This document shows positions 1-64,000 of a stretch of 64,000 nt of DNA, piece by piece. The position numbers and the translations under genes were made by a program. This stretch comes from Deferribacterales bacterium. Its GTDB lineage: Bacteria; Chrysiogenota; Deferribacteres; Deferribacterales; Geovibrionaceae. The notes below the pieces were generated by a model, which was given only the letters and a program-made list of their open reading frames with translations, had not been told where the DNA came from and made no database searches. The stretch lies in NCBI GenBank assembly GCA_050253075.1, contig JBFWJS010000001.1:480001-544000 (forward strand). Direction: 5' to 3'. Position 1 is the first letter of the stretch. The number at the start of each line of letters is the position of its first letter.

Positions 1-2
1 TC

Positions 3-620
3 GAGGGAACTATCGCTAATGTTCCGCCACAGGGCGGACGCAAGCACCCTCAGCAGGACTATATACAGGTGGATACATCAAACATCCTCTTCATAGTCGG
101 CGGTGCTTTCGACATGATAGACGAAGTGATCAAAAGACGTGTTGGTAAGAAATCTCTCGGTTTCGCCAGCAAAGAAGCAAACGAAGAGAAGAAAGAATTC
201 AGCAGATTTGAGCTGCTTAGCCAGCTTCAGCCGGCTGACCTTGTCAGATACGGTCTTATCCCTGAGTTCGTAGGTCGTCTCCCCGTTGCTGCAGCTCTTG
301 AGGACCTTGACGAGGAAGCACTCGTCCGCATCCTTCAGGAGCCGAAAAACAGCCTTATCAGACAGTACGAGCAGATGTTTAAGTTTGACGATGTGAAGCT
401 CACATTTACAAACAGCGCTCTCAAAGCTGTTGCGAAAAAGGCTCTCGAACGCAAGACAGGTGCACGCGGTCTCCGCTCCATACTGGAAGAATCGATGATG
501 GAGATCATGTACTCCATCCCATCCGAAGAGGGTGTAAAAGAGTGCATCATTAACGAAGATGTCATCAATGACGGGGCTAAGCCGATTCTTATGTTCGAAA
601 ACAAGAAAGAAACCGCCTGA
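3..620 (+). CDS. clpX: ATP-dependent Clp protease ATP-binding subunit ClpX (5'-truncated by the window)
   Basis: Frame open from window start: [18 protein letters not shown]...[16 protein letters not shown] loop, [19 protein letters not shown]; followed by lon. Confidence 0.97.
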
Positions 621-712
621 TTACAATAAACTGCGCATCTCAGCGTTGCTGTTTCAGGAAAAGATGACTCACAGCGCCTTAACCTGCTTCCTGCTTGTTT
701 ATGGAAATCAGG
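616..712. repeat. 97-bp element with imperfect 16-bp terminal inverted repeats (MITE-like)
   Basis: CCTGATTACAATAAAC (616-631) vs reverse complement of 697-712, CCTGATTTCCATAAAC: 14/16 match; overlaps clpX stop. Confidence 0.5.
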
Positions 713-770
713 AACGAAACGACAGATATGTCTACATAGTCCGCACTATTTTATGCGGGTTAATATATAT

Positions 771-796
771 AAGGGGTACTTTGGTACCCCTTTTTT
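771..796 (+). terminator. Intrinsic terminator after clpX
   Basis: AAGGGGTAC-tttg-GTACCCCTT followed by T run. Confidence 0.85.
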
Positions 797-952
797 ATTT
801 AGTGCACATAGCCGCCTAATGGCAATACGGAACGTCACAATGCATAATCTTTGTGGATTGTAGCGTTTTTGGTATTTAAACTATTGGTCTTAGGGACTAT
901 AATATTATTTCGAAACAAGTGATAACTACTCAAATCGCAAAAGGAGTTTCCT

Positions 953-3259
953 TTGGATAGAATAGAGCAATATACACTCATCCCGCTCAGGGACATGGTT
1001 ATTTTTCCTTATATGATATCCCCTGTCTTTGTCGGCAGGGATAAATCTGTCAATGCTGTCACTATTGCAGAAGGTTCGAGCAAGCACATCTTCTTTGCTC
1101 TGCAAAAGGATGACGAGCTTGACGAACCGGAGATGGAAGATCTTTACGCTACGGGCGTAGTGGCTAAACTGCTGCAGGTTCTAAAGCTCCCTGACGGCAC
1201 GGTAAAGCTGCTTGTGGAAGGTGTCGACAGAGCCCGTCTGCTGAGCGTGGCTGACGAAGGGGACAGTCTCTTCGCTAATGTAGAGATACTCGAAGACAAT
1301 GATGTGGATAAATCTGAAGAGCCCGCACTTTTTAAGATGCTGGCGGACAGCTTTAACACCTATGCAGATATTTCCAAAAAGATAAATGATAATGTTCTCG
1401 CATCCATTAAAGAGATAGACGAGATAGACAGGCTGACATACTCCGTAGCCGCCAATATGCCTATGCGCAACGAAGAGCACCAGACCATCCTTGAGATGGA
1501 CGACACCACGGCAAGGGTGGAAAAGGTGATAGAGCTTGTGCAGACATACATCGAGCTCACAAAGATGGATACACGCATCAGACAGAAGGTTAAAAACCAG
1601 ATGTCCAAAGCGCAGAAGGAATACTATCTCGGCGAACAGGTTAAGGCGATAAATGAAGAACTCGGCAAAGACGACGACTTCAAAGCCGATATGGACGAGA
1701 TAGAGGAAAAGATAAAGGGCGCAAAACTTGCGGATAATGTCCGTGAGCGTGCCGAAAGAGAATTCAAAAAGCTGAAGCTGATGTCGCCTATGTCGGCTGA
1801 GGCGACTGTTGTGCGTAACTACCTCGACTGGCTCTTAAGTATGCCGTGGGGTGAATATACAGAGGATGACCTCGAGCTTGGCAATGCGGAAAAGATACTG
1901 AACCGTGACCACTTCGGTCTGGAAAAGCCGAAGGAACGCATCCTCGAATTTCTCGCCGTGAAGAAGATAGCCGACAATATAAAAGGCCCCATCATATGCT
2001 TCACCGGCCCTCCGGGGGTGGGTAAGACATCTCTGGCGAAATCCATAGCCGAATCTATGAACCGCAAGTTTGTCCGTATGTCCCTCGGCGGTATGCGTGA
2101 CGAAGCGGAGATTCGTGGACACCGAAAGACATACATAGGCTCAATGCCCGGTAAGATACTGCAGTCCCTTAAAAAGGCTGGCAGTTCGAACCCTGTCTTC
2201 CTCCTGGATGAGATAGACAAGCTCGGCTCAGATTTCAGAGGCGATCCGTCGTCTGCGCTCCTTGAGGTTTTAGACCCCGAGCAGAACAGCACATTTATGG
2301 ATCATTACCTCGAGCTGGAGTACGACCTTTCAAAGGTGTTCTTCATCACCACTGCGAACAACCTCGGCAACATCCCGAGACCTCTTCTGGACAGAATGGA
2401 GGTCATACACGTCAGCGGATACACTGAAAAGGAAAAGCTGCAGATAGCGAAGCAGTTCCTTGTACCGAAGCTGATAAAAGAACACAACGTAGAAGAAAAG
2501 GTGACACTGGCCGACACTGCCATCCTCGAGATCATTAGAGGATATACCAAAGAGGCGGGCGTGCGTAACCTCGAGCGTGAGATAGCCTCCGTTGTGCGTA
2601 AATGCGTTAAAAAGATAGTAGAAAAGCCGGAAAAAGATTCGGTGAAAGTAAATAAAGGTACGATAGAAAAATTTCTCGGCATACCTAAATTCAGAGATTC
2701 TGATATCCCTAATGCAAGGGAGATCGGCGTTGCTACAGGTCTTGCATGGACTCCGTACGGCGGAGATATCCTTCAGATAGAGGTCGCCGTGTCAAAGGGG
2801 AAGGGCGCAATGCTCGTTACCGGTAAGCTCGGAGACGTGATGCAGGAGTCTGCAAAGACAGCATTCACTGTTGTGAAAAGTCATGCATCAAAATTTAAAG
2901 TGCCTGCTAACATGTTCTCAGATATGGATATACATGTGCATGTCCCCGAGGGTGCCGTGCCCAAGGACGGCCCTAGTGCGGGTATAACCCTCGCCACTGC
3001 ACTTATGTCTGCCATGTCGGGCAGAGAGGTGCGGTGTGACGTCGCCATGACGGGGGAGATAACCCTGCGTGGTCGTGTGCTCGCCATAGGCGGTGTGAAA
3101 GAAAAGGTGCTGGCCGCTCACAGAGCAGGCGTGAAGGAGATCATCCTTCCGAAGGCCAATGATAAGGACTTGACAGAAGTCCCCGCCGATGTTAAAAGTG
3201 TAGTTCAATTTCACCTCGTTGATAATATCGAAGAGGTTTTTGAAATTGTCATAATTTAA
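953..3259 (+). CDS. lon: Lon protease (endopeptidase La)
   Basis: PLRD N-domain, Walker [10 protein letters not shown], catalytic PKDGPSAG and K in GGVKEK; AAGGAG RBS before TTG. Confidence 0.98.
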
Positions 3260-3276
3260 GAAAGGATGTGATTACT

Positions 3277-3495
3277 GTGGCAGTAAACGCAGTAGTTCGC
3301 GTCGACGGTGATAACGTCGACTACGCCCTCAAACTTCTCAAGAAGAAGATAGAGCGCGAAGGTCTCATCAGAGAGATCAAAAAGTATACTTACTACGAGA
3401 AACCAACTGAGGTTCGTCGTAAAAAGCTTCTTAAAGCTCGCAGAAAGCAGCAGAAGCTTCAGCGTAAGATCGCTGAAAAGTACAAATACTATTAA
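3277..3495 (+). CDS. rpsU: 30S ribosomal protein bS21
   Basis: ALKLLKKKIEREG...YYEKPTEVRRKK motif; GTG at 3277 chosen for RBS spacing (the ORF track starts at 3268). Confidence 0.93.
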   Translation: MAVNAVVRVDGDNVDYALKLLKKKIEREGLIREIKKYTYYEKPTEVRRKKLLKARRKQQKLQRKIAEKYKYY

Positions 3496-3573
3496 TAGGT
3501 CATTTGTGCGCATCACCGACAGGTGTAAAATTGTTTATGAATGGTCGCTTGTATAAGCGGTCGTCTTTATAGG

Positions 3574-3607
3574 AAACCGGTAGAGCGAGGCCTTTACCGG
3601 TTTTTTT
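3574..3607 (+). terminator. Intrinsic terminator after rpsU
   Basis: AAACCGGTAGAG...CTTTACCGG followed by T7. Confidence 0.85.
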
Positions 3608-3706
3608 ATTTCTCTTCTTTCTATAAACTTCGTATTTCTTCGTGCTTATTTTGTCTGCTTGGGTCACATACCAAACTATAATTACCTGTCATTGCGAGCA
3701 GAGCAG

Positions 3707-3732
3707 AAAAAAAGCGGAGCACTGAGCTCCGC
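3707..3732 (-). terminator. Intrinsic terminator after secA
   Basis: Minus strand GCGGAGC-tcagt-GCTCCGC followed by T7. Confidence 0.88.
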
Positions 3733-3739
3733 CTTATGA

Positions 3740-6340
3740 TTAATCTTCTGTCTCTTCCGCAGAGTCTTCGCTGCGTCCGTGGCACTTCTTATATTTCAGT
3801 CCGCTGCCGCACGGGCATGGGTCGTTTCGGCCTACTTTCGGCATAGACCTTGTCTGAGGCTGTTTCTTCTTTTCTTCCTTTTTCTGTTCGGCGAAGATAT
3901 CTCTGTGCTCTTCTGTTGTCTGCACTTTTTCCTTCTTCTGTGCTTCGGCAACGTCTGATTCCGCCTGTACCTGTACATGGAAGAGGAATTTTACTACGTC
4001 GGAGTTGATCTTGTTCATCATCTCGAGGAAGAGGTTGAACGCCTCGCGTTTATATTCATTGAGCGGGTCTTTCTGTCCGTATCCTCTGAGTCCCACGGAG
4101 TCACGCAGGTAATCCATCTGGAGGAGGTTTTCCTTCCATTTGGTGTCGAGGATGTTTATGTAGAGGAATCTGATAACATCCGCAAAGTATCCGCCGAACT
4201 GATCACGTTTCTCATCGAGTTTTTCATTGATGAGCTTTTTGAGCCTTTCGAGGTCTGCGGGTATCTCTTTCTTATCAGCAGAAAGTTTGAATTCTATGTC
4301 GAATGTATCTTCGACATCTTTCTCAAATGCCTCATAGTCGGGCTTGTCTGTGGCGTTGATGTACACCTCATACATGGTGTCGAGAACATTCTCGATGGTC
4401 TCGAGGATGATGTCCTCTGTCGCCTCGCCCGATATTATATCCTTACGCAGGGAATAGATGACATTCCTCTGCTGGTTCATTACGTTGTCATAGTCGAGCA
4501 GGTGCTTTCTTATCTCAAAGTGGAAAGCCTCGACCTTTTTCTGTGCGCCCTCGATAGATTTGCTGATGATAGGGTGCTCGATGGATTCGCCCTCTTTCAT
4601 GCCGAGTTTCTGCATGATGTTGGATATCTTTTCCGAGCCGAAGATGCGCATAAGGTCGTCTTCGAGGGAAACGAAGAAACGTGAAGACCCCGGGTCACCC
4701 TGACGTCCGGCACGTCCACGGAGCTGGTTGTCGATACGTCTGGACTCGTGTCTGTCTGTACCAAGGATATGCAGACCGCCGAGCTCGGCAACGCCTTCGC
4801 CCAGCTTAATATCCGTACCACGACCGGCCATGTTTGTGGCGATGGTCACGGCGCCTTTCTTACCTGCGTCTATGATGATCTCAGCCTCACGCTCGTGGTT
4901 TTTGGCGTTGAGCACTTCGTGCTTTATGTTCCTTTTGGAAAGGAATGAGCTGATGATCTCTGTTTTTTCGATGGAGCTTGTACCGACGAGAACAGGTCTG
5001 CCTGATTTATGCATCTCTTCTATCTCGTCAACGATAGCTATGAGCTTCTCCTGAACGGTGCGGAAGATAATGTCTGAGTGGTCCTTACGTATCATGTTCA
5101 TGTGTGTAGGGATAACAGCGACCTCCAGCCCGTAGATAGAGAGGAATTCCTGTGCCTCTGTGAGGGCTGTACCTGTCATACCGGAGAGGTTCTTATACAT
5201 TCTGAAGTAGTTCTGGAATGTGATGGATGCCAGCGTCTGGTTCTCGCTCTGGATAGTGATGTTCTCCTTTGCTTCCAGTGCCTGGTGCATGCCGTCTGCG
5301 TAGCGTCTTCCCGGCTGAAGTCGTCCGGTGAATTCGTCTACGATGACAACCTCGCCGTCTTTGACAACATAGTCCACGTCTTTCTTATAAAGAGAGTGTG
5401 CCTTGATAGAGTTGTTAAAGTGATGGAGCATATCGACGTATTTGATGTCGAAGAGGTTGTCTATACCCAGTGCTGCTTCGATGGCGTTGATGCCTTCGTC
5501 ATTGAGCTGGGCCGATTTATTCTTTTCATCGAGTTTATAGTGTTTATGAGGCTCGAGGTCTTTAACGATGTTATTTACTTCGTAATAATGGTCTGTCCCG
5601 CGCTCTGTCGGGCCGGATATGATGAGCGGTGTTCTCGCTTCGTCGATGAGGATGGAGTCCACCTCATCCACAATGGCGAAGTTCAGCGTGCGCTGTGCGA
5701 GGGGCTCATCGGGAGATTTCATGTTATCACGGAGGTAGTCAAATCCGAATTCGTTGTTTGTACCGTATGTGATATCTGCGGCGTATGCTTCGTTCCTTGC
5801 GCATGGGGTCAGCTTTGTGGTGAGCTCGGCTTCGTTGTCCCATTCGATGAGGAATGAAGACATGTGCTGTATAACACCCACTGTAAGTCCGAGATAAAGG
5901 TAAACAGGAGCCATCCACTGAGCATCTCGTCTGGCGAGGTAGTCGTTCACTGTGACGAGGTGTGCGCCTTTTGCCTCGATACCGTTCAGGTAGAGTGCCA
6001 GCGTCGCAACGAGTGTTTTACCTTCACCGGTTTTCATCTCAGCTATCTTTCCGGCGTTCAGAGCATAACCACCCATCATCTGAACATCATAGTGTCTCAT
6101 GCCCAGTGTTCTGGTGGATGCTTCTCTGGCAACGGCGAATGCTTCAGGGAGCAGGTCGTCCAGAGTCTTTCCGTTTGCGAGAGCAGCCCTGAACTCGGCT
6201 GTTTTAGCCTTGAGCTGTTCGTCGGAAAGTGCTTTTATGCCTTCCTCCAGACTATTTATTTTATCGACCACAGGCTGCAGCTTTTTTGCGTATCTGTCAG
6301 TGTATGAGCCGAATATCTTTTTAGCGACGCTTTTTAACAT
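3740..6340 (-). CDS. secA: Preprotein translocase ATPase SecA
   Basis: [41 protein letters not shown]-terminal zinc-binding [18 protein letters not shown]. Confidence 0.99.
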
Positions 6341-6368
6341 TTAAATCTCCATAATAAATATAATGTAA

Positions 6369-6446
6369 GTCACTCTGAACATAGTGAAGAGTCTGAAACA
6401 GAAAGAAAAGTTCATAAAAACAGATCCTTCGCAGGCTCAGCATGAC
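6369..6446. repeat. REP-like inverted doublet (GTCA-CTGA subfamily)
   Basis: GTCACTCTGAACATAGTGAAGAGTCT ... AGATCCTTCGCAGGCTCAGCATGAC; related to 44839-44905. Confidence 0.7.
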
Positions 6447-6459
6447 GTAAATATCAGTC

Positions 6460-7353
6460 TTAGTCTTTCCCCTCGGTGCGGACTATCAGCCAGAATATCA
6501 TACCGAGTACAAGAATGGCGGAAAGTATGAATCCGTGCTGGAACATATTCCCCTGTTCGTGCTTCAGCGTGATGATGAGTAGGTCTCTGATGAAAGCTAT
6601 CAGAGCCACACTGATGAACACCGAGGTCTTGAACTTGCCCCCTCGGATGATCTGTACCTCCGTGTGCAGCAGCTCCACCAAAACCCAGATGATCAGGAGC
6701 GAGCCCAATGCCGTGATAAGCATAGCCTCCACATGCCCCTGCAGCAGGTGAACTATGTCCTGTGCGAATATCCATACGGAAACAACCGTAAGCCCCATAA
6801 GCACCAGAACGAGTATCGAGTGCATCACAAGGGAGAAAAACTCGGAAAAGTCTATTATGATCCTCTGCCAGCTGAATACCGTGCTGTATTTGCTGACGGT
6901 CTTGTCGTAATAGGCTCCGAGCATTATCTCGTTGTTTATGTCGAGCAGTTTATGCAGAGAAAGGAGTATAGCCTTTCTTTTATAATCGTCGTCTATGATC
7001 TGAAATACCTTTTCGTGAAGCCACAGCCTCGCAAAGCTGATCATGGCAGTGAGGAAATCAGGTTCGAATTCGTATTTATAAAGCCCCGTCCCCTGCTTAT
7101 AGAGAAAGTTGTAATAGGCAGTCTTCGGGCATCCTTCGAAAAGGAATTCATACCAGCGCTCCAGCTTCGCCACATTGGCTTCCATAGCCTTCTGCTGTAT
7201 ATCCGTAAGGCTGAATTTAGACTTCACGGCTTCGTAATAGTCCTCTATGAACTCTTCTTTGTGTCTTTGCATATATGGCTGAATATAAAGAAGATTTTCG
7301 ATATCGTTTTCTGAAAGGTCGTAGTGCTTCTGAAGACTTTTGTGGTATCTCAT
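6460..7353 (-). CDS. Protoglobin/globin-coupled-sensor-like domain fused to a PsiE-like 4-TM domain
   Basis: N-terminal ~150 aa helical domain (LSENDIENL...EEFIEDYY...LERWYEFLFEG) resembles globin sensors; C-terminal LLIIWVLVELLHT...FISVALIAFIRDLLI resembles PsiE. Confidence 0.7.
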   Translation of the reverse strand: MRYHKSLQKHYDLSENDIENLLYIQPYMQRHKEEFIEDYYEAVKSKFSLTDIQQKAMEANVAKLERWYEFLFEGCPKTAYYNFLYKQGTGLYKYEFEPDFLTAMISFARLWLHEKVFQIIDDDYKRKAILLSLHKLLDINNEIMLGAYYDKTVSKYSTVFSWQRIIIDFSEFFSLVMHSILVLVLMGLTVVSVWIFAQDIVHLLQGHVEAMLITALGSLLIIWVLVELLHTEVQIIRGGKFKTSVFISVALIAFIRDLLIITLKHEQGNMFQHGFILSAILVLGMIFWLIVRTEGKD

Positions 7354-7481
7354 GAAAACCTCGCCTGTTTACGGCATATTTTGTATCTTAAGCCATTACA
7401 GGGAAATGGATATTTATCTCTTGCTATGTTAGGATAAAATAAGTAGAAAATAAAGTAAAATAAAAGTCTGAGGTGTAAGCT

Positions 7482-8063
7482 GTGGAGCGTAAAGCAACAA
7501 TCGAGCGAAAAACAACAGAAACAGACATCAGCATCAGCCTGAATGTCGACGGCACTGGCGAGTATAAGGTAGAGACGGGCGTAGGCTTTCTCAACCACAT
7601 GCTGGAGCTCTTTTCACGTCACGGTTCATTCGACCTGACTGTTAAGGCAGACGGCGATACACACATAGACGCACACCACACCGCAGAGGACATAGGCATT
7701 GTGCTTGGCGATGCATTCGTTCAGGCTCTCGGGGACAAGAGGGGCATCCGCAGATACGGCTTTTTCCTCCTCCCTATGGACGAGACACTCATCGAGTGCG
7801 CCGTGGATTTCTCCGGCAGGACATACCTGAATTTTGACGCACCGATAGCATCGGCAAAGGTCGGCGATTTCGACACCGAGCTCGTAGAGGAGTTCTTCAA
7901 GGCGTTCGCAGACAGAGCAGGCATCAACCTGCACATAGTGAAACGCTACGGGCGCAACACTCACCACATCATAGAGGGCATCTTCAAATGTGTGGCGAGA
8001 GCCATCAAGGACGCCGTTAAGATAGAGGGTGACAAGATACCTTCCACTAAAGGCATGATATAA
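7482..8063 (+). CDS. hisB: Imidazoleglycerol-phosphate dehydratase
   Basis: RKTTETDI, DAHHTAED, PMDE, NTHHIIE motifs. Confidence 0.97.
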   Translation: MERKATIERKTTETDISISLNVDGTGEYKVETGVGFLNHMLELFSRHGSFDLTVKADGDTHIDAHHTAEDIGIVLGDAFVQALGDKRGIRRYGFFLLPMDETLIECAVDFSGRTYLNFDAPIASAKVGDFDTELVEEFFKAFADRAGINLHIVKRYGRNTHHIIEGIFKCVARAIKDAVKIEGDKIPSTKGMI

Positions 8064-8070
8064 TTTTTCC

Positions 8071-8166
8071 GTCATTGCGAACCCGTTAGGGTGAAGCAAT
8101 CTTCCAACGTATTGCATCACAGCATTCGGGCTAAGATTACTTCGTCGCTCTGCTCCTCGTAATGAC
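8071..8166. repeat. REP-like inverted doublet (GTCATTGCGA family)
   Basis: GTCATTGCGAACCCGTTAGGGTGAAGCAATCT ... AGATTACTTCGTCGCTCTGCTCCTCGTAATGAC. Confidence 0.85.
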
Positions 8167-8189
8167 ATTAAATATTAGCGAGGAATTTA

Positions 8190-8810
8190 ATGATTTCTGT
8201 AATTGATTATGGAATGGGAAACCTGAAAAGTGTGGAGAAAGCTCTCCAGTCTCTCGGTTTCGACGCAAAGATAACATCAGACCCTGACGAGGTTCGTAAA
8301 TCTGAAAGAGCTGTTCTGCCGGGCGTAGGCGCATTCGGCGACTGCCGTAAAGGGTTGAAGGACAGCGGGCTGGAGGAAGCGGCTCTCGAGATAATAAAAT
8401 CCGGTAAACCCCTCCTCGGTATCTGCGTGGGCATGCAGATGCTCTTTGAAAAAGACTATGAATTCGGCGAACACGACGGATTCGGATATTTCAAAGGCTC
8501 TGTGAGAAAATTCCCCGATGAGATAGTCAGAGACGGGCTGAAGATCCCCCAGATAGGCTGGAACCAGATCATTAAGAAATTCGAACACCCACTGCTGGAA
8601 GGTATCAGCACGGGTGATTATTTTTACTTTGTACACTCTTACCGTGCAAAGTCTGAAAACCCCGAGGCGGAAGCACTCACATGTGTTTACGGTGAGGAAT
8701 TCACCGCTATGGCCATCAGGGATAATGTTGCCGCTACGCAGTTTCACCCTGAAAAGAGCCAGAAGCTCGGGCTGCATCTTTTAAACAACTTTGCCAACTG
8801 GAAGATTTAG
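8190..8810 (+). CDS. hisH: Imidazole glycerol phosphate synthase glutaminase subunit
   Basis: IDYGMGN, PGVG, GICVGMQ, YFVHSY, QFHPEKS. Confidence 0.97.
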   Translation: MISVIDYGMGNLKSVEKALQSLGFDAKITSDPDEVRKSERAVLPGVGAFGDCRKGLKDSGLEEAALEIIKSGKPLLGICVGMQMLFEKDYEFGEHDGFGYFKGSVRKFPDEIVRDGLKIPQIGWNQIIKKFEHPLLEGISTGDYFYFVHSYRAKSENPEAEALTCVYGEEFTAMAIRDNVAATQFHPEKSQKLGLHLLNNFANWKI

Positions 8811-8831
8811 CAACCTGAGGCGAACGAGTCA

Positions 8832-8908
8832 GTCATTGCGAGGAGAGCTATGCTCGACGCGGCAATCTTAGGCTAAGATTACTTCGTCATTTCATTCCTC
8901 GTAATGAC
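8832..8908. repeat. REP-like inverted doublet
   Basis: GTCATTGCGAGGAGAGCTATGCTCGACGCGGCAATCT ... AGATTACTTCGTCATTTCATTCCTCGTAATGAC. Confidence 0.85.
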
Positions 8909-8936
8909 CAATTACTTTTTCTGAAAGGAGATTTTA

Positions 8937-9653
8937 ATGCTTATATTACCTGCGATAGACCTGCTCGGCGGAAAAGCTGTCCGCCTGAAACAGGGCGACA
9001 TGGACGACTTCACAGTCTATTACGATAACCCTCTGGATGCGGCAAAGATGTTTGCCGATATGGGAGTAAAGAGACTTCATATAGTAGACCTCGACGGAGC
9101 CAGAAAGGGCGAAGCGACCAACTTCGGGCTTATCGAAAAGATCGTCGCTCAGGCCGGGATGGAGATTGAAGTGGGCGGAGGCATCCGAAATATGGAGCGC
9201 CTCGAAGCATACTTTAATATCGGCGTGAAATACGGCATCCTCGGGACAGTGGTGGTGAAAGACCCGCAGTTCGTAAAGGACGCTATGAAGAAATTCCCGG
9301 GACGCATCATCCTCGGCGTGGATTCCAAAGAGGGATACGTTGCCACCGAAGGCTGGTATGAAAAGAGTGAACTCACAGCCGTCGAACTCATCAATAGCTA
9401 TGAGGGATACGCAGCAGAGTCTGTCATCTATACAGATATCATGCGTGACGGTATGCTCTCAGGGATAAACCTCGAGGCGACCATCAGCCTTGCGGAAAAT
9501 ATAAGCTATCCTGTCATCGCATCAGGCGGTCTGAAAGGCATAGAGGACATCAAAGCCCTTCAGGGTAAAAAGAATATTCTCGGAGCTATCACAGGCAAAG
9601 CCTTTTACGAAGGGAAGATAGACCTCGAAGAAGCACTTAAACTGCAGGGGTAA
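8937..9653 (+). CDS. hisA: ProFAR isomerase
   Basis: ILPAIDL..GKAVRLKQG, LHIVDLDGA, VGGGIR, TDIMRDGML. Confidence 0.97.
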   Translation: MLILPAIDLLGGKAVRLKQGDMDDFTVYYDNPLDAAKMFADMGVKRLHIVDLDGARKGEATNFGLIEKIVAQAGMEIEVGGGIRNMERLEAYFNIGVKYGILGTVVVKDPQFVKDAMKKFPGRIILGVDSKEGYVATEGWYEKSELTAVELINSYEGYAAESVIYTDIMRDGMLSGINLEATISLAENISYPVIASGGLKGIEDIKALQGKKNILGAITGKAFYEGKIDLEEALKLQG

Positions 9654-9657
9654 TTCC

Positions 9658-10125
9658 ATGCATAAATTATATATGTTCATCGCTCTCGGATTCGGCTCAG
9701 GGAAAGCACCCTTTGCACCCGGGACATTCGGCACACTGGCGGGCATAATCCCCGTTCTGCTCACAATGGGAGCTCCGTACTGGGTGAAGGCTCTCGTCTT
9801 CGTCGGCATCATGATGCTCGGCACTATGTCTGCACAGTATCACGGCACATACACAGGGGAGAAAGATGCCTCTGAGGTAGTCATTGACGAGATAGCCGCT
9901 TACTACATGATATTTCTCGTTTTCCCCGTCAGCACCTTTACGCTGATAGCGGGATTCGTACTTTTCAGACTTTTCGACATTACAAAACCCTATCCGATAA
10001 AGAAACTGGAAAAGCTCGAAGGCGGTGTCGGCGTCATGATAGACGACATTGTAGCAGGGCTTTACAGCATGGTCGCTCTGGCTGTGGTCTATTTCGGATA
10101 CATAATGATATTTGCGCATAAATAA
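9658..10125 (+). CDS. pgpA: Phosphatidylglycerophosphatase A
   Basis: GSGKAPFAPGTFGT, VVIDEI, FRLFDITKPYPI, GVMIDD. Confidence 0.95.
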   Translation: MHKLYMFIALGFGSGKAPFAPGTFGTLAGIIPVLLTMGAPYWVKALVFVGIMMLGTMSAQYHGTYTGEKDASEVVIDEIAAYYMIFLVFPVSTFTLIAGFVLFRLFDITKPYPIKKLEKLEGGVGVMIDDIVAGLYSMVALAVVYFGYIMIFAHK

Positions 10126-10131
10126 ACTTTT

Positions 10132-10225
10132 GTCATTGCGAGAAGCGAAGCGACGAAGCAATCTTCTACGCTCAGTAATGCAGCATAGGCGGAAGATCAC
10201 TTCGGCTTATCAGCCTCGTGATGAC
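10132..10225. repeat. REP-like inverted doublet
   Basis: GTCATTGCGAGAAGCGAAGCGACGAAGCAATCT ... AGATCACTTCGGCTTATCAGCCTCGTGATGAC. Confidence 0.85.
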
Positions 10226-10248
10226 TCATGAATTTTAGAGGTGGGAAC

Positions 10249-11484
10249 ATGGTCAAAGTAGCCATATACGCGATCGGAAGCGAGCTCCTTGAAGGAAGCA
10301 TCGTGGATACTAACTCTGCTTGGCTTGGTAAAAAGCTGACGAAAGCGGGTTTCGACGTGGTAGATGTCAGGCTTATCCCCGACCATAAAGAAAAGATCGT
10401 CAGACTGCTGAGGGAAGGGATGGATGCTTACGACGTTATCCTTACCACAGGCGGACTCGGACCTACATTTGACGACCTCACCGCTGAGACACTCGCCGAG
10501 GCATCCGGCAGAGAGTGGGTTATGCACGAAGAGGCAAGAGCCCACATGATCAAATGGCTCGAAAAGCGCAAAGTAACCATAAAACCCGCCCACGAGCGTC
10601 AGGCTCTCCTGCCGAAGGACTGCATAGTTTTCCCCAATACGAAAGGAACGGCACTCGGCTTCGGAGTGGAGGAGAAGAACTGTATAGTCATCTCCATGCC
10701 GGGCGTGCCTTATGAAATGTACACCATGTTCGAAGATTATGTTATGCCGTTCATGCTTAAAAGGTTTGAGCTGAATGAACGTTTCAGCATAGACGTCCGC
10801 ATCGGCGGACTCCCCGAAAGCGACATAGACGATGTAGTCCGTGCCATGAATCTGCCCGAAAATGTCGAATGCATTATAAATGTTTCCAAAGGCGAATGTC
10901 TTGTAAAACTGAGAGGCTTTGACAGCAGCATCCTCGAAGGATACGCCGCCCACATTAAAGACAGCTTTCCAGATCATTTCGTAGGATTCGGCGAAGACGG
11001 GCTGGCGCATATGCTCATCCGCACGCTGAAGGATAAAGGAATGACTATCTCCGTCGCAGAGAGCTGCACTGGGGGAATGATAGGTCAGGAACTGACGACC
11101 GTATCAGGAGCGAGCGAAGTTTTTATGGGGGGCGTGATATCCTACAGCAATGACGTGAAGGAACGCATCCTCCGTGTGCCTAAGAATATTATGATAAACC
11201 ACGGCGCAGTGAGTGAAGAAACAGCGAAAGCTATGGCTGTCGGCGCTGCAAACACATTACAGACCAGATGCGCAATATCCGTCACAGGCGTCGCAGGCCC
11301 CGACGGCGGAACACCCGAAAAGCCTGTCGGCACAGTCTGCATAGGCTACTGCATAGACAGAGAGGTCGAGACCAGAAAGCACTTCTTCGCAGGGGACAGA
11401 GAAGCCATCCGCACCCGAGCCATGAAGACAGCCCTCCGTGAGATGACAGAACTTCTTAAGAAAAAGTACACAATAGATAAATAG
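10249..11484 (+). CDS. cinA: CinA family protein (MoCF-like domain + NMN deamidase)
   Basis: IGSELLEG, TGGLGPTFDDLT, AESCTGG, GAVS, TGVAGPDGG; start moved to 10249 after GAGGTG RBS. Confidence 0.93.
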   Translation: MVKVAIYAIGSELLEGSIVDTNSAWLGKKLTKAGFDVVDVRLIPDHKEKIVRLLREGMDAYDVILTTGGLGPTFDDLTAETLAEASGREWVMHEEARAHMIKWLEKRKVTIKPAHERQALLPKDCIVFPNTKGTALGFGVEEKNCIVISMPGVPYEMYTMFEDYVMPFMLKRFELNERFSIDVRIGGLPESDIDDVVRAMNLPENVECIINVSKGECLVKLRGFDSSILEGYAAHIKDSFPDHFVGFGEDGLAHMLIRTLKDKGMTISVAESCTGGMIGQELTTVSGASEVFMGGVISYSNDVKERILRVPKNIMINHGAVSEETAKAMAVGAANTLQTRCAISVTGVAGPDGGTPEKPVGTVCIGYCIDREVETRKHFFAGDREAIRTRAMKTALREMTELLKKKYTIDK

Positions 11485-11494
11485 TAATTTTACC

Positions 11495-11523
11495 TTGCAA
11501 TATAATTTGCATAAGTATAGGAT
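11495..11523 (+). promoter_or_regulatory. Putative sigma70 promoter of the polysaccharide locus
   Basis: TTGCAA-17 nt-TAGGAT; overlapping palindrome TGCAA-N6-TTGCA. Confidence 0.5.
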
Positions 11524-11598
11524 TCAGAAGTCTTAATATACAAATTTTCAGATTTCTGGATCTAAGCCACGCTAATTAGGCTAATAAAAATAGGTTGA

Positions 11599-12555
<957 letters not shown>

Positions 12556-12566
12556 AAGGATATGTT

Positions 12567-13649
12567 ATGAAAATCATTACCGTTGTCGGTGCACGACCGC
12601 AATTTGTGAAAGCTGCTGCAGTTAGCAGAGAGATAGCTCGTCAAAAAACACTAGGCAAAGATATTGAAGAGGTTATAGTTCATACGGGGCAGCACTTTGA
12701 CCCGAATATGAGTGATGTTTTCTTTGAAGAAATGTCTATCCCTAGACCAGATTACAACCTTAATATACACGGTCTTTCTCATGGTGCGATGACAGGCCAA
12801 ATGCTTGAGAAGATCGAGGAAGTGCTATTAAAGGAAAAGCCTGACTGGGTTCTTGTATATGGTGATACGAACTCGACCATTGCCGGAGCCTTAGCTGCCA
12901 AGAAATTACATATCAAAGTTGCACATGTTGAAGCAGGTTTGAGATCCTTCAATATGAAAATGCCTGAAGAAATTAACCGTATCCTCACTGATAGAATAAG
13001 CGATCTCCTTTTTCCGCCTACTGATACTGCGGTGGAAAATCTAATGACTGAAGGATTTGATAAAATTGGAGTGAGCATTGTGAAATGCGGCGATGTTATG
13101 TGTGATGCAAGTGTCTATTACGCCCCTTTCGCAAAACAGCCTTCGTTTATGGATAATGCAGACGAACAGTTTGTTCTCTGCACGATACATAGAGCAGAAA
13201 ACACTGATGACAAGGATAGAATAACTTCAATTATTGAGGCACTCAACGAGGTGGCTAAAGATAAGCGTGTTGTTCTGCCTTTGCATCCTAGAACAAAGAA
13301 TATATTAGCAAAACTTGGACTTAATGTTGAAAAACTTACTATAGTCGAGCCTGTAGGTTATTTTGAGATGATATGGCTTCTGCAGCATTGTGACTTAGTC
13401 CTTACGGATAGCGGAGGTTTACAGAAGGAAGCATTTTTCTTTGGTAAATACTGCGTGACTATGAGGGATGAAACAGAATGGACAGAGCTTGTTAAAAGCG
13501 GAGTCAACTGTCTGGTCGGTGCAGATAAAGATTCTATAGTCAAGATTGTGACTAGCGGTAAAGCTCTGTCTGACGAGGTCAAGCAGCTTGACCTTTACGG
13601 CAGAGGGGATGCCAGTGAGAAAATAATCGAAGGATTGTTAAGACAATGA
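12567..13649 (+). CDS. wecB: Non-hydrolysing UDP-GlcNAc(3NAc)A-type 2-epimerase (WecB/WbpI-like)
   Basis: VGARPQFVK, HTGQHFD, GDTNST, HVEAGLRS, PEEINR, TDSGGLQKEA. Confidence 0.9.
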   Translation: MKIITVVGARPQFVKAAAVSREIARQKTLGKDIEEVIVHTGQHFDPNMSDVFFEEMSIPRPDYNLNIHGLSHGAMTGQMLEKIEEVLLKEKPDWVLVYGDTNSTIAGALAAKKLHIKVAHVEAGLRSFNMKMPEEINRILTDRISDLLFPPTDTAVENLMTEGFDKIGVSIVKCGDVMCDASVYYAPFAKQPSFMDNADEQFVLCTIHRAENTDDKDRITSIIEALNEVAKDKRVVLPLHPRTKNILAKLGLNVEKLTIVEPVGYFEMIWLLQHCDLVLTDSGGLQKEAFFFGKYCVTMRDETEWTELVKSGVNCLVGADKDSIVKIVTSGKALSDEVKQLDLYGRGDASEKIIEGLLRQ

Positions 13650-14428
13650 ACCCATTCAAGCAGATTTATTTGTATAGGAAATTGATTTGGGCGACCACTT
13701 TATATGATATTAAAGTAAAAAACGCCGGATCGATGCTAGGGCAAATATGGCTTATATTATACCCCCTGCTTTTTTTGGGAATGTATGCCGTCGTTTATCT
13801 GATGATTTTTAAAATAAGGCTTCAGATAATGTCGCCTTACGAATATGTTTTGCTTATCTTTTGTGGTTTGATACCCTTCCTGTCATTTGCTGACGCAATA
13901 GGCAGAGGAGTAACTTCTGTTACCTCAAATGCTAATCTAATTAAAAACACGTTGTTCCCCATAGAATTCATACCGATTAATATCGTTTTGTCCTCGCAGG
14001 TTATATTGATCGTCGGTTTTAGTATACTGTCAGTTATATTATTTTTCATGGGTCGGCTTGGCTGGTTTTATTGGGTTGGGATTCTATTATTTTTTGAACA
14101 GATAATTTTTACGATTGGTCTTGTATGGATTCTAGCCTCGCTAAATGTATTTTTCAGAGATTTAGGGCAGATAATATCAGTGGTGATACTTATGCTGATG
14201 ATGATCAGCCCGATTGCTTATACTGAAGATATGATACCTGAAACATTGCGCACGGTGCTTTATTTCAATCCACTGTACTATCTTATAATGCTTTACCAGA
14301 AAGCATTTATGTTTAACACCTTAGATGTGAAACTGTTCATTGTTTTCACAATACTTTCTTTTGGACATTTTTTGATTGGATACCATGTTTTTGTAAAACT
14401 TAAAGGGGTTTTTAGCGATTATGTATGA
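13646..14428 (+). CDS. wzm: Polysaccharide ABC transporter permease
   Basis: GS.LG.IW, NLIKNTLFP.E, FFRD, SPIAY, NPL motifs; ~6 hydrophobic segments. Confidence 0.92.
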   Translation: MNPFKQIYLYRKLIWATTLYDIKVKNAGSMLGQIWLILYPLLFLGMYAVVYLMIFKIRLQIMSPYEYVLLIFCGLIPFLSFADAIGRGVTSVTSNANLIKNTLFPIEFIPINIVLSSQVILIVGFSILSVILFFMGRLGWFYWVGILLFFEQIIFTIGLVWILASLNVFFRDLGQIISVVILMLMMISPIAYTEDMIPETLRTVLYFNPLYYLIMLYQKAFMFNTLDVKLFIVFTILSFGHFLIGYHVFVKLKGVFSDYV

Positions 14429-16205
14429 TCAATTGTCAATAAGTGTCAAAAATGTCTCTAAAATGTATAAAATGTATAAAAATAATTTTGCTAAGATTAT
14501 GGATCTCCTGGGATTTCCTAGCAGTAAGAATTATAAAGAATTTTGGCCACTTAGAGATATTAATTTAGATATTAAAAAGGGTGAGAAGGTTGGCATAATT
14601 GGTCAGAATGGAGCAGGTAAAACGACTTTGCTCAGCATAATTTCGAATAATATCAGACCCACTGAAGGGATGATAGATGTGCATGGTCATGTAAATGCTC
14701 TTTTTACTTTGGGCACTGGATTTCATCCGGAATTTTCAGGTAGGAAAAACATAAGATCCTCTCTTGCTTTTCAAGGAGTAATCGGTGCTGATGTTGTGCG
14801 TATAGAGAATGAGATCATAGAGTTTGCAGAACTGGAAAACTTTATCGATCAGCCTGTTAAGACATATTCAGCCGGTATGTATGCCCGACTCGCTTTCACT
14901 GTGGCAACTGCAATAGAACCGGATATTCTTATAATTGATGAAATACTAGGTGCAGGAGATGCATATTTTGCGTCAAAAGCATTAGATAGAATGAAAAAGC
15001 TGACAGGAGGAGGGACAACGGTTCTTTTTGTCTCTCATGATTTATCGTCAGTGCAGAGAGTTTGTGACAGGTGTATTTGGATAGATAAAGGTAAAATTAG
15101 AGAAGACGGTGCAACTTTAGACGTAATTAAATCATATAATGCCGATGTTAGGAAAAGGGAAGAACTTAGGCTCCTTTCACATAATAGCGGCGTAAAAATG
15201 AATAATATAGACAGTAATTCCAGTCAGCTGCTTTTTAGGTTTATTACATCCGATCAAAGAGCACCTGAAACAAAAGGGCTATTCATACATAAAATCAGTT
15301 TGTTTGTTAAAAATAAACTTTATGCAGAAATTAATGTCGGTGACTCAATGGATAACTCTAAAGAATATGACGGTTATATAATTACAGATGATAAGATAAA
15401 CTGGTCTGATAGTATTAAGAAAGAAGGCTTATGGGCAAGGGAATTTAGAGATTTTGGCGCTGAGTATGTCCATGCCATAGGTGTTTTTGTTGTACCAAGC
15501 GTAATAGACTATAGAAATATCAGCTTTGCTATTGAGTATTTTGACGATTTTGTTGATGAAGTAAATTTTGAGTTTTTTGATACTAACAAAAACAGTTATG
15601 TCAATTTAGCTAATTTAAACTCATCAGGTACAGAAAAATGGCTCTCTCAAACTGATATATCTTTAAAACCGAAGGCTCTTTGTGAAGAGAGTAATTCCGG
15701 TGATGCCCCGCAAACTGAAGAAGACAAGCTGTTTAGTACTGATGTCTACGGCACAGAAGAAATGATGATTACCAATGTCAGTTTTCTGTGTAAAGATTTA
15801 GAAGAGAGATTCGTATTTACTCTTGGTGATGCTCTAACTATTCGGGTTGATTATAAATGTTTTGAAGAAATTTATAATCCGGTTTTTGTGGCTGCAATAT
15901 ATAACAGTGAAGGTGTAGCAGTATCGCAACTGATAGATAAACAAGCAGGATATAGCCTTGCCCGTGCACAAAAACGAGGTTTTGTCGAATTCATTATTGA
16001 TAATTTAAGAATCGGACAAGGGGAGTATTTAGTTTCAGTAGCAATATTTCACGATGTAGATCTTGCAAATCCGGTTGAACAGAGAACATATTGTTTACAT
16101 GATAGGAAATATAAATTCAAAATTGTTCAGCCACACGGGCTTAATATGAACTTAGGGCTTTTGCAACAAGATTTTAAGGTGGAATACAAAGATGGAAATG
16201 ATTAA
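14421..16205 (+). CDS. wzt: Polysaccharide ABC transporter ATPase with an inserted domain and a C-terminal Wzt_C-type carbohydrate-binding domain
   Basis: GQNGAGKTT, YSAGMYARLAF, IIDEILGAGD, VSH; ~350 extra C-terminal residues ending in YGT.E..I..V...GEYLVSVAI. Confidence 0.9.
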   Translation: MYDQLSISVKNVSKMYKMYKNNFAKIMDLLGFPSSKNYKEFWPLRDINLDIKKGEKVGIIGQNGAGKTTLLSIISNNIRPTEGMIDVHGHVNALFTLGTGFHPEFSGRKNIRSSLAFQGVIGADVVRIENEIIEFAELENFIDQPVKTYSAGMYARLAFTVATAIEPDILIIDEILGAGDAYFASKALDRMKKLTGGGTTVLFVSHDLSSVQRVCDRCIWIDKGKIREDGATLDVIKSYNADVRKREELRLLSHNSGVKMNNIDSNSSQLLFRFITSDQRAPETKGLFIHKISLFVKNKLYAEINVGDSMDNSKEYDGYIITDDKINWSDSIKKEGLWAREFRDFGAEYVHAIGVFVVPSVIDYRNISFAIEYFDDFVDEVNFEFFDTNKNSYVNLANLNSSGTEKWLSQTDISLKPKALCEESNSGDAPQTEEDKLFSTDVYGTEEMMITNVSFLCKDLEERFVFTLGDALTIRVDYKCFEEIYNPVFVAAIYNSEGVAVSQLIDKQAGYSLARAQKRGFVEFIIDNLRIGQGEYLVSVAIFHDVDLANPVEQRTYCLHDRKYKFKIVQPHGLNMNLGLLQQDFKVEYKDGND

Positions 16206-19200
16206 TTATTATGAGCAAAAAGAACTATGGGATAGAGACTTAACCCCACAAGAAGCTGAAAGGATTGATTTAGTGAAGAAAATCATTCCTGAGGATGTGG
16301 TCACTATTCTAGATGTGGGTTGTGGCAACGGCGCACTTACTAACGGATTAGAAGGATACGATATTACAGGCTTAGATAAAAGTGTCGAAGCATTGAAATA
16401 TTATAAACATAAAAAACAACACGGGAGTATTGATGAGCTCCCTTTCGAAGATAACTCATTTGACTTTTTAATATGCAGTGATGTGCTTGAGCACTTGGAT
16501 GCTAATGCTTTTATTAGTGCTATCAATGAATTAAAGAGAGTTTCAAAAAAATATATACTTATTATCTCGCCAAATGAAGAAGATCTTGCCGCTAATTTTG
16601 TCAAATGCCATACATGTAGTCATATATTCAATATCAACCTTCATGAAAGAAGTTTAGGCTTTAATGATTTGGTAAGTCTGTTTAGCAGCGATTTTGTTAA
16701 CTTGTTATATACATATTTCGGAGATAAATGGGCCAATGAGCCAGAGGTAAAATATAAGTTCAAGAGGGCTTATAATAAAGGATACAAGAGCTGGGAACAC
16801 TCTGTATGTCCATGTTGTGGAACAAAACAGAAAACTATTACAGATAAATCTGATCCAGCGACTGATATTGTAGTGAACCCACATGTCATGGGATACTACA
16901 ACCACTCTACAGAGGTTATGATCTTATTTTGTGATGCTGCCCAGTCGGGTGAATTTTATAATAACAATATTGAAGACAGTAAAATCGTTGTTTTGAATGA
17001 TAGTGCCAATAAGGATATAACTTTTATCCATAGGCAGTATATAGACTGTAGAAAGCCTCTTATTAAACAATATGCAGAGGCATATCCTCAAATTGCTTAC
17101 CTTTTAAACACTGATAGAGATTCATGGAGCTCAGCAGATGGGCAAACAGTATTAAAAATAGGTGAGAACAATAACTTTGCACAAGTGTATTTCCCTGCAG
17201 AAGAAGGGATGAAGTTCCTGCACCTGAAAGTGAAATTTGAGACCTATAGCAAAGTTAATGTGAATGTATACGATGCTATAGACTCATACAGAAGATTAGG
17301 TGTTATAAGCAACACCGAACTAGATAACTTTGTTGAGTATAGATTCGAATTGCCTTCTGATCTGGTATTGCCGAACGAGGGCTTAATTATAGAATTTGCT
17401 GTTGCAACCGGTAAAGGTGAGATCAGACTTGTCTTCGATAAACTTTACATTGATCATGATTTATATAGTGTTAAATGTGAAAAAGATTTCAAAAGTAATG
17501 TTTTCGGAAAAAAGATGATTGGACATGTTGTAGGTGACAAGATCCATATATCAAGTGGTTACTATGCCGATCTCGGATTAGATGATTATTTATTAATTGA
17601 TGGAAACCTATATTGGAATGTTAGCAATTCATTTGAAGTGTTTAATAAAAATAAACCAATACATGACAAAGATTACTTCTTTTATCGACTTATAGGTCAT
17701 TATGACGAATCATTTAGAGAGCTAGAAGCTAAATTGGCAGGAGCATTTAAAGCTCGTGAGGATGATAGTGTTGATTACGCTAAATATATGCAGAGCAATA
17801 CCGAGATCCTCCAAAAAATGACTGCTTTCAGATCAGATGTTAGCCAATCTATGGGCGAGTTTGAAAATAGCTTATCCAGCATACGGGCCAATGTGGAGCA
17901 GTTTGAAAATGCCATATCTGCAATTAAGGCGAGCACTTTAGATGCTGATTCTAAAATGCAGAATAATCTTGATTCAGCTGTGAAGCAGTTCGAAGACACC
18001 TTATCCAAAATGCAGGCAAATATTATAGATGCTGATTCCAAAATCAAAGATAAATTGGAGACTGTTGAACATCAGGTAGAAAGTAAAATAAACTCTGTTA
18101 ATCGTAAACTTGCGTGGTTGGAAGAGGCCTATTCAAATGTTCTAATAAGTGAAGAAAGCTACGATCAATTACGATCACAAATATTCACAATATCCAACAA
18201 TCTACAAAATGCCATATCTGCAATTAAGGCGAGCACTTTAGATGCTGATTCTAAAATGCAGAATAATCTTGATTCAGCTGTGAAGCAGTTCGAAGACACC
18301 TTATCCAAAATGCAGGCAAATATTATAGATGCTGATTCCAAAATCAAAGATAAATTGGAGACTGTTGAACATCAGGTAGAAAGTAAAATAAACTCTGTTA
18401 ATCGTAAACTTGCGTGGTTGGAAGAGGCCTATTCAAATGTTCTAATAAGTGAAGAAAGCTACGATCAATTACGATCACAAATATTCACAATATCCAACAA
18501 TCTACAAAATGCCATAGACAACAAAGCAGTGTTTAATTACAGGATTGGTTTAGTCGACGAGCAGCTAAAAGACGCTCAGCAATATTATGAAAAGATACCG
18601 GATGTGGAAAAGCAGATATATGAGCTTCAGTCACAAGTTTATACGTTATCTAATACGTTACAGCAGAGTATAGATAATCGCTCAATACTCAGCTATGACA
18701 TGTCTGTCATCTCAGATAGATTTAAAAATACAGCGTGCAAGATCAAGTCAAAACTTTCAAGATTTGTCAAAAAGACCATTTCGGCAACTCGGCAAATGAA
18801 AGTAGTAGCACTGGCTCAACGGACACATGTTGACACATCTATGAAGCATTTATTAATCCTCACTCCGGATGTTAGGATTGATAGGCGTACTGTGCAGATG
18901 TGCGAAAGTATGATCAAAGAGTTTGGTATTAGATGTACTATTATCGCTGCCTTGGAAGCCGACGATGATTTTGTTTCAGACAACCTCATTGTTAAGAGGA
19001 TTTCCCCTTATGATATTTGTGGTGACGGCGGAACAGACTGCTCTTGGCAGGCATCCAAGTGTTTCGACTTAGAGAAATTCTACTGGCTTCATAGCAAATA
19101 CTTAACAAAGGCTTTAGAAGAGCAAGCAGACTATGTTATGTGCTGTGATCTGCCTGTGCTGCCATGTGCAGTGCATGTCGCAAAACATATGGGTGTTCCG

Positions 19201-20007
19201 TTAATATACGATGCCCATGAGCTATACCCCGAGCAGGCATGTTTCTCAGATGAACAGAGAAGTCTTTATAAGAGTATAGAAAAGTACTACATAGGCTTAC
19301 CTGATTTAGTAATAACAGTGAATGATAGTATCGCCATAGAAATGGGCGAAAGGTATGGCATAGAAAAACCTAGTGTTATACTTAATGCCATTGATGCTCC
19401 GCAGAACTTTGATGTAGACAGAAAGTATGACTACTTCAGAGAGCAATTACCAATAAGAAGTGATCAAAAGATCGTACTCTTTCAAGGCGGTTATTCCCCA
19501 AATCGTAATCTTGAGCTTTTTGTCAGATCGGCAAGACACATAAAAGACAGCAGTGTTGTTCTTGTGCTGATGGGATTTGGAGATTTTGGTGCTGAGCTTG
19601 AAAAGATTGCAAAAGAAGACAAAACAATAAACGAGAAAGTCTTCTTCTTTCCTGCCGTTGAGCAATCAGTGCTCCTAGAGTACTCTGCCTCTGCAGATGT
19701 GGGTATAATTCCATATCCTCACGTTGATCTTAACAGCTATTACTGCACTCCTAATAAGCTTTTTGAGTTTATACAGGCAGGACTGCCAATAATTGCCAAT
19801 GATTCTCCTGAACTGAATAGATTTGTTAAAGAAAATAATATTGGATACTCCGGTACTATATTGTCCGAAGAGGATATTGCGTCTCTTATAGATGAATATT
19901 TTGAACAAAATATAGATTATAAGGATAATATAAAAGAGGTAAGGCCGAAAATAAACTGGCAGACGGAAGAAAAGAAATTTATTAGAGTTATCAAGGAGCT
20001 GTTGTGA
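16192..20007 (+). CDS. Multidomain SAM methyltransferase / beta-sandwich / coiled-coil / GT4 glycosyltransferase (putative chain terminator-ruler-polymerase)
   Basis: ILDVGCGNG, LPFEDNSFD, DVLEH, two CxxC; heptad-rich central region; C-terminal YDAHE, FQGG, TPNKLFEFIQAGLP (GT4). Confidence 0.85.
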   Translation: MEMINYYEQKELWDRDLTPQEAERIDLVKKIIPEDVVTILDVGCGNGALTNGLEGYDITGLDKSVEALKYYKHKKQHGSIDELPFEDNSFDFLICSDVLEHLDANAFISAINELKRVSKKYILIISPNEEDLAANFVKCHTCSHIFNINLHERSLGFNDLVSLFSSDFVNLLYTYFGDKWANEPEVKYKFKRAYNKGYKSWEHSVCPCCGTKQKTITDKSDPATDIVVNPHVMGYYNHSTEVMILFCDAAQSGEFYNNNIEDSKIVVLNDSANKDITFIHRQYIDCRKPLIKQYAEAYPQIAYLLNTDRDSWSSADGQTVLKIGENNNFAQVYFPAEEGMKFLHLKVKFETYSKVNVNVYDAIDSYRRLGVISNTELDNFVEYRFELPSDLVLPNEGLIIEFAVATGKGEIRLVFDKLYIDHDLYSVKCEKDFKSNVFGKKMIGHVVGDKIHISSGYYADLGLDDYLLIDGNLYWNVSNSFEVFNKNKPIHDKDYFFYRLIGHYDESFRELEAKLAGAFKAREDDSVDYAKYMQSNTEILQKMTAFRSDVSQSMGEFENSLSSIRANVEQFENAISAIKASTLDADSKMQNNLDSAVKQFEDTLSKMQANIIDADSKIKDKLETVEHQVESKINSVNRKLAWLEEAYSNVLISEESYDQLRSQIFTISNNLQNAISAIKASTLDADSKMQNNLDSAVKQFEDTLSKMQANIIDADSKIKDKLETVEHQVESKINSVNRKLAWLEEAYSNVLISEESYDQLRSQIFTISNNLQNAIDNKAVFNYRIGLVDEQLKDAQQYYEKIPDVEKQIYELQSQVYTLSNTLQQSIDNRSILSYDMSVISDRFKNTACKIKSKLSRFVKKTISATRQMKVVALAQRTHVDTSMKHLLILTPDVRIDRRTVQMCESMIKEFGIRCTIIAALEADDDFVSDNLIVKRISPYDICGDGGTDCSWQASKCFDLEKFYWLHSKYLTKALEEQADYVMCCDLPVLPCAVHVAKHMGVPLIYDAHELYPEQACFSDEQRSLYKSIEKYYIGLPDLVITVNDSIAIEMGERYGIEKPSVILNAIDAPQNFDVDRKYDYFREQLPIRSDQKIVLFQGGYSPNRNLELFVRSARHIKDSSVVLVLMGFGDFGAELEKIAKEDKTINEKVFFFPAVEQSVLLEYSASADVGIIPYPHVDLNSYYCTPNKLFEFIQAGLPIIANDSPELNRFVKENNIGYSGTILSEEDIASLIDEYFEQNIDYKDNIKEVRPKINWQTEEKKFIRVIKELL
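17906..18516 (+). repeat. Exact in-frame 300-bp tandem duplication
   Basis: 17906-18216 is identical to 18206-18516; the 11-mer AAAATGCCATA occurs at 17906, 18206 and 18506. Confidence 0.97.
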
Positions 20008-23000
20008 AAAAAATATTTATATTGTTTATATTGTTTGTTGTAACATCTGTATTCGGGCAGGGCCTTGATGTTAATTTGAAGGGCGAATTAGTCAATTATA
20101 ATTTCCATTATAAAGCAGGCAGCACAATTATGCCTGTGTCTATAACACCGTATGCGGATGGATATTATTTAATTGCAAATTACACGGATGTGTTTTTACT
20201 AAATACCGATACCGGTGATATGTATAAATTTGACATAATTCGTAATGCAGATGAATCAAAAAATTTAGACAGTTTCCATAAATATATTAGAAGTGCTAGC
20301 ACTAATTCGAATGATTTACAGTCACCAAATGTATTATTTATGCCAACAGGATTATTTTATTCCCGAAAATATGAAAAACTGTATGTTGCCAACTATAAGG
20401 GGGATAATATTTTGATATTCAATGTTGACTTGGCTTCGAAAACATTACTTTATCAAGGTGAAATTCAAACAAAAAATACAAAAGGACCAGAAAATGTTTT
20501 TGTAACCAATGACGGAAATTATTTAGCGTGTGCTAATTATGATGGAAGTAGTGTTTCTTTGTTTGAACTTAGTACATATAAAAAGTTTAAAGAGATATGG
20601 AGCACAGATATAGGTCAGGCGCATGGTGTTACAGTTCAAGATGGGTTTGTATATGCTACGGGACTGACAAAAAGGAAAATATACAAGCTAGACATTAAAA
20701 ATGGAAAAATAGTAAAATCTATTGGAAAAATTGGTTCAGACCCTTCAGAAAACGGTTTTTTGTGGCCGACTTCAATAAACAATTTAGACGATGAAAGCCT
20801 TGTAGTGAGTGATGCACATACTGGATACATTTATATTTTAGATAAAGATAGCCTTCATATAAAGTCATACTTTGGTGGGAACTCTCTGGGTTATAATTAC
20901 TTGCATATGCCATATTGTGTTGTTGTTGATGGAGAGAGATATCTTATTGCAAGTACTTTCCAAGATCGAATTGTAGAGGGAAGCATAAAAAACTGGGCTG
21001 CTGAAAAAAGTTTTATTTTTTCAGGTAGGAAATGGGCGTCATTAGATAATAAAGAAATAAATGCATATATAGATAATTATGATGTGTATATTTATAAAAA
21101 AGGGCCAAAACTAAAAATATTAGGCAAAGAATACACTATGGGTTTTGGACACCTGTATCCTGTTGATAAAGATATACCTATATTGAGGTTACCAGATACT
21201 AAATCAATTAATAATAACTCTGGATACTTTTACTTTACAGATTTATTGAAAATTAAGAATTCTAATGTCTTATTTAGTCCTCAATCTAAAGCTGCATTGT
21301 ATATAAAAGAAGTAAAAGGCGTTAATTATGTATTTCCTTTTGAGCTAGATTCAACTGATTATTGGCTGTATGATGGTGCTTTAATTAATTCTATTGGACA
21401 ATTTGACTTATCCACTGTTATGGATGTATTTGATTCTAAAATAGATAATATAGAAAAGTCTAGACATAAGAATGGATTATTGGAACTAATGGACTTCTAC
21501 CAAATATATAATAATGAGAAATGGCCTTTTGTTGATTTTAGTTTTGACGAATTCAATATAAAATTTCAGGAAGTATTTAATACAGCTGCTGGGAAAGAGT
21601 TTTTAAAAGCTTATAATCAAATGTCTATTGATACGTTGCCTGCTGAGATAAAAAATATAGCCGCAAAGTACTACCGAACAGTATTAAGAAATAATTATGT
21701 TGATATGAATGAGTTTTGTATTGTGCAAATGCTAACGGGCTTTGTTACTGATGCTCAAATATTCCAATATAACAGATACATTTTTGAAGGCTGTCAGGGC
21801 ACTAACTATTATGCTGGCTATAGTCCCAAGGCACTTGAAACCGTGTCTATAAACGATTATGTGTCAGCAAATTCTATTCAAGATTCATGTTTTCTTGTTG
21901 AAAATATGAATTATTATGGAGATTTAAAGATAAATATCACATGGTATGATTTAGATCATTACGGTGTAAATTTTGATATTTATGGTTTTAGTGAAAATAA
22001 TAATGAATTTTTATTATTGCCCGTAAAGAATAATGAACCAAGAAATGATAACGGACTAGCAGTAAATACATACCATATTAAAACTAAAAATAAAATTACT
22101 AAACTTAAGTTTATTCTTAAAAGCGCTAATAAGCAAAATCGCTTAATAATGAGAGAATTTGCTATAGCCGAGGACGATAAACAGAATAAAAAAAATACTA
22201 GTAATGCATTTAGCTTAAATGAGCTAATATCTTTAAATAAAAAAGTGAATCAGACAATTATATATGGAACAGGGAAAGATTTTAGAGAGGATCTAATAAA
22301 TGGTAAAGATTATGCCAGTTTGATAAAGGAACTCGGAAGTGGCCATTGTGGTTATTATACTTACCTTTTAATGAGAGAGATTAAGTCTAATAATGAATGG
22401 CGTGGTTATGATATAAAAACATATGATAATAGAGTTCATAGCGTTATAGAAGTAAATATTGGAGGTAAATGGCTAACATTTGATCCAACTCTAGGAATTT
22501 ACTATGACAAGAGTATTAATGAGCTGATTAGTAATAATGAGACTCAACTGAATGGTAGTATTTGTGATCAAGTAGAGATGAGGTTTAAAGGATATTGCGG
22601 CAACTTTTTCTTCAAAGCTGTAGAAAGTTTGAAAATGTATAATTCGTTTGCTGGATATGAGTATAATAAACTTATTAAGAGTAACGTGTTAGTAGGCTCT
22701 GCTGATAGAGTAGCTAAAGGTCACGAACTTGAAAAACTTTATGATGGTAATGCAAACACTTACTTCTCTTCAGCGGGTAATAAAATAGATATCAAACTGA
22801 ATAAAATGCAAGTGTACAAAATTACACTAGAAGCATTGAGGTATTATGATAAGGAAAAAAATGATGAAATCATTATATCGCCTAAGGAAATGGTCTTAAA
22901 TTTATACTGTGATGGTGTTTTAGTTGGGAATTATAAACTTGTAGCTCAGGAACCAAAACTAATGAGTGAGATATATTTTGATAATTCTACTTTGATAGAT

Positions 23001-23075
23001 CAAATAGAGTTGAAAATGGACAAAATGTATAATACGAACTTAGGTTTTGTCCTTAAAAGCATAGATTTATTTTAA
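20004..23075 (+). CDS. Secreted protein: NHL/YVTN-like beta-propeller + beta-sandwich + transglutaminase-like (Cys-His-Asp) domain
   Basis: Signal peptide MKKIFILFILFVVTSVFG; repeats MPTGL..LYVANY, GPENV..LACANY, WPTSI..LVVSDA; GHCGYY...HSVIEV...KWLTFDPT. Confidence 0.7.
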   Translation: MKKIFILFILFVVTSVFGQGLDVNLKGELVNYNFHYKAGSTIMPVSITPYADGYYLIANYTDVFLLNTDTGDMYKFDIIRNADESKNLDSFHKYIRSASTNSNDLQSPNVLFMPTGLFYSRKYEKLYVANYKGDNILIFNVDLASKTLLYQGEIQTKNTKGPENVFVTNDGNYLACANYDGSSVSLFELSTYKKFKEIWSTDIGQAHGVTVQDGFVYATGLTKRKIYKLDIKNGKIVKSIGKIGSDPSENGFLWPTSINNLDDESLVVSDAHTGYIYILDKDSLHIKSYFGGNSLGYNYLHMPYCVVVDGERYLIASTFQDRIVEGSIKNWAAEKSFIFSGRKWASLDNKEINAYIDNYDVYIYKKGPKLKILGKEYTMGFGHLYPVDKDIPILRLPDTKSINNNSGYFYFTDLLKIKNSNVLFSPQSKAALYIKEVKGVNYVFPFELDSTDYWLYDGALINSIGQFDLSTVMDVFDSKIDNIEKSRHKNGLLELMDFYQIYNNEKWPFVDFSFDEFNIKFQEVFNTAAGKEFLKAYNQMSIDTLPAEIKNIAAKYYRTVLRNNYVDMNEFCIVQMLTGFVTDAQIFQYNRYIFEGCQGTNYYAGYSPKALETVSINDYVSANSIQDSCFLVENMNYYGDLKINITWYDLDHYGVNFDIYGFSENNNEFLLLPVKNNEPRNDNGLAVNTYHIKTKNKITKLKFILKSANKQNRLIMREFAIAEDDKQNKKNTSNAFSLNELISLNKKVNQTIIYGTGKDFREDLINGKDYASLIKELGSGHCGYYTYLLMREIKSNNEWRGYDIKTYDNRVHSVIEVNIGGKWLTFDPTLGIYYDKSINELISNNETQLNGSICDQVEMRFKGYCGNFFFKAVESLKMYNSFAGYEYNKLIKSNVLVGSADRVAKGHELEKLYDGNANTYFSSAGNKIDIKLNKMQVYKITLEALRYYDKEKNDEIIISPKEMVLNLYCDGVLVGNYKLVAQEPKLMSEIYFDNSTLIDQIELKMDKMYNTNLGFVLKSIDLF

Positions 23076-23078
23076 TAA

Positions 23079-24281
23079 ATGAAAAGTATTATTTTTATAA
23101 CATATGATTCTCCATATATTGATAGGCGTATTTTGTTAAATGCAAAAATCGCCACAAATATGGGTTATAAAGTGGATATTGTTTGTCCTTGTGCAGATAG
23201 CTCTGTCGACTACGGAGATATCGGGATAATCAACTTGTTTGATACTGTGAATAAAAATAATATTATTCATATTAAGGACCGGATTAAAAAATTTGCCCCT
23301 AACTGGTTCTTCAGATTTGCAAGATTATGCTATAAAAACTTTCTCAATAAAGGCGAGCATATTCCGTTTAAAGAAGCGATGATTGAAAAGGTACTTACTT
23401 TGAAAGCGGATGTCTATGTTGCTAATGATCTTACAACCTTGCCTGCCGGCGTCGCAGCTAAAAAGAAATTTTCTGCAAAGCTAGTTTATGATGCCCATGA
23501 GTTTTATACGGAGCAGATCACTTTGTCAGAAAAGGACAAACACATATTGTCCGAAGTTGAAAAAGATTTAATACATGAGGCAGATAGTATAATTACAGTT
23601 AATGAAGATATTGCTGGACTTTTTACGGAACGCTACGGATGTGCAGGCATAACAGTGATACAAAATATCGTTATATGCGATAAACCGTCTGTACTCTATC
23701 TACATGACCTGATAGGACTTGAAAGAACAGCTAAGATTGTTTTATTTCAAGGTGGTTTGATAGGAAACAGAAACCTTGAAAGTTTAATACATATTGCATC
23801 GAGACTTCATTCGGCTGTTGTCGTGCTCGCAGGGTGGGGAGATAAAGAGAAACAGCTTAAAAAATTAGCTGAGTCGATGAAGATATTGAATAGTAAAGTG
23901 TTTTTTGTCGGTAAAATTTCTCAGGAAGATCTGGTCGCATACGCCGGTTCGGCATCAATTGGTTTAATACCTTATTCAGCGATTGATATTAATACGCAGT
24001 ATTGTACCCCAAATAAACTATATGAATACCTTTGTGCAGAGGTGCCAATTGTTGCGAATACAGGGCTCAAAACGGTTGACCGCATAATTAAAACACTAGA
24101 TTTGGGCATTGCAATCGATTTTAGTAGTTATGATGAAGCAGCCGTTGCCATTGAGAAATTGGTTAAGGATGACGATAAACTTGCCAGATTTAAAGATAAT
24201 ATTAAAAATAATAAAGAATTGTTTTCTTATAATACGCTTGAAAAAGCCTTTGTAGAAATAGTGAAATCATTGGAGATATAA
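23079..24281 (+). CDS. GT4 glycosyltransferase
   Basis: IDRR, YDAHE, FQGG..NRNLE, YCTPNKLYEY. Confidence 0.9.
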   Translation: MKSIIFITYDSPYIDRRILLNAKIATNMGYKVDIVCPCADSSVDYGDIGIINLFDTVNKNNIIHIKDRIKKFAPNWFFRFARLCYKNFLNKGEHIPFKEAMIEKVLTLKADVYVANDLTTLPAGVAAKKKFSAKLVYDAHEFYTEQITLSEKDKHILSEVEKDLIHEADSIITVNEDIAGLFTERYGCAGITVIQNIVICDKPSVLYLHDLIGLERTAKIVLFQGGLIGNRNLESLIHIASRLHSAVVVLAGWGDKEKQLKKLAESMKILNSKVFFVGKISQEDLVAYAGSASIGLIPYSAIDINTQYCTPNKLYEYLCAEVPIVANTGLKTVDRIIKTLDLGIAIDFSSYDEAAVAIEKLVKDDDKLARFKDNIKNNKELFSYNTLEKAFVEIVKSLEI

Positions 24282-26174
24282 ATGTGTGGATACCTTTCTT
24301 GGATTTCTAAAACAGAAATAAATGATGAGAATTTTAGAGCTTCTCTCAGAAAAATGGATCATAGAGGTCCGGATGATGAAGGCTTTTTCTTTACTGACGA
24401 CAGACATGTTGCTTTCGGACATAAGCGACTTAGCATCATAGATCCGAAGGCTGGTCAGCAGCCAATGAAAAATAGCACCGGTGATATTGTTGTGATATTC
24501 AATGGTGCTGTTTATAACTTTCTTGAGATCAGACAAGAGCTTATTAGCGAAGGGTATCCTCTTAAGACATTTTCAGACACGGAAGTAATTATATATGCTT
24601 ATGAGAAATGGGGCGAAGGATGCGTTGAAAGATTTAACGGTATGTTTTCGTTCGTCATTTATGACAAGAAGAAGCAAAGGATATTCGCAGCTAGGGATAG
24701 AGTGGGGATTAAACCTTTCTATTACTACTCTTCAGGCAAAGACCTTATAATCGCATCTGAAATTAAAGCGATACTTGAGTGTGATGCTGTCGATACGGCA
24801 GTTGATCAAAAGGGGCTCGTAGACTATTTATCATTTCAGTTCTATTTAAGAGATAAAACGCTTTTTAGAAGTATAAACAGGTTGGAACCGGGTCATAGAA
24901 TGCTCGTTGACCTTACAAAAGACGAGATAAAGCCGGAAATATCCAAATACTGGGACGTGCGGATCAAAAATGATAATTCGCTTAAAACGGAAGAGGACTA
25001 TCTTGAAATCTTTATGGAGCTTCTGAATGATTCCATAAGGCTACGTCTTCGGGCTGATGTCCCTCTGGGAGCTCACCTTAGCGGTGGTCTGGATTCATCA
25101 ACTGTGGCTTCTTTAAATGCTGCAATGCTTGATGGTAAACAGATACAGACATTTACAGGCCGCTTTGATGAAGGTACTGCTTTCGATGAAAGCTATTATG
25201 CTAAAATGGTTGCAAATAAAATCAATGCTCAGTACCACGATATCCTTATCGATCATCAGCAGTTCAGGGATAATTTTGAAAAGATCGTCTGGCATATGGA
25301 TGAGCCTGAAGCCGGTCCCGGTGTATTTCCACAGTTCATGGTATCGCAGTATGCGAAAGATCATGTTAAGGTTATCCTCGGAGGACAGGGCGGGGATGAG
25401 CTTTGTGTTGGTTATGTCAGGTACCTTGTTGCCTATTATGAGGAACAAATGCGTGATGCGATCCTCGGAGATAATGCCGCAGTGAATAATATCAGCAATC
25501 TGTCAGAAATGCTGTATCAGCTGGATGGTTATCAGCCTATGATGAAAGAGCAATACGCATCAGGCTTATTTGGCGAATCTTTTGACCGATATTACAAACT
25601 TGTAAACAGGATGGATTCATTGCAAGGGCTCATCAATGGAGATGTTTTCAGCGCAGCCAACTATTCTCCTTATGAAGAGATGTCAGGCTTGTTGGATCAG
25701 TCCGACTTCAAGAACAGCTCCTATGTGAACCAGATGACATATCTTGACTTTAAAACGTCGCTGCAAGGCCTGCTGCATGTTGAAGACAGGACGAGTATGG
25801 CCAGCTCGATTGAATCCAGAGTCCCTCTCTTAGATCATCGTATAGCAGAATTTATATTTAATCTTCCTATGGATATAAAGTTCAAGAATGGGGAACTCAA
25901 ATATTTCTTTAAAAAAGCGATTAAGAATATTCTTCCCGATGAAGTACTGAACAGAAAAGACAAGAAAGGCTTCCCCACACCGTTGAATATCTGGCTCAAA
26001 GGGCCGCTGAATGACTGGGTGAAAGAGATATTAAACGACAAGAGGACAAAAGAAAGAGGCATATTTGAAAGGAAAAGCCTTGAAACAATGGTGGAGTCAG
26101 AAGGCATGTTTAACAGGTCTGTCTGGGGCGTTCTTAATTTAGAGCTCTGGCACAGGCAGTTTATAGATAAATAA
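24282..26174 (+). CDS. asnB: Asparagine synthase-like glutamine amidotransferase (probable uronamide-forming, WbpS/WbmC-like)
   Basis: N-terminal MCG, HRGPD, RLSIID, LSGGLDSS, GQGGDE, E.RVPLLD, KKGF; polysaccharide-locus context. Confidence 0.9.
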   Translation: MCGYLSWISKTEINDENFRASLRKMDHRGPDDEGFFFTDDRHVAFGHKRLSIIDPKAGQQPMKNSTGDIVVIFNGAVYNFLEIRQELISEGYPLKTFSDTEVIIYAYEKWGEGCVERFNGMFSFVIYDKKKQRIFAARDRVGIKPFYYYSSGKDLIIASEIKAILECDAVDTAVDQKGLVDYLSFQFYLRDKTLFRSINRLEPGHRMLVDLTKDEIKPEISKYWDVRIKNDNSLKTEEDYLEIFMELLNDSIRLRLRADVPLGAHLSGGLDSSTVASLNAAMLDGKQIQTFTGRFDEGTAFDESYYAKMVANKINAQYHDILIDHQQFRDNFEKIVWHMDEPEAGPGVFPQFMVSQYAKDHVKVILGGQGGDELCVGYVRYLVAYYEEQMRDAILGDNAAVNNISNLSEMLYQLDGYQPMMKEQYASGLFGESFDRYYKLVNRMDSLQGLINGDVFSAANYSPYEEMSGLLDQSDFKNSSYVNQMTYLDFKTSLQGLLHVEDRTSMASSIESRVPLLDHRIAEFIFNLPMDIKFKNGELKYFFKKAIKNILPDEVLNRKDKKGFPTPLNIWLKGPLNDWVKEILNDKRTKERGIFERKSLETMVESEGMFNRSVWGVLNLELWHRQFIDK

Positions 26175-27385
26175 TGAAAATACTATTTGTTAACGAGTAT
26201 ATAGGAACACCATACCACGGCATGGTGTACAGACAGTACTATCTCGCGAGAGAAATGGTGGCAAGAGGGCATGAGGTCTGGATAGTTACAGCCTCTAATA
26301 CCCATTTGCTGCTTTCACCTCCTAAGGTTGATAAAAACCTTACTCATGATGTTATAGACGGTATAAACTACCTTTGGGTGAAAATGCCGTATTATAAATA
26401 CTCGAAAAGTTTCGCAAGGATACGTAATATGTTCCTATTCATGATAAAACTGCTGCGCCTCGATATCAGTAGGTTTGTCGTGCCTGACTTCATAATAGCT
26501 TCCAGCCCTTCAGTTTTTTCTATAAAAACAGCTCTAAGGTGGAAAAAAAGCACAAATGCAAAAGTTGTATTCGAGATAATGGACATCTGGCCGTTAACGC
26601 TCACGGAGTTTACCGGATTGTCTAAACGGAATCCGCTTATACGCTATATGAAGAGCTGTGAAGAGACTGGTTATCGCAATGCCGATGCAGTTGTTTCGGT
26701 TCTGGGCGGTTTTACCAGATATCTATCTGAGAATGGATACAGTGTGAAAGCCTATGAGTGTATCCCAAACGGCGTCTATCTTAACGAGGATTCGTTTGAA
26801 ACAAGTACAGACTCTAACGACAAGCTGTCAAAGATAGACGGCAACAAGATCACAGTCGGGTATGTCGGTACTCTCGGTATCGCAAATTCGCTGGATAGTT
26901 TTATTAATGCTGCGCTTCTGCTTAAAGAGGACAAACGCTTTCAGTTTGTTCTAGTCGGTGACGGAGGCGAGAGGAGCAGACTCGAAGAGCTCGCCGACGG
27001 TGCAGAGAATATTGTTTTTACAGGTTCTGTGGACAGGAGCGATGTTAAAGCAGTTTATGAGAAACTGGATATATGCTATTTCGGAGTATTGAAAAAGAAA
27101 GTGTTTGAATACGGCATCAGCCCGACCAAGCTACCTGATTACATGTATTCGGGGAAACCTGTGATAGGGGCTGTCTCTGATTATACTGATCTTATCGAAC
27201 GTTCCCGCTGCGGGCTCACAGTTGAGGCCGAGAATATCGAAGAAATAGTATCCGCCATAAAGAAATTAGCGAATGACAAAGAATACTGCAAAGAGATGGG
27301 GGCAAGAGGCCGTTCATACGTCGCTGAGTACTTGTCTTATCCTGCCTTGTCAGAAAAGTTTATTAAATTTCTTCAAAGCCTATAA
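26174..27385 (+). CDS. GT4 glycosyltransferase (WbuB-like)
   Basis: RQYYLAREMV..GHEV, EIMDIWP, IPNG, YVGTLG, SPTKLPDYM. Confidence 0.88.
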   Translation: MKILFVNEYIGTPYHGMVYRQYYLAREMVARGHEVWIVTASNTHLLLSPPKVDKNLTHDVIDGINYLWVKMPYYKYSKSFARIRNMFLFMIKLLRLDISRFVVPDFIIASSPSVFSIKTALRWKKSTNAKVVFEIMDIWPLTLTEFTGLSKRNPLIRYMKSCEETGYRNADAVVSVLGGFTRYLSENGYSVKAYECIPNGVYLNEDSFETSTDSNDKLSKIDGNKITVGYVGTLGIANSLDSFINAALLLKEDKRFQFVLVGDGGERSRLEELADGAENIVFTGSVDRSDVKAVYEKLDICYFGVLKKKVFEYGISPTKLPDYMYSGKPVIGAVSDYTDLIERSRCGLTVEAENIEEIVSAIKKLANDKEYCKEMGARGRSYVAEYLSYPALSEKFIKFLQSL

Positions 27386-27502
27386 ACGATATATTTGACA
27401 ATATTATGACACTGTCTAAAAAAAACAACAGTGCTATTAATTAAATCTGTTGCATTTTGTCCACAATTTTATTACAAATAACTGTTTTGAGCGGAAATTT
27501 AG

Positions 27503-27519
27503 TTGGCATGTTAATTGCT
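27503..27519 (+). promoter_or_regulatory. Sigma54 (-24/-12) promoter upstream of lpxC
   Basis: TTGGCATGTTAATTGCT with exact GG-N10-GC spacing, 26 nt before the ATG. Confidence 0.75.
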
Positions 27520-27544
27520 TTTAAAACATGCTAGCGGAGGCGTA

Positions 27545-28450
27545 ATGAAACAGAGAACCTTAAAGAATGTAATAGAGATGGAGAGCGTAGGACTTCACAC
27601 CGGTGAAATGATGCGTGTTACTATCCATCCTGCATACCCTGATACAGGTATCTGCTTCAGAAGGACAGACGTAGACTGTGAGTACACAAGAGTCTCTCCT
27701 TACAACGTTTCATCCACTACACTTGCGACTACTATCCAATGCGGGAATCATACTATCAGCACAATAGAGCACCTTAAAGCAGCCCTTTACGGACTCGGTG
27801 TAGACAATGCTAAGGTAGATGTATCCGGACCTGAAATACCGGTTTTCGACGGTTCTGCGGTTCCTTTCGTTGAAGCTATCCTTAACACTGGAATAGTAGA
27901 ACAGGCAAAAGCAAGAAAATTCATCAAATTTAAAAAGCGCATAAGACTTGAGAAAGACGGCAAGTGGATAGAGATCATCCCTTCCAGATTTTTCAAAGTT
28001 ACATTCGATATAGATTTCGACAACGAATCAATAGGCCAGCAGAAGGCTTACTTCAATGTTACCCCCGATGCATTCGCTAAAGATATAGCTCCTGCGAGGA
28101 CATTCGGCTTCAGACAGGAAGTAGAGCAGCTCTGGGCTATGGGGCTCGCAAAGGGCGGCAGTCTCGACACTGCAGTCGTAATTGACGGCTCTGACGTTAT
28201 GAACCCTGAAGGTCTTAGATTCCGTGACGAATTCGTAAGACACAAGATACTCGACCTCGTGGGTGATATATCTCTGCTCGGATATCCTATATTCGGTCAT
28301 ATCAGAGCATATAAATCAGGTCACAACCTGAACAACCTGTTTGCCAGAACTCTTATCGAGTCTGCAAATTTTTACTCAATAGTCGAACTTCCGGACAACG
28401 ATCCGGCTGTTATAAATAATCTAGAACTCAAACCACAGGGGATATCCTGA
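27545..28450 (+). CDS. lpxC: UDP-3-O-acyl-GlcNAc deacetylase
   Basis: MKQRTLK, GLHTG, TIEH, ARTFGF, EFVRHKILDLVGD, SGH; start at 27545 after GGAGG. Confidence 0.97.
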   Translation: MKQRTLKNVIEMESVGLHTGEMMRVTIHPAYPDTGICFRRTDVDCEYTRVSPYNVSSTTLATTIQCGNHTISTIEHLKAALYGLGVDNAKVDVSGPEIPVFDGSAVPFVEAILNTGIVEQAKARKFIKFKKRIRLEKDGKWIEIIPSRFFKVTFDIDFDNESIGQQKAYFNVTPDAFAKDIAPARTFGFRQEVEQLWAMGLAKGGSLDTAVVIDGSDVMNPEGLRFRDEFVRHKILDLVGDISLLGYPIFGHIRAYKSGHNLNNLFARTLIESANFYSIVELPDNDPAVINNLELKPQGIS

Positions 28451-28451
28451 T

Positions 28452-28483
28452 AACCGAAGATGAAAAGCAGCGTTTTCGGTTTT
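28452..28483 (+). terminator. Probable terminator after lpxC
   Basis: AACCGAAGATG/CGTTTTCGGTT hairpin with G-U pairs followed by T residues. Confidence 0.55.
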
Positions 28484-28513
28484 CAGGTGTCCTGATCAAA
28501 TTCTAACTTATCA

Positions 28514-30634
28514 CTATTTTGTTTTGATATTTTCCATAAGCATTGCTGTCTGAGCATAGCTGTGGCTGCGCACGTCATAGCCCTTGTGCTCAAATTTCGA
28601 TGCCATGGCATATAGGGTTGAAGCGTAGGCGCCTGTTATCTGATCGATGTTGTACCCTGCGATACGGACATCCTTAGCACCTGTAATATTGATCTTGGTC
28701 AGCTTGCTCAGTATCGGTTCCACTGTCGCATAAAAGTCCTCGACAAGGTCAGGAAACATCGTGAGGAACTCTCTCAGGTATTCATTGGACTGTTGTAAAT
28801 CTCCTGCAAGAAGTGAATCCAGCACGAGGTTGGAGTATATCTTTGCTCCTTCTGCCTGATAGATCTTTTTCATCAGAGCTAAAGGAGCTTTTCTCTCATA
28901 ACAGACAAGCAGCTGGCGGCCTGCTTTGAATTCTTCATTTCTAGCATACTTCTTGAGCTCTGCTTTAACATGCATAGGAGTCATGGAAATAGGGCTGTCA
29001 TGAGAGTAAAGTATGTTTGTAAAGCTGATGACAGACAGCAATATGAGGAAAGAAGTAAGCACTCCGGTGTATGTGTAATTCAGCCTGCTCTTCTCAGTGA
29101 AGAAGAACTTATTAGAGTAGTAAATTATAAAAGCAGAAAGTGTGATTGCAAAGAAATCGACAGCTTTGATTTCGCTGAAAAGATATATCTGCAGAAGACA
29201 GAAGCACATTATCAGCTCCATCGGATTAGAAATGAAGAGGTCTAAACGTTTCTGCATAAATGTCTTCAGCACGACACATACGCCAAGTATTGAGATGCAT
29301 ACAATGTGCAGCTGGTTGAAACCGTTATAATAAGCTGTCATTAGCATGTAAAAGAAAAGCCAGAAAAAGCTGAATGACACAAACTGGTTCTTTATATTTG
29401 ATACACGCTTATACGCAAGAGTTATCAGGATAGATAGTACAAACAATACCGCAATGATCAGCTGATAATAATCTGTAAGTACATGGGTAAATATGAAGTT
29501 TATGATCATAACTGATGTGGTGATGGCAATAATTACGTCCAGCCCTTTTGTCTGTATGGTCTTTTCGTTGTTATATTTGCTTATTCTTAGAGCAGCCTGC
29601 CTCATGTTTTCGTTGATATCCCTGATCTTTGTGCCGACATCAAAGAGATGAAAGAGCTTTAATATCAGGAAGAATGAATACAAAACTAAAAATATTATAG
29701 TAGCTCCCCATATGAACTGCTGTCTGAGTGAGAGCAGTGAGACGGCGATAAGTACAAGTGAAAGACTGTAGAATATCATAAGTGTCTGAACCGAAGAAAA
29801 CTCAAGACTGAGCAGTCTGTGGTGCAGATGTTCTTTATCCGCAGCCATGAGATTCTGCCCTTTTAGTGCACGTCTCATAATAGCGAGAAAAGTGTCAAAC
29901 AGAGGGAGCGAAATGAACATTACGGGGATCAGCACGGAGAGGAGTGTCCCGCTCTTGTGTGATGTCGCAATGGACATGATGGCTATGTTGAACCCGAGGA
30001 AAAGACTCCCTGTATCCCCCATGAAAACCTTTGCCGGGGGGATGTTGTATCTGAGGAACCCGAGGGTTGCCCCCATCAGTCCCATACAGATGTAGGCATT
30101 TAGTTCAAATCCTTTTACGTAGGCTGCATACCCCATAGCACCGAAAGCCATGAAAGCGATACCGCCGGCGAGCCCGTCCATGCCGTCGATAAGGTTAAGA
30201 GCGTTTGTTACTAACACTACCCACGCATATGTAAAGAGGACATTAGCAAATGGATTGCTTAGAAAAGGTATATTGAGAGACATTATAGAAAATCTGAAAT
30301 CCGTAAAGACAATGATGATGGTGGTGGCGACGAGCTGCAGTATCAGCTTTTGATAAGCACGCAGGTCGTGGATGTCGTCGATCATGCCCGTGATGATTAT
30401 CAGCAGGTTTGCACATATCATCGCATACATCTTTGTGGAAAATGAGTCTATGAAGAAAATTATGACGCAGTAAGCTATAAAAATACCGAGCCCTCCCAGA
30501 AGGGGGGTGTTATCGATATGGATTTTCCTCTCATTCGGAACATCGACAATATGCGCTTTCGCCGCAAATGTCGTTATAAACGGCACAGTAGCCAGACTGA
30601 CGATAAAACCTGTCAGCATATATATCAATAACAT
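28514..30634 (-). CDS. MraY/WecA/TagO-family polyprenyl-phosphate HexNAc-1-P transferase with a long C-terminal extension
   Basis: DVPNERKIH..TPLLGG, GMIDD, NALNLIDGMDGLA, FMGDTGS, DKEHLHH; ~370 further residues (TM segments + helical tail). Confidence 0.85.
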   Translation of the reverse strand: MLLIYMLTGFIVSLATVPFITTFAAKAHIVDVPNERKIHIDNTPLLGGLGIFIAYCVIIFFIDSFSTKMYAMICANLLIIITGMIDDIHDLRAYQKLILQLVATTIIIVFTDFRFSIMSLNIPFLSNPFANVLFTYAWVVLVTNALNLIDGMDGLAGGIAFMAFGAMGYAAYVKGFELNAYICMGLMGATLGFLRYNIPPAKVFMGDTGSLFLGFNIAIMSIATSHKSGTLLSVLIPVMFISLPLFDTFLAIMRRALKGQNLMAADKEHLHHRLLSLEFSSVQTLMIFYSLSLVLIAVSLLSLRQQFIWGATIIFLVLYSFFLILKLFHLFDVGTKIRDINENMRQAALRISKYNNEKTIQTKGLDVIIAITTSVMIINFIFTHVLTDYYQLIIAVLFVLSILITLAYKRVSNIKNQFVSFSFFWLFFYMLMTAYYNGFNQLHIVCISILGVCVVLKTFMQKRLDLFISNPMELIMCFCLLQIYLFSEIKAVDFFAITLSAFIIYYSNKFFFTEKSRLNYTYTGVLTSFLILLSVISFTNILYSHDSPISMTPMHVKAELKKYARNEEFKAGRQLLVCYERKAPLALMKKIYQAEGAKIYSNLVLDSLLAGDLQQSNEYLREFLTMFPDLVEDFYATVEPILSKLTKINITGAKDVRIAGYNIDQITGAYASTLYAMASKFEHKGYDVRSHSYAQTAMLMENIKTK

Positions 30635-30762
30635 TAATTGCCTCGCCTGTTTATGTGTTTACGGGCTTTCGGCGGTATAACCGCTGCATATTAAATTTAT
30701 AAAAGTTTCTATTACAAACCATTATAAATCATAATATTTGAAAAGTTAAAGGTAATTTTACA

Positions 30763-32625
30763 CTAATGTGTATAAAAAATAGTTTGACAGATATCGCAAT
30801 GCCTTAAAAACAGGGCACATCTGTCGTCCTTTAGACTTGTTTGATCAGGTTTCGGCATTCCAAATGTTTCGTCATTAGTGAAAAAATCATTTTCCGAAAG
30901 ATCCATCGGTGTGCCGTCGCCGTGTTTGAGCTTGAGTTCATTATGAAGCCCCAGCAGGAAAGCGAGAGCGTTGTTGCGCATCTCGATGCTGTTGCCTTCG
31001 GCCATGAATGTCAGCTTAGGGGATGTATTTGACATGCCGTACATGATAAACCCTTCGGGGAAATCCACTCTTATCTGTCCGTCAAAGAGTGTGATGTCGA
31101 AGCCTTCTTTATCTTTGAAGGCCTTCTCTATCATTTCTACGGCATCTTTTGTGATCGCGTCTTTACTGTCGTTGTCCTTTGCTACTGTGCGTATCTCTTT
31201 AGTGGTGAATCTCTTCGGCATTGTGTCAAAGTATTCTTCGAGAGAGCCTATGCCGAGCTCGTCTATTATCTGCTCGAGGATGAAGATGTTCTCTACGGCG
31301 TCGTCTCTGGGGATGCCGTCCTCTGTGTCAGTGGCGAACATGTGCAGGCTCGCTTCAATCTGAAGGTCTCTGTAGCCTGTCTCAGCGACAAATTTCTTTA
31401 TATCCGTGTATCCTGCGAGGGATGCCACGGTCTTCATGTTTTCTGTTATGGTCTCTTTCCAGAGGGAATGCCCCTTCGGATGGAAAATTGTCGATCCTCC
31501 CATAGACTCCACATACTGCTTCACTGCGCCTGTATATCTTGCGTCTATGTAGAATCTGCTGCATACGCTTTTTACCGCTCTGAGGGTTCTTTCGCTGTAT
31601 ATCTTCTCTTTCAGCTTTTCTATCAATGCAGGGATGGCAACTTTCATCTTATAATCTGCGAGGATAAATGCGAGAGCATCGCCGAGGTAATGCCCTGTGG
31701 CGGTGGATTCGAGAGCCTTTGCCCCCTCGGTCAGCGATCCTCTGTCGGCGTCGAGGTCGAATGAGTGCACACGCTTGCCCGCTTTCAGCGCTTCGGAGAG
31801 TCCCGGTACTTTCGCTAGCATCTCTTTGCGTGTGGGGTCTGCGAGTACGGCACCGCTGTTTACGTCTATGTCGGTGCCTATGATGGTGCACTTGTCGCCG
31901 AGTATATCTTTAAAGAGCGACTCATACTGAAGCCCTGTGCCTCCGAAGAGGTTTACGGCTACTTTAGAGTTGTCCCTGTTTTTGAAATAGTCTGCATATA
32001 TCTTTTTCATCTTAGAGAAATAGGCTTTGCGCCCCTCTTCCCTTTTATTGACTATGAATCCCTTCTGATCTTTCGGGCAGTCACGCACTAGGTAGCCCTC
32101 TTTGAGGAAAGTGTTCATCTGCTCCAGAAGATATGTGTGTATCCCCTGTGTGCCCAGTCCGAATTTCGCTCCGTTTGTGGTCACTTCCACATGTGATCGG
32201 GTTATCTGTATATGTCCCTTTGTGTTCAGCTGATACTGGTTTTGATATACCTGTCCCGACGAAGCCACGCCGATGTTATACACGGCTACGCCCATGTCTG
32301 TGAGACCTTTCCCCATTGCTTCTGCCAGTGCTTCGGATGTCGGGCCGTTGTCGTATCCGATGACAATGCTGTACCCCGGCTGCATGGTGAGCCTCCTGCC
32401 AGTGCGGAGGATGAACTCCTGACATCCCAATATCTTTCCGATGACCTCTGCAGCTTCGGGTGTGAATACCGCATCATCGGAGAAAAAGTTACCCGGCTCG
32501 CCGACATATGCTCTTATGTCGTATGACGTAGGCTTGAGAAGCTTGTCAGCGTTTTTTATAACTTTTTCGGAAGCCTCGATTTTCTTCTTAGGCTCCTGTA
32601 TTTGATCTGTCGTTTGTTCAGACAT
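30763..32625 (-). CDS. Divergent alpha-D-phosphohexomutase superfamily protein (PMM/PGM-like)
   Basis: YDIRA, GYDN, ITRSH (phospho-Ser loop), DLDADR (metal loop), PKGHS, SNTSPKL. Confidence 0.75.
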   Translation of the reverse strand: MSEQTTDQIQEPKKKIEASEKVIKNADKLLKPTSYDIRAYVGEPGNFFSDDAVFTPEAAEVIGKILGCQEFILRTGRRLTMQPGYSIVIGYDNGPTSEALAEAMGKGLTDMGVAVYNIGVASSGQVYQNQYQLNTKGHIQITRSHVEVTTNGAKFGLGTQGIHTYLLEQMNTFLKEGYLVRDCPKDQKGFIVNKREEGRKAYFSKMKKIYADYFKNRDNSKVAVNLFGGTGLQYESLFKDILGDKCTIIGTDIDVNSGAVLADPTRKEMLAKVPGLSEALKAGKRVHSFDLDADRGSLTEGAKALESTATGHYLGDALAFILADYKMKVAIPALIEKLKEKIYSERTLRAVKSVCSRFYIDARYTGAVKQYVESMGGSTIFHPKGHSLWKETITENMKTVASLAGYTDIKKFVAETGYRDLQIEASLHMFATDTEDGIPRDDAVENIFILEQIIDELGIGSLEEYFDTMPKRFTTKEIRTVAKDNDSKDAITKDAVEMIEKAFKDKEGFDITLFDGQIRVDFPEGFIMYGMSNTSPKLTFMAEGNSIEMRNNALAFLLGLHNELKLKHGDGTPMDLSENDFFTNDETFGMPKPDQTSLKDDRCALFLRHCDICQTIFYTH

Positions 32626-32723
32626 GATATACCTCTTGCGAATTTAACGTTTGCTTTCTAAAATTAAATCATAACAAGGCTTAAGGTCAAGCGTATTGAC
32701 AAAAATTACATAAGAATAGGTAA

Positions 32724-34685
32724 ATGATCAGAATCCTAACGATAATTGTCTTCGCTCTCTTCATAATTGTTTCCGCAGGTGTGATAGTTATCACGGTGAA
32801 GGGCGCAACAGACGAAACAAGAGTCCAGCAGAATATAGAAGATACAAAGGCGTCGACCCTTCTCACAGGGCGTTTCGTTGAGCATATCATCAACGAACGT
32901 TTCGGCAAGCTGTACGGTGCGGCATACTCGGGAAGCGAGGAGGAAGTGCTGAAAAGCATAGTCGAATATACCGACTTTGTGGCTAATCTTTATGGACACA
33001 GGGGCGAGTTTTCTGTTGGATATATGGACTCCGGCTTTACGGTTATTAACAGTATCAACTCAGGCGAACAGCTCTGCCCGCAGGATTCGATAATAAATGA
33101 AGAGATAGCCGAGAGGCTGGTGAATGAAAAGCCGTATGTCGGCCCTGTCTCTGCCGAATGTGCGAAAGCAGCGGAAAATGATCGAGACTATGTAATATTT
33201 GCAGTGCCGATAATAAAAGACAATATATTCAAAGGGGCGGTGTATGAGATATCCACCCTCCTTGATTCAATAAACAGCTATAAGCTCCTTAATTACTTTT
33301 CTGAAAAGGTCTCCGCAAGGCTCATCATGGACGACCCCCTGCGATATAAAAGAGGGACGGAGGAGTATGAACTGCTCAGCATGAAGAACCGCACAAACCC
33401 GGGCGAGATCATCCGCAAAGATGATAAGCTCATAGGCTTTTACAGCTTTTATGTCAGCGATATAAAGCTGTGCATAGTCTATATTCGGGACGAGCCCGCA
33501 AACAGCATCGGCTTTGACTGCTGCCCCGGCCTGGTGGAGAATAAGGTCGTATTTTACTCCATACCGTTCATACTGCTGGTGCTGGTCTTGATACTGGAGA
33601 TGATACACGTGAATAAACGCCTCGCCAGAGAGGTCAGTCAGCGGACACAGCACCTCGAAGAGATGCAGGACAGATATCAGAGCCTTTTCGAGACTATCCC
33701 CGAGTATATCGTGATATACCGCAAAGACGGCGAGATCATCGAGTGCAACAGCCGCTTCACGTCTATGCTGAACGGCGGGAACCCAATAGGGGCAAATATA
33801 TTCTATATGATAAGAGAGAAGGAGCGATTCCGCCGTATGCTCTCAGAAGTGGAGGAGAGCGGTGTCTCAACCCCTGCGGAATTTCTGCTGGAGGGTGTAA
33901 GAGACCTGATATCCGTATCCATCCACTCTTGTAAGGTCGAGCTGGACGACGGCAAGGCATTCCTGTCTGTTATGACGGATATGTCCGACTATAAGCGTAT
34001 GCAGAACACCTACTACATGGCGCAGAAACGTGAGGTCGTGGGCACGATCGCCGCAGGCATGGTGCATGACTTCAGCAACATACTTCAGAACATATCTCTG
34101 CAGTATTCCCTGCTGGAACGCTCCACAGAGGAAACCAGAGAAGACTATATGAAAAAAATAGAGTCGGTGCTCAGCGGGGCGAATCAATACCTCGCCAGTG
34201 TGCTGAGCTATACAAAGGATAAAAAGAACGACCCCGTGGTGAACAAGGGCTCCGTGTATGTGAAACGGGCTCTGGAGATGGTGGAGCGTGTGCTCCCCGC
34301 CGATGTCCGTGTTGAATTCTACGACAATGCCAGCGGTATAAATATATCCGCTGATCAGGGGCGCATAACCCAGCTCCTGATAAACCTCTGTCAGAATGCA
34401 TCGGATGCTATGGACGGCAAGGGGGTTATAACTGTTAAAGTATATGTGGTAGAGAAACCCTTCGGGCATTTTTTCTGCATCAGTGTGAAAGACACGGGAT
34501 GCGGTATTCCCGAGGAAGAGAGAGAAAAGATATATAAGCCTTTTTACACCACCAAAAAGGATAAGGGGACGGGGCTGGGACTCGCAAATGTCAGACAGAT
34601 CGTCATGGAGATGGGCGGTATGATAGATGTGGAGAGCTCTCCCGAGGGTACTGAGTTTACATTAATGTTTTCGGAGTCAAAATGA
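32724..34685 (+). CDS. Membrane sensor histidine kinase (extracytoplasmic domain, PAS, HisKA, HATPase)
   Basis: Two TM segments, GMVHDFSNIL H-box, NLCQNASDAM, DTGCGI, PFYTTK..GTGLGL. Confidence 0.92.
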   Translation: MIRILTIIVFALFIIVSAGVIVITVKGATDETRVQQNIEDTKASTLLTGRFVEHIINERFGKLYGAAYSGSEEEVLKSIVEYTDFVANLYGHRGEFSVGYMDSGFTVINSINSGEQLCPQDSIINEEIAERLVNEKPYVGPVSAECAKAAENDRDYVIFAVPIIKDNIFKGAVYEISTLLDSINSYKLLNYFSEKVSARLIMDDPLRYKRGTEEYELLSMKNRTNPGEIIRKDDKLIGFYSFYVSDIKLCIVYIRDEPANSIGFDCCPGLVENKVVFYSIPFILLVLVLILEMIHVNKRLAREVSQRTQHLEEMQDRYQSLFETIPEYIVIYRKDGEIIECNSRFTSMLNGGNPIGANIFYMIREKERFRRMLSEVEESGVSTPAEFLLEGVRDLISVSIHSCKVELDDGKAFLSVMTDMSDYKRMQNTYYMAQKREVVGTIAAGMVHDFSNILQNISLQYSLLERSTEETREDYMKKIESVLSGANQYLASVLSYTKDKKNDPVVNKGSVYVKRALEMVERVLPADVRVEFYDNASGINISADQGRITQLLINLCQNASDAMDGKGVITVKVYVVEKPFGHFFCISVKDTGCGIPEEEREKIYKPFYTTKKDKGTGLGLANVRQIVMEMGGMIDVESSPEGTEFTLMFSESK

Positions 34686-37558
34686 ACAGCAGGGAAGATA
34701 CGGTCTTAATCAAAGCAAAAGAACAGGGGCTGGAAAATGCTCAGGCGGAAGCACTGGCTATGGTCGCCAGACATTCCGAATTTATCGGTGCGTGGCTTGC
34801 GAACAACGAGTCTGCCATGCCGTCTGCAGCGGCGAAGTTCTGCTCGGAGAGAACAAGGGATGTCATACTGGACGATATATTGTCTGAGGATATATACGCC
34901 ATGTCTCCCGATGATTTCACCCAATACATGCGCCGTTTCAAAATGGCGGAATACACACACATCGCCGCATCAGACCTGTATTATAAAAAGAGCGTTGAGG
35001 ACGTCACCGCTCATATATCCGCCTTTGCATCTGCATCGGTACAGGCAGCCTATCTCTACAGCGAATCAGAGCTGCAGAAGGAATACGGAGACCCCATAGA
35101 CGAAGACGGCAAAAGGGTCGGCTTCTGCGTTATCGGTCTGGGCAAGCTGGGCGGATGGGAGCTCAACTTCAGCTCCGACATAGACGTCATATACGTATAC
35201 GGCACGGACAAAGGGCAGACATCGGGTGATAAACCGATAGAACTCCACGTTTACTTTGTGAAACTGTCCGAAAAGATAACGAAATACATAGGTGAGCGAA
35301 CCCACGACGGAATAGTCTTTCGTGTGGACCTGCGCCTGAGACCCGACGGAGACAGGGGCGCACTCTGCCTCCCCGTGAACAGCTACGAGCTGTACTATGA
35401 ATCCCACGGACAGAGCTGGGAGCGCATGATGCTCTTAAAAGCACGCACCATAGCAGGGGACGAATCCGTCGGAAACGACTTCATCGCAAGGGTGAAACCG
35501 TTCGTTTTCCGCCGAAGCCTCGACTATAAGCTCCTCTCTGAGCTGCAGGATGTTAAGAGAAAGATAAACAAGAGAGTAGAGCTGAAAGGGAAGAATATAA
35601 AGCATGTGAAGCTCGGCTATGGCGGCATTCGGGAGATAGAATTCATAGTGCAGACATTCCAGATACTGCACTTTCCTAAACACCCGGAGACATTCGACAG
35701 AAACACTCTGAAAGGGATAGATATGCTGAGGGAATGCGGGATAATGGATAAGGAGACGGCTGTGCTGCTGTCGAAGAGATACAGATTCCTGCGGAAGCTC
35801 GAGCATATGGTACAGATAGAGAACGAACGCCAGACGCATATAGTCCCCGAGGGCTCGGCTACATTTGACCTTTACCTCGAGAGGTGCGGATTTGAGAGCG
35901 ATACGGATTTCCAGTTTGCATATGCCGAAGCAACAAGGCAGGTGAACACGGAATTTGCGAAACTCTTCAGCGATGATAATACGAAGGAAGACAGCATAAT
36001 GGCTATCTTCGACCCTGAGCTGACAGACGAGGACGCCGCACAGATTCTCCGCCAGATAGGGATAAAAGATCCCATCGACAGTGTGAAATCCGTCCGCAGA
36101 ATAGTAGACGGCAACAAAGGCAGACCGAGGCTGAAAGGGGACAGGAGCATCCTGAAAGTGCTGATGCCCGTCATCCTGCGTGAGCTGAAAGACAGGGACG
36201 ATGCTTACCAGATACTGATAAATTTCGAACGTCTTCTTGTGAAGGCATCGACGATATACATGCTCCACGACATTTTTATATCCGCTCCGAAGATACTGAG
36301 CAGGCTCATCAATGTTTTCTCTTACAGTTCGTATCTGACGAACATGATACTCTCGCACATCGACCTGCTGGACTACGTGTACGACCCGAAGGATATGGAC
36401 TATAAAGCATCCGAGGTCTCCGCTGACCTCTGGGAGAGGACGGAGAAATACAGGGGCGACACGGAGCTCGAGCTCGAGGCCTCCCGCATACGCCACAGGT
36501 CATACATATTCAACATCGGCTATGCCTATCTGAATAAGAATATAAACGTCATCGACATGATGCGCAGCCTGACAGAGCTAGCCAGAGGTACGGTGGACTA
36601 TGCTTTCCGCACAGTTTACGAAGAACTGGTGGAGCGGTACGGCACGCCTAGGAACGAAGACGGCACGATCTGCCGATATCTGCTGATAGGCATGGGAAAG
36701 GTCGGCAGTATAGAGATGAGCTACGGCTCGGATATAGACATGGTTTTCATCTTCGAGCAGAAGGGCGTCACCGACGGAGAGAAATCCATTACAAACATGG
36801 AGTTCTTCTCAAAGCTGGTGCAGAGGGGGAATTCATTCCTGAACACATTTACCAGAAACGGATTTTTATACAAGACAGACATGCGTCTCCGCCCGAGCGG
36901 TTCCAGCGGGACACTGGTCGTCACCCTGAAAGGATTCGAGGAATATCAGCAGAAATCTGCAATGATATGGGAAAAGCAGGCTCTGCTCCGCTCCAGCGTG
37001 ATAAATGTGGACTCGCCTCTGAAAGATGCCTTTGACCTGCTGAAACAGAACGCACTCTTCACCTGTAAGCTCGATGATGCGGGCGTGCAGGAGGTCTATG
37101 ACATGCGTATGCGCATTGAGAACGAGAAGGGGCTCCCCTATGAAAAGAACAATATAAAAGCGGGCTACGGCGGTCTGCTGGACATAGAATTCATAGCACA
37201 GATGCTCCAGCTTAAGTATGGATGCAGACATGCATCATTCAGATATCCGAACACCCACGACGCTCTCCATGCTTTCAAGCGTGAGGGGCTGATAAAAGAC
37301 AGGGATTTCAACTCTCTGCATAAAGGCTATCTCTTTTTCCGCCATCTGGAGAATCTGGTGCGGATATACGAAAACTCAGACACATCTATCCTCCCGAACA
37401 GCGAGGAACTGCGTGGAAAGATAGCGAACTTTTACGGGTTCAAGACTGACGGCGCAAAGGCTCTGATGGATGAATATCAGAACATCAGGCGTGGCGTGCG
37501 TGCTGCTTTTAACCGCATATTCGAAAGGATGAGCAATGAAGATCATGCTGGTGCTTGA
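34682..37558 (+). CDS. glnE: Bifunctional glutamine synthetase adenylyltransferase/deadenylase
   Basis: Two nucleotidyltransferase domains (GKLGGWELNFSSDID; GKVGSIEMSYGSDID), DLRLRPDG/DMRLRPSG, GGIREIEF/GGLLDIEF. Confidence 0.95.
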   Translation: MNSREDTVLIKAKEQGLENAQAEALAMVARHSEFIGAWLANNESAMPSAAAKFCSERTRDVILDDILSEDIYAMSPDDFTQYMRRFKMAEYTHIAASDLYYKKSVEDVTAHISAFASASVQAAYLYSESELQKEYGDPIDEDGKRVGFCVIGLGKLGGWELNFSSDIDVIYVYGTDKGQTSGDKPIELHVYFVKLSEKITKYIGERTHDGIVFRVDLRLRPDGDRGALCLPVNSYELYYESHGQSWERMMLLKARTIAGDESVGNDFIARVKPFVFRRSLDYKLLSELQDVKRKINKRVELKGKNIKHVKLGYGGIREIEFIVQTFQILHFPKHPETFDRNTLKGIDMLRECGIMDKETAVLLSKRYRFLRKLEHMVQIENERQTHIVPEGSATFDLYLERCGFESDTDFQFAYAEATRQVNTEFAKLFSDDNTKEDSIMAIFDPELTDEDAAQILRQIGIKDPIDSVKSVRRIVDGNKGRPRLKGDRSILKVLMPVILRELKDRDDAYQILINFERLLVKASTIYMLHDIFISAPKILSRLINVFSYSSYLTNMILSHIDLLDYVYDPKDMDYKASEVSADLWERTEKYRGDTELELEASRIRHRSYIFNIGYAYLNKNINVIDMMRSLTELARGTVDYAFRTVYEELVERYGTPRNEDGTICRYLLIGMGKVGSIEMSYGSDIDMVFIFEQKGVTDGEKSITNMEFFSKLVQRGNSFLNTFTRNGFLYKTDMRLRPSGSSGTLVVTLKGFEEYQQKSAMIWEKQALLRSSVINVDSPLKDAFDLLKQNALFTCKLDDAGVQEVYDMRMRIENEKGLPYEKNNIKAGYGGLLDIEFIAQMLQLKYGCRHASFRYPNTHDALHAFKREGLIKDRDFNSLHKGYLFFRHLENLVRIYENSDTSILPNSEELRGKIANFYGFKTDGAKALMDEYQNIRRGVRAAFNRIFERMSNEDHAGA

Positions 37559-38078
37559 TCACCGGACGTTTGGTGACAGGTGCTTAGATATAGCACAGAA
37601 GTGTGCGCCATATGCGGATATCATCTGGTTCCGCATAAAGGATAAGGCTATTGTAAGGCGTGAGGCGGAGAAGCTGAGAAGGGCTCTCCCCGACAGTTTT
37701 TTATCTCTCTCCCTCGATGCGGATACAGCGTATGAGCTTGGTTATCAGGCCGTACAGCTGGGCGCAGATAGCGACATCTCAGGCATCAGGGCAAAATATC
37801 CTGACCTTAAGATAGGCTATTCCGCACACGGCACGGACGAGATAATCAGTAAAGATGCCGACTATTACACCCTCAGCCCCGTGTTCCACACGGTAAAGGA
37901 CTATGAGGTGAAACCCCTCGGTGCATTAGATGTTTCCCATCTGGGTAAAGAGATATTCGCTCTCGGCGGTATCGGCACGGATAACATAGGCGAGATAAAA
38001 AATAAAGGATATGCAGGGGTCGCCGGCATATCCTTTTATGAAAAGATCAAAGAGCTGAATTCAATGATTCATTCTTAA
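37536..38078 (+). CDS. Thiamine phosphate synthase / TenI-like protein
   Basis: IGYSAH, ADYYTLSPVF, IFALGGI, GVAGI; short 180 aa. Confidence 0.75.
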   Translation: MKIMLVLDHRTFGDRCLDIAQKCAPYADIIWFRIKDKAIVRREAEKLRRALPDSFLSLSLDADTAYELGYQAVQLGADSDISGIRAKYPDLKIGYSAHGTDEIISKDADYYTLSPVFHTVKDYEVKPLGALDVSHLGKEIFALGGIGTDNIGEIKNKGYAGVAGISFYEKIKELNSMIHS

Positions 38079-38081
38079 TGC

Positions 38082-38121
38082 GTCATTGCGAGGAGGGCAC
38101 TTTAGCCCGACGCGGCAATCT
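38082..38121. repeat. Single REP-like unit
   Basis: GTCATTGCGAGGAGGGCACTTTAGCCCGACGCGGCAATCT between convergent genes. Confidence 0.8.
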
Positions 38122-38140
38122 TCCACGTTTGTAATTTGTA

Positions 38141-39808
38141 CTATTTCTTTCTAACGTCTACAAAGTGGGTGTAATACACCAGACCTGTTTCAGAGTCCGT
38201 CAGTTTATGCTTTATGGCGTTGTTGGAGTAGCCCTCTTTCATCGGGATGTTTTTCCAGCACATTATGCACTTTTCCACTATGCCGTCGGTGACAAGAGCC
38301 TCTGTGGTGAATTCGCCCGCTTCGCCTGTCACGACAACATCGTCCCCTGTCTTCACGCCGATGCGCTTTGCGTCTGCGGGGTTCATATATGCCACCTGAA
38401 GCCCCTTTTCCATGCCGGGCAGTATCTGAGAGTTCAGATAAGCGTGATGGGATGAGGTGATGAGCTGTATCTTGTCGCTAACATCGGGCATCGTCAGGCT
38501 GAGTGTCTCTGTCTGATAATTTCTGGTTTGTTCGGGCTTTCGTGTAACGTCCTTTTCTTCCATTATTTTCAGCTTTATGCCCATTTTATCCGCCAGCTTA
38601 ACTGCTGCCTCGGAGTCGGACATGTCGCTCACCAGCTTTTCCCTTGTGTAGTAATGGGGGAAGAAGTAGCTCCCCATGAAGTCCTTCTGGCTGAACATGC
38701 CGCCCACTTTGACAAAGAGGTCTGCGTGTGCGGATGTTTCCGTATGGTTGGTGTCTATGACTATGCACTTCGTGCGGGAGAGCCCCTTTGTCCACAGGTT
38801 AGTATCGGGGAATGTCATGGCAGGGTTCGTCGCTGTGTTTATATACAGGTCGAATTCGCCGTCTGCGAGCACCTGTGCCACATTATCCACATGTACATAT
38901 CCGCAGAACTCAGCAGAAGGCTTTGTCCATCTTCTCTTTGAACTCTGACCGTGGAAGAGCAGATCCTGACAGTCGGTCTTAACGGCGAGCCGCTGTATCC
39001 ACTGATAGGCGTTCATGCCGTTTGTGTGTCTCTGTATGCCGAATCCCTGAATGTGAGCGCACTTCTCATTTCTGATGCAGTCCACCAGCATATCGAAATC
39101 AGCTTTGGACACTCCTGTCTGAGATATGAGCTCCGCAGGGTCGTAGCCTGATTCCAGCCCCAGTTCGCAGAGTATGGCGCATGCGAGCATACCGTCACAG
39201 CATGGTTTGATAGGTATGTATATGTCTGCCAGTTCGGCAGTTTTTGTCTTTACAGGGTCCAGGTAGATTATCTTCTTACCTTTCTTTTTCAGCTCCTTCA
39301 TATAAGCGTAAAAGTGCTGAGAGCAGACTGCGGCATTCTTTCCGTAGACGATTAGCGTGTCTGCCTTTTCAAGGTTTGTCACAGGCGGGTTGATGCACTC
39401 GCCGAAGTCTTTTTCGTGTGCGTCGGAGCCTGTGTTGTCGCAGGGGCCTCCCGTCACGCCATAGCAGTTCGGCAGATTCGCAAATGCGAGATCCCAGAAC
39501 ATCATATTATACGCAAGGCTGCCTGAGCCCCGCATGTAGAGTATCTTTTTATCTTTGTGCTGCAGAAGTGTCTGATACAGTTCTTCTACGGCCTCGTCGT
39601 CGGACAGCTCAATTTTCACCCCGTCTGTCACTTTATACGACTTGATACCGTTGTTGATCTCTCTCTCTGCAAACACTTTAAACTTAGAACAGACGAAGCC
39701 CGTCTTTGACCAATCCTCGGCAATGCCGGAAAATTTGTATGCCCCGTCAATAAGCTCTGCTTTAACACCGCAGAGGTCGGGACAGTCTTTGCTGCAAAAT
39801 AAATTCAT
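38141..39808 (-). CDS. Molybdopterin-dependent oxidoreductase (DMSO reductase superfamily), compact
   Basis: N-terminal CSKDCPDLC...C Fe-S motif, IDP/TKTAE.AD, NPA, TETSAHAD, C-terminal LNSQ...MNPADA molybdopterin-binding domain. Confidence 0.85.
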   Translation of the reverse strand: MNLFCSKDCPDLCGVKAELIDGAYKFSGIAEDWSKTGFVCSKFKVFAEREINNGIKSYKVTDGVKIELSDDEAVEELYQTLLQHKDKKILYMRGSGSLAYNMMFWDLAFANLPNCYGVTGGPCDNTGSDAHEKDFGECINPPVTNLEKADTLIVYGKNAAVCSQHFYAYMKELKKKGKKIIYLDPVKTKTAELADIYIPIKPCCDGMLACAILCELGLESGYDPAELISQTGVSKADFDMLVDCIRNEKCAHIQGFGIQRHTNGMNAYQWIQRLAVKTDCQDLLFHGQSSKRRWTKPSAEFCGYVHVDNVAQVLADGEFDLYINTATNPAMTFPDTNLWTKGLSRTKCIVIDTNHTETSAHADLFVKVGGMFSQKDFMGSYFFPHYYTREKLVSDMSDSEAAVKLADKMGIKLKIMEEKDVTRKPEQTRNYQTETLSLTMPDVSDKIQLITSSHHAYLNSQILPGMEKGLQVAYMNPADAKRIGVKTGDDVVVTGEAGEFTTEALVTDGIVEKCIMCWKNIPMKEGYSNNAIKHKLTDSETGLVYYTHFVDVRKK

Positions 39809-39898
39809 AAGGTGATTATCCTCCGACAGATAATAAAATCAATGATTTTTGTATGTAAAATGTGTAAAGTAGTTCTAGTTAATCGGAGGTAGATAATC

Positions 39899-40387
39899 AT
39901 GGCATCATTCGACGTTGTAAATGAACTGGACCTTCAGGAACTCGACAACGCTGTTAACCTTGTGCGTAAAGAGGCAGACAGCAGATACGATTTCAAAGGG
40001 ACTGATACAGAGATAGAGCTGAATAAAAAGGATAAGATCGTCAAAGTGGTCACAGGCGACGACATGAAAGTGCAGGCCATCAAAGAGATGATGATAAAGC
40101 ACGCCGTAAAGCGCGGCATCGACGGCAGAGTGTTTGAGTTCACCGAGCCGGAGAACACTTCAAAAGGAGCCCGTAAATTTGAAATAAAAGCTATCGAAGG
40201 GCTTGGTAAAGACAACGCTAAAAAGATAGTGAAGATGATAAAAGACCTTAAGCTCAAAGTGAACGCTTCCATCATGGACGACAGAGTCAGGGTCGAAGGT
40301 AAAAAGATCGATGAACTGCAGAGTGTCATACAGATGCTGAAAGCATCCGATATGGATGTTCCGCTCCAGTTTGTAAACATGAAATAG
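39899..40387 (+). CDS. yajQ: YajQ family nucleotide/c-di-GMP-binding protein
   Basis: SFDVV..DLQELDNA, RYDFKG, RVEGKKIDELQ, PLQFVN. Confidence 0.93.
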   Translation: MASFDVVNELDLQELDNAVNLVRKEADSRYDFKGTDTEIELNKKDKIVKVVTGDDMKVQAIKEMMIKHAVKRGIDGRVFEFTEPENTSKGARKFEIKAIEGLGKDNAKKIVKMIKDLKLKVNASIMDDRVRVEGKKIDELQSVIQMLKASDMDVPLQFVNMK

Positions 40388-40442
40388 TAATTTAAACAAA
40401 TTACCAGTATTTACATTATATTTCAAATAAGTCTCTGATATT

Positions 40443-40499
40443 AAAGTCATACTAATTTTATAATTATTAGTATGACTTTTTCTTTTTACCTGTTATAAT
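40443..40499 (+). promoter_or_regulatory. Perfect 14-bp inverted repeat overlapping the -35 region of an extended -10 promoter of fic
   Basis: AAAGTCATACTAAT-N9-ATTAGTATGACTTT (40443-40479); TGTTATAAT at 40491-40499. Confidence 0.75.
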
Positions 40500-40524
40500 A
40501 ATTAAAATAGCAATTGAGGATTAA

Positions 40525-41868
40525 GTGAAAATACCTTTAACGCCTCCTGTTTGCACTGAGATTATGACCTCAGAGTTTTTTAATAAAATGATGAAGTCAG
40601 GGGTGAATGTCACAGATGCAAAGGGCAGATATTTACACTGGGATAAAATGAGACATGCCGTACCTCCTGAGGGTTTTTCACCTGAAGAATATTGGTGTGC
40701 AGTAAAATTCTTGCGTAGCCTGAGAGAGGTCAAACTTCCTATTCTTAGTAAAGAGCATGCAAACTTTGGGTATGTGAATATTGATTATATCTCAAGAGAG
40801 CTCCATTGGCTTGATCAGCACTCTTCCGGCATAATTGAAGGGCCGGAAATATTTAAAAACAAGCGCAGTAAGAAGAAGTTTCTGGTTGGGACATTAATAG
40901 AGGAAGCATTCAGGTCGAGCCAGCTTGAGGGAGCATCAACCACAAGGAGTCGGGCAAAAGAAATGATCCTGCGTAAACAGGAACCTGAAACTATTAGTGA
41001 CAGAATGGTTTATAACAACTATTCGGCAATGGAGTATATAAAAGATATAAAAGACGAACCGCTATCTCTAAACCTCATGAAGGAGATACATAGTGTCATA
41101 ACAGACGGAACGCTTGAGAATAAAGCGTATGAGGGAGCTTTTAGAGACCATAATGACATACGTGTCGAAGATAAGAATGACCACACGGTTCTTCACACAC
41201 CTCCTAGCTATCATCTTTTAGAAGAACGTCTGGGTGCAGTATGTGATTTTATAAACCATGATGACACAGATAAGTTTGTTCATCCGGTACTTAAAGCGAT
41301 TATTCTGCATTTTATGATAGGGTATGAACATCCTTTTGAAGATGGTAACGGGCGTACTGCAAGAGCTCTGTTTTATTGGTTTTGCATGAAGCACGGGTAT
41401 TGGCTAATGGAGTTCTTGTCTATATCAGGTGTAATAAAAGAAGCTCCGATAGCATACTCAAAGGCATATCTGTATACCGAAAACGACGGTAATGATCTGA
41501 CTTATTTTATATTGCATCAAATCAGCGTTGTCAGAAAGGCAATTGAGAATATGATGTCGTATATAAAGAGCAAATCTGAGGAATCGGGTGAGCTCGAGGA
41601 AATGCTCGTCGAAAATAACATACGGCATCATTTCAACAGCAGGCAGCTGGCTCTGCTTCGTCATATGTTTCAGAATAGCGACTATAATTATTCAATATAC
41701 GAACACCAGAGCTACCATAATATTACATACCAGACAGCCAGAAGCGACCTGTTAAAGCTGAGTGATGAGCTCAAGCTCCTCAGAAAGGTTAAGCTAGATA
41801 GCAAAACCTATATTTTCATCCCATATAAAGATCTGAAAGATAGGCTTCAAAATTTAAATAAACAGTAA
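40525..41868 (+). CDS. Fic family protein with C-terminal winged HTH
   Basis: HPFEDGNGRTAR; internal SSQLEG inhibitory-type motif; TYQTARSDL..L HTH-like tail. Confidence 0.93.
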   Translation: MKIPLTPPVCTEIMTSEFFNKMMKSGVNVTDAKGRYLHWDKMRHAVPPEGFSPEEYWCAVKFLRSLREVKLPILSKEHANFGYVNIDYISRELHWLDQHSSGIIEGPEIFKNKRSKKKFLVGTLIEEAFRSSQLEGASTTRSRAKEMILRKQEPETISDRMVYNNYSAMEYIKDIKDEPLSLNLMKEIHSVITDGTLENKAYEGAFRDHNDIRVEDKNDHTVLHTPPSYHLLEERLGAVCDFINHDDTDKFVHPVLKAIILHFMIGYEHPFEDGNGRTARALFYWFCMKHGYWLMEFLSISGVIKEAPIAYSKAYLYTENDGNDLTYFILHQISVVRKAIENMMSYIKSKSEESGELEEMLVENNIRHHFNSRQLALLRHMFQNSDYNYSIYEHQSYHNITYQTARSDLLKLSDELKLLRKVKLDSKTYIFIPYKDLKDRLQNLNKQ

Positions 41869-41905
41869 TCACCTGATGTTGTTTCGGTGTAACTATCTTA
41901 TAAAT

Positions 41906-41940
41906 AAGTCGTACTAATTTTAATCGTATTAGTATGAGTT
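41906..41940. repeat. Second copy of the fic-flanking palindrome
   Basis: AAGTCGTACTAAT-tttaatcgt-ATTAGTATGAGTT; arms differ from 40444-40478 by one base each. Confidence 0.85.
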
Positions 41941-43399
41941 ATTTTAACATCTTCTGCAGTGAGTCCCTCACGGTTTTCAGCACTTCCACCCTTGCGTATC
42001 TTTTATCATTAGCGGGGATGACGACCCACGGCGCATTCGGCGTATCGGTTTTGAAGAACATCTCGTTATACGCTTCGACATATTCGGGTGTTCGGTCACG
42101 GTTTCGATAGTCTTCCTCTGTTATCTTATGCTGTTTCCACGGGATCTCTTCACGCTGTTCGAAACGGCTGAGCTGTTCCTCGGGCGATATATGCAGGAAA
42201 AATTTCAAAAGCATCACGCCTCTGTCTGCGAGGTGTGCTTCGAAGGCGTTTATTTCGTCGTATGCTCTGAACCACTCCCCCTGTTTTGCGTATCCCTCTA
42301 TCCTCTCCACGAGTACACGCCCGTACCACGAGCGGTCGAATATGCTGATGTGCCCTGCCCTCGGCACCTGGCGCCAGAAACGCCAGAGGTAATGCCGTGA
42401 AAGCTCCTCCTGTGTGGGGGCTGCTATGGATATCACCTTTGACAGGCGCATGTCTATGGCCCGGAGCAGCCGCCTTATGCATCCGCCCTTGCCCGCTGCA
42501 TCCCAGCCTTCGAATACCAGCATAGAGCTTATCTGTTTTTCATACGCTTCCCATGCGAGGGGCTTTATTTCGGTGACAAGGTCTGCGAGCTCTTTTTTAT
42601 AGTCGCCCACGGTTTTGCCCATGTCGAGGCTGGCGAGCTTATCGGGGAAGGTGATGCCGTTTGCGTTCACTGTGGCGCTTTTCGGCATTAAGCCGTCCAG
42701 AGCCTTTTTCATGGCGTCCAGTATCACCTGCAGGAATCTCAGCTCTCTGTATCGTTTGTCTGTGCAGTCGATTATCTCCCACGGGGCGAACTCTGTGTGG
42801 GTGTATTTATACGCGGTCTCTGCGGAGTCGACTATCTTTTCATATCTGCTGTAATACCAGTTGGCACGTTCGGATATCTCTTTGGTTTTGTCGAATTTCT
42901 TTTCGAGCTTTTCGTGGCGTTTCTTCTGCTCTTTCTTTGAGATGTGCGCCCATATCTTTATGATGACAGTGCCGTCGAGGGCGAGCATCTTTTCAAAGTC
43001 TGCCGCCTCTTTCAGCTTTGCGATGTATGCTTCGTCTGAGTCTTCGCCGTCGATGTGTTTGCGGATACATCGTTCATACCATCCGTTGAAATATATGCCG
43101 AGCTTCCCGCCCATAGGCATAGCATTCCAGAACCGCCAGTAATAGGGGCGTTCGGTCTCTTCGCTCGATTCCTGCCAGAAGGTGTTCACCTCGAGCAGGC
43201 GAGAATCCATAACGTCCGCCAGAGCATTTGCCATCTCGCCTTTTCCCGCTCCGTCGAGCCCGGTGAGCACGAGCAGCATAGGACGCTTATATTCCTTGAA
43301 CTTATACTGAGTGCGGATAATGTCTGTACGCAGCTCCAGAAGCTGTTTTTCATAGTCTTCTTTAGATATTTTACCGTCCGGTTTGAAGTCTTCGAACAT
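41939..43399 (-). CDS. pap: Polyphosphate:AMP phosphotransferase (two-domain PPK2)
   Basis: Two PPK2 domains: GLDGAGKG and EGWDAAGKGG, FDRSWYGRVLVERIEG. Confidence 0.9.
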   Translation of the reverse strand: MFEDFKPDGKISKEDYEKQLLELRTDIIRTQYKFKEYKRPMLLVLTGLDGAGKGEMANALADVMDSRLLEVNTFWQESSEETERPYYWRFWNAMPMGGKLGIYFNGWYERCIRKHIDGEDSDEAYIAKLKEAADFEKMLALDGTVIIKIWAHISKKEQKKRHEKLEKKFDKTKEISERANWYYSRYEKIVDSAETAYKYTHTEFAPWEIIDCTDKRYRELRFLQVILDAMKKALDGLMPKSATVNANGITFPDKLASLDMGKTVGDYKKELADLVTEIKPLAWEAYEKQISSMLVFEGWDAAGKGGCIRRLLRAIDMRLSKVISIAAPTQEELSRHYLWRFWRQVPRAGHISIFDRSWYGRVLVERIEGYAKQGEWFRAYDEINAFEAHLADRGVMLLKFFLHISPEEQLSRFEQREEIPWKQHKITEEDYRNRDRTPEYVEAYNEMFFKTDTPNAPWVVIPANDKRYARVEVLKTVRDSLQKMLK

Positions 43400-43469
43400 G
43401 TGCTCCCCCTGAAATAATATATGTGGTTATGAACTATAAAATATTATAACATAAGGACAGAGGAAATAT

Positions 43470-44216
43470 ATGATAGGTGCAGGTTTAGCAGTATCAGTTT
43501 TTTTCATTTTCGTCCTTGCCGTCTCTCATAAAAGAGGCATGGGGCTCGAAAAGCAGATAGGCATAGCGGGCATCCGCTCTGTTTTGCAGATGTTCGCCAT
43601 GGGTTTTGCTCTGGAATACATCTTTAAGCTGCAGAGTGCGTGGCATGTGCTTTATTTCGCTGCTTTTATGGCTGTTTTCGCAGCCTATACGGCAAATGCC
43701 CGTCTGGATATGAACTGTAAATGTTTAAAACGTGCGTTTTTTGCGATATATGTGCCGACACTGCTCGGTATGCTCCCCGTTTTCCTTTCGGGGGCTGTCC
43801 CTGTGAAGATGAGCGCAGTGCTCCCCATCGCAGGTATGGCTCTGGGTAACTGTATGAATGCATACACCCTCACCCTTGACCGACTGCTGGCAGAGAGTAA
43901 GGGCAGGCTGGCGACCATTGAGGGGATGCTCGCCCTCGGGCTGAATATGAAGACGGCAATGCGTGATGCGGTGAATACATCCATCAAGGCGGCTATGAAA
44001 CCGATACTGAACAACATTGCTTCCCTCGGCGTGGTTCTTCTGCCGGGGCTTGCTACGGGTCTTCTGATAGCAGGGGTGAAGCCTATCACTGCTGTGGTTT
44101 ATCAGCTGGTGATAATGTATATGATAATGTCTGTGAATGTGCTTTCGTCCCTTATCGCCTGCAGGATGTTTACTTTGCGGGTGCTGATGGATGCGGCCAG
44201 TGAGGATAGAGGATGA
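43470..44216 (+). CDS. FetB/YbbM (UPF0014) family membrane protein
   Basis: RSVLQ, PIAGMALGN.MN, LGVVLLPGL..GLLIAG..P..AV.YQ. Confidence 0.85.
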   Translation: MIGAGLAVSVFFIFVLAVSHKRGMGLEKQIGIAGIRSVLQMFAMGFALEYIFKLQSAWHVLYFAAFMAVFAAYTANARLDMNCKCLKRAFFAIYVPTLLGMLPVFLSGAVPVKMSAVLPIAGMALGNCMNAYTLTLDRLLAESKGRLATIEGMLALGLNMKTAMRDAVNTSIKAAMKPILNNIASLGVVLLPGLATGLLIAGVKPITAVVYQLVIMYMIMSVNVLSSLIACRMFTLRVLMDAASEDRG

Positions 44217-44824
44217 CACTTTTTCAGCTTCTGGATTTTACGGGAACTGTTGCCTTTGCCGCTTCGGGGGCTATCGCAGGTGCCAGGAAGCACCTCGACC
44301 TGTACGGCATATGCTTTCTGGCTATTATAACTGCCGTCGGCGGCGGTACGGTGCGTGATGCTCTTTTGGGGCGTGTGCCTCCGTTCTCTTTTACGGATAT
44401 CACATACTTCCTCCTTTCCGTCATCACTGCCATTGTGATATTCGCATTTTATAAACAGATGAAGAAGACATACTCCACTCTTGTCTGGATGGATGCTCTG
44501 GGGCTCGGCGTTTTTAACGTTATCGGCCTGCGTGTGGCTCTGGACAGCGGTGTGGGATACTTCGGCGCTGTGTGCTTCGGTGTTATCACCGGCACAGGCG
44601 GGGGTATGATGCGTGATGTCCTCATCGGAGAGATTCCGTTTGTACTTAAAAAGGAGGTCTACGCTACTGCATGTATCGTTGCGGGGCTTCTTTTTTGTTT
44701 ATTACATTACCTTCAGGTTAACATGCAGGTTAACATGGCTGTGTCTTCATTCGTGCTCTTTGCGGTGCGGATGTATACCTTTAAAAAACATATCCACATC
44801 CCAAAGATAGCCCACGCAGACTAG
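44213..44824 (+). CDS. Trimeric intracellular cation channel (YadS/UPF0126) family protein
   Basis: GTVAFAASGA, TAVGGGTVRD, DALGLG, TGTGGGMMRDVL. Confidence 0.9.
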   Translation: MTLFQLLDFTGTVAFAASGAIAGARKHLDLYGICFLAIITAVGGGTVRDALLGRVPPFSFTDITYFLLSVITAIVIFAFYKQMKKTYSTLVWMDALGLGVFNVIGLRVALDSGVGYFGAVCFGVITGTGGGMMRDVLIGEIPFVLKKEVYATACIVAGLLFCLLHYLQVNMQVNMAVSSFVLFAVRMYTFKKHIHIPKIAHAD

Positions 44825-44838
44825 TTCAGATGAGGGAT

Positions 44839-44905
44839 GTCATCCTGAGCAGGGCGAAGGATCCGCAGTAACAGATTCGTCACTCACACCTTCGTTCAGA
44901 ATGAC
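44839..44905. repeat. REP-like inverted doublet (GTCATCCTGAG subfamily)
   Basis: GTCATCCTGAGCAGGGCGAAGGATC ... AGATTCGTCACTCACACCTTCGTTCAGAATGAC. Confidence 0.75.
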
Positions 44906-44927
44906 GCCACAGCATCGTTAGTCGGGG

Positions 44928-44956
44928 TTGTATTTTTGGTGATAGTTATTTAGAAT
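44928..44956 (+). promoter_or_regulatory. Sigma70 promoter giving a probably leaderless rnj mRNA
   Basis: TTGTAT-17 nt-TAGAAT-6 nt-ATG; no Shine-Dalgarno. Confidence 0.65.
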
Positions 44957-44962
44957 AATCCT

Positions 44963-46600
44963 ATGAACTGTTCTATTTCTTTTTTAGGCGGTGTCGGCGA
45001 GATAGGCATGAACATGTATGTCTACGAGACCGAGGAAACTGCCATTATCGTTGATTGCGGAGTTATGTTCGCGGATAACAACTTTCCGGGGATCGATTAT
45101 GTCATCCCTGATTTCGAGTATCTCGACAGCATCAAACACAAGCTGAAAGCTGTTTTCATAACACACGGCCACGAAGACCACGTCGGCGCAATGCCTTTCC
45201 TCCTGCGTGCATTTAATCTGCCCGTATACGGAGGCAGGCTGTCTCTGGGCATACTGGAGCAAAAGCGCGGTGCGAAGAAGGTCTCGCCTGATCTGCGCCC
45301 TATGAGGGCAAGGCAGGAGGTCACCGAGGGGGATTTTACCGTTAAGTTTCTCCCCGTTACGCACTCCATAAGCGACACATATGCGCTTTATATCAAATGC
45401 GGCGATTTCTCTGCTCTGCACTGCTCGGATTATAAGATCGACCAGTCACCTGCAGGGGGAGAGCCTTTTAACCCTGCGGATTTTACGGCACTTGCAAAGG
45501 AAAACCTGACGGCGCTCCTAGTGGACAGCACAAACGCCATGAACGAAGGCTTCACACAGTCGGAATCCAGCATAAAGGCAGACCTTAAAAAAGTATTCAA
45601 AAACGCTACGGGAAGGATATTCTTCACCAGCTTTTCATCAAATATAGACAGATTCCGCCAGATACTGGACATTGCCCGTGACTGCGGGCGTAAAGTAGTG
45701 CTGGAAGGGACTGCCCTCGACAGGAACGTATCCATTGCGAAATCACTCGGATACATCGACCTCCCCGAGGACCTCATCGTCACACTCAGGACAGCGAAGA
45801 AGCTCCCCGACGATCAGGTGTGCTACATCATCACAGGCTGTCAGGGGGAGACAAACTCCACCCTTTACCGCATAGCCTCGGGCGAGCGTAAAGACCTCAG
45901 CATCAGAGAGGGCGACCTGTTCGTTATCTCCGCAAGGGTAATTCCCGGGAATGAAAAGAACCTTATCAACCTGATAAACCTGATATATAAAGCGGGCGGA
46001 AAGGTTGTGGATATAGGCAAGAGCCGCATACATGTTTCGGGGCACGCCTCTCAGGAGGAGATAAAGCTGATGGTGAACTTCACCAGACCGAAATATGTCA
46101 TACCCGTACACGGCGAACCGGTACACATGATAACCCTGAAAAGGATGCTGAAAGACACAGAGTTTGTGAAACCTGAGAATGTTGTTCTCGTGGAAGACGG
46201 CAAGAAGGCAGTCTTCGAAGGGAGCAAAATGGTTAAGACCACGGATGTTCCCCACGGGAAGGTGTTCATCGACCTTCGTGGGCATTTTGTCATGGACGAG
46301 GATTCTGTCAAAGACAGGAAACACATGTGCCGTGACGGTGCCGTGTCTGTTGTCGTGCTGAAAAAACCCGACGGGACATACATCCTGCCTCCGTTTGTGG
46401 AGACGGCAGGGTTCGACCTTGAGAGCAATCAGATGATGGCTTTACAGGATTTCCTCGCCAGTCATCTTCATGAACTGCTGAATGATGACGATTATGACTA
46501 TCTGGACCTGAAGGGCGGGCTTTCGAGGCTGACCCGCAGGTTTTTCAAAAAGACTCTCGACAGGAGACCGCTCGTGATACCTGTCGTGACGGAGATATAA
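44963..46600 (+). CDS. rnj: Ribonuclease J
   Basis: LGGVGEIGMN, THGHEDHVG, VTHSI, HVSGHAS, PVHGE. Confidence 0.95.
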   Translation: MNCSISFLGGVGEIGMNMYVYETEETAIIVDCGVMFADNNFPGIDYVIPDFEYLDSIKHKLKAVFITHGHEDHVGAMPFLLRAFNLPVYGGRLSLGILEQKRGAKKVSPDLRPMRARQEVTEGDFTVKFLPVTHSISDTYALYIKCGDFSALHCSDYKIDQSPAGGEPFNPADFTALAKENLTALLVDSTNAMNEGFTQSESSIKADLKKVFKNATGRIFFTSFSSNIDRFRQILDIARDCGRKVVLEGTALDRNVSIAKSLGYIDLPEDLIVTLRTAKKLPDDQVCYIITGCQGETNSTLYRIASGERKDLSIREGDLFVISARVIPGNEKNLINLINLIYKAGGKVVDIGKSRIHVSGHASQEEIKLMVNFTRPKYVIPVHGEPVHMITLKRMLKDTEFVKPENVVLVEDGKKAVFEGSKMVKTTDVPHGKVFIDLRGHFVMDEDSVKDRKHMCRDGAVSVVVLKKPDGTYILPPFVETAGFDLESNQMMALQDFLASHLHELLNDDDYDYLDLKGGLSRLTRRFFKKTLDRRPLVIPVVTEI

Positions 46601-47392
46601 ATGACGATAACTTCGGCGATACTGCTGGGTATTATACAGGGGCTGACAGAATTCCTCCCCGTGAGCAGCTCAGGGCACCTTGTCCTTGCGCAGTCGCTCA
46701 TGAAGGATTTTCAGCAGCCAGGCATGCTTTTCGACACGCTCCTCCACGGAGCGACACTCGGCGCAGTGGTCGTATATTTCCGCAGACGCATAATAGAGCT
46801 GGTGCTCACCCCTATGGGGCTGCTCAGCAATGATTATAAGATAATCTACTTCGAGAACAAACGCTTCTGGTGGGGGATAATAGTAGCCACCATCCCGACG
46901 GGCATAATAGGGCTCGCTCTGGAGAGCAGGGTCGAGGGTGTTTTCTCCACTCCTGCATTCGTGGGCTATTTCCTCATCGTCACATCCCTTATGCTCCTTA
47001 TATCAGACAGATATAAAGGGGGCGGTCAGGTGACGGGCATAACTGCATTCATCATCGGCATAGTGCAGGGGCTCGCAGTTATCCCCGGGATATCTAGAGC
47101 CGGTGCGACAACAGCCACGGGGCTGTGGCTCGGCATAAAGCGTGAGGAGATGGCGGAGTTCACATTCCTCATGTCCATACCTGCCATAGTAGGGGCTATC
47201 ATTTTACAATCTAAGCATATGTCTGCCGTGCCTGCGGGCGAGATGACGGCATACATTGCCGGAATGATAGCGGCATTTATAAGCGGATTCTTCGCCATAG
47301 GTTTTATGGTGTATTTTATAAAAAGGGCAAACCTTAAAGCATTTGCGCTTTACTGCCTGATAGCAGGGATAACAGCTATAATATGGATGTAG
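46601..47392 (+). CDS. uppP: Undecaprenyl-diphosphate phosphatase
   Basis: QGLTEFLPVSSSGH, PGISRAG. Confidence 0.95.
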   Translation: MTITSAILLGIIQGLTEFLPVSSSGHLVLAQSLMKDFQQPGMLFDTLLHGATLGAVVVYFRRRIIELVLTPMGLLSNDYKIIYFENKRFWWGIIVATIPTGIIGLALESRVEGVFSTPAFVGYFLIVTSLMLLISDRYKGGGQVTGITAFIIGIVQGLAVIPGISRAGATTATGLWLGIKREEMAEFTFLMSIPAIVGAIILQSKHMSAVPAGEMTAYIAGMIAAFISGFFAIGFMVYFIKRANLKAFALYCLIAGITAIIWM

Positions 47393-49581
47393 AAAACAAG
47401 GGGCTGAAAGCCGACATAATATTCCTTACCGCTCTCTTCTTCACCATCTTTGCCACTTTGTCCATATACTCTCATTCAGAGTCGGACCCGGGGTGGACTC
47501 TGATCATCTTCACTAATTATGATCAGGAGGTAGCGAACCTCTTCGGAAAGACGGGTGCCTATTTCAGCGATGTCCTTGCGACATTTTTCGGCTGGACGGC
47601 TTATCTGCTTCCGCTCATATTCATATGGCTGACCATCAGACTTCACTTTCACCGCAGAAAATCAGAGATGAAGATGCGTAAGACCATCTTCCGCTTTGTG
47701 TTATACATACTCCTCTGCCTCGTGCTGGCTACTATGACAGGCTTCTTCGGAGGTCAGGACTTTATATTCACCAGCAAGCCGACAGGGGGGATAGCGGGGC
47801 TTTTCGCTGCGGATCTCTTCGCATCTGTCGTCGGTGTTGTCGGCGGGATAGTCATTTCATGCTTTCTGGCGACCTTGTTTCTGTTTCTCCTTTTTCCACG
47901 CTTTTTCATGAAGCTGGCGAGGGCAGAGCTGAACATGCCGAAGCTGAAAAAGGACAAACAGCCGGAAATGTATGACGAGGACGAATATCAGGGGGAGATA
48001 CCCGATATCCAGCCTGAGGAAGAGCCTGTAAATGTGCCGAACCTGCTCGAAGATGAAGACGAATACGAAGAACCCGTTTATGAACCACGCATAAAAGAAC
48101 CTGCTCCGAAAGAACCGCAGGTGAAAGAGCCGGAGTTCGAACCGCAGATAAAAGAAGCCGCAAAGGTGGAAAAAGGTAAGGGTAAATACACCGTACCGAT
48201 AAGACTGCTGGACGAGCCCGTAAACGATTTCAAGCGTGAATCCGACGCAGAGCTGAAGCTGAAAGGGGAAACCCTCGTTGCGAAGCTGGCGGACTTCGGA
48301 GTAAACGGAAAGATAAGAGAGATACAGCCGGGGCCTGTGGTCACACAGTTCGAGTTTGAACCTGCGCCCGGGGTAAAGATAAATAAGATAGCGAACCTCT
48401 CGGACGACCTCGCCCTTGCGATGTCTGCCGTCAGTGTGCGCATCATAGCACCGATACCGGGCAAATCTGTCGTGGGTATCGAGCTGCCTAACAAGCACAG
48501 GGGGATGGTATTCCTCTCCGAGCTGATGAAATCGAGAGAATTCACCGAGGCGAAATCCATGCTGACATTCGCAATGGGTAAGGATATCTCGGGCAGAGCA
48601 TACATAAGCGACCTCGCATCCATGCCCCACCTTTTGGTGGCGGGTACGACAGGCTCGGGTAAGTCCGTCGCCGTGAATACGCTGATATGCTCGATAGTTT
48701 ATAAAGCACCGCCTGAGCTCGTGAAGTTCATCATGGTAGACCCGAAGATGGTAGAGCTCAGTGTTTATGAAGATATACCACACCTCGCCGCACCTGTCGT
48801 AACAGAACCTCGAAAGGCTGCTATGGTTCTGAAAAACGTGGTGGAAGAGATGGAGAACAGATACTCCGTACTCGCCAGCATGAAGGTGCGTAACCTCGCC
48901 AGCTACAACCAGAAAGCAGCGGAAGACCCGGAGCTTCCCGTTATGCCTTATCTGGTGGTTATCGTGGACGAGTTCGCAGACCTTATGCTTGTAGCGGGTA
49001 AGGATGTGGAGCAGTCCATCATCCGTATAGCCCAGATGGCGAGAGCCGTGGGTATACACCTTGTCCTTGCCACACAGCGTCCGTCGGTGAATGTTATTAC
49101 GGGTATCATCAAGGCGAACATGCCCGCCAGACTTTCATTCAGAGTTTCATCTAAGGTGGACTCACGGACCATCATAGATACATCCGGCGCAGAGCTGCTC
49201 CTCGGTAAAGGGGACTCGCTCTTTATACCGCCAGGCATGAGCGACACAGTGCGTGTGCACGGATGTTTTGTCTCCGATGATGAGGTAGGGCGCATTGTCG
49301 AACACCTCAAGACCCTCGGCGAGCCTGAGTACAACATGGACCTTGTGAAAGAAGAGATGGCGGGCGAAGACGATGTGGACGAATCGGAACTGGATGAGAA
49401 ATATAACGAAGCACTCGAGCTGGTTAAGCAGAAGGGCTTTGCATCTATATCAATGATACAGCGTTACCTCCGCATAGGGTATAATAGAGCAGCGAGGATC
49501 GTTGAGATCATGGAGAAAAAAGGAATAGTGGCACCAAGTGACGGTACTTCTAAGCCCCGAGAATTATTGATAAAAGATTAA
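47383..49581 (+). CDS. ftsK: DNA translocase FtsK
   Basis: N-terminal TMs, HLLVAGTTGSGKS, DEFADLM, ATQRPS, gamma domain QRYLRIGYNRAARI. Confidence 0.97.
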   Translation: MDVENKGLKADIIFLTALFFTIFATLSIYSHSESDPGWTLIIFTNYDQEVANLFGKTGAYFSDVLATFFGWTAYLLPLIFIWLTIRLHFHRRKSEMKMRKTIFRFVLYILLCLVLATMTGFFGGQDFIFTSKPTGGIAGLFAADLFASVVGVVGGIVISCFLATLFLFLLFPRFFMKLARAELNMPKLKKDKQPEMYDEDEYQGEIPDIQPEEEPVNVPNLLEDEDEYEEPVYEPRIKEPAPKEPQVKEPEFEPQIKEAAKVEKGKGKYTVPIRLLDEPVNDFKRESDAELKLKGETLVAKLADFGVNGKIREIQPGPVVTQFEFEPAPGVKINKIANLSDDLALAMSAVSVRIIAPIPGKSVVGIELPNKHRGMVFLSELMKSREFTEAKSMLTFAMGKDISGRAYISDLASMPHLLVAGTTGSGKSVAVNTLICSIVYKAPPELVKFIMVDPKMVELSVYEDIPHLAAPVVTEPRKAAMVLKNVVEEMENRYSVLASMKVRNLASYNQKAAEDPELPVMPYLVVIVDEFADLMLVAGKDVEQSIIRIAQMARAVGIHLVLATQRPSVNVITGIIKANMPARLSFRVSSKVDSRTIIDTSGAELLLGKGDSLFIPPGMSDTVRVHGCFVSDDEVGRIVEHLKTLGEPEYNMDLVKEEMAGEDDVDESELDEKYNEALELVKQKGFASISMIQRYLRIGYNRAARIVEIMEKKGIVAPSDGTSKPRELLIKD

Positions 49582-49609
49582 GGTGCATGATGCACCGTAA
49601 AACTGTATT

Positions 49610-49811
49610 GTCATCATGAGGAAGCCTTTAGGCTGACGTAATGATCTCAGACGATATCTCATATTTAATATAGTCCGAGATTCTTACGCTGACCGTGTCA
49701 GCTCAGAATGACTAACAGTGATATTGTCATTGCGAGGAGTGTAATGACGAAGCAATCTTTGGATAAATACGAGAACAGAGACTGCCACAGCCCTTCGGGC
49801 TTCGCAGTGAC
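49610..49811. repeat. Two tandem REP-like doublets (49610-49712, 49726-49811)
   Basis: GTCATCATGAGG...GATCT/GAGATTCT...AGAATGAC and GTCATTGCGAGG...GCAATCT/AGACTGCC...TCGCAGTGAC. Confidence 0.8.
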
Positions 49812-49831
49812 ATTGTGGAAAGGTGAGCATT

Positions 49832-50815
49832 ATGGCAGATATCAGTGTTGACTATATGGGGCTTAAGCTGTCCAGCCCGGTTATCGCAGGCAGCAGCACC
49901 CTTACAAAAGATATGGACAGACTCAAAAAAGCAGAGGACGCAGGGGCGGGAGCCGTTGTGCTTAAATCGCTTTTCGAGGAAGAGATACGTCAGGACATGG
50001 GGGACGATCTGGACGGATCATACCACCCCGAGGCGTATGACTATATGCTCGCTGATGCTGCTATGGTTTATGGTTCGGGTGAATACCTCGACTATGTGAA
50101 GCGTGCCTCTGAAACAGTGGGCATACCTGTCATCGCCAGCATAAACTGCGAAGGGAGCAGATGGTGGGCGAGCTTTGCAGGGAGCATAGAGGAAGCAGGC
50201 GCAGACGCTCTGGAGCTGAACATCGCCTTCAACCCCTTCGACGCTGAGATAGACGGCGCAGCAGCCGAGCAGAAATACATAGACGTGCTCAAAGACGTGA
50301 AAAGAGCCGTCAGAATACCTGTCGGTGTAAAGATAGGGCCGAACTTCTCCGCTATTCCTAACATGGTGAAAAAGCTCGAAGACGCAGGCGCAGACAGCGT
50401 TACTATGTTTAATAAATATTTCCAGCTAAAGATAAATACCAGAACACTGGAGCTAGAGCCGGTGCATACATTCAGCGCACCCGAGGACGCATACAGAGTG
50501 CTCCGCTGGGTGGCTGTTACAAGCCGTCAGTGCGGTGTGGATATATCCGCATCCACAGGGGTGTATGACGAGGATATGCTCATCCAATACCTGCTGGCAG
50601 GTGCAAAGACAGTGCAGGTGACATCTGCGCTGTATAAGAACGGCATGAGTGTGATATCAGACCTGAACAGCGGTCTGGAAGCATGGATGAAGCAGAGGCA
50701 CGTCGATTCCTTAAACGATGTGATAGGTCTAGCCACCAGAAAGAAGATAAAGCAGGTTCAGTCTTTTGAACGTCTGCAGTATATCAAAATAGCAGACGGA
50801 GCGATATTCCAGTAA
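49832..50815 (+). CDS. Dihydroorotate dehydrogenase-like flavoprotein
   Basis: GAGAVVLKSLFEE, PVIASIN, GADALELNI, LAGAKTVQV; start after AGGTG. Confidence 0.85.
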   Translation: MADISVDYMGLKLSSPVIAGSSTLTKDMDRLKKAEDAGAGAVVLKSLFEEEIRQDMGDDLDGSYHPEAYDYMLADAAMVYGSGEYLDYVKRASETVGIPVIASINCEGSRWWASFAGSIEEAGADALELNIAFNPFDAEIDGAAAEQKYIDVLKDVKRAVRIPVGVKIGPNFSAIPNMVKKLEDAGADSVTMFNKYFQLKINTRTLELEPVHTFSAPEDAYRVLRWVAVTSRQCGVDISASTGVYDEDMLIQYLLAGAKTVQVTSALYKNGMSVISDLNSGLEAWMKQRHVDSLNDVIGLATRKKIKQVQSFERLQYIKIADGAIFQ

Positions 50816-50816
50816 C

Positions 50817-52796
50817 ATGCAGTACAGAAGAGATATAGACGGGCTGCGTGCCCTTGCGGTTTTGCCGGTACTTTTTTATCATGCGGGTATGTCCGCATTT
50901 TCGGGCGGGTACGTCGGCGTTGATATATTCTTCGTAATATCTGGATTCCTCATCACATCCGTCATCATCGAAGAGCTTAAGAATAATAAATTCACCATAA
51001 AGAACTTCTACGTGAGGCGGGTTAAGAGGATATTTCCTGCTCTGTTTCTTGTGCTTCTGGTCACGGCGGTGCTCTGCGTTTTCCTGCAGATGCCTTACGA
51101 CCTGAGGAAATTCGGGAAGAGCCTTTCGGCTGCGGTGCTGTTCGGCTCGAACATCTATTTCAAAGAACAGACGGGCTACTTCATGGATGCGGCAGAGTCT
51201 AAACCGCTTCTGCATACCTGGTCTCTTTCGGTAGAGGAACAGTTCTATATTTTCTATCCTATTATCCTGATAATAATAAGCAAATGGCTGGGCAAGCACT
51301 ACCGCAGATACATAGTGCTCCTTTTCCTTATATCTCTGACGGCTAGTATGCTGATGATAAACAGATACCCCGTAGATACGTTTTATCTGCTCCACCCGAG
51401 GGCTTGGGAACTGCTTTCAGGTGCTTTGATAGCACTCGGCCTTATGCCTGAGATAAGGCATAAACTGCTCGCCGAGGTGCTCGGCATTGTCGGCATTGTC
51501 ATGATAGCTTACAGCATAAATGCTTATGATCACGACACTGTTTTTCCTGCTTACGGCGCGCTTCTGCCGTGTGCAGGTGCATTTCTGCTGATATATACAG
51601 GCACGGCGCAGACTGTCGTGTCGAAGGTGCTTTCGGCAAGACCAATCGTTTATATCGGTCTGCTTTCTTACTCTTTATACCTTTGGCATTGGCCTCTCCT
51701 TTCGTTTTTTAACAGCTACAGACCGCTGATGGTGATAGACGACTCACAGGCTGCTTTGGTGCGCCTCAGCATTTTGCTTCTGTCGTTTGTGCTGTCGGTG
51801 CTGACATATAAATATATCGAGACCCCTTTCCGCAGGATGCGCCCCGAGAATACTAAGATATTCTTCCGCAAGACATTCGCCGTGATGGCCGTTGTATGCC
51901 TCCTTGGCGGGGTATTATACTGGGCGGACGGATTCCCCGGACGTATCCCTGAATCTGCCTATCGGATAGATAAGGGCGGAAAGGACGGCGACAATATGGG
52001 GAGCTGTAAAGACAGCGACATCAGTGCTTTCAAAGGTGTTGATTCGATTCATAGACTCGGCGTGGAAGGCGGCGAGGCAGAGTTCCTCCTTATGGGGGAT
52101 TCACATGCCGGTGCCATAGCCCCCGGGTTTGACAAATATGCCAGAGAGACAGGCAGGAGCGGACTGTTGATGTCCAGAGACGGACTCGTGCCTATACTTG
52201 GCTACGGACACCGCTTTAAAGACTGCTACAGCTATCTCATCGGCAGTACGATAGACATAGTGAATCAGAACCCCGCAGTGAAAAAGGTTATCCTTGCGGG
52301 CAGGTGGGTCACTCTCGTAGAAGGGAAGAAAGGCGCAACAACCTTCAGCATATATGATAAAGATCATAACTCTGTGGAGCAGAAAGACGCGGAGGACTTC
52401 TTCTATACTAATCTGAGAAAGACTGTGGAGTCGCTTCAGTCCCACGGTAAAGAGGTTTATATAGTTTACGGCGTGCCTGAGATAGACGTCAGCGTGCCTT
52501 ATATAATGTCTAAGGTGGAGTTCCTTAAGGTTTCCTTCGGCGTGGAGAATGTTGTGGATATGAGGCCGACGGTAGAGGGCTATAATGCACAGCAGAGTAA
52601 GGTTCATCAGGTGCTGGACAGACTTTCAGATGAGACAAGCGTTACACTGCTGCACCCGGAAGACGTTCTGAGGGACGGCGACAGGTATGAGCTGCTTTAC
52701 GACGGCTATTCCATATACAGAGACGACAACCACTTATCAAAGCACGGGGCAAAGTTTATTGTTCAGAGCCTCGGTCATCAGGTTTTTGGCGACTGA
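50817..52796 (+). CDS. OafA-like acyltransferase-3 + SGNH O-acetyltransferase
   Basis: YRRDIDGLRALAV, GVDIFFVISGFLI, HTWSLSVEEQFY, SYSLYLWHWP, GDSHA, DDNHLS. Confidence 0.92.
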   Translation: MQYRRDIDGLRALAVLPVLFYHAGMSAFSGGYVGVDIFFVISGFLITSVIIEELKNNKFTIKNFYVRRVKRIFPALFLVLLVTAVLCVFLQMPYDLRKFGKSLSAAVLFGSNIYFKEQTGYFMDAAESKPLLHTWSLSVEEQFYIFYPIILIIISKWLGKHYRRYIVLLFLISLTASMLMINRYPVDTFYLLHPRAWELLSGALIALGLMPEIRHKLLAEVLGIVGIVMIAYSINAYDHDTVFPAYGALLPCAGAFLLIYTGTAQTVVSKVLSARPIVYIGLLSYSLYLWHWPLLSFFNSYRPLMVIDDSQAALVRLSILLLSFVLSVLTYKYIETPFRRMRPENTKIFFRKTFAVMAVVCLLGGVLYWADGFPGRIPESAYRIDKGGKDGDNMGSCKDSDISAFKGVDSIHRLGVEGGEAEFLLMGDSHAGAIAPGFDKYARETGRSGLLMSRDGLVPILGYGHRFKDCYSYLIGSTIDIVNQNPAVKKVILAGRWVTLVEGKKGATTFSIYDKDHNSVEQKDAEDFFYTNLRKTVESLQSHGKEVYIVYGVPEIDVSVPYIMSKVEFLKVSFGVENVVDMRPTVEGYNAQQSKVHQVLDRLSDETSVTLLHPEDVLRDGDRYELLYDGYSIYRDDNHLSKHGAKFIVQSLGHQVFGD

Positions 52797-54060
52797 GATA
52801 CGACCTTTCGATGTCGTATATGAGCACTGATTCGTTGCCGAACCATGCTGTCATTATCCAGTCGAAGAATACGCCTATCTGCTTTTTAAACATGCCGACC
52901 TTATAAAGGTACAGCATCTTCCATATGTAATAGGCGAATCGTCCCCTCAGCTTAAAGCCGAAGAGGTTCACAACGGAGTTGTTCTTACCCAGTGAGACCA
53001 GATATCCGAAGTGGAAATAACTGAATTCCTTCTTAGGTTTTCCTTCGATATCTCGCATGATGTTCATCACTGCCATTATCCCCTGCTGCATTGCTAGAGG
53101 TGCCACAGGCGGAAGGATGTGTTCGTTATGCTGATATGCACAGCTGTCGCCTATGATGAATATATTATCCCTGCCGAAGTCCTTCGGAGTCAGGTCGTGG
53201 TTTATAAAGACACGCTTGTCGCCTGACTGTGTGCCCGCCACAGAGTGCAGGTGGTCCTGCCCCATTACGCCCGCAGTCCAGACCGTGATGGAGGACTGGA
53301 GGCATTTTTCCTCGCCGTTCTCCTCATAGGTTATGCTGCATTCGCCTATCTCTTTCACGTTTGCGTTGTTTATGATGTGTATCCCGCTTTTGGAGACGAC
53401 ATCCTGCGCCTTTACGGCCTGAGATTCGTCTATGGATGGGAGTATCGTTTTATAATATTCCAGTATGTTTACGGAGAATTCGTCTTTGGATATGGAGTTG
53501 TATTCTTTCTTTATTTTTTCGGTGATGAAGTCGTTCATCTCGCAGGCGAGCTCGACACCCGTGATGCCCCCGCCGATAACGCTGAAAGAGAGCAGGGCTC
53601 GCTTTGCATCGGATGATGTCATACTGCTTGCCTTTTCCAGATAATCGATGATGAGGTATTTTATGTCTATGGCGTCTGTGATGTTTTTAAACTCAAAGGC
53701 GTTCTTCATGGCGGATTCGTTGCCTCTGTAGTTTGTCTTTGAGCCTGTCGCCATGATGAGATAGTCGTATTCCAGCTCGGTGTTTTTACAGATAACTTTG
53801 TTGCTTTCGGGGTTGATGTCTTTCACCTCGTCCCGCACGAACCGTACACGGTTTTTTACGCATATTTCACGTAAGGGGAGGACGATGTTATCAGGTTTGA
53901 CATTACCGCTGACCACCTCGGGCAGCATAGGTGTGAAGAGGGAAAAGTTATGCTTATCAACGAGTGTGACCTCTACTTTGCCCTTTTTGATCTGTTTGCG
54001 AATGTGTGCGATGGCAGACAGACCGCCGAAACCACCGCCTAAGATGACGACTTTTTTCAT
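52756..54060 (-). CDS. ndh: Type II NADH dehydrogenase-like FAD oxidoreductase
   Basis: GGGFGG, FTPMLPEV, GGGITGVELA, WTAGV, IIGD, AMQQG. Confidence 0.85.
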   Translation of the reverse strand: MKKVVILGGGFGGLSAIAHIRKQIKKGKVEVTLVDKHNFSLFTPMLPEVVSGNVKPDNIVLPLREICVKNRVRFVRDEVKDINPESNKVICKNTELEYDYLIMATGSKTNYRGNESAMKNAFEFKNITDAIDIKYLIIDYLEKASSMTSSDAKRALLSFSVIGGGITGVELACEMNDFITEKIKKEYNSISKDEFSVNILEYYKTILPSIDESQAVKAQDVVSKSGIHIINNANVKEIGECSITYEENGEEKCLQSSITVWTAGVMGQDHLHSVAGTQSGDKRVFINHDLTPKDFGRDNIFIIGDSCAYQHNEHILPPVAPLAMQQGIMAVMNIMRDIEGKPKKEFSYFHFGYLVSLGKNNSVVNLFGFKLRGRFAYYIWKMLYLYKVGMFKKQIGVFFDWIMTAWFGNESVLIYDIERSYLSRQKPDDRGSEQ

Positions 54061-54118
54061 ATTGTTACAACTCCCTGATTGAAATTATACCAATACTCTC
54101 TTTTAATCAAGAGTGCAA

Positions 54119-54943
54119 TTATACAACTACAAAAAATGGGTTAAGCAGGTCTTCTTTGTTATACCTCAGCTTTTCCGCATCCAGAGTAGTGTTGAAGCGG
54201 ATGTTGTCTGTGGGGAATGTTTCGAATTTATAAACGCCTTTGCCCGCTGCCTCGGCGACGCCTTGTGCTGCTGCCGTGTCCCACTCCATTGTGGGGGCTA
54301 TGCGGGGATATATATCGGCTGAACCTTCTGCGACCATGCACAGTTTGAGCGAGCTCCCTTTGGAAACTCTCTCTATCTCACAGTCAGGATACTGCTCTGC
54401 TATCGCATTGATGAAGTCTGTTGTCTCTTCATTCAGGTGAGAGCGTGATGCGACAACACGGATGATCTTGCTCTCGGCGGGGTTGTTTACGGCTAGGGGC
54501 ATCTGCTCGATCTTTCCGTCTGCTCTGCGGTATGCACCGAAGCCCTTCATGCCGTAATAGAGGATGTCTAGTGCGGGGGCATACACAACGCCCATGACGG
54601 GCTCGCCTTTTTCGATAAGTGCTATATTAACAGTGAACTCGCCGTTCTTTTTTATAAATTCCTTTGTGCCGTCTATCGGATCGACCAGCCAGAAGCACTC
54701 CCAGCCTTTTCGCTCTGCGTATTCCGCTTTTTTGGTCTCTTCGGAGAGGATAGGGTATTGCGTGCTGAGCTTTTTCAGCCCTGCGGTGATGATGTCGTTC
54801 GAATGTTTATCCGCATCGGTGAGCGGGGATTTGTCGTCTTTGTATTCGATGGAGAAATCCTTCTCGTATATCTCCATTATCTCTTCGCCCGCACGGACGG
54901 CAATCTCTATCACTTCATTCAGCAGGTCTTCGTAGTATCTCAT
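54119..54943 (-). CDS. cysQ: 3'(2'),5'-bisphosphate nucleotidase
   Basis: KDDKSPLT.AD, WLVDPIDGTKEFI, SRSH, GSSLK, EWDTAA. Confidence 0.95.
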   Translation of the reverse strand: MRYYEDLLNEVIEIAVRAGEEIMEIYEKDFSIEYKDDKSPLTDADKHSNDIITAGLKKLSTQYPILSEETKKAEYAERKGWECFWLVDPIDGTKEFIKKNGEFTVNIALIEKGEPVMGVVYAPALDILYYGMKGFGAYRRADGKIEQMPLAVNNPAESKIIRVVASRSHLNEETTDFINAIAEQYPDCEIERVSKGSSLKLCMVAEGSADIYPRIAPTMEWDTAAAQGVAEAAGKGVYKFETFPTDNIRFNTTLDAEKLRYNKEDLLNPFFVVV

Positions 54944-54945
54944 TA

Positions 54946-55869
54946 TCAGAAGTCGAAGCCTATTGTCGCACCAGTAAAAAATGTCTCAGCATCGTAAAAG
55001 TCGATGTTGCTTCGTCTGACGGATGCTCCGCCGAGGATCGTGCCGTGTGTCTTCGGTGTGAAATTATGCCTGTACATGAGGAAAGCTGCTGCGCCTTTGT
55101 CTCTTCGTGTTTTGTCAAAGACAGCGTCTTCATCGTCGAACCCTTCTGCGTATACATTTATCACAGGCATTATAAATCCGCGGGATGTCGCCTGCATGTA
55201 TTTTGCGCCGAGTCCGATGGCGTTCGAGCTGAATGCATCGCCGAGCCTCTGCTCTCTTTTATATTCTATGAATGGGGTTATCTTGTTTCTGTTTCCGAGT
55301 GGCTGGTTATACTCGCCTTTTATGCTGTATGTTGCTCCGTCACGCCTCATGTCGGAGAACCGGTCGCCTATCTCGTCGTCTTTTATATTGTGGCTCATCA
55401 CCTTTGCTTCAAAGCCGAACTGAGTGCCGGAGATGTTCTCCATCTTCAGCCTGAGCCCTACAGACTCTCTTTTGGTGGTGTCTCTGCTGGATTCGTAGGG
55501 GTCTTTCCACTCTTCGCCGAAAATGTCGAATATCACGGAAAGGTCCGTTGTGGATCTGCCGTTTTCATATGTGATGCCCGCCATGAGCTGCGGCTCGGCC
55601 TGTTCCAGAGGCATTCCTGCGTGGAATATCTTGTCGCCCTTTTTATACTGCAGATTGAACAGGGCTATTATATGCCCCTGTGAGAAACTGTCGGGATTGT
55701 CCGATAGCGTGTCGATATCTTCGTTATTGTCGGATGTCATTGTAGCATCCGTGGAGCTTATGCCTAAAATACCTAAATCAAAGTATCCGCTGAAGCCATC
55801 TTTCTGTGCGGGTGCAGAGAAAGCCGTTGCCGCACAAAGCAGCAGAATAAATGTGGTCAATTTTTTCAA
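54946..55869 (-). CDS. Exported putative outer-membrane beta-barrel protein (DUF2860-like)
   Basis: Signal peptide, W.DPY, alternating beta pattern, C-terminal SNIDFYD...GFDF. Confidence 0.65.
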
Positions 55870-57167
55870 AACTCGTCCTCCAGGTCAAATTCCTTAAGTT
55901 TGTTATGCAGTGTCCTTCGTGATATCTGAAGAACTTCTGCGGCTTTGGTCTTATTTCCGCCGGTCTTTTTCAGAGCTTTGACTATGAGGTCTCTCTCATT
56001 ATCCCTGATGCTGAGTCCGCCGTCCTTCCCTCCGCCGAATGTCGGCAGGGTGGCAGGCTCGAGCTTTGTTCCGGTGGTAAGGATAATACTTCGCTCGACA
56101 ACATTTTCAAGCTCGCGAATATTTCCGGGGAAGCCGTATTCAGAAAGTTTCTTTATATACGAAGGGTCTGCGGACTTTATGAGTTTTCCGAGTTTTTCTG
56201 CGTGCTTTTCTATGAAGAATTTTACAAGGGGTGCTATCTCCTCTTTGCGCTCTCTCAGCGGAGGAACTTCCACGGGGAAAACAGCAAGGCGGAAATAGAG
56301 ATCCTCTCTGAAATCAGCAGATTCGGAAAGTTTCTTAAGATTACGGTTTGTGGCTGCTATTATGCGTACGTTTGTGCGGATGGTCTTTGTGTCGCCCACT
56401 CTTTCGAATGCGCCCTCCTGCAGGACTCTCAGCAGCTTCGCCTGTACATTCAGCGAAAGCTCGCCTATCTCGTCGAGGAAGAGCGTGCCTCCGTCTGCGG
56501 ATTCGAACAGCCCTTTCTTATCCTTTATGGCGGTGGTGAAAGCGCCCTTTACATGTCCGAAGAGTTCGCTCTCTATTATATTCTCTGACAGTGCCGCACA
56601 GTTTATCGCCAGATACGGTCTGTCCTTTCTTTTTGAATTGTCGTGTACGGAGCGTGCGACGAGTTCCTTACCCGTGCCCGATTCGCCCAGTATCAGAACA
56701 GTTGCGTCTGTGGGAGCCACCAGCTTCAGCTGTTCGATGACAGAGCCGAGCCCCTCTTTGGTGTATACTCCGCCGAAGGTGTATTCCTCTGCGGGTGCGT
56801 ACTGCTCCTGTATGTGCTCGCTTATCCTGCCCAGAGCATCCATCAGCTGAGGTATGTCCACTGGCTTTGTGAGGTAATCCACAGCGCCTAGTTTCATGGA
56901 TTCCACGGCTGTCTTCACCGTTGAAAATGCCGTGATGACTATCACGGGGGTGGACAGCCCCTGTCTGTTCATCATGCCGAGGAAAGTCAGCCCGTCCATT
57001 ACATCCATTTTCATATCCAGAAGGATAGCGTCAAAGTTTTCTTTGCCGAGGGCTTCCAGTGCTTTCATGCCGTTCTCTGCCTGTGCAGTCTGGTGACCCG
57101 CATCTTCCAGATGGAGCTTCAGCATCAGTCTGTGATTTTTTTCGTCGTCTACTATCAGTATTTTCAT
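55866..57167 (-). CDS. Sigma54-dependent response regulator (NtrC/ZraR-like)
   Basis: Receiver domain, [36 protein letters not shown], Fis-type HTH. Confidence 0.95.
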
Positions 57168-58444
57168 TTATACGCTATCTCTACTCTGAATTTGTCTTCG
57201 GCGTTTATCCTGCATCGGAAACCGTGGAGCTGCACTATGCGCTTCACTATGGCGAGCCCGAGCCCCGTACCCACTGTCTTTGTGGTGTAGAACGGCTTGC
57301 CGAGGTCTTCTTTGGTGAAGTTTTTGTCGGCGATGATGTTCTCTATCACCAGCTCTTTGTCGGATATGCCGATGTCTATGATGCTCCCTTCGGGTGCGCC
57401 CTGTACAGCGTTTAGGAGCAGGTTGAAAACGACCTGACGCATCTTTTCGCTGTCGGCGTCTATCACGGCAGAGCCTTTTATATCTATTATTATATCCTTT
57501 TGCTGTGCATCTATCTGCAAAAGCTTCGCAGTGTTGCCCGCTATTTCAGACAGGTCAGCTTTGGAAATGTTCAGTGTCATGTCTTTGCCGTATGCGAGAT
57601 AGTCGTTTATTATCCTGTCCAGACGGGAGAGTTCCTCTACACAGCTTACGGAGATGTCTTTCAGGTCGCCTTCGGATTTCTTAGCGGAGAACTCCATTAG
57701 CCCCTTCACCGTGCTGAGCGGATTTTTCAGCTCGTGCGCCATCACACGGGACATCTTGCCCAGCTCCGCTTCACGTTCGGATGCTTCCAGCCTGCTCGTC
57801 TGCTCCGTGTGCAGTTTCAGGATGCGTGCGGTATAGACATATATGGCTATCAGCAGAGCTTCCATCACAAACATGAAGAACATGAAGGTCGCTTCCGCAT
57901 TTATAAGCCTCTGATGCCCCTTCATGTCGAGCATAACGCCCGCCGTGAGTACTCTGTCGTCTTCGGGGAGCGGGAGGCGTCTGTTTCGCCCCTGTCCCAT
58001 CATCATGCCTTCCATCATGGGTGCGCCGCCGCCTTTCAGTGTGTGATACATAAAGAGCCCTGCGTCTGTCTCGATAACTCCCATCGGGGATTTCTGCGGG
58101 TCTATTGCGGGGGCTGTTACCTCTCTGGTGTTGAAGAGAATGTTGCCGTCCTGATCGAAAAGGTAAAGGCTGAGCACGCCCGTCTCGGCTCCGATGGTTT
58201 CTATGAAAGACCTGAACCTCTGCGCCGTGGCAGGGTTAAGCAGCAGATGCGCCCTGCGCCCGCCTTCGAAAGATGAAAGGGCGGTCTGCCCCACCAGCAT
58301 CAGGCTCTTTTTGGAGCGTTCGATGGTCTGAACGCTGCTGAGCCCCTGTAATATTATAATGGCGAGGTTGAGCACCACTGCGATTATCAGTATCTGTTTA
58401 AGTCTGTGTGCGAATTTATTTTCCATATGATCATAATATATCAT
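57164..58444 (-). CDS. Sensor histidine kinase (ZraS-like); start may be 58426
   Basis: Two TMs, Met/Gly-rich periplasmic loop, [26 protein letters not shown]. Confidence 0.9.
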
Positions 58445-58460
58445 TTGTTTGATGTTTACA

Positions 58461-58498
58461 TTGGCAATTTTTGCAAAGAATTGTGCATATTTTACACA
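58461..58498. promoter_or_regulatory. Tandem imperfect palindromes, candidate enhancer-binding-protein sites
   Basis: TTGGCAATTTTTGCAAA and TGTGCATATTTTACACA, 21 bp apart. Confidence 0.5.
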
Positions 58499-58508
58499 GT
58501 TTTAGTGG

Positions 58509-58539
58509 AAACGGAGCAGCCGTGGTGATGACTGCTCCG
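58509..58539 (-). terminator. Probable terminator after the nitroreductase gene
   Basis: CGGAGCAG...CTGCTCCG stem followed by a short T run on the minus strand. Confidence 0.6.
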
Positions 58540-58555
58540 CATGAGGTTATAGAAA

Positions 58556-59383
58556 CTACGAAAGTGCCACACGGTTAATGCGGCTTGGCTTCCGTTGGGG
58601 GATTCGGTGGTGTACAGTCGCAGGGTAGCCGAATGTCATCACTGCGCCTATTGTGTGATCCTCGGGTATACCCAGATCGCACTTCATCTCGGGTGCGAGG
58701 TGCTCTATGAGGAACTTTACGATGTGGTTCCAGCATACGCCGACGCCGTGGGTGTTTGCGGCGATGTCAAAGAATGTCGCAGCGATAATGCCGTCGTGGT
58801 CGGGTGTTATTGCGCTCTTCGGATTTGAAGATACAAACATGTGGGGCGCATTGCGGAAGAATATATTCACTCCGCCCTCTATCCACATGGTGATATAGTC
58901 AAAGAGGTATGCAGGCAGGTCATAGTCCGCTCTGTTATCAAGAACCTCTTTCAGCTTTGCTTTTGCCTTTGTTTTAAACTTTTCCATGTCGGTGCTGTTG
59001 TCTATCACGGTGAATGTGACGCTCATCTCATTCTTTCCTGTGGGGGCATAGGCTGTCACGTCCAGTATCCTGCTCAATGTTTCGGTATCGACGTCTCTTT
59101 CTTTGAAATTCCTGCATGAACGTCTTGATTTAAGCAGCAGGTCGATATTGTCCACATCCGGGGAAAAGTGCTTAAGGGAAATGCTGTTTTCGGGATTTGC
59201 TCCGTTGAGCGTGATTGCCGATGTCGGGCATACTGCCATGCAGTGCTGACATTCGACGCAAGCGGGCTCTTTCTCTGCAGCCATGAAAGGCTTGCCGTCC
59301 TCCATGGATAAAAGCAGGAACGGGCAGGTATTTACGCACTTCCCGCAGGAAATGCAGGCGGAATCCTTCAGATCAAAAAACAT
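58556..59383 (-). CDS. Nitroreductase family protein with N-terminal 2x[4Fe-4S] ferredoxin domain
   Basis: CISCGKCVNTCP, CVECQHCMAVCP, SRRSCRNF, APTGKN; start 59383 after GGAGG. Confidence 0.92.
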   Translation of the reverse strand: MFFDLKDSACISCGKCVNTCPFLLLSMEDGKPFMAAEKEPACVECQHCMAVCPTSAITLNGANPENSISLKHFSPDVDNIDLLLKSRRSCRNFKERDVDTETLSRILDVTAYAPTGKNEMSVTFTVIDNSTDMEKFKTKAKAKLKEVLDNRADYDLPAYLFDYITMWIEGGVNIFFRNAPHMFVSSNPKSAITPDHDGIIAATFFDIAANTHGVGVCWNHIVKFLIEHLAPEMKCDLGIPEDHTIGAVMTFGYPATVHHRIPQRKPSRINRVALS

Positions 59384-59402
59384 TCTAACCTCCATTAGTA
59401 GA

Positions 59403-59416
59403 TGACCAGTTGGTCA
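59403..59416. promoter_or_regulatory. TetR operator upstream of the nitroreductase
   Basis: TGACCA-GT-TGGTCA palindrome, matching the site at 60046-60061. Confidence 0.75.
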
Positions 59417-59437
59417 AGTAAATGCTGAAAAAATATA

Positions 59438-60031
59438 TTACTTGGCGCCGATAAGGCGGAAAGCTCCTTTATAGATATCTTTCAAAACTTCGGGGTCGTT
59501 ATATATGCGGGCATAGGTGAGTGCGCCGCCCATAAGGCTGTACAGCCACTCTGCGATAAGGACAGGGTCGCCGTTTTCTATACTGCCGTCCTCCATCGCT
59601 TCTTTCAGGGTGCTGCGGAGGAGCTCTTTCATCTCGTTTATGATGGATGTTATCCTGTCGGATATATCCTTTTCCATCGATGCAGACTCGGCTCCCAGAT
59701 CAAAATACGGGCATCCGCTGGCAAAGCCTGTCTTCTCTTTCAGTGCTTTCTGGTGCTGGTATCCCATGTCCAGATAGTCCTTTATGCGCTCCAGAGGCGG
59801 TTTAGAGGAGGAGAAAGTGTTGCAGGTGTGCATACTTTCATTCTTCCAGTGAAATTCTATGGCATCGGCTGCGAGCTCGTTCTTCGATTTGAAAAAGTGG
59901 TAGAAACTTCCCTTCTTAACGCCTGCTTCCGCACAGATATTATCAACACTGACAGAGTAATAACTGCGTTCCCAGAATAGCTTTAAGGCTGCATCAAGTA
60001 GTTTCTGTTTGGCATCGCTGCATCTTCCCAT
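59438..60031 (-). CDS. TetR/AcrR family regulator (NemR-like)
   Basis: AGVKKGSFYHFFKSK HTH, SGCP; start set to ATG 60031 (MGRCSDAK). Confidence 0.9.
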   Translation of the reverse strand: MGRCSDAKQKLLDAALKLFWERSYYSVSVDNICAEAGVKKGSFYHFFKSKNELAADAIEFHWKNESMHTCNTFSSSKPPLERIKDYLDMGYQHQKALKEKTGFASGCPYFDLGAESASMEKDISDRITSIINEMKELLRSTLKEAMEDGSIENGDPVLIAEWLYSLMGGALTYARIYNDPEVLKDIYKGAFRLIGAK

Positions 60032-60038
60032 AAAACGG

Positions 60039-60067
60039 AATATACTTGACTGATCGGTCAAATGCAA
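60039..60067 (-). promoter_or_regulatory. Leaderless sigma70 promoter of tetR with the operator in the spacer
   Basis: Minus strand TTGCAT-[TTGACCGATCAGTCAAG]-TATATT-7 nt-ATG. Confidence 0.75.
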
Positions 60068-60170
60068 GGTCTTTTTGTAAAGTCCCATTTAACGGGCTTT
60101 CCGATAATCGTTGTGTTGAGTTAGATTTTATATTAATAATATAGCTCAATGATTTTGATGGAGTTTTAAG

Positions 60171-61094
60171 ATGAAGGTAGTATTTATGGGAACGCCTGAA
60201 ATGGCGGTGCCTACCCTGAAAGAACTTTTGGATAATAATATAGAAGTGCCTCTGGTGATAACCCAGACAGACAAGCCGAAAGGCAGAGGCAAGCAGATGC
60301 AGGCTCCCCCTGTGAAGGAATATGCTATCGAGCAGGGGATAGAGGTGTATCAGCCCCAGAGCCTGAGAAATAATGCAGAAGCACTGGAAAAGATAAAGAG
60401 TGTCGAGCCTGACTTCCTCGTTGTTGTCGCATATGGGAAGATTCTCCCGCAGGAAGTTCTGGACAGCCCGAAGTATGCCCCTGTTAATGTACACTTCAGC
60501 CTGCTGCCTAAATATCGCGGTGCAGCCCCTGTGAACTGGGCAGTTATAAACGGCGAGAAAGAGACAGGCGTCGCAACGATGCTTATGGATGCGGGGCTGG
60601 ATACGGGAGACATACTCCTTGTAGAGGCTACGCCGATAGGCAAAAAGACAGCCCTCGACATAGCCGAGGAGCTCTCTGTGACAGGTGCGAAGCTCCTCAT
60701 CAAAACACTGAAAGAATTTGAAAGCATTACTCCCGTAAAGCAGAACGAAGCAGAGATGACATACGCCCCCCTTATGAAGAAGGATGACGGATGTGTCGAC
60801 TGGTCGAAATCTGCCGAAGAGATAGAGTGCATGATACGCGGATTCCAGCCGTGGCCCGCTGTTTACAGCACATTAAACGGTAAAACCGTAAAACTTTTTT
60901 CCGCCGAAATTGTCAAAGCTCCGGAGGGGCTCGCAAACGGTGAGGTTTATGACGTTACTAAAAAGAGCTTTTCTATAAAGTGCGGCGTGGGCGGACTCCA
61001 GATACTGGAGCTTCAGCCCGAAGGGAAGAAGAGAATGCCAGTGGGCAGCTTCCTCGCAGGCGCACAGCTTAAAGGCGGCGAAAAGTTTGAATAA
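60171..61094 (+). CDS. fmt: Methionyl-tRNA formyltransferase
   Basis: FMGTPE, DKPKGRG, VAYGKILP, NVHFSLLPKYRGAAP, LDTGD. Confidence 0.97.
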   Translation: MKVVFMGTPEMAVPTLKELLDNNIEVPLVITQTDKPKGRGKQMQAPPVKEYAIEQGIEVYQPQSLRNNAEALEKIKSVEPDFLVVVAYGKILPQEVLDSPKYAPVNVHFSLLPKYRGAAPVNWAVINGEKETGVATMLMDAGLDTGDILLVEATPIGKKTALDIAEELSVTGAKLLIKTLKEFESITPVKQNEAEMTYAPLMKKDDGCVDWSKSAEEIECMIRGFQPWPAVYSTLNGKTVKLFSAEIVKAPEGLANGEVYDVTKKSFSIKCGVGGLQILELQPEGKKRMPVGSFLAGAQLKGGEKFE

Positions 61095-61863
61095 AAAGAT
61101 GATATCGAAAGACAGGGCAATATTTATGGCGCTCTTCTTTCTGTCCGGATCTGTTCTGTTCGGCGCAGGGCTCATCGTATGGTATTTCATGTCGATAGGT
61201 GCTGCGGTTATTTCAAAGGAGATATCTGCCGTTATATCGGGGATATTTATCCTTTTTGCGCTGTCTATGACATTTTTCTCTATAATTTTTGCGTATACTG
61301 CTCTCACGGGACGGCATTATGCGCATGTGAAAGGCTTCCGCCGTGTGGCACAGAGGCTGACGCTCCCCCTTATACTCCGCACGGGTAAGATGCTCGGGGT
61401 GGAAAAGGACAGGATAGTCAGAGCTTTCATAAACATTAACAACGAGATAGTACGCAGCCTCGTTCAGAATAAAAAGCCCGAGAACATACTGGTTCTCCTC
61501 CCCCATTGTCTTCAGCTGGAGGACTGTGACCTTAAGCTGACGAGCGATATAGGCAAGTGTGTGGGCTGTGGGAAATGCGATATAAAAGACCTTGTCGAAA
61601 TCGCAGAGAGATATAATTTATCAATAAATGTCGCCACAGGCGGTACAGTGGCGAGACGCATAGTGAAGGAATCCAGGCCGGATGTTATACTGGCTGTTGC
61701 TTGTGAGCGTGACCTTCTCAGCGGTATACAGGACACCTACCCGCTCCCCGTCATCGGGTTCTGCAACAGACGCCCCAACGGCGAATGCAGGAGCACAAGG
61801 GTGAATGTCCGCATGATAGAGGATGAAATAAAAAATATATATAAATCTCAGGAGGCAATATGA
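61087..61863 (+). CDS. DUF116 domain membrane protein (Cys-rich)
   Basis: Two TMs, LLPHCLQ..C...C..C..C, VATGGT.AR, AVACERDL..G. Confidence 0.85.
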   Translation: MNKKMISKDRAIFMALFFLSGSVLFGAGLIVWYFMSIGAAVISKEISAVISGIFILFALSMTFFSIIFAYTALTGRHYAHVKGFRRVAQRLTLPLILRTGKMLGVEKDRIVRAFININNEIVRSLVQNKKPENILVLLPHCLQLEDCDLKLTSDIGKCVGCGKCDIKDLVEIAERYNLSINVATGGTVARRIVKESRPDVILAVACERDLLSGIQDTYPLPVIGFCNRRPNGECRSTRVNVRMIEDEIKNIYKSQEAI

Positions 61864-62726
61864 GTAATACGCTTAAGACCGCATTTTTTATGACACTGCT
61901 TACGGTGCTTTTTATAGCTATCGGTGGAGTGCTTGGCGGCCGTGGCGGTGTGATTATGGCTTTTGGTTTTGCGATGGCGATGAACTTCTTCTCTTACTGG
62001 TTCAGCCACAGCATAATCCTTAAGATGTACAGAGCGAAAGAAGTTACCGAGGCGGAAGCGCCCGACCTTTACAGGATAGTCCGCAGACTGGCTGAAAAGG
62101 GCGGACTGCCCATGCCGAAGGTTTATATAATGAACAACCCTTCACCGAACGCATTTGCGACAGGGCGAGACCCTAAACACGGTGTTGTGGCTGTCACAAC
62201 GGGTATCATGCAGATACTGAACGAAGACGAGCTCGAAGGCGTTATCGCACACGAGCTGGCGCACATCCACGGACGTGACATCCTTATCGGTACGATAGCT
62301 GCGACATTCGCAGGTGCTATAATGATGCTGGCCGACTGGGCAAGGTTTGCCGCTATGTTCGGCGGATTCTCCCGTGATGATGAAGAGGGCGGACACCCTG
62401 CGGGCATTATAGTGGTGATACTGGTGAGCATACTCGCCCCTATCGCTGCCATGCTTGTGCAGATGGCTATCAGCCGTTCGAGGGAATACCTCGCAGACGA
62501 GCGCGGTGCACACCTTTCGGGTAAGCCTCAGGCACTCGCAAGCGCACTGGCTAAGATATCCGGAGCAGCAGAGTATAACCCTATGGAGAACGCAAAACCT
62601 GCCACGGCGCACATGATGATAATCAACCCGCTGAAAGGGAAGAGCCTGCTCTCTCTCTTTGCTACTCACCCACCTGTGGAGGAGCGCATACAGCGTCTTA
62701 ACGCTATCGCTCAGAAGATAGGCTAA
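61860..62726 (+). CDS. htpX: Zinc metalloprotease HtpX
   Basis: PNAFATGR, HELAH, SRSREYLAD, THPP..ERI. Confidence 0.96.
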   Translation: MSNTLKTAFFMTLLTVLFIAIGGVLGGRGGVIMAFGFAMAMNFFSYWFSHSIILKMYRAKEVTEAEAPDLYRIVRRLAEKGGLPMPKVYIMNNPSPNAFATGRDPKHGVVAVTTGIMQILNEDELEGVIAHELAHIHGRDILIGTIAATFAGAIMMLADWARFAAMFGGFSRDDEEGGHPAGIIVVILVSILAPIAAMLVQMAISRSREYLADERGAHLSGKPQALASALAKISGAAEYNPMENAKPATAHMMIINPLKGKSLLSLFATHPPVEERIQRLNAIAQKIG

Positions 62727-63865
62727 TGGCAGATAAATACAGAAAAAGACTGTTTAACCTGCTGAAATCCTACTACAAGGGAAGTCTGAGAGAAGACTAC
62801 TTTGAGGATTCTGCAGAGCAGAGATTTTACAGAAAAATATACTTTGAAACATTCAGGCATCTCGGATTTCTCGAGGGGTGCATTGATAAACTTTGCAGTC
62901 AGACACCCGGACCGGAGCTGAGATCGGCTCTGGTTCTGGGCGCCTGTCAGATGCTCTTTATGGACGACATACCGGACTATGCCGCCGTGAACGAGACTGT
63001 AACCCTTGTTCCTCAGAATAAGCGCAGTTTTGTCAACGCCGTACTGCGTAATGTCGGCCGCAGGAAAGAAGAGTTCCTCGGCAATTACAATGTCCGTGCA
63101 GATTTCCCAGAGTGGTTTGTGAAACGCTGGGAAGCAAAGCTGGGCGGAAGCCTTGAGGAATTCCTCACAGACCTGAACACAAAGCCGTCATTCTATGGTG
63201 TGGATACAGACACTATGGAAATGAAGAAGCTCGATGAATACAGCGACGATATGTACATCATGGACAGAGCATCCTATGCCGTTGCGAAGCTGGCGGGGAA
63301 CAGCATGCCTATGTCCATACTGGACTGCTGTGCTGCTCCCGGCGGGAAGACATTTGTCCTCGCTAAGACATATCCTGATGCAAGGGTCTTCGCCGTGGAA
63401 AAGTCTGAACGCAGATTTGAAAAGCTGAAGGAAAACATTGCAGAGCTGGGTTTGGGTAATGTGGACTGCATACACAGCGATATCTTCGAGCTGGAGACAG
63501 AGGCAGAGTTCGACCTTATACTCCTCGATGCACCCTGTTCCGCTCTGGGCACCATAAAGCGTCACCCTGAGGTGCGCTGGTTCAGAAGCGAAAAGGACAT
63601 AAAGGAAAACGCCAGAAGACAGTTCGGCATTTTGAAGAAAGTTTCACAGTTTCTCGCTCCGGGCGGAAAGATAATATACTCCGTCTGCTCTATGGAAGAC
63701 GAAGAGACTGTAGATGTCATAAAAGAATTTCTCGAATCCAATAAGTCTTTTAAAGTTGTTCCGCCTGTGTGCGACGACGATTTCAGAGACGGTGACTTCT
63801 TCCGTTCACTGCCGTATAAGAACGACGCCGACGGATTTTTTGCCGCTGTTCTGACAAAGAACTGA
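62726..63865 (+). CDS. rsmB: 16S rRNA m5C methyltransferase RsmB/Sun (NusB-like N-terminus)
   Basis: PDYAAVNETV, FVNAVLR, LDCCAAPGGKT, DAPCS, YSVCS, DGFF. Confidence 0.9.
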   Translation: MADKYRKRLFNLLKSYYKGSLREDYFEDSAEQRFYRKIYFETFRHLGFLEGCIDKLCSQTPGPELRSALVLGACQMLFMDDIPDYAAVNETVTLVPQNKRSFVNAVLRNVGRRKEEFLGNYNVRADFPEWFVKRWEAKLGGSLEEFLTDLNTKPSFYGVDTDTMEMKKLDEYSDDMYIMDRASYAVAKLAGNSMPMSILDCCAAPGGKTFVLAKTYPDARVFAVEKSERRFEKLKENIAELGLGNVDCIHSDIFELETEAEFDLILLDAPCSALGTIKRHPEVRWFRSEKDIKENARRQFGILKKVSQFLAPGGKIIYSVCSMEDEETVDVIKEFLESNKSFKVVPPVCDDDFRDGDFFRSLPYKNDADGFFAAVLTKN

Positions 63866-63946
63866 TCATTTCAGTGCCGATATCCCTTGTGGGTGGGGTG
63901 TATCAAGCATATGTTTATATGCATATGATACCCTCGGAGGCACAAT

Positions 63947-64000
63947 ATGAAAGCTCTCGTTTATAACGGTCCGGGGCGTAAAGCTCTGGAAGAAAGACCA
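63947..64000 (+). CDS. Start of a probable zinc-dependent alcohol dehydrogenase-family gene (3'-truncated)
   Basis: GGAGG RBS then MKALVYNGPGRKALEERP; only 18 codons visible. Confidence 0.6.
   Translation, partial: MKALVYNGPGRKALEERP

Follow-up and report, generated by a model that had tools for sequence, protein, structure and literature searches.

A predicted O-polysaccharide length ruler from a Deferribacterales bacterium carries two identical, adjoining 300-bp units in the part of its gene that encodes a helical spacer, and this tandem duplication is almost certainly real. The gene lies in a window of 64,000 nucleotides, which is the whole stretch of DNA that was analysed, and its 1271-residue product, P0001, is very probably a terminator-ruler. 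By analogy with characterized ruler enzymes, the number of units is likely to act as a natural dial for chain length. The use of a coiled coil as a ruler for O-antigen length is already known and was established with engineered insertions and deletions. What this locus contributes is the read-level proof of the junction between two units, the very large single step, and the presence of zero-substitution allele pairs in one protein family. A literature search, mostly of the main text of non-subscription papers, found no report of natural repeat-number variation in ruler enzymes, and the natural acquisition and change of ruler length is not addressed in the accessible ruler literature. One study connects chain length with disruption of a methyltransferase and not with the number of repeats (PMC13168486). 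In the family described below, proteins that otherwise match completely are separated by large and clean natural steps of 100, 79 and 18 aa, and one member, with three units, comes from a deep-sea strain in culture.

The tandem duplication in the DNA and in sequence reads

A preliminary description of the window had reported two identical 300-bp units with an 11-mer at 17906, 18206 and 18506, and had interpreted them as a recent, microhomology-bounded expansion that adds 100 residues without a frameshift; the repeat itself has been confirmed (Table 1), and this interpretation of it is supported. The exact match spans 311 bp with a period of 300, and not merely 300 bp, because the 11-mer returns after the second copy, and within the 64-kb window the 11-mer occurs at these three positions only. 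The reading frame stays open from 16192 to 20007 with residues 573-672 doubled. The two copies show no mismatch in 311 bp, and the duplication is likely recent and perhaps, from the lack of mismatches, very recent. By chance, 11 matching bp at both breakpoints would be expected with a probability of about 6e-6. Such a match fits slippage or microhomology-mediated recombination, and slippage or recombination between two in-frame 11-bp microhomologies is the likely origin. A repeat of this size greatly exceeds chance expectation: in the whole 3.04-Mb genome this is the longest exact repeat with a spacing of up to 5 kb, and among open frames of at least 150 aa an exact internal repeat of at least 20 aa is found in 9 of 4091. 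Elsewhere in the genome (contig C4 of G000, ~254,700-256,600) an open frame of 4112 aa contains extended near-exact repeats with periods of 95 and 283 aa and probably encodes a repetitive surface protein.

The unit also contains an older, diverged duplication of 87 bp, so that the spacer grew in layers. The score of this duplication is 35, whereas 300 codon shuffles reached 18 at most; a weaker 42-bp layer from 17858 scores 13, inside the shuffle range. Short direct repeats are in frame in 7 of 10 cases in the spacer as compared with 8 of 14 and 5 of 7 in the enzyme domains. In-frame enrichment in the spacer is therefore not clearly above that of the enzyme domains, and the reuse of in-frame motifs enters the mechanism below as a presumed step.

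Table 1. Positions of the repeat, the domains of P0001 and neighbouring genes in the window
Feature	Position	Strand	Remarks
wzm, ABC-2 permease of polysaccharide exporter	13646..14428	+	Pfam ABC2_membrane E 7.6e-10
wzt, ATPase with C-terminal Wzt_C carbohydrate-binding module	14421..16205	+	ABC_tran E 5e-20, Wzt_C E 1.8e-17
P0001, 1271-aa methyltransferase / beta domains / helical spacer / GT4; predicted terminator-ruler-polymerase	16192..20007	+	
Class I SAM methyltransferase domain, aa 1-250; predicted chain-capping enzyme	16192..16941	+	Pfam E 9.5e-16
All-beta region, aa 255-480	16954..17631	+	DSSP of model
Helical spacer, aa 493-832	17668..18687	+	long helices in AlphaFold model
Older diverged duplication, 87 bp (29 aa), 67% identical	17892..18081	+	lies inside unit
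300-bp unit, copy 1	17906..18205	+	aa 573-672; without Pro or Gly
Copy-to-copy junction, 49 bp	18187..18235	+	separate contig in two runs, depth 387.9 (X2), 8.9 (X1)
300-bp unit, copy 2	18206..18505	+	100% identical to copy 1
Third copy of unit-bounding 11-bp microhomology	18506..18516	+	
Basic amphipathic helix, aa 843-860; predicted membrane anchor at spacer foot	18718..18771	+	sequence only
GT4 glycosyltransferase, aa 886-1271; predicted polymerase module	18847..20004	+	Pfam PF00534, PF13439
Stand-alone GT4, 37% identical to fused GT4; candidate second polymerase module	23079..24281	+	

The genome is a draft assembly of 17 contigs and the best read holders are metagenome runs, which leaves room for an artefact in which a unit that is single in the cells was doubled by the assembler through a spurious loop. 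We compared the repeat region with Logan contigs, which are not raw reads, from runs X1, X2 and X3. X1 and X2 are metagenome runs that belong to a single study, and the window DNA may have come from them. In both, the contigs split at the repeat into a left flank, a 311-bp piece, the 49-bp junction piece and a right flank, with depths (in that order) of 541.7, 994.5, 387.9 and 547.1 in X2 and of 15.8, 26.3, 8.9 and 16.1 in X1. Since the junction is possible only with at least two adjoining units, the duplication is present in the reads. The junction reaches 71% of the flanks in X2 and 56% in X1, the repeat piece has near double depth (1.83x and 1.65x the flanks, respectively), and library chimeras are not expected at such junction levels. 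An artefact is thus very improbable even though the junction is shallower than the flanks and per-cell copy number is not fixed by contigs, and the early worry about misassembly is largely removed by a junction found at depth 388 and 8.9 in independently assembled contigs. No part of the stretch was found in the contigs of run X3, which is no proof of absence there.

Mean unit copy number as calculated from contig depths is 1.71-1.83 in X2 and 1.56-1.65 in X1, with the proviso that contig depth is not copy number and that library bias is common to both runs of one study. These values argue against a majority of alleles with three or more units, and the depth ratios of 1.83 and 1.65 hint at an admixture of one-copy alleles, which create no new sequence words in contigs. 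A Poisson test of the junction deficit in X2 gives z = -6.7. We do not take this deficit as proof of a mixture because the two estimates of the extra copy disagree (0.71 and 0.83) and library bias is shared; GC content was also rejected as its cause, as flanks of 40% and 36% GC are equally deep. The expansion had been described as reversible, and on this point ratios below two hint at change within the population but do not prove it. A tentative and rather doubtful extension is that this family of rulers is an accordion-type contingency locus, in which in-frame microhomologies in the coiled-coil DNA allow entire blocks to come and go faster than point mutations build up, and that one- and two-unit alleles coexist in the sampled population, with ~70-80% two-unit alleles on a literal reading of the X2 depths. 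If so, there would be two discrete O-chain length classes (from ~35 and ~50 nm rulers) that are open to phage or other selection.

Domains of P0001 and the surrounding gene cluster

Several traits of ruler-terminator systems are found in P0001 and its surroundings: a Wzm/Wzt exporter, a Wzt_C module, an N-terminal terminating-enzyme fold distal to the coil, a long helical segment with coiled-coil periodicity and, by its sequence, a proximal amphipathic helix. The methyltransferase domain is modelled with a pLDDT of 85.5, and its best structural match has a Z of 19.4 (rmsd 3.4, 180 aligned). Generic class I methyltransferases make up its structural matches. Among the matches listed for aa 3-251, the part of the protein that the fold searches covered, WbdD is absent, although the two may still be related. 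Two CxxC motifs, C139/C142 (16606-16617) and C206/C209 (16807-16818), are invariant in 33 aligned methyltransferases and constitute a probable zinc site. No kinase is evident in the model between methyltransferase and coil, where the all-beta region may possibly be a carbohydrate-binding module; its Atlas matches are below 0.9 and are leads only. At the other end of the spacer the amphipathic helix has a net charge of +7 and a hydrophobic moment of 0.63, and the fused GT4 exhibits GT-B-like secondary structure with a pLDDT mostly of 80-95.

The generic structural matches that do not list WbdD, a beta region with no firm match and the existence of homologous methyltransferases that lack a helical tail (three loci, L092, L102 and L103) are features that would also be expected if P0001 were not a chain terminator. 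Its methyltransferase would then modify a precursor or side group, and the spacer would be a scaffold or tether for another kind of glycan, with a length that is no measure of the chain. We regard this as improbable given the genomic setting. The only Wzt_C match in the genome is encoded directly upstream of the P0001 gene, and in homologous loci this linkage is maintained: the methyltransferase is present in 34 of 79 genome loci, and 29 of these 34 have both wzm and wzt, with Wzt_C likewise present in 29. A Wzt_C module implies a capped glycan. Additionally, our search found no Wzz above the cut-off, and an O-antigen-ligase-family gene is located ~6 kb beyond the window.

Next to the P0001 gene comes one for a beta-propeller-like protein of 1023 aa, and after it the stand-alone GT4, an amidotransferase of the asparagine-synthase type and a third GT4 are encoded. 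The upstream genes include those of a Gfo/Idh/MocA dehydrogenase and of a non-hydrolysing 2-epimerase, while a wecA-like gene and a gene that from its sequence we take to be lpxC-like lie downstream. The sugar enzymes of the cluster resemble WbpB, WbpI and WbpS of diacetamido-uronic acid synthesis. The cluster has a GC content of 36.7% as compared with 46.6% for the genome, and the interval from the cinA-like to the lpxC-like gene (11484-27515) is a variable slot: congeners have the same flanks around ~17-37 kb that mostly has no match to this cluster. Such non-matching content between conserved flanks is as expected of an O-antigen locus.

Other features of the region deserve mention in their own right. 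The wzt gene encodes an extra domain of ~175 aa between the ATPase and Wzt_C (15186-15710) that has no match in the 79 homologous loci; most of it is also encoded by a metagenome fragment of 93% identity, and it is possibly a second binding module. The 1023-aa protein (20004-23075) has weak beta-propeller matches, is encoded by the lowest-GC part of the cluster (29-33%), and has matches in 8 of 79 loci as well as a second record with one residue changed. The WecA-like gene (28514-30634) encodes 706 aa, with family matches that span only the first ~320 residues and a long C-terminal remainder. An Acyltransferase-3 / SGNH fusion, a type of protein that often O-acetylates surface glycans, is encoded ~23 kb from the cluster (50817-52796). 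The window also contains a Fic/DOC-domain gene (40525-41868) that is unrelated to the ruler finding.

Unit number among homologues

A protein search returned 44 matches besides P0001, and domain lengths were compared among P0001 and the 20 best of these 44 matches, with the 24 weaker ones left out. In this set (n=21) the spacer ranges from 76 to 404 aa with a CV of 0.54, as opposed to CVs of 0.02 and 0.009 for the flanking domains, and the longest spacer is that of P0001. Eight of the 21 spacers contain exact repeats of at least 8 aa, whereas neither flanking part has such a repeat in any of the 21 proteins. The closest pair to P0001 has enzyme domains that are 80% and 88% identical.

The comparison of orthologues agrees with the earlier suggestion of copy-number tuning in that variation in unit number recurs. 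P0007, from Deferribacteres strain DY0037, is 1237 aa long, and P0008, a Logan protein from 6 contigs, is 1079 aa long. There are no substitutions between the two, and their difference of 158 aa consists of three copies versus one copy of a 79-aa unit. The boundaries of this unit are other than those of the 100-aa unit in the window, and in P0008 an exact repeat of 7 aa flanks the one unit present. For DY0037, sequencing combined Nanopore with Illumina data (bioRxiv 10.1101/2025.03.10.642362). P0008 could be a collapsed assembly; the pipeline behind it broke at the repeat of the window and did not collapse there. Within residues 535-778 of P0007, position 7 is Leu in unit 1 and in the exit, and Phe in units 2 and 3, which suggests that the third copy may have been made from an existing junction, by stepwise growth from one to two to three units.

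A smaller unit varies in other members of the family. P0012 and P0094 have no substitutions between them and differ solely by one 18-aa unit. A cluster named for Campylobacter concisus has 58 members, 15 of which were listed (two of these bear that name), and we used the 11 listed members that are full length and dropped 4 partial ones. These comprise seven proteins of 946 aa and four of 964 aa. They form two haplogroups 17-20 residues apart, each with 946- and 964-aa alleles and with flanking markers of its own; between P0068 and P0069 the 18-aa unit is the sole difference. For both lengths to occur in each haplogroup, the unit number must have changed independently at least twice, barring the collapse of some repeats during assembly. 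The shorter alleles (P0008, 946 aa and 948 aa) have no long-read support that we have seen and could include collapsed repeats, and related sequences are not independent observations.

Variation in length is not universal. In 5 of the 10 clusters examined there is none among the members listed, and in 1 of the 10 the variation is outside of the spacer. For example, the 15 listed of 26 proteins in a Taylorella cluster are all 1125 aa long, with degenerate 29-aa repeats. The invariant clusters, including the degenerate repeats of Taylorella, thus indicate that length variation tracks exact repeats. The O-polysaccharide of Taylorella equigenitalis is presumably a methyl-capped diacetamido-uronic-acid polymer. 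For the P0001 lineage itself, a search of 7998 candidates of similar length and 8000 shorter ones yielded no one-copy allele. Its protein cluster has a single member, 40 related genomes gave no orthologue of full length, and the matches from a metagenome scan, in 44 loci, were distant GT matches only.

In homologous loci where the genes are split, the helical tail remains on the methyltransferase and often ends in a basic helix. Such tails contain units of 7, 14, 21, 24, 48 or 72 aa. Exact DNA repeats of at least 20 bp occur in the tail of 9 of 30 methyltransferase frames as compared with 1 of the 29 frames that come next, and this single case is a continuation of the methyltransferase gene beyond a gap (a hand count from 31 frames tried, of which 30 were counted, with two broken by gaps and one misread). 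Units of 24 aa were noted at loci L062, L066, L072, L077, L079 and L137. In loci from Pseudomonas, Hyphomicrobium and others, long methyltransferase tails appear to consist of a related unit of this length, and an array of 24-aa period is also present in a Rickettsia endosymbiont locus.

Spacer length as a proposed chain-length dial and comparison with known systems

The layout of P0001 matches that of coiled-coil ruler terminators such as WbdD and O7 ORF6, which makes a longer O-chain a likely result of the duplication. Specifically, we propose with moderate confidence, by analogy with these systems, that P0001 builds and methyl-caps an ABC-exported O-polysaccharide and that the gain of 100 residues raises modal chain length; given that P0001 is a terminator-ruler, it is quite probable that an added unit would shift chain length. 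The fused GT4 and the neighbouring GT4 would extend the chain at the membrane while the spacer would keep the methyltransferase at a distance that, by arithmetic for an extended spacer, is ~50 nm with two units and ~35 nm with one. Capping and transfer to the Wzt binding module would occur only for chains that reach the methyltransferase. With ~0.5 nm per sugar, one more unit would correspond to up to ~14-15 nm, or roughly 30 sugars. Coiled-coil coding DNA would re-employ short in-frame motifs, so that expansions would keep the frame and roughly keep the helical register, and a tandem copy could collapse again.

Evidence on the shape of the spacer comes from an AlphaFold model that is of low confidence in this part, with a pLDDT of 59-68 over most of the units and below 50 from aa 743 onward. 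The monomer model consists of helices, and a monomer carries no oligomer geometry; a trimer prediction of aa 540-830 scored 0.00, which counts neither for nor against an oligomer. The unit has a hydrophobic period of 3.56, a value reached by 0 of 1000 shuffles, and is devoid of Pro and Gly. Short helix breaks are modelled at 524-528, 649-653 and 749-754, the latter two amounting to one break of 5-6 residues per unit. The gain of 15 nm proposed at the outset therefore holds as an upper bound, with ~14 nm of helix left per unit. We also considered whether steps of 100 or 79 aa preserve the helical register and found this uninformative, because any number greater than 59 can be composed of 7s and 11s.

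The main rival to a chain-length effect is that the duplication is real but a nearly neutral, tolerated expansion, either because kinetics or stoichiometry set chain length or because the unit folds back on itself, as the break within each unit could allow. The low pLDDT of the spacer and matches to apolipoprotein-type bundle profiles, which are below cut-offs, are compatible with such folding, and the five-fold spread in spacer length among homologues suggests weak constraint. Polymerase occupancy also shapes the size distribution in WbdD systems (PMC11231755). However, in WbdD, the coil of which is ~20 nm, insertions in the coiled coil raise and truncations lower modal chain length (PMC5082667). 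The terminator-distal layout is the same here as in WbdD, and the unit is helix-compatible with coiled-coil periodicity. We thus consider near-neutrality unlikely and favour a ruler whose length matters. The preliminary description had asked whether the repeat is a chain-length switch; that word goes beyond the data, and "mutable dial" fits. It is now directly testable whether the ruler rule extends out to 50 nm and whether surface glycan length is varied by repeat number. There is also a warning that ruler length may be misreported by short-read assemblies.

P0001 can be compared with two groups of known systems. In contingency loci and the VNTRs of surface-protein stalks, in-frame tandem units grow and shrink by slippage or recombination. 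P0001 differs from these in that the variable part is the measuring device in a biosynthetic enzyme, and that the output would be graded glycan length instead of on/off expression. Among ruler enzymes, and as far as the accessible text of the cited papers goes, WbbB of Klebsiella pneumoniae O12 combines terminator, coiled-coil ruler and polymerase in one polypeptide (PMC11231755), as P0001 is predicted to do. WbbB adds a beta-Kdo cap (GT99) and polymerises with GT102 and GT103, whereas P0001 has a methyltransferase and a single GT4, which rules out a WbbB-type enzyme with an N-terminal beta-Kdo transferase and two C-terminal GTs. K. pneumoniae O7 ORF6 shares with the predicted layout of P0001 an N-terminal methyltransferase, a predicted Ig-like binding module, a central coiled coil, C-terminal glycosyltransferase modules, one stand-alone GT and a wzm/wzt cluster (PMC11231755). 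ORF6 contains a kinase and two GT2 modules, while P0001 has one GT4 and no kinase evident in the model, and the perfect 100-aa tandem duplication of the P0001 spacer contrasts with the accessible ORF6 text, which mentions no natural variation in unit number. Lastly, WbdD (E. coli O9a/O8, K. pneumoniae O3/O5) is a methyl-capping terminator with a coiled coil and a terminal amphipathic membrane helix (PMC5082667, PMC11231755), and the split homologues of P0001 have exactly this layout. WbdD is separate from the polymerase and its coil is shorter than the 35-50 nm that the P0001 spacer would span. Moreover, the changes in length described in the available WbdD text were engineered, whereas the P0001 family varies naturally in whole repeat units.
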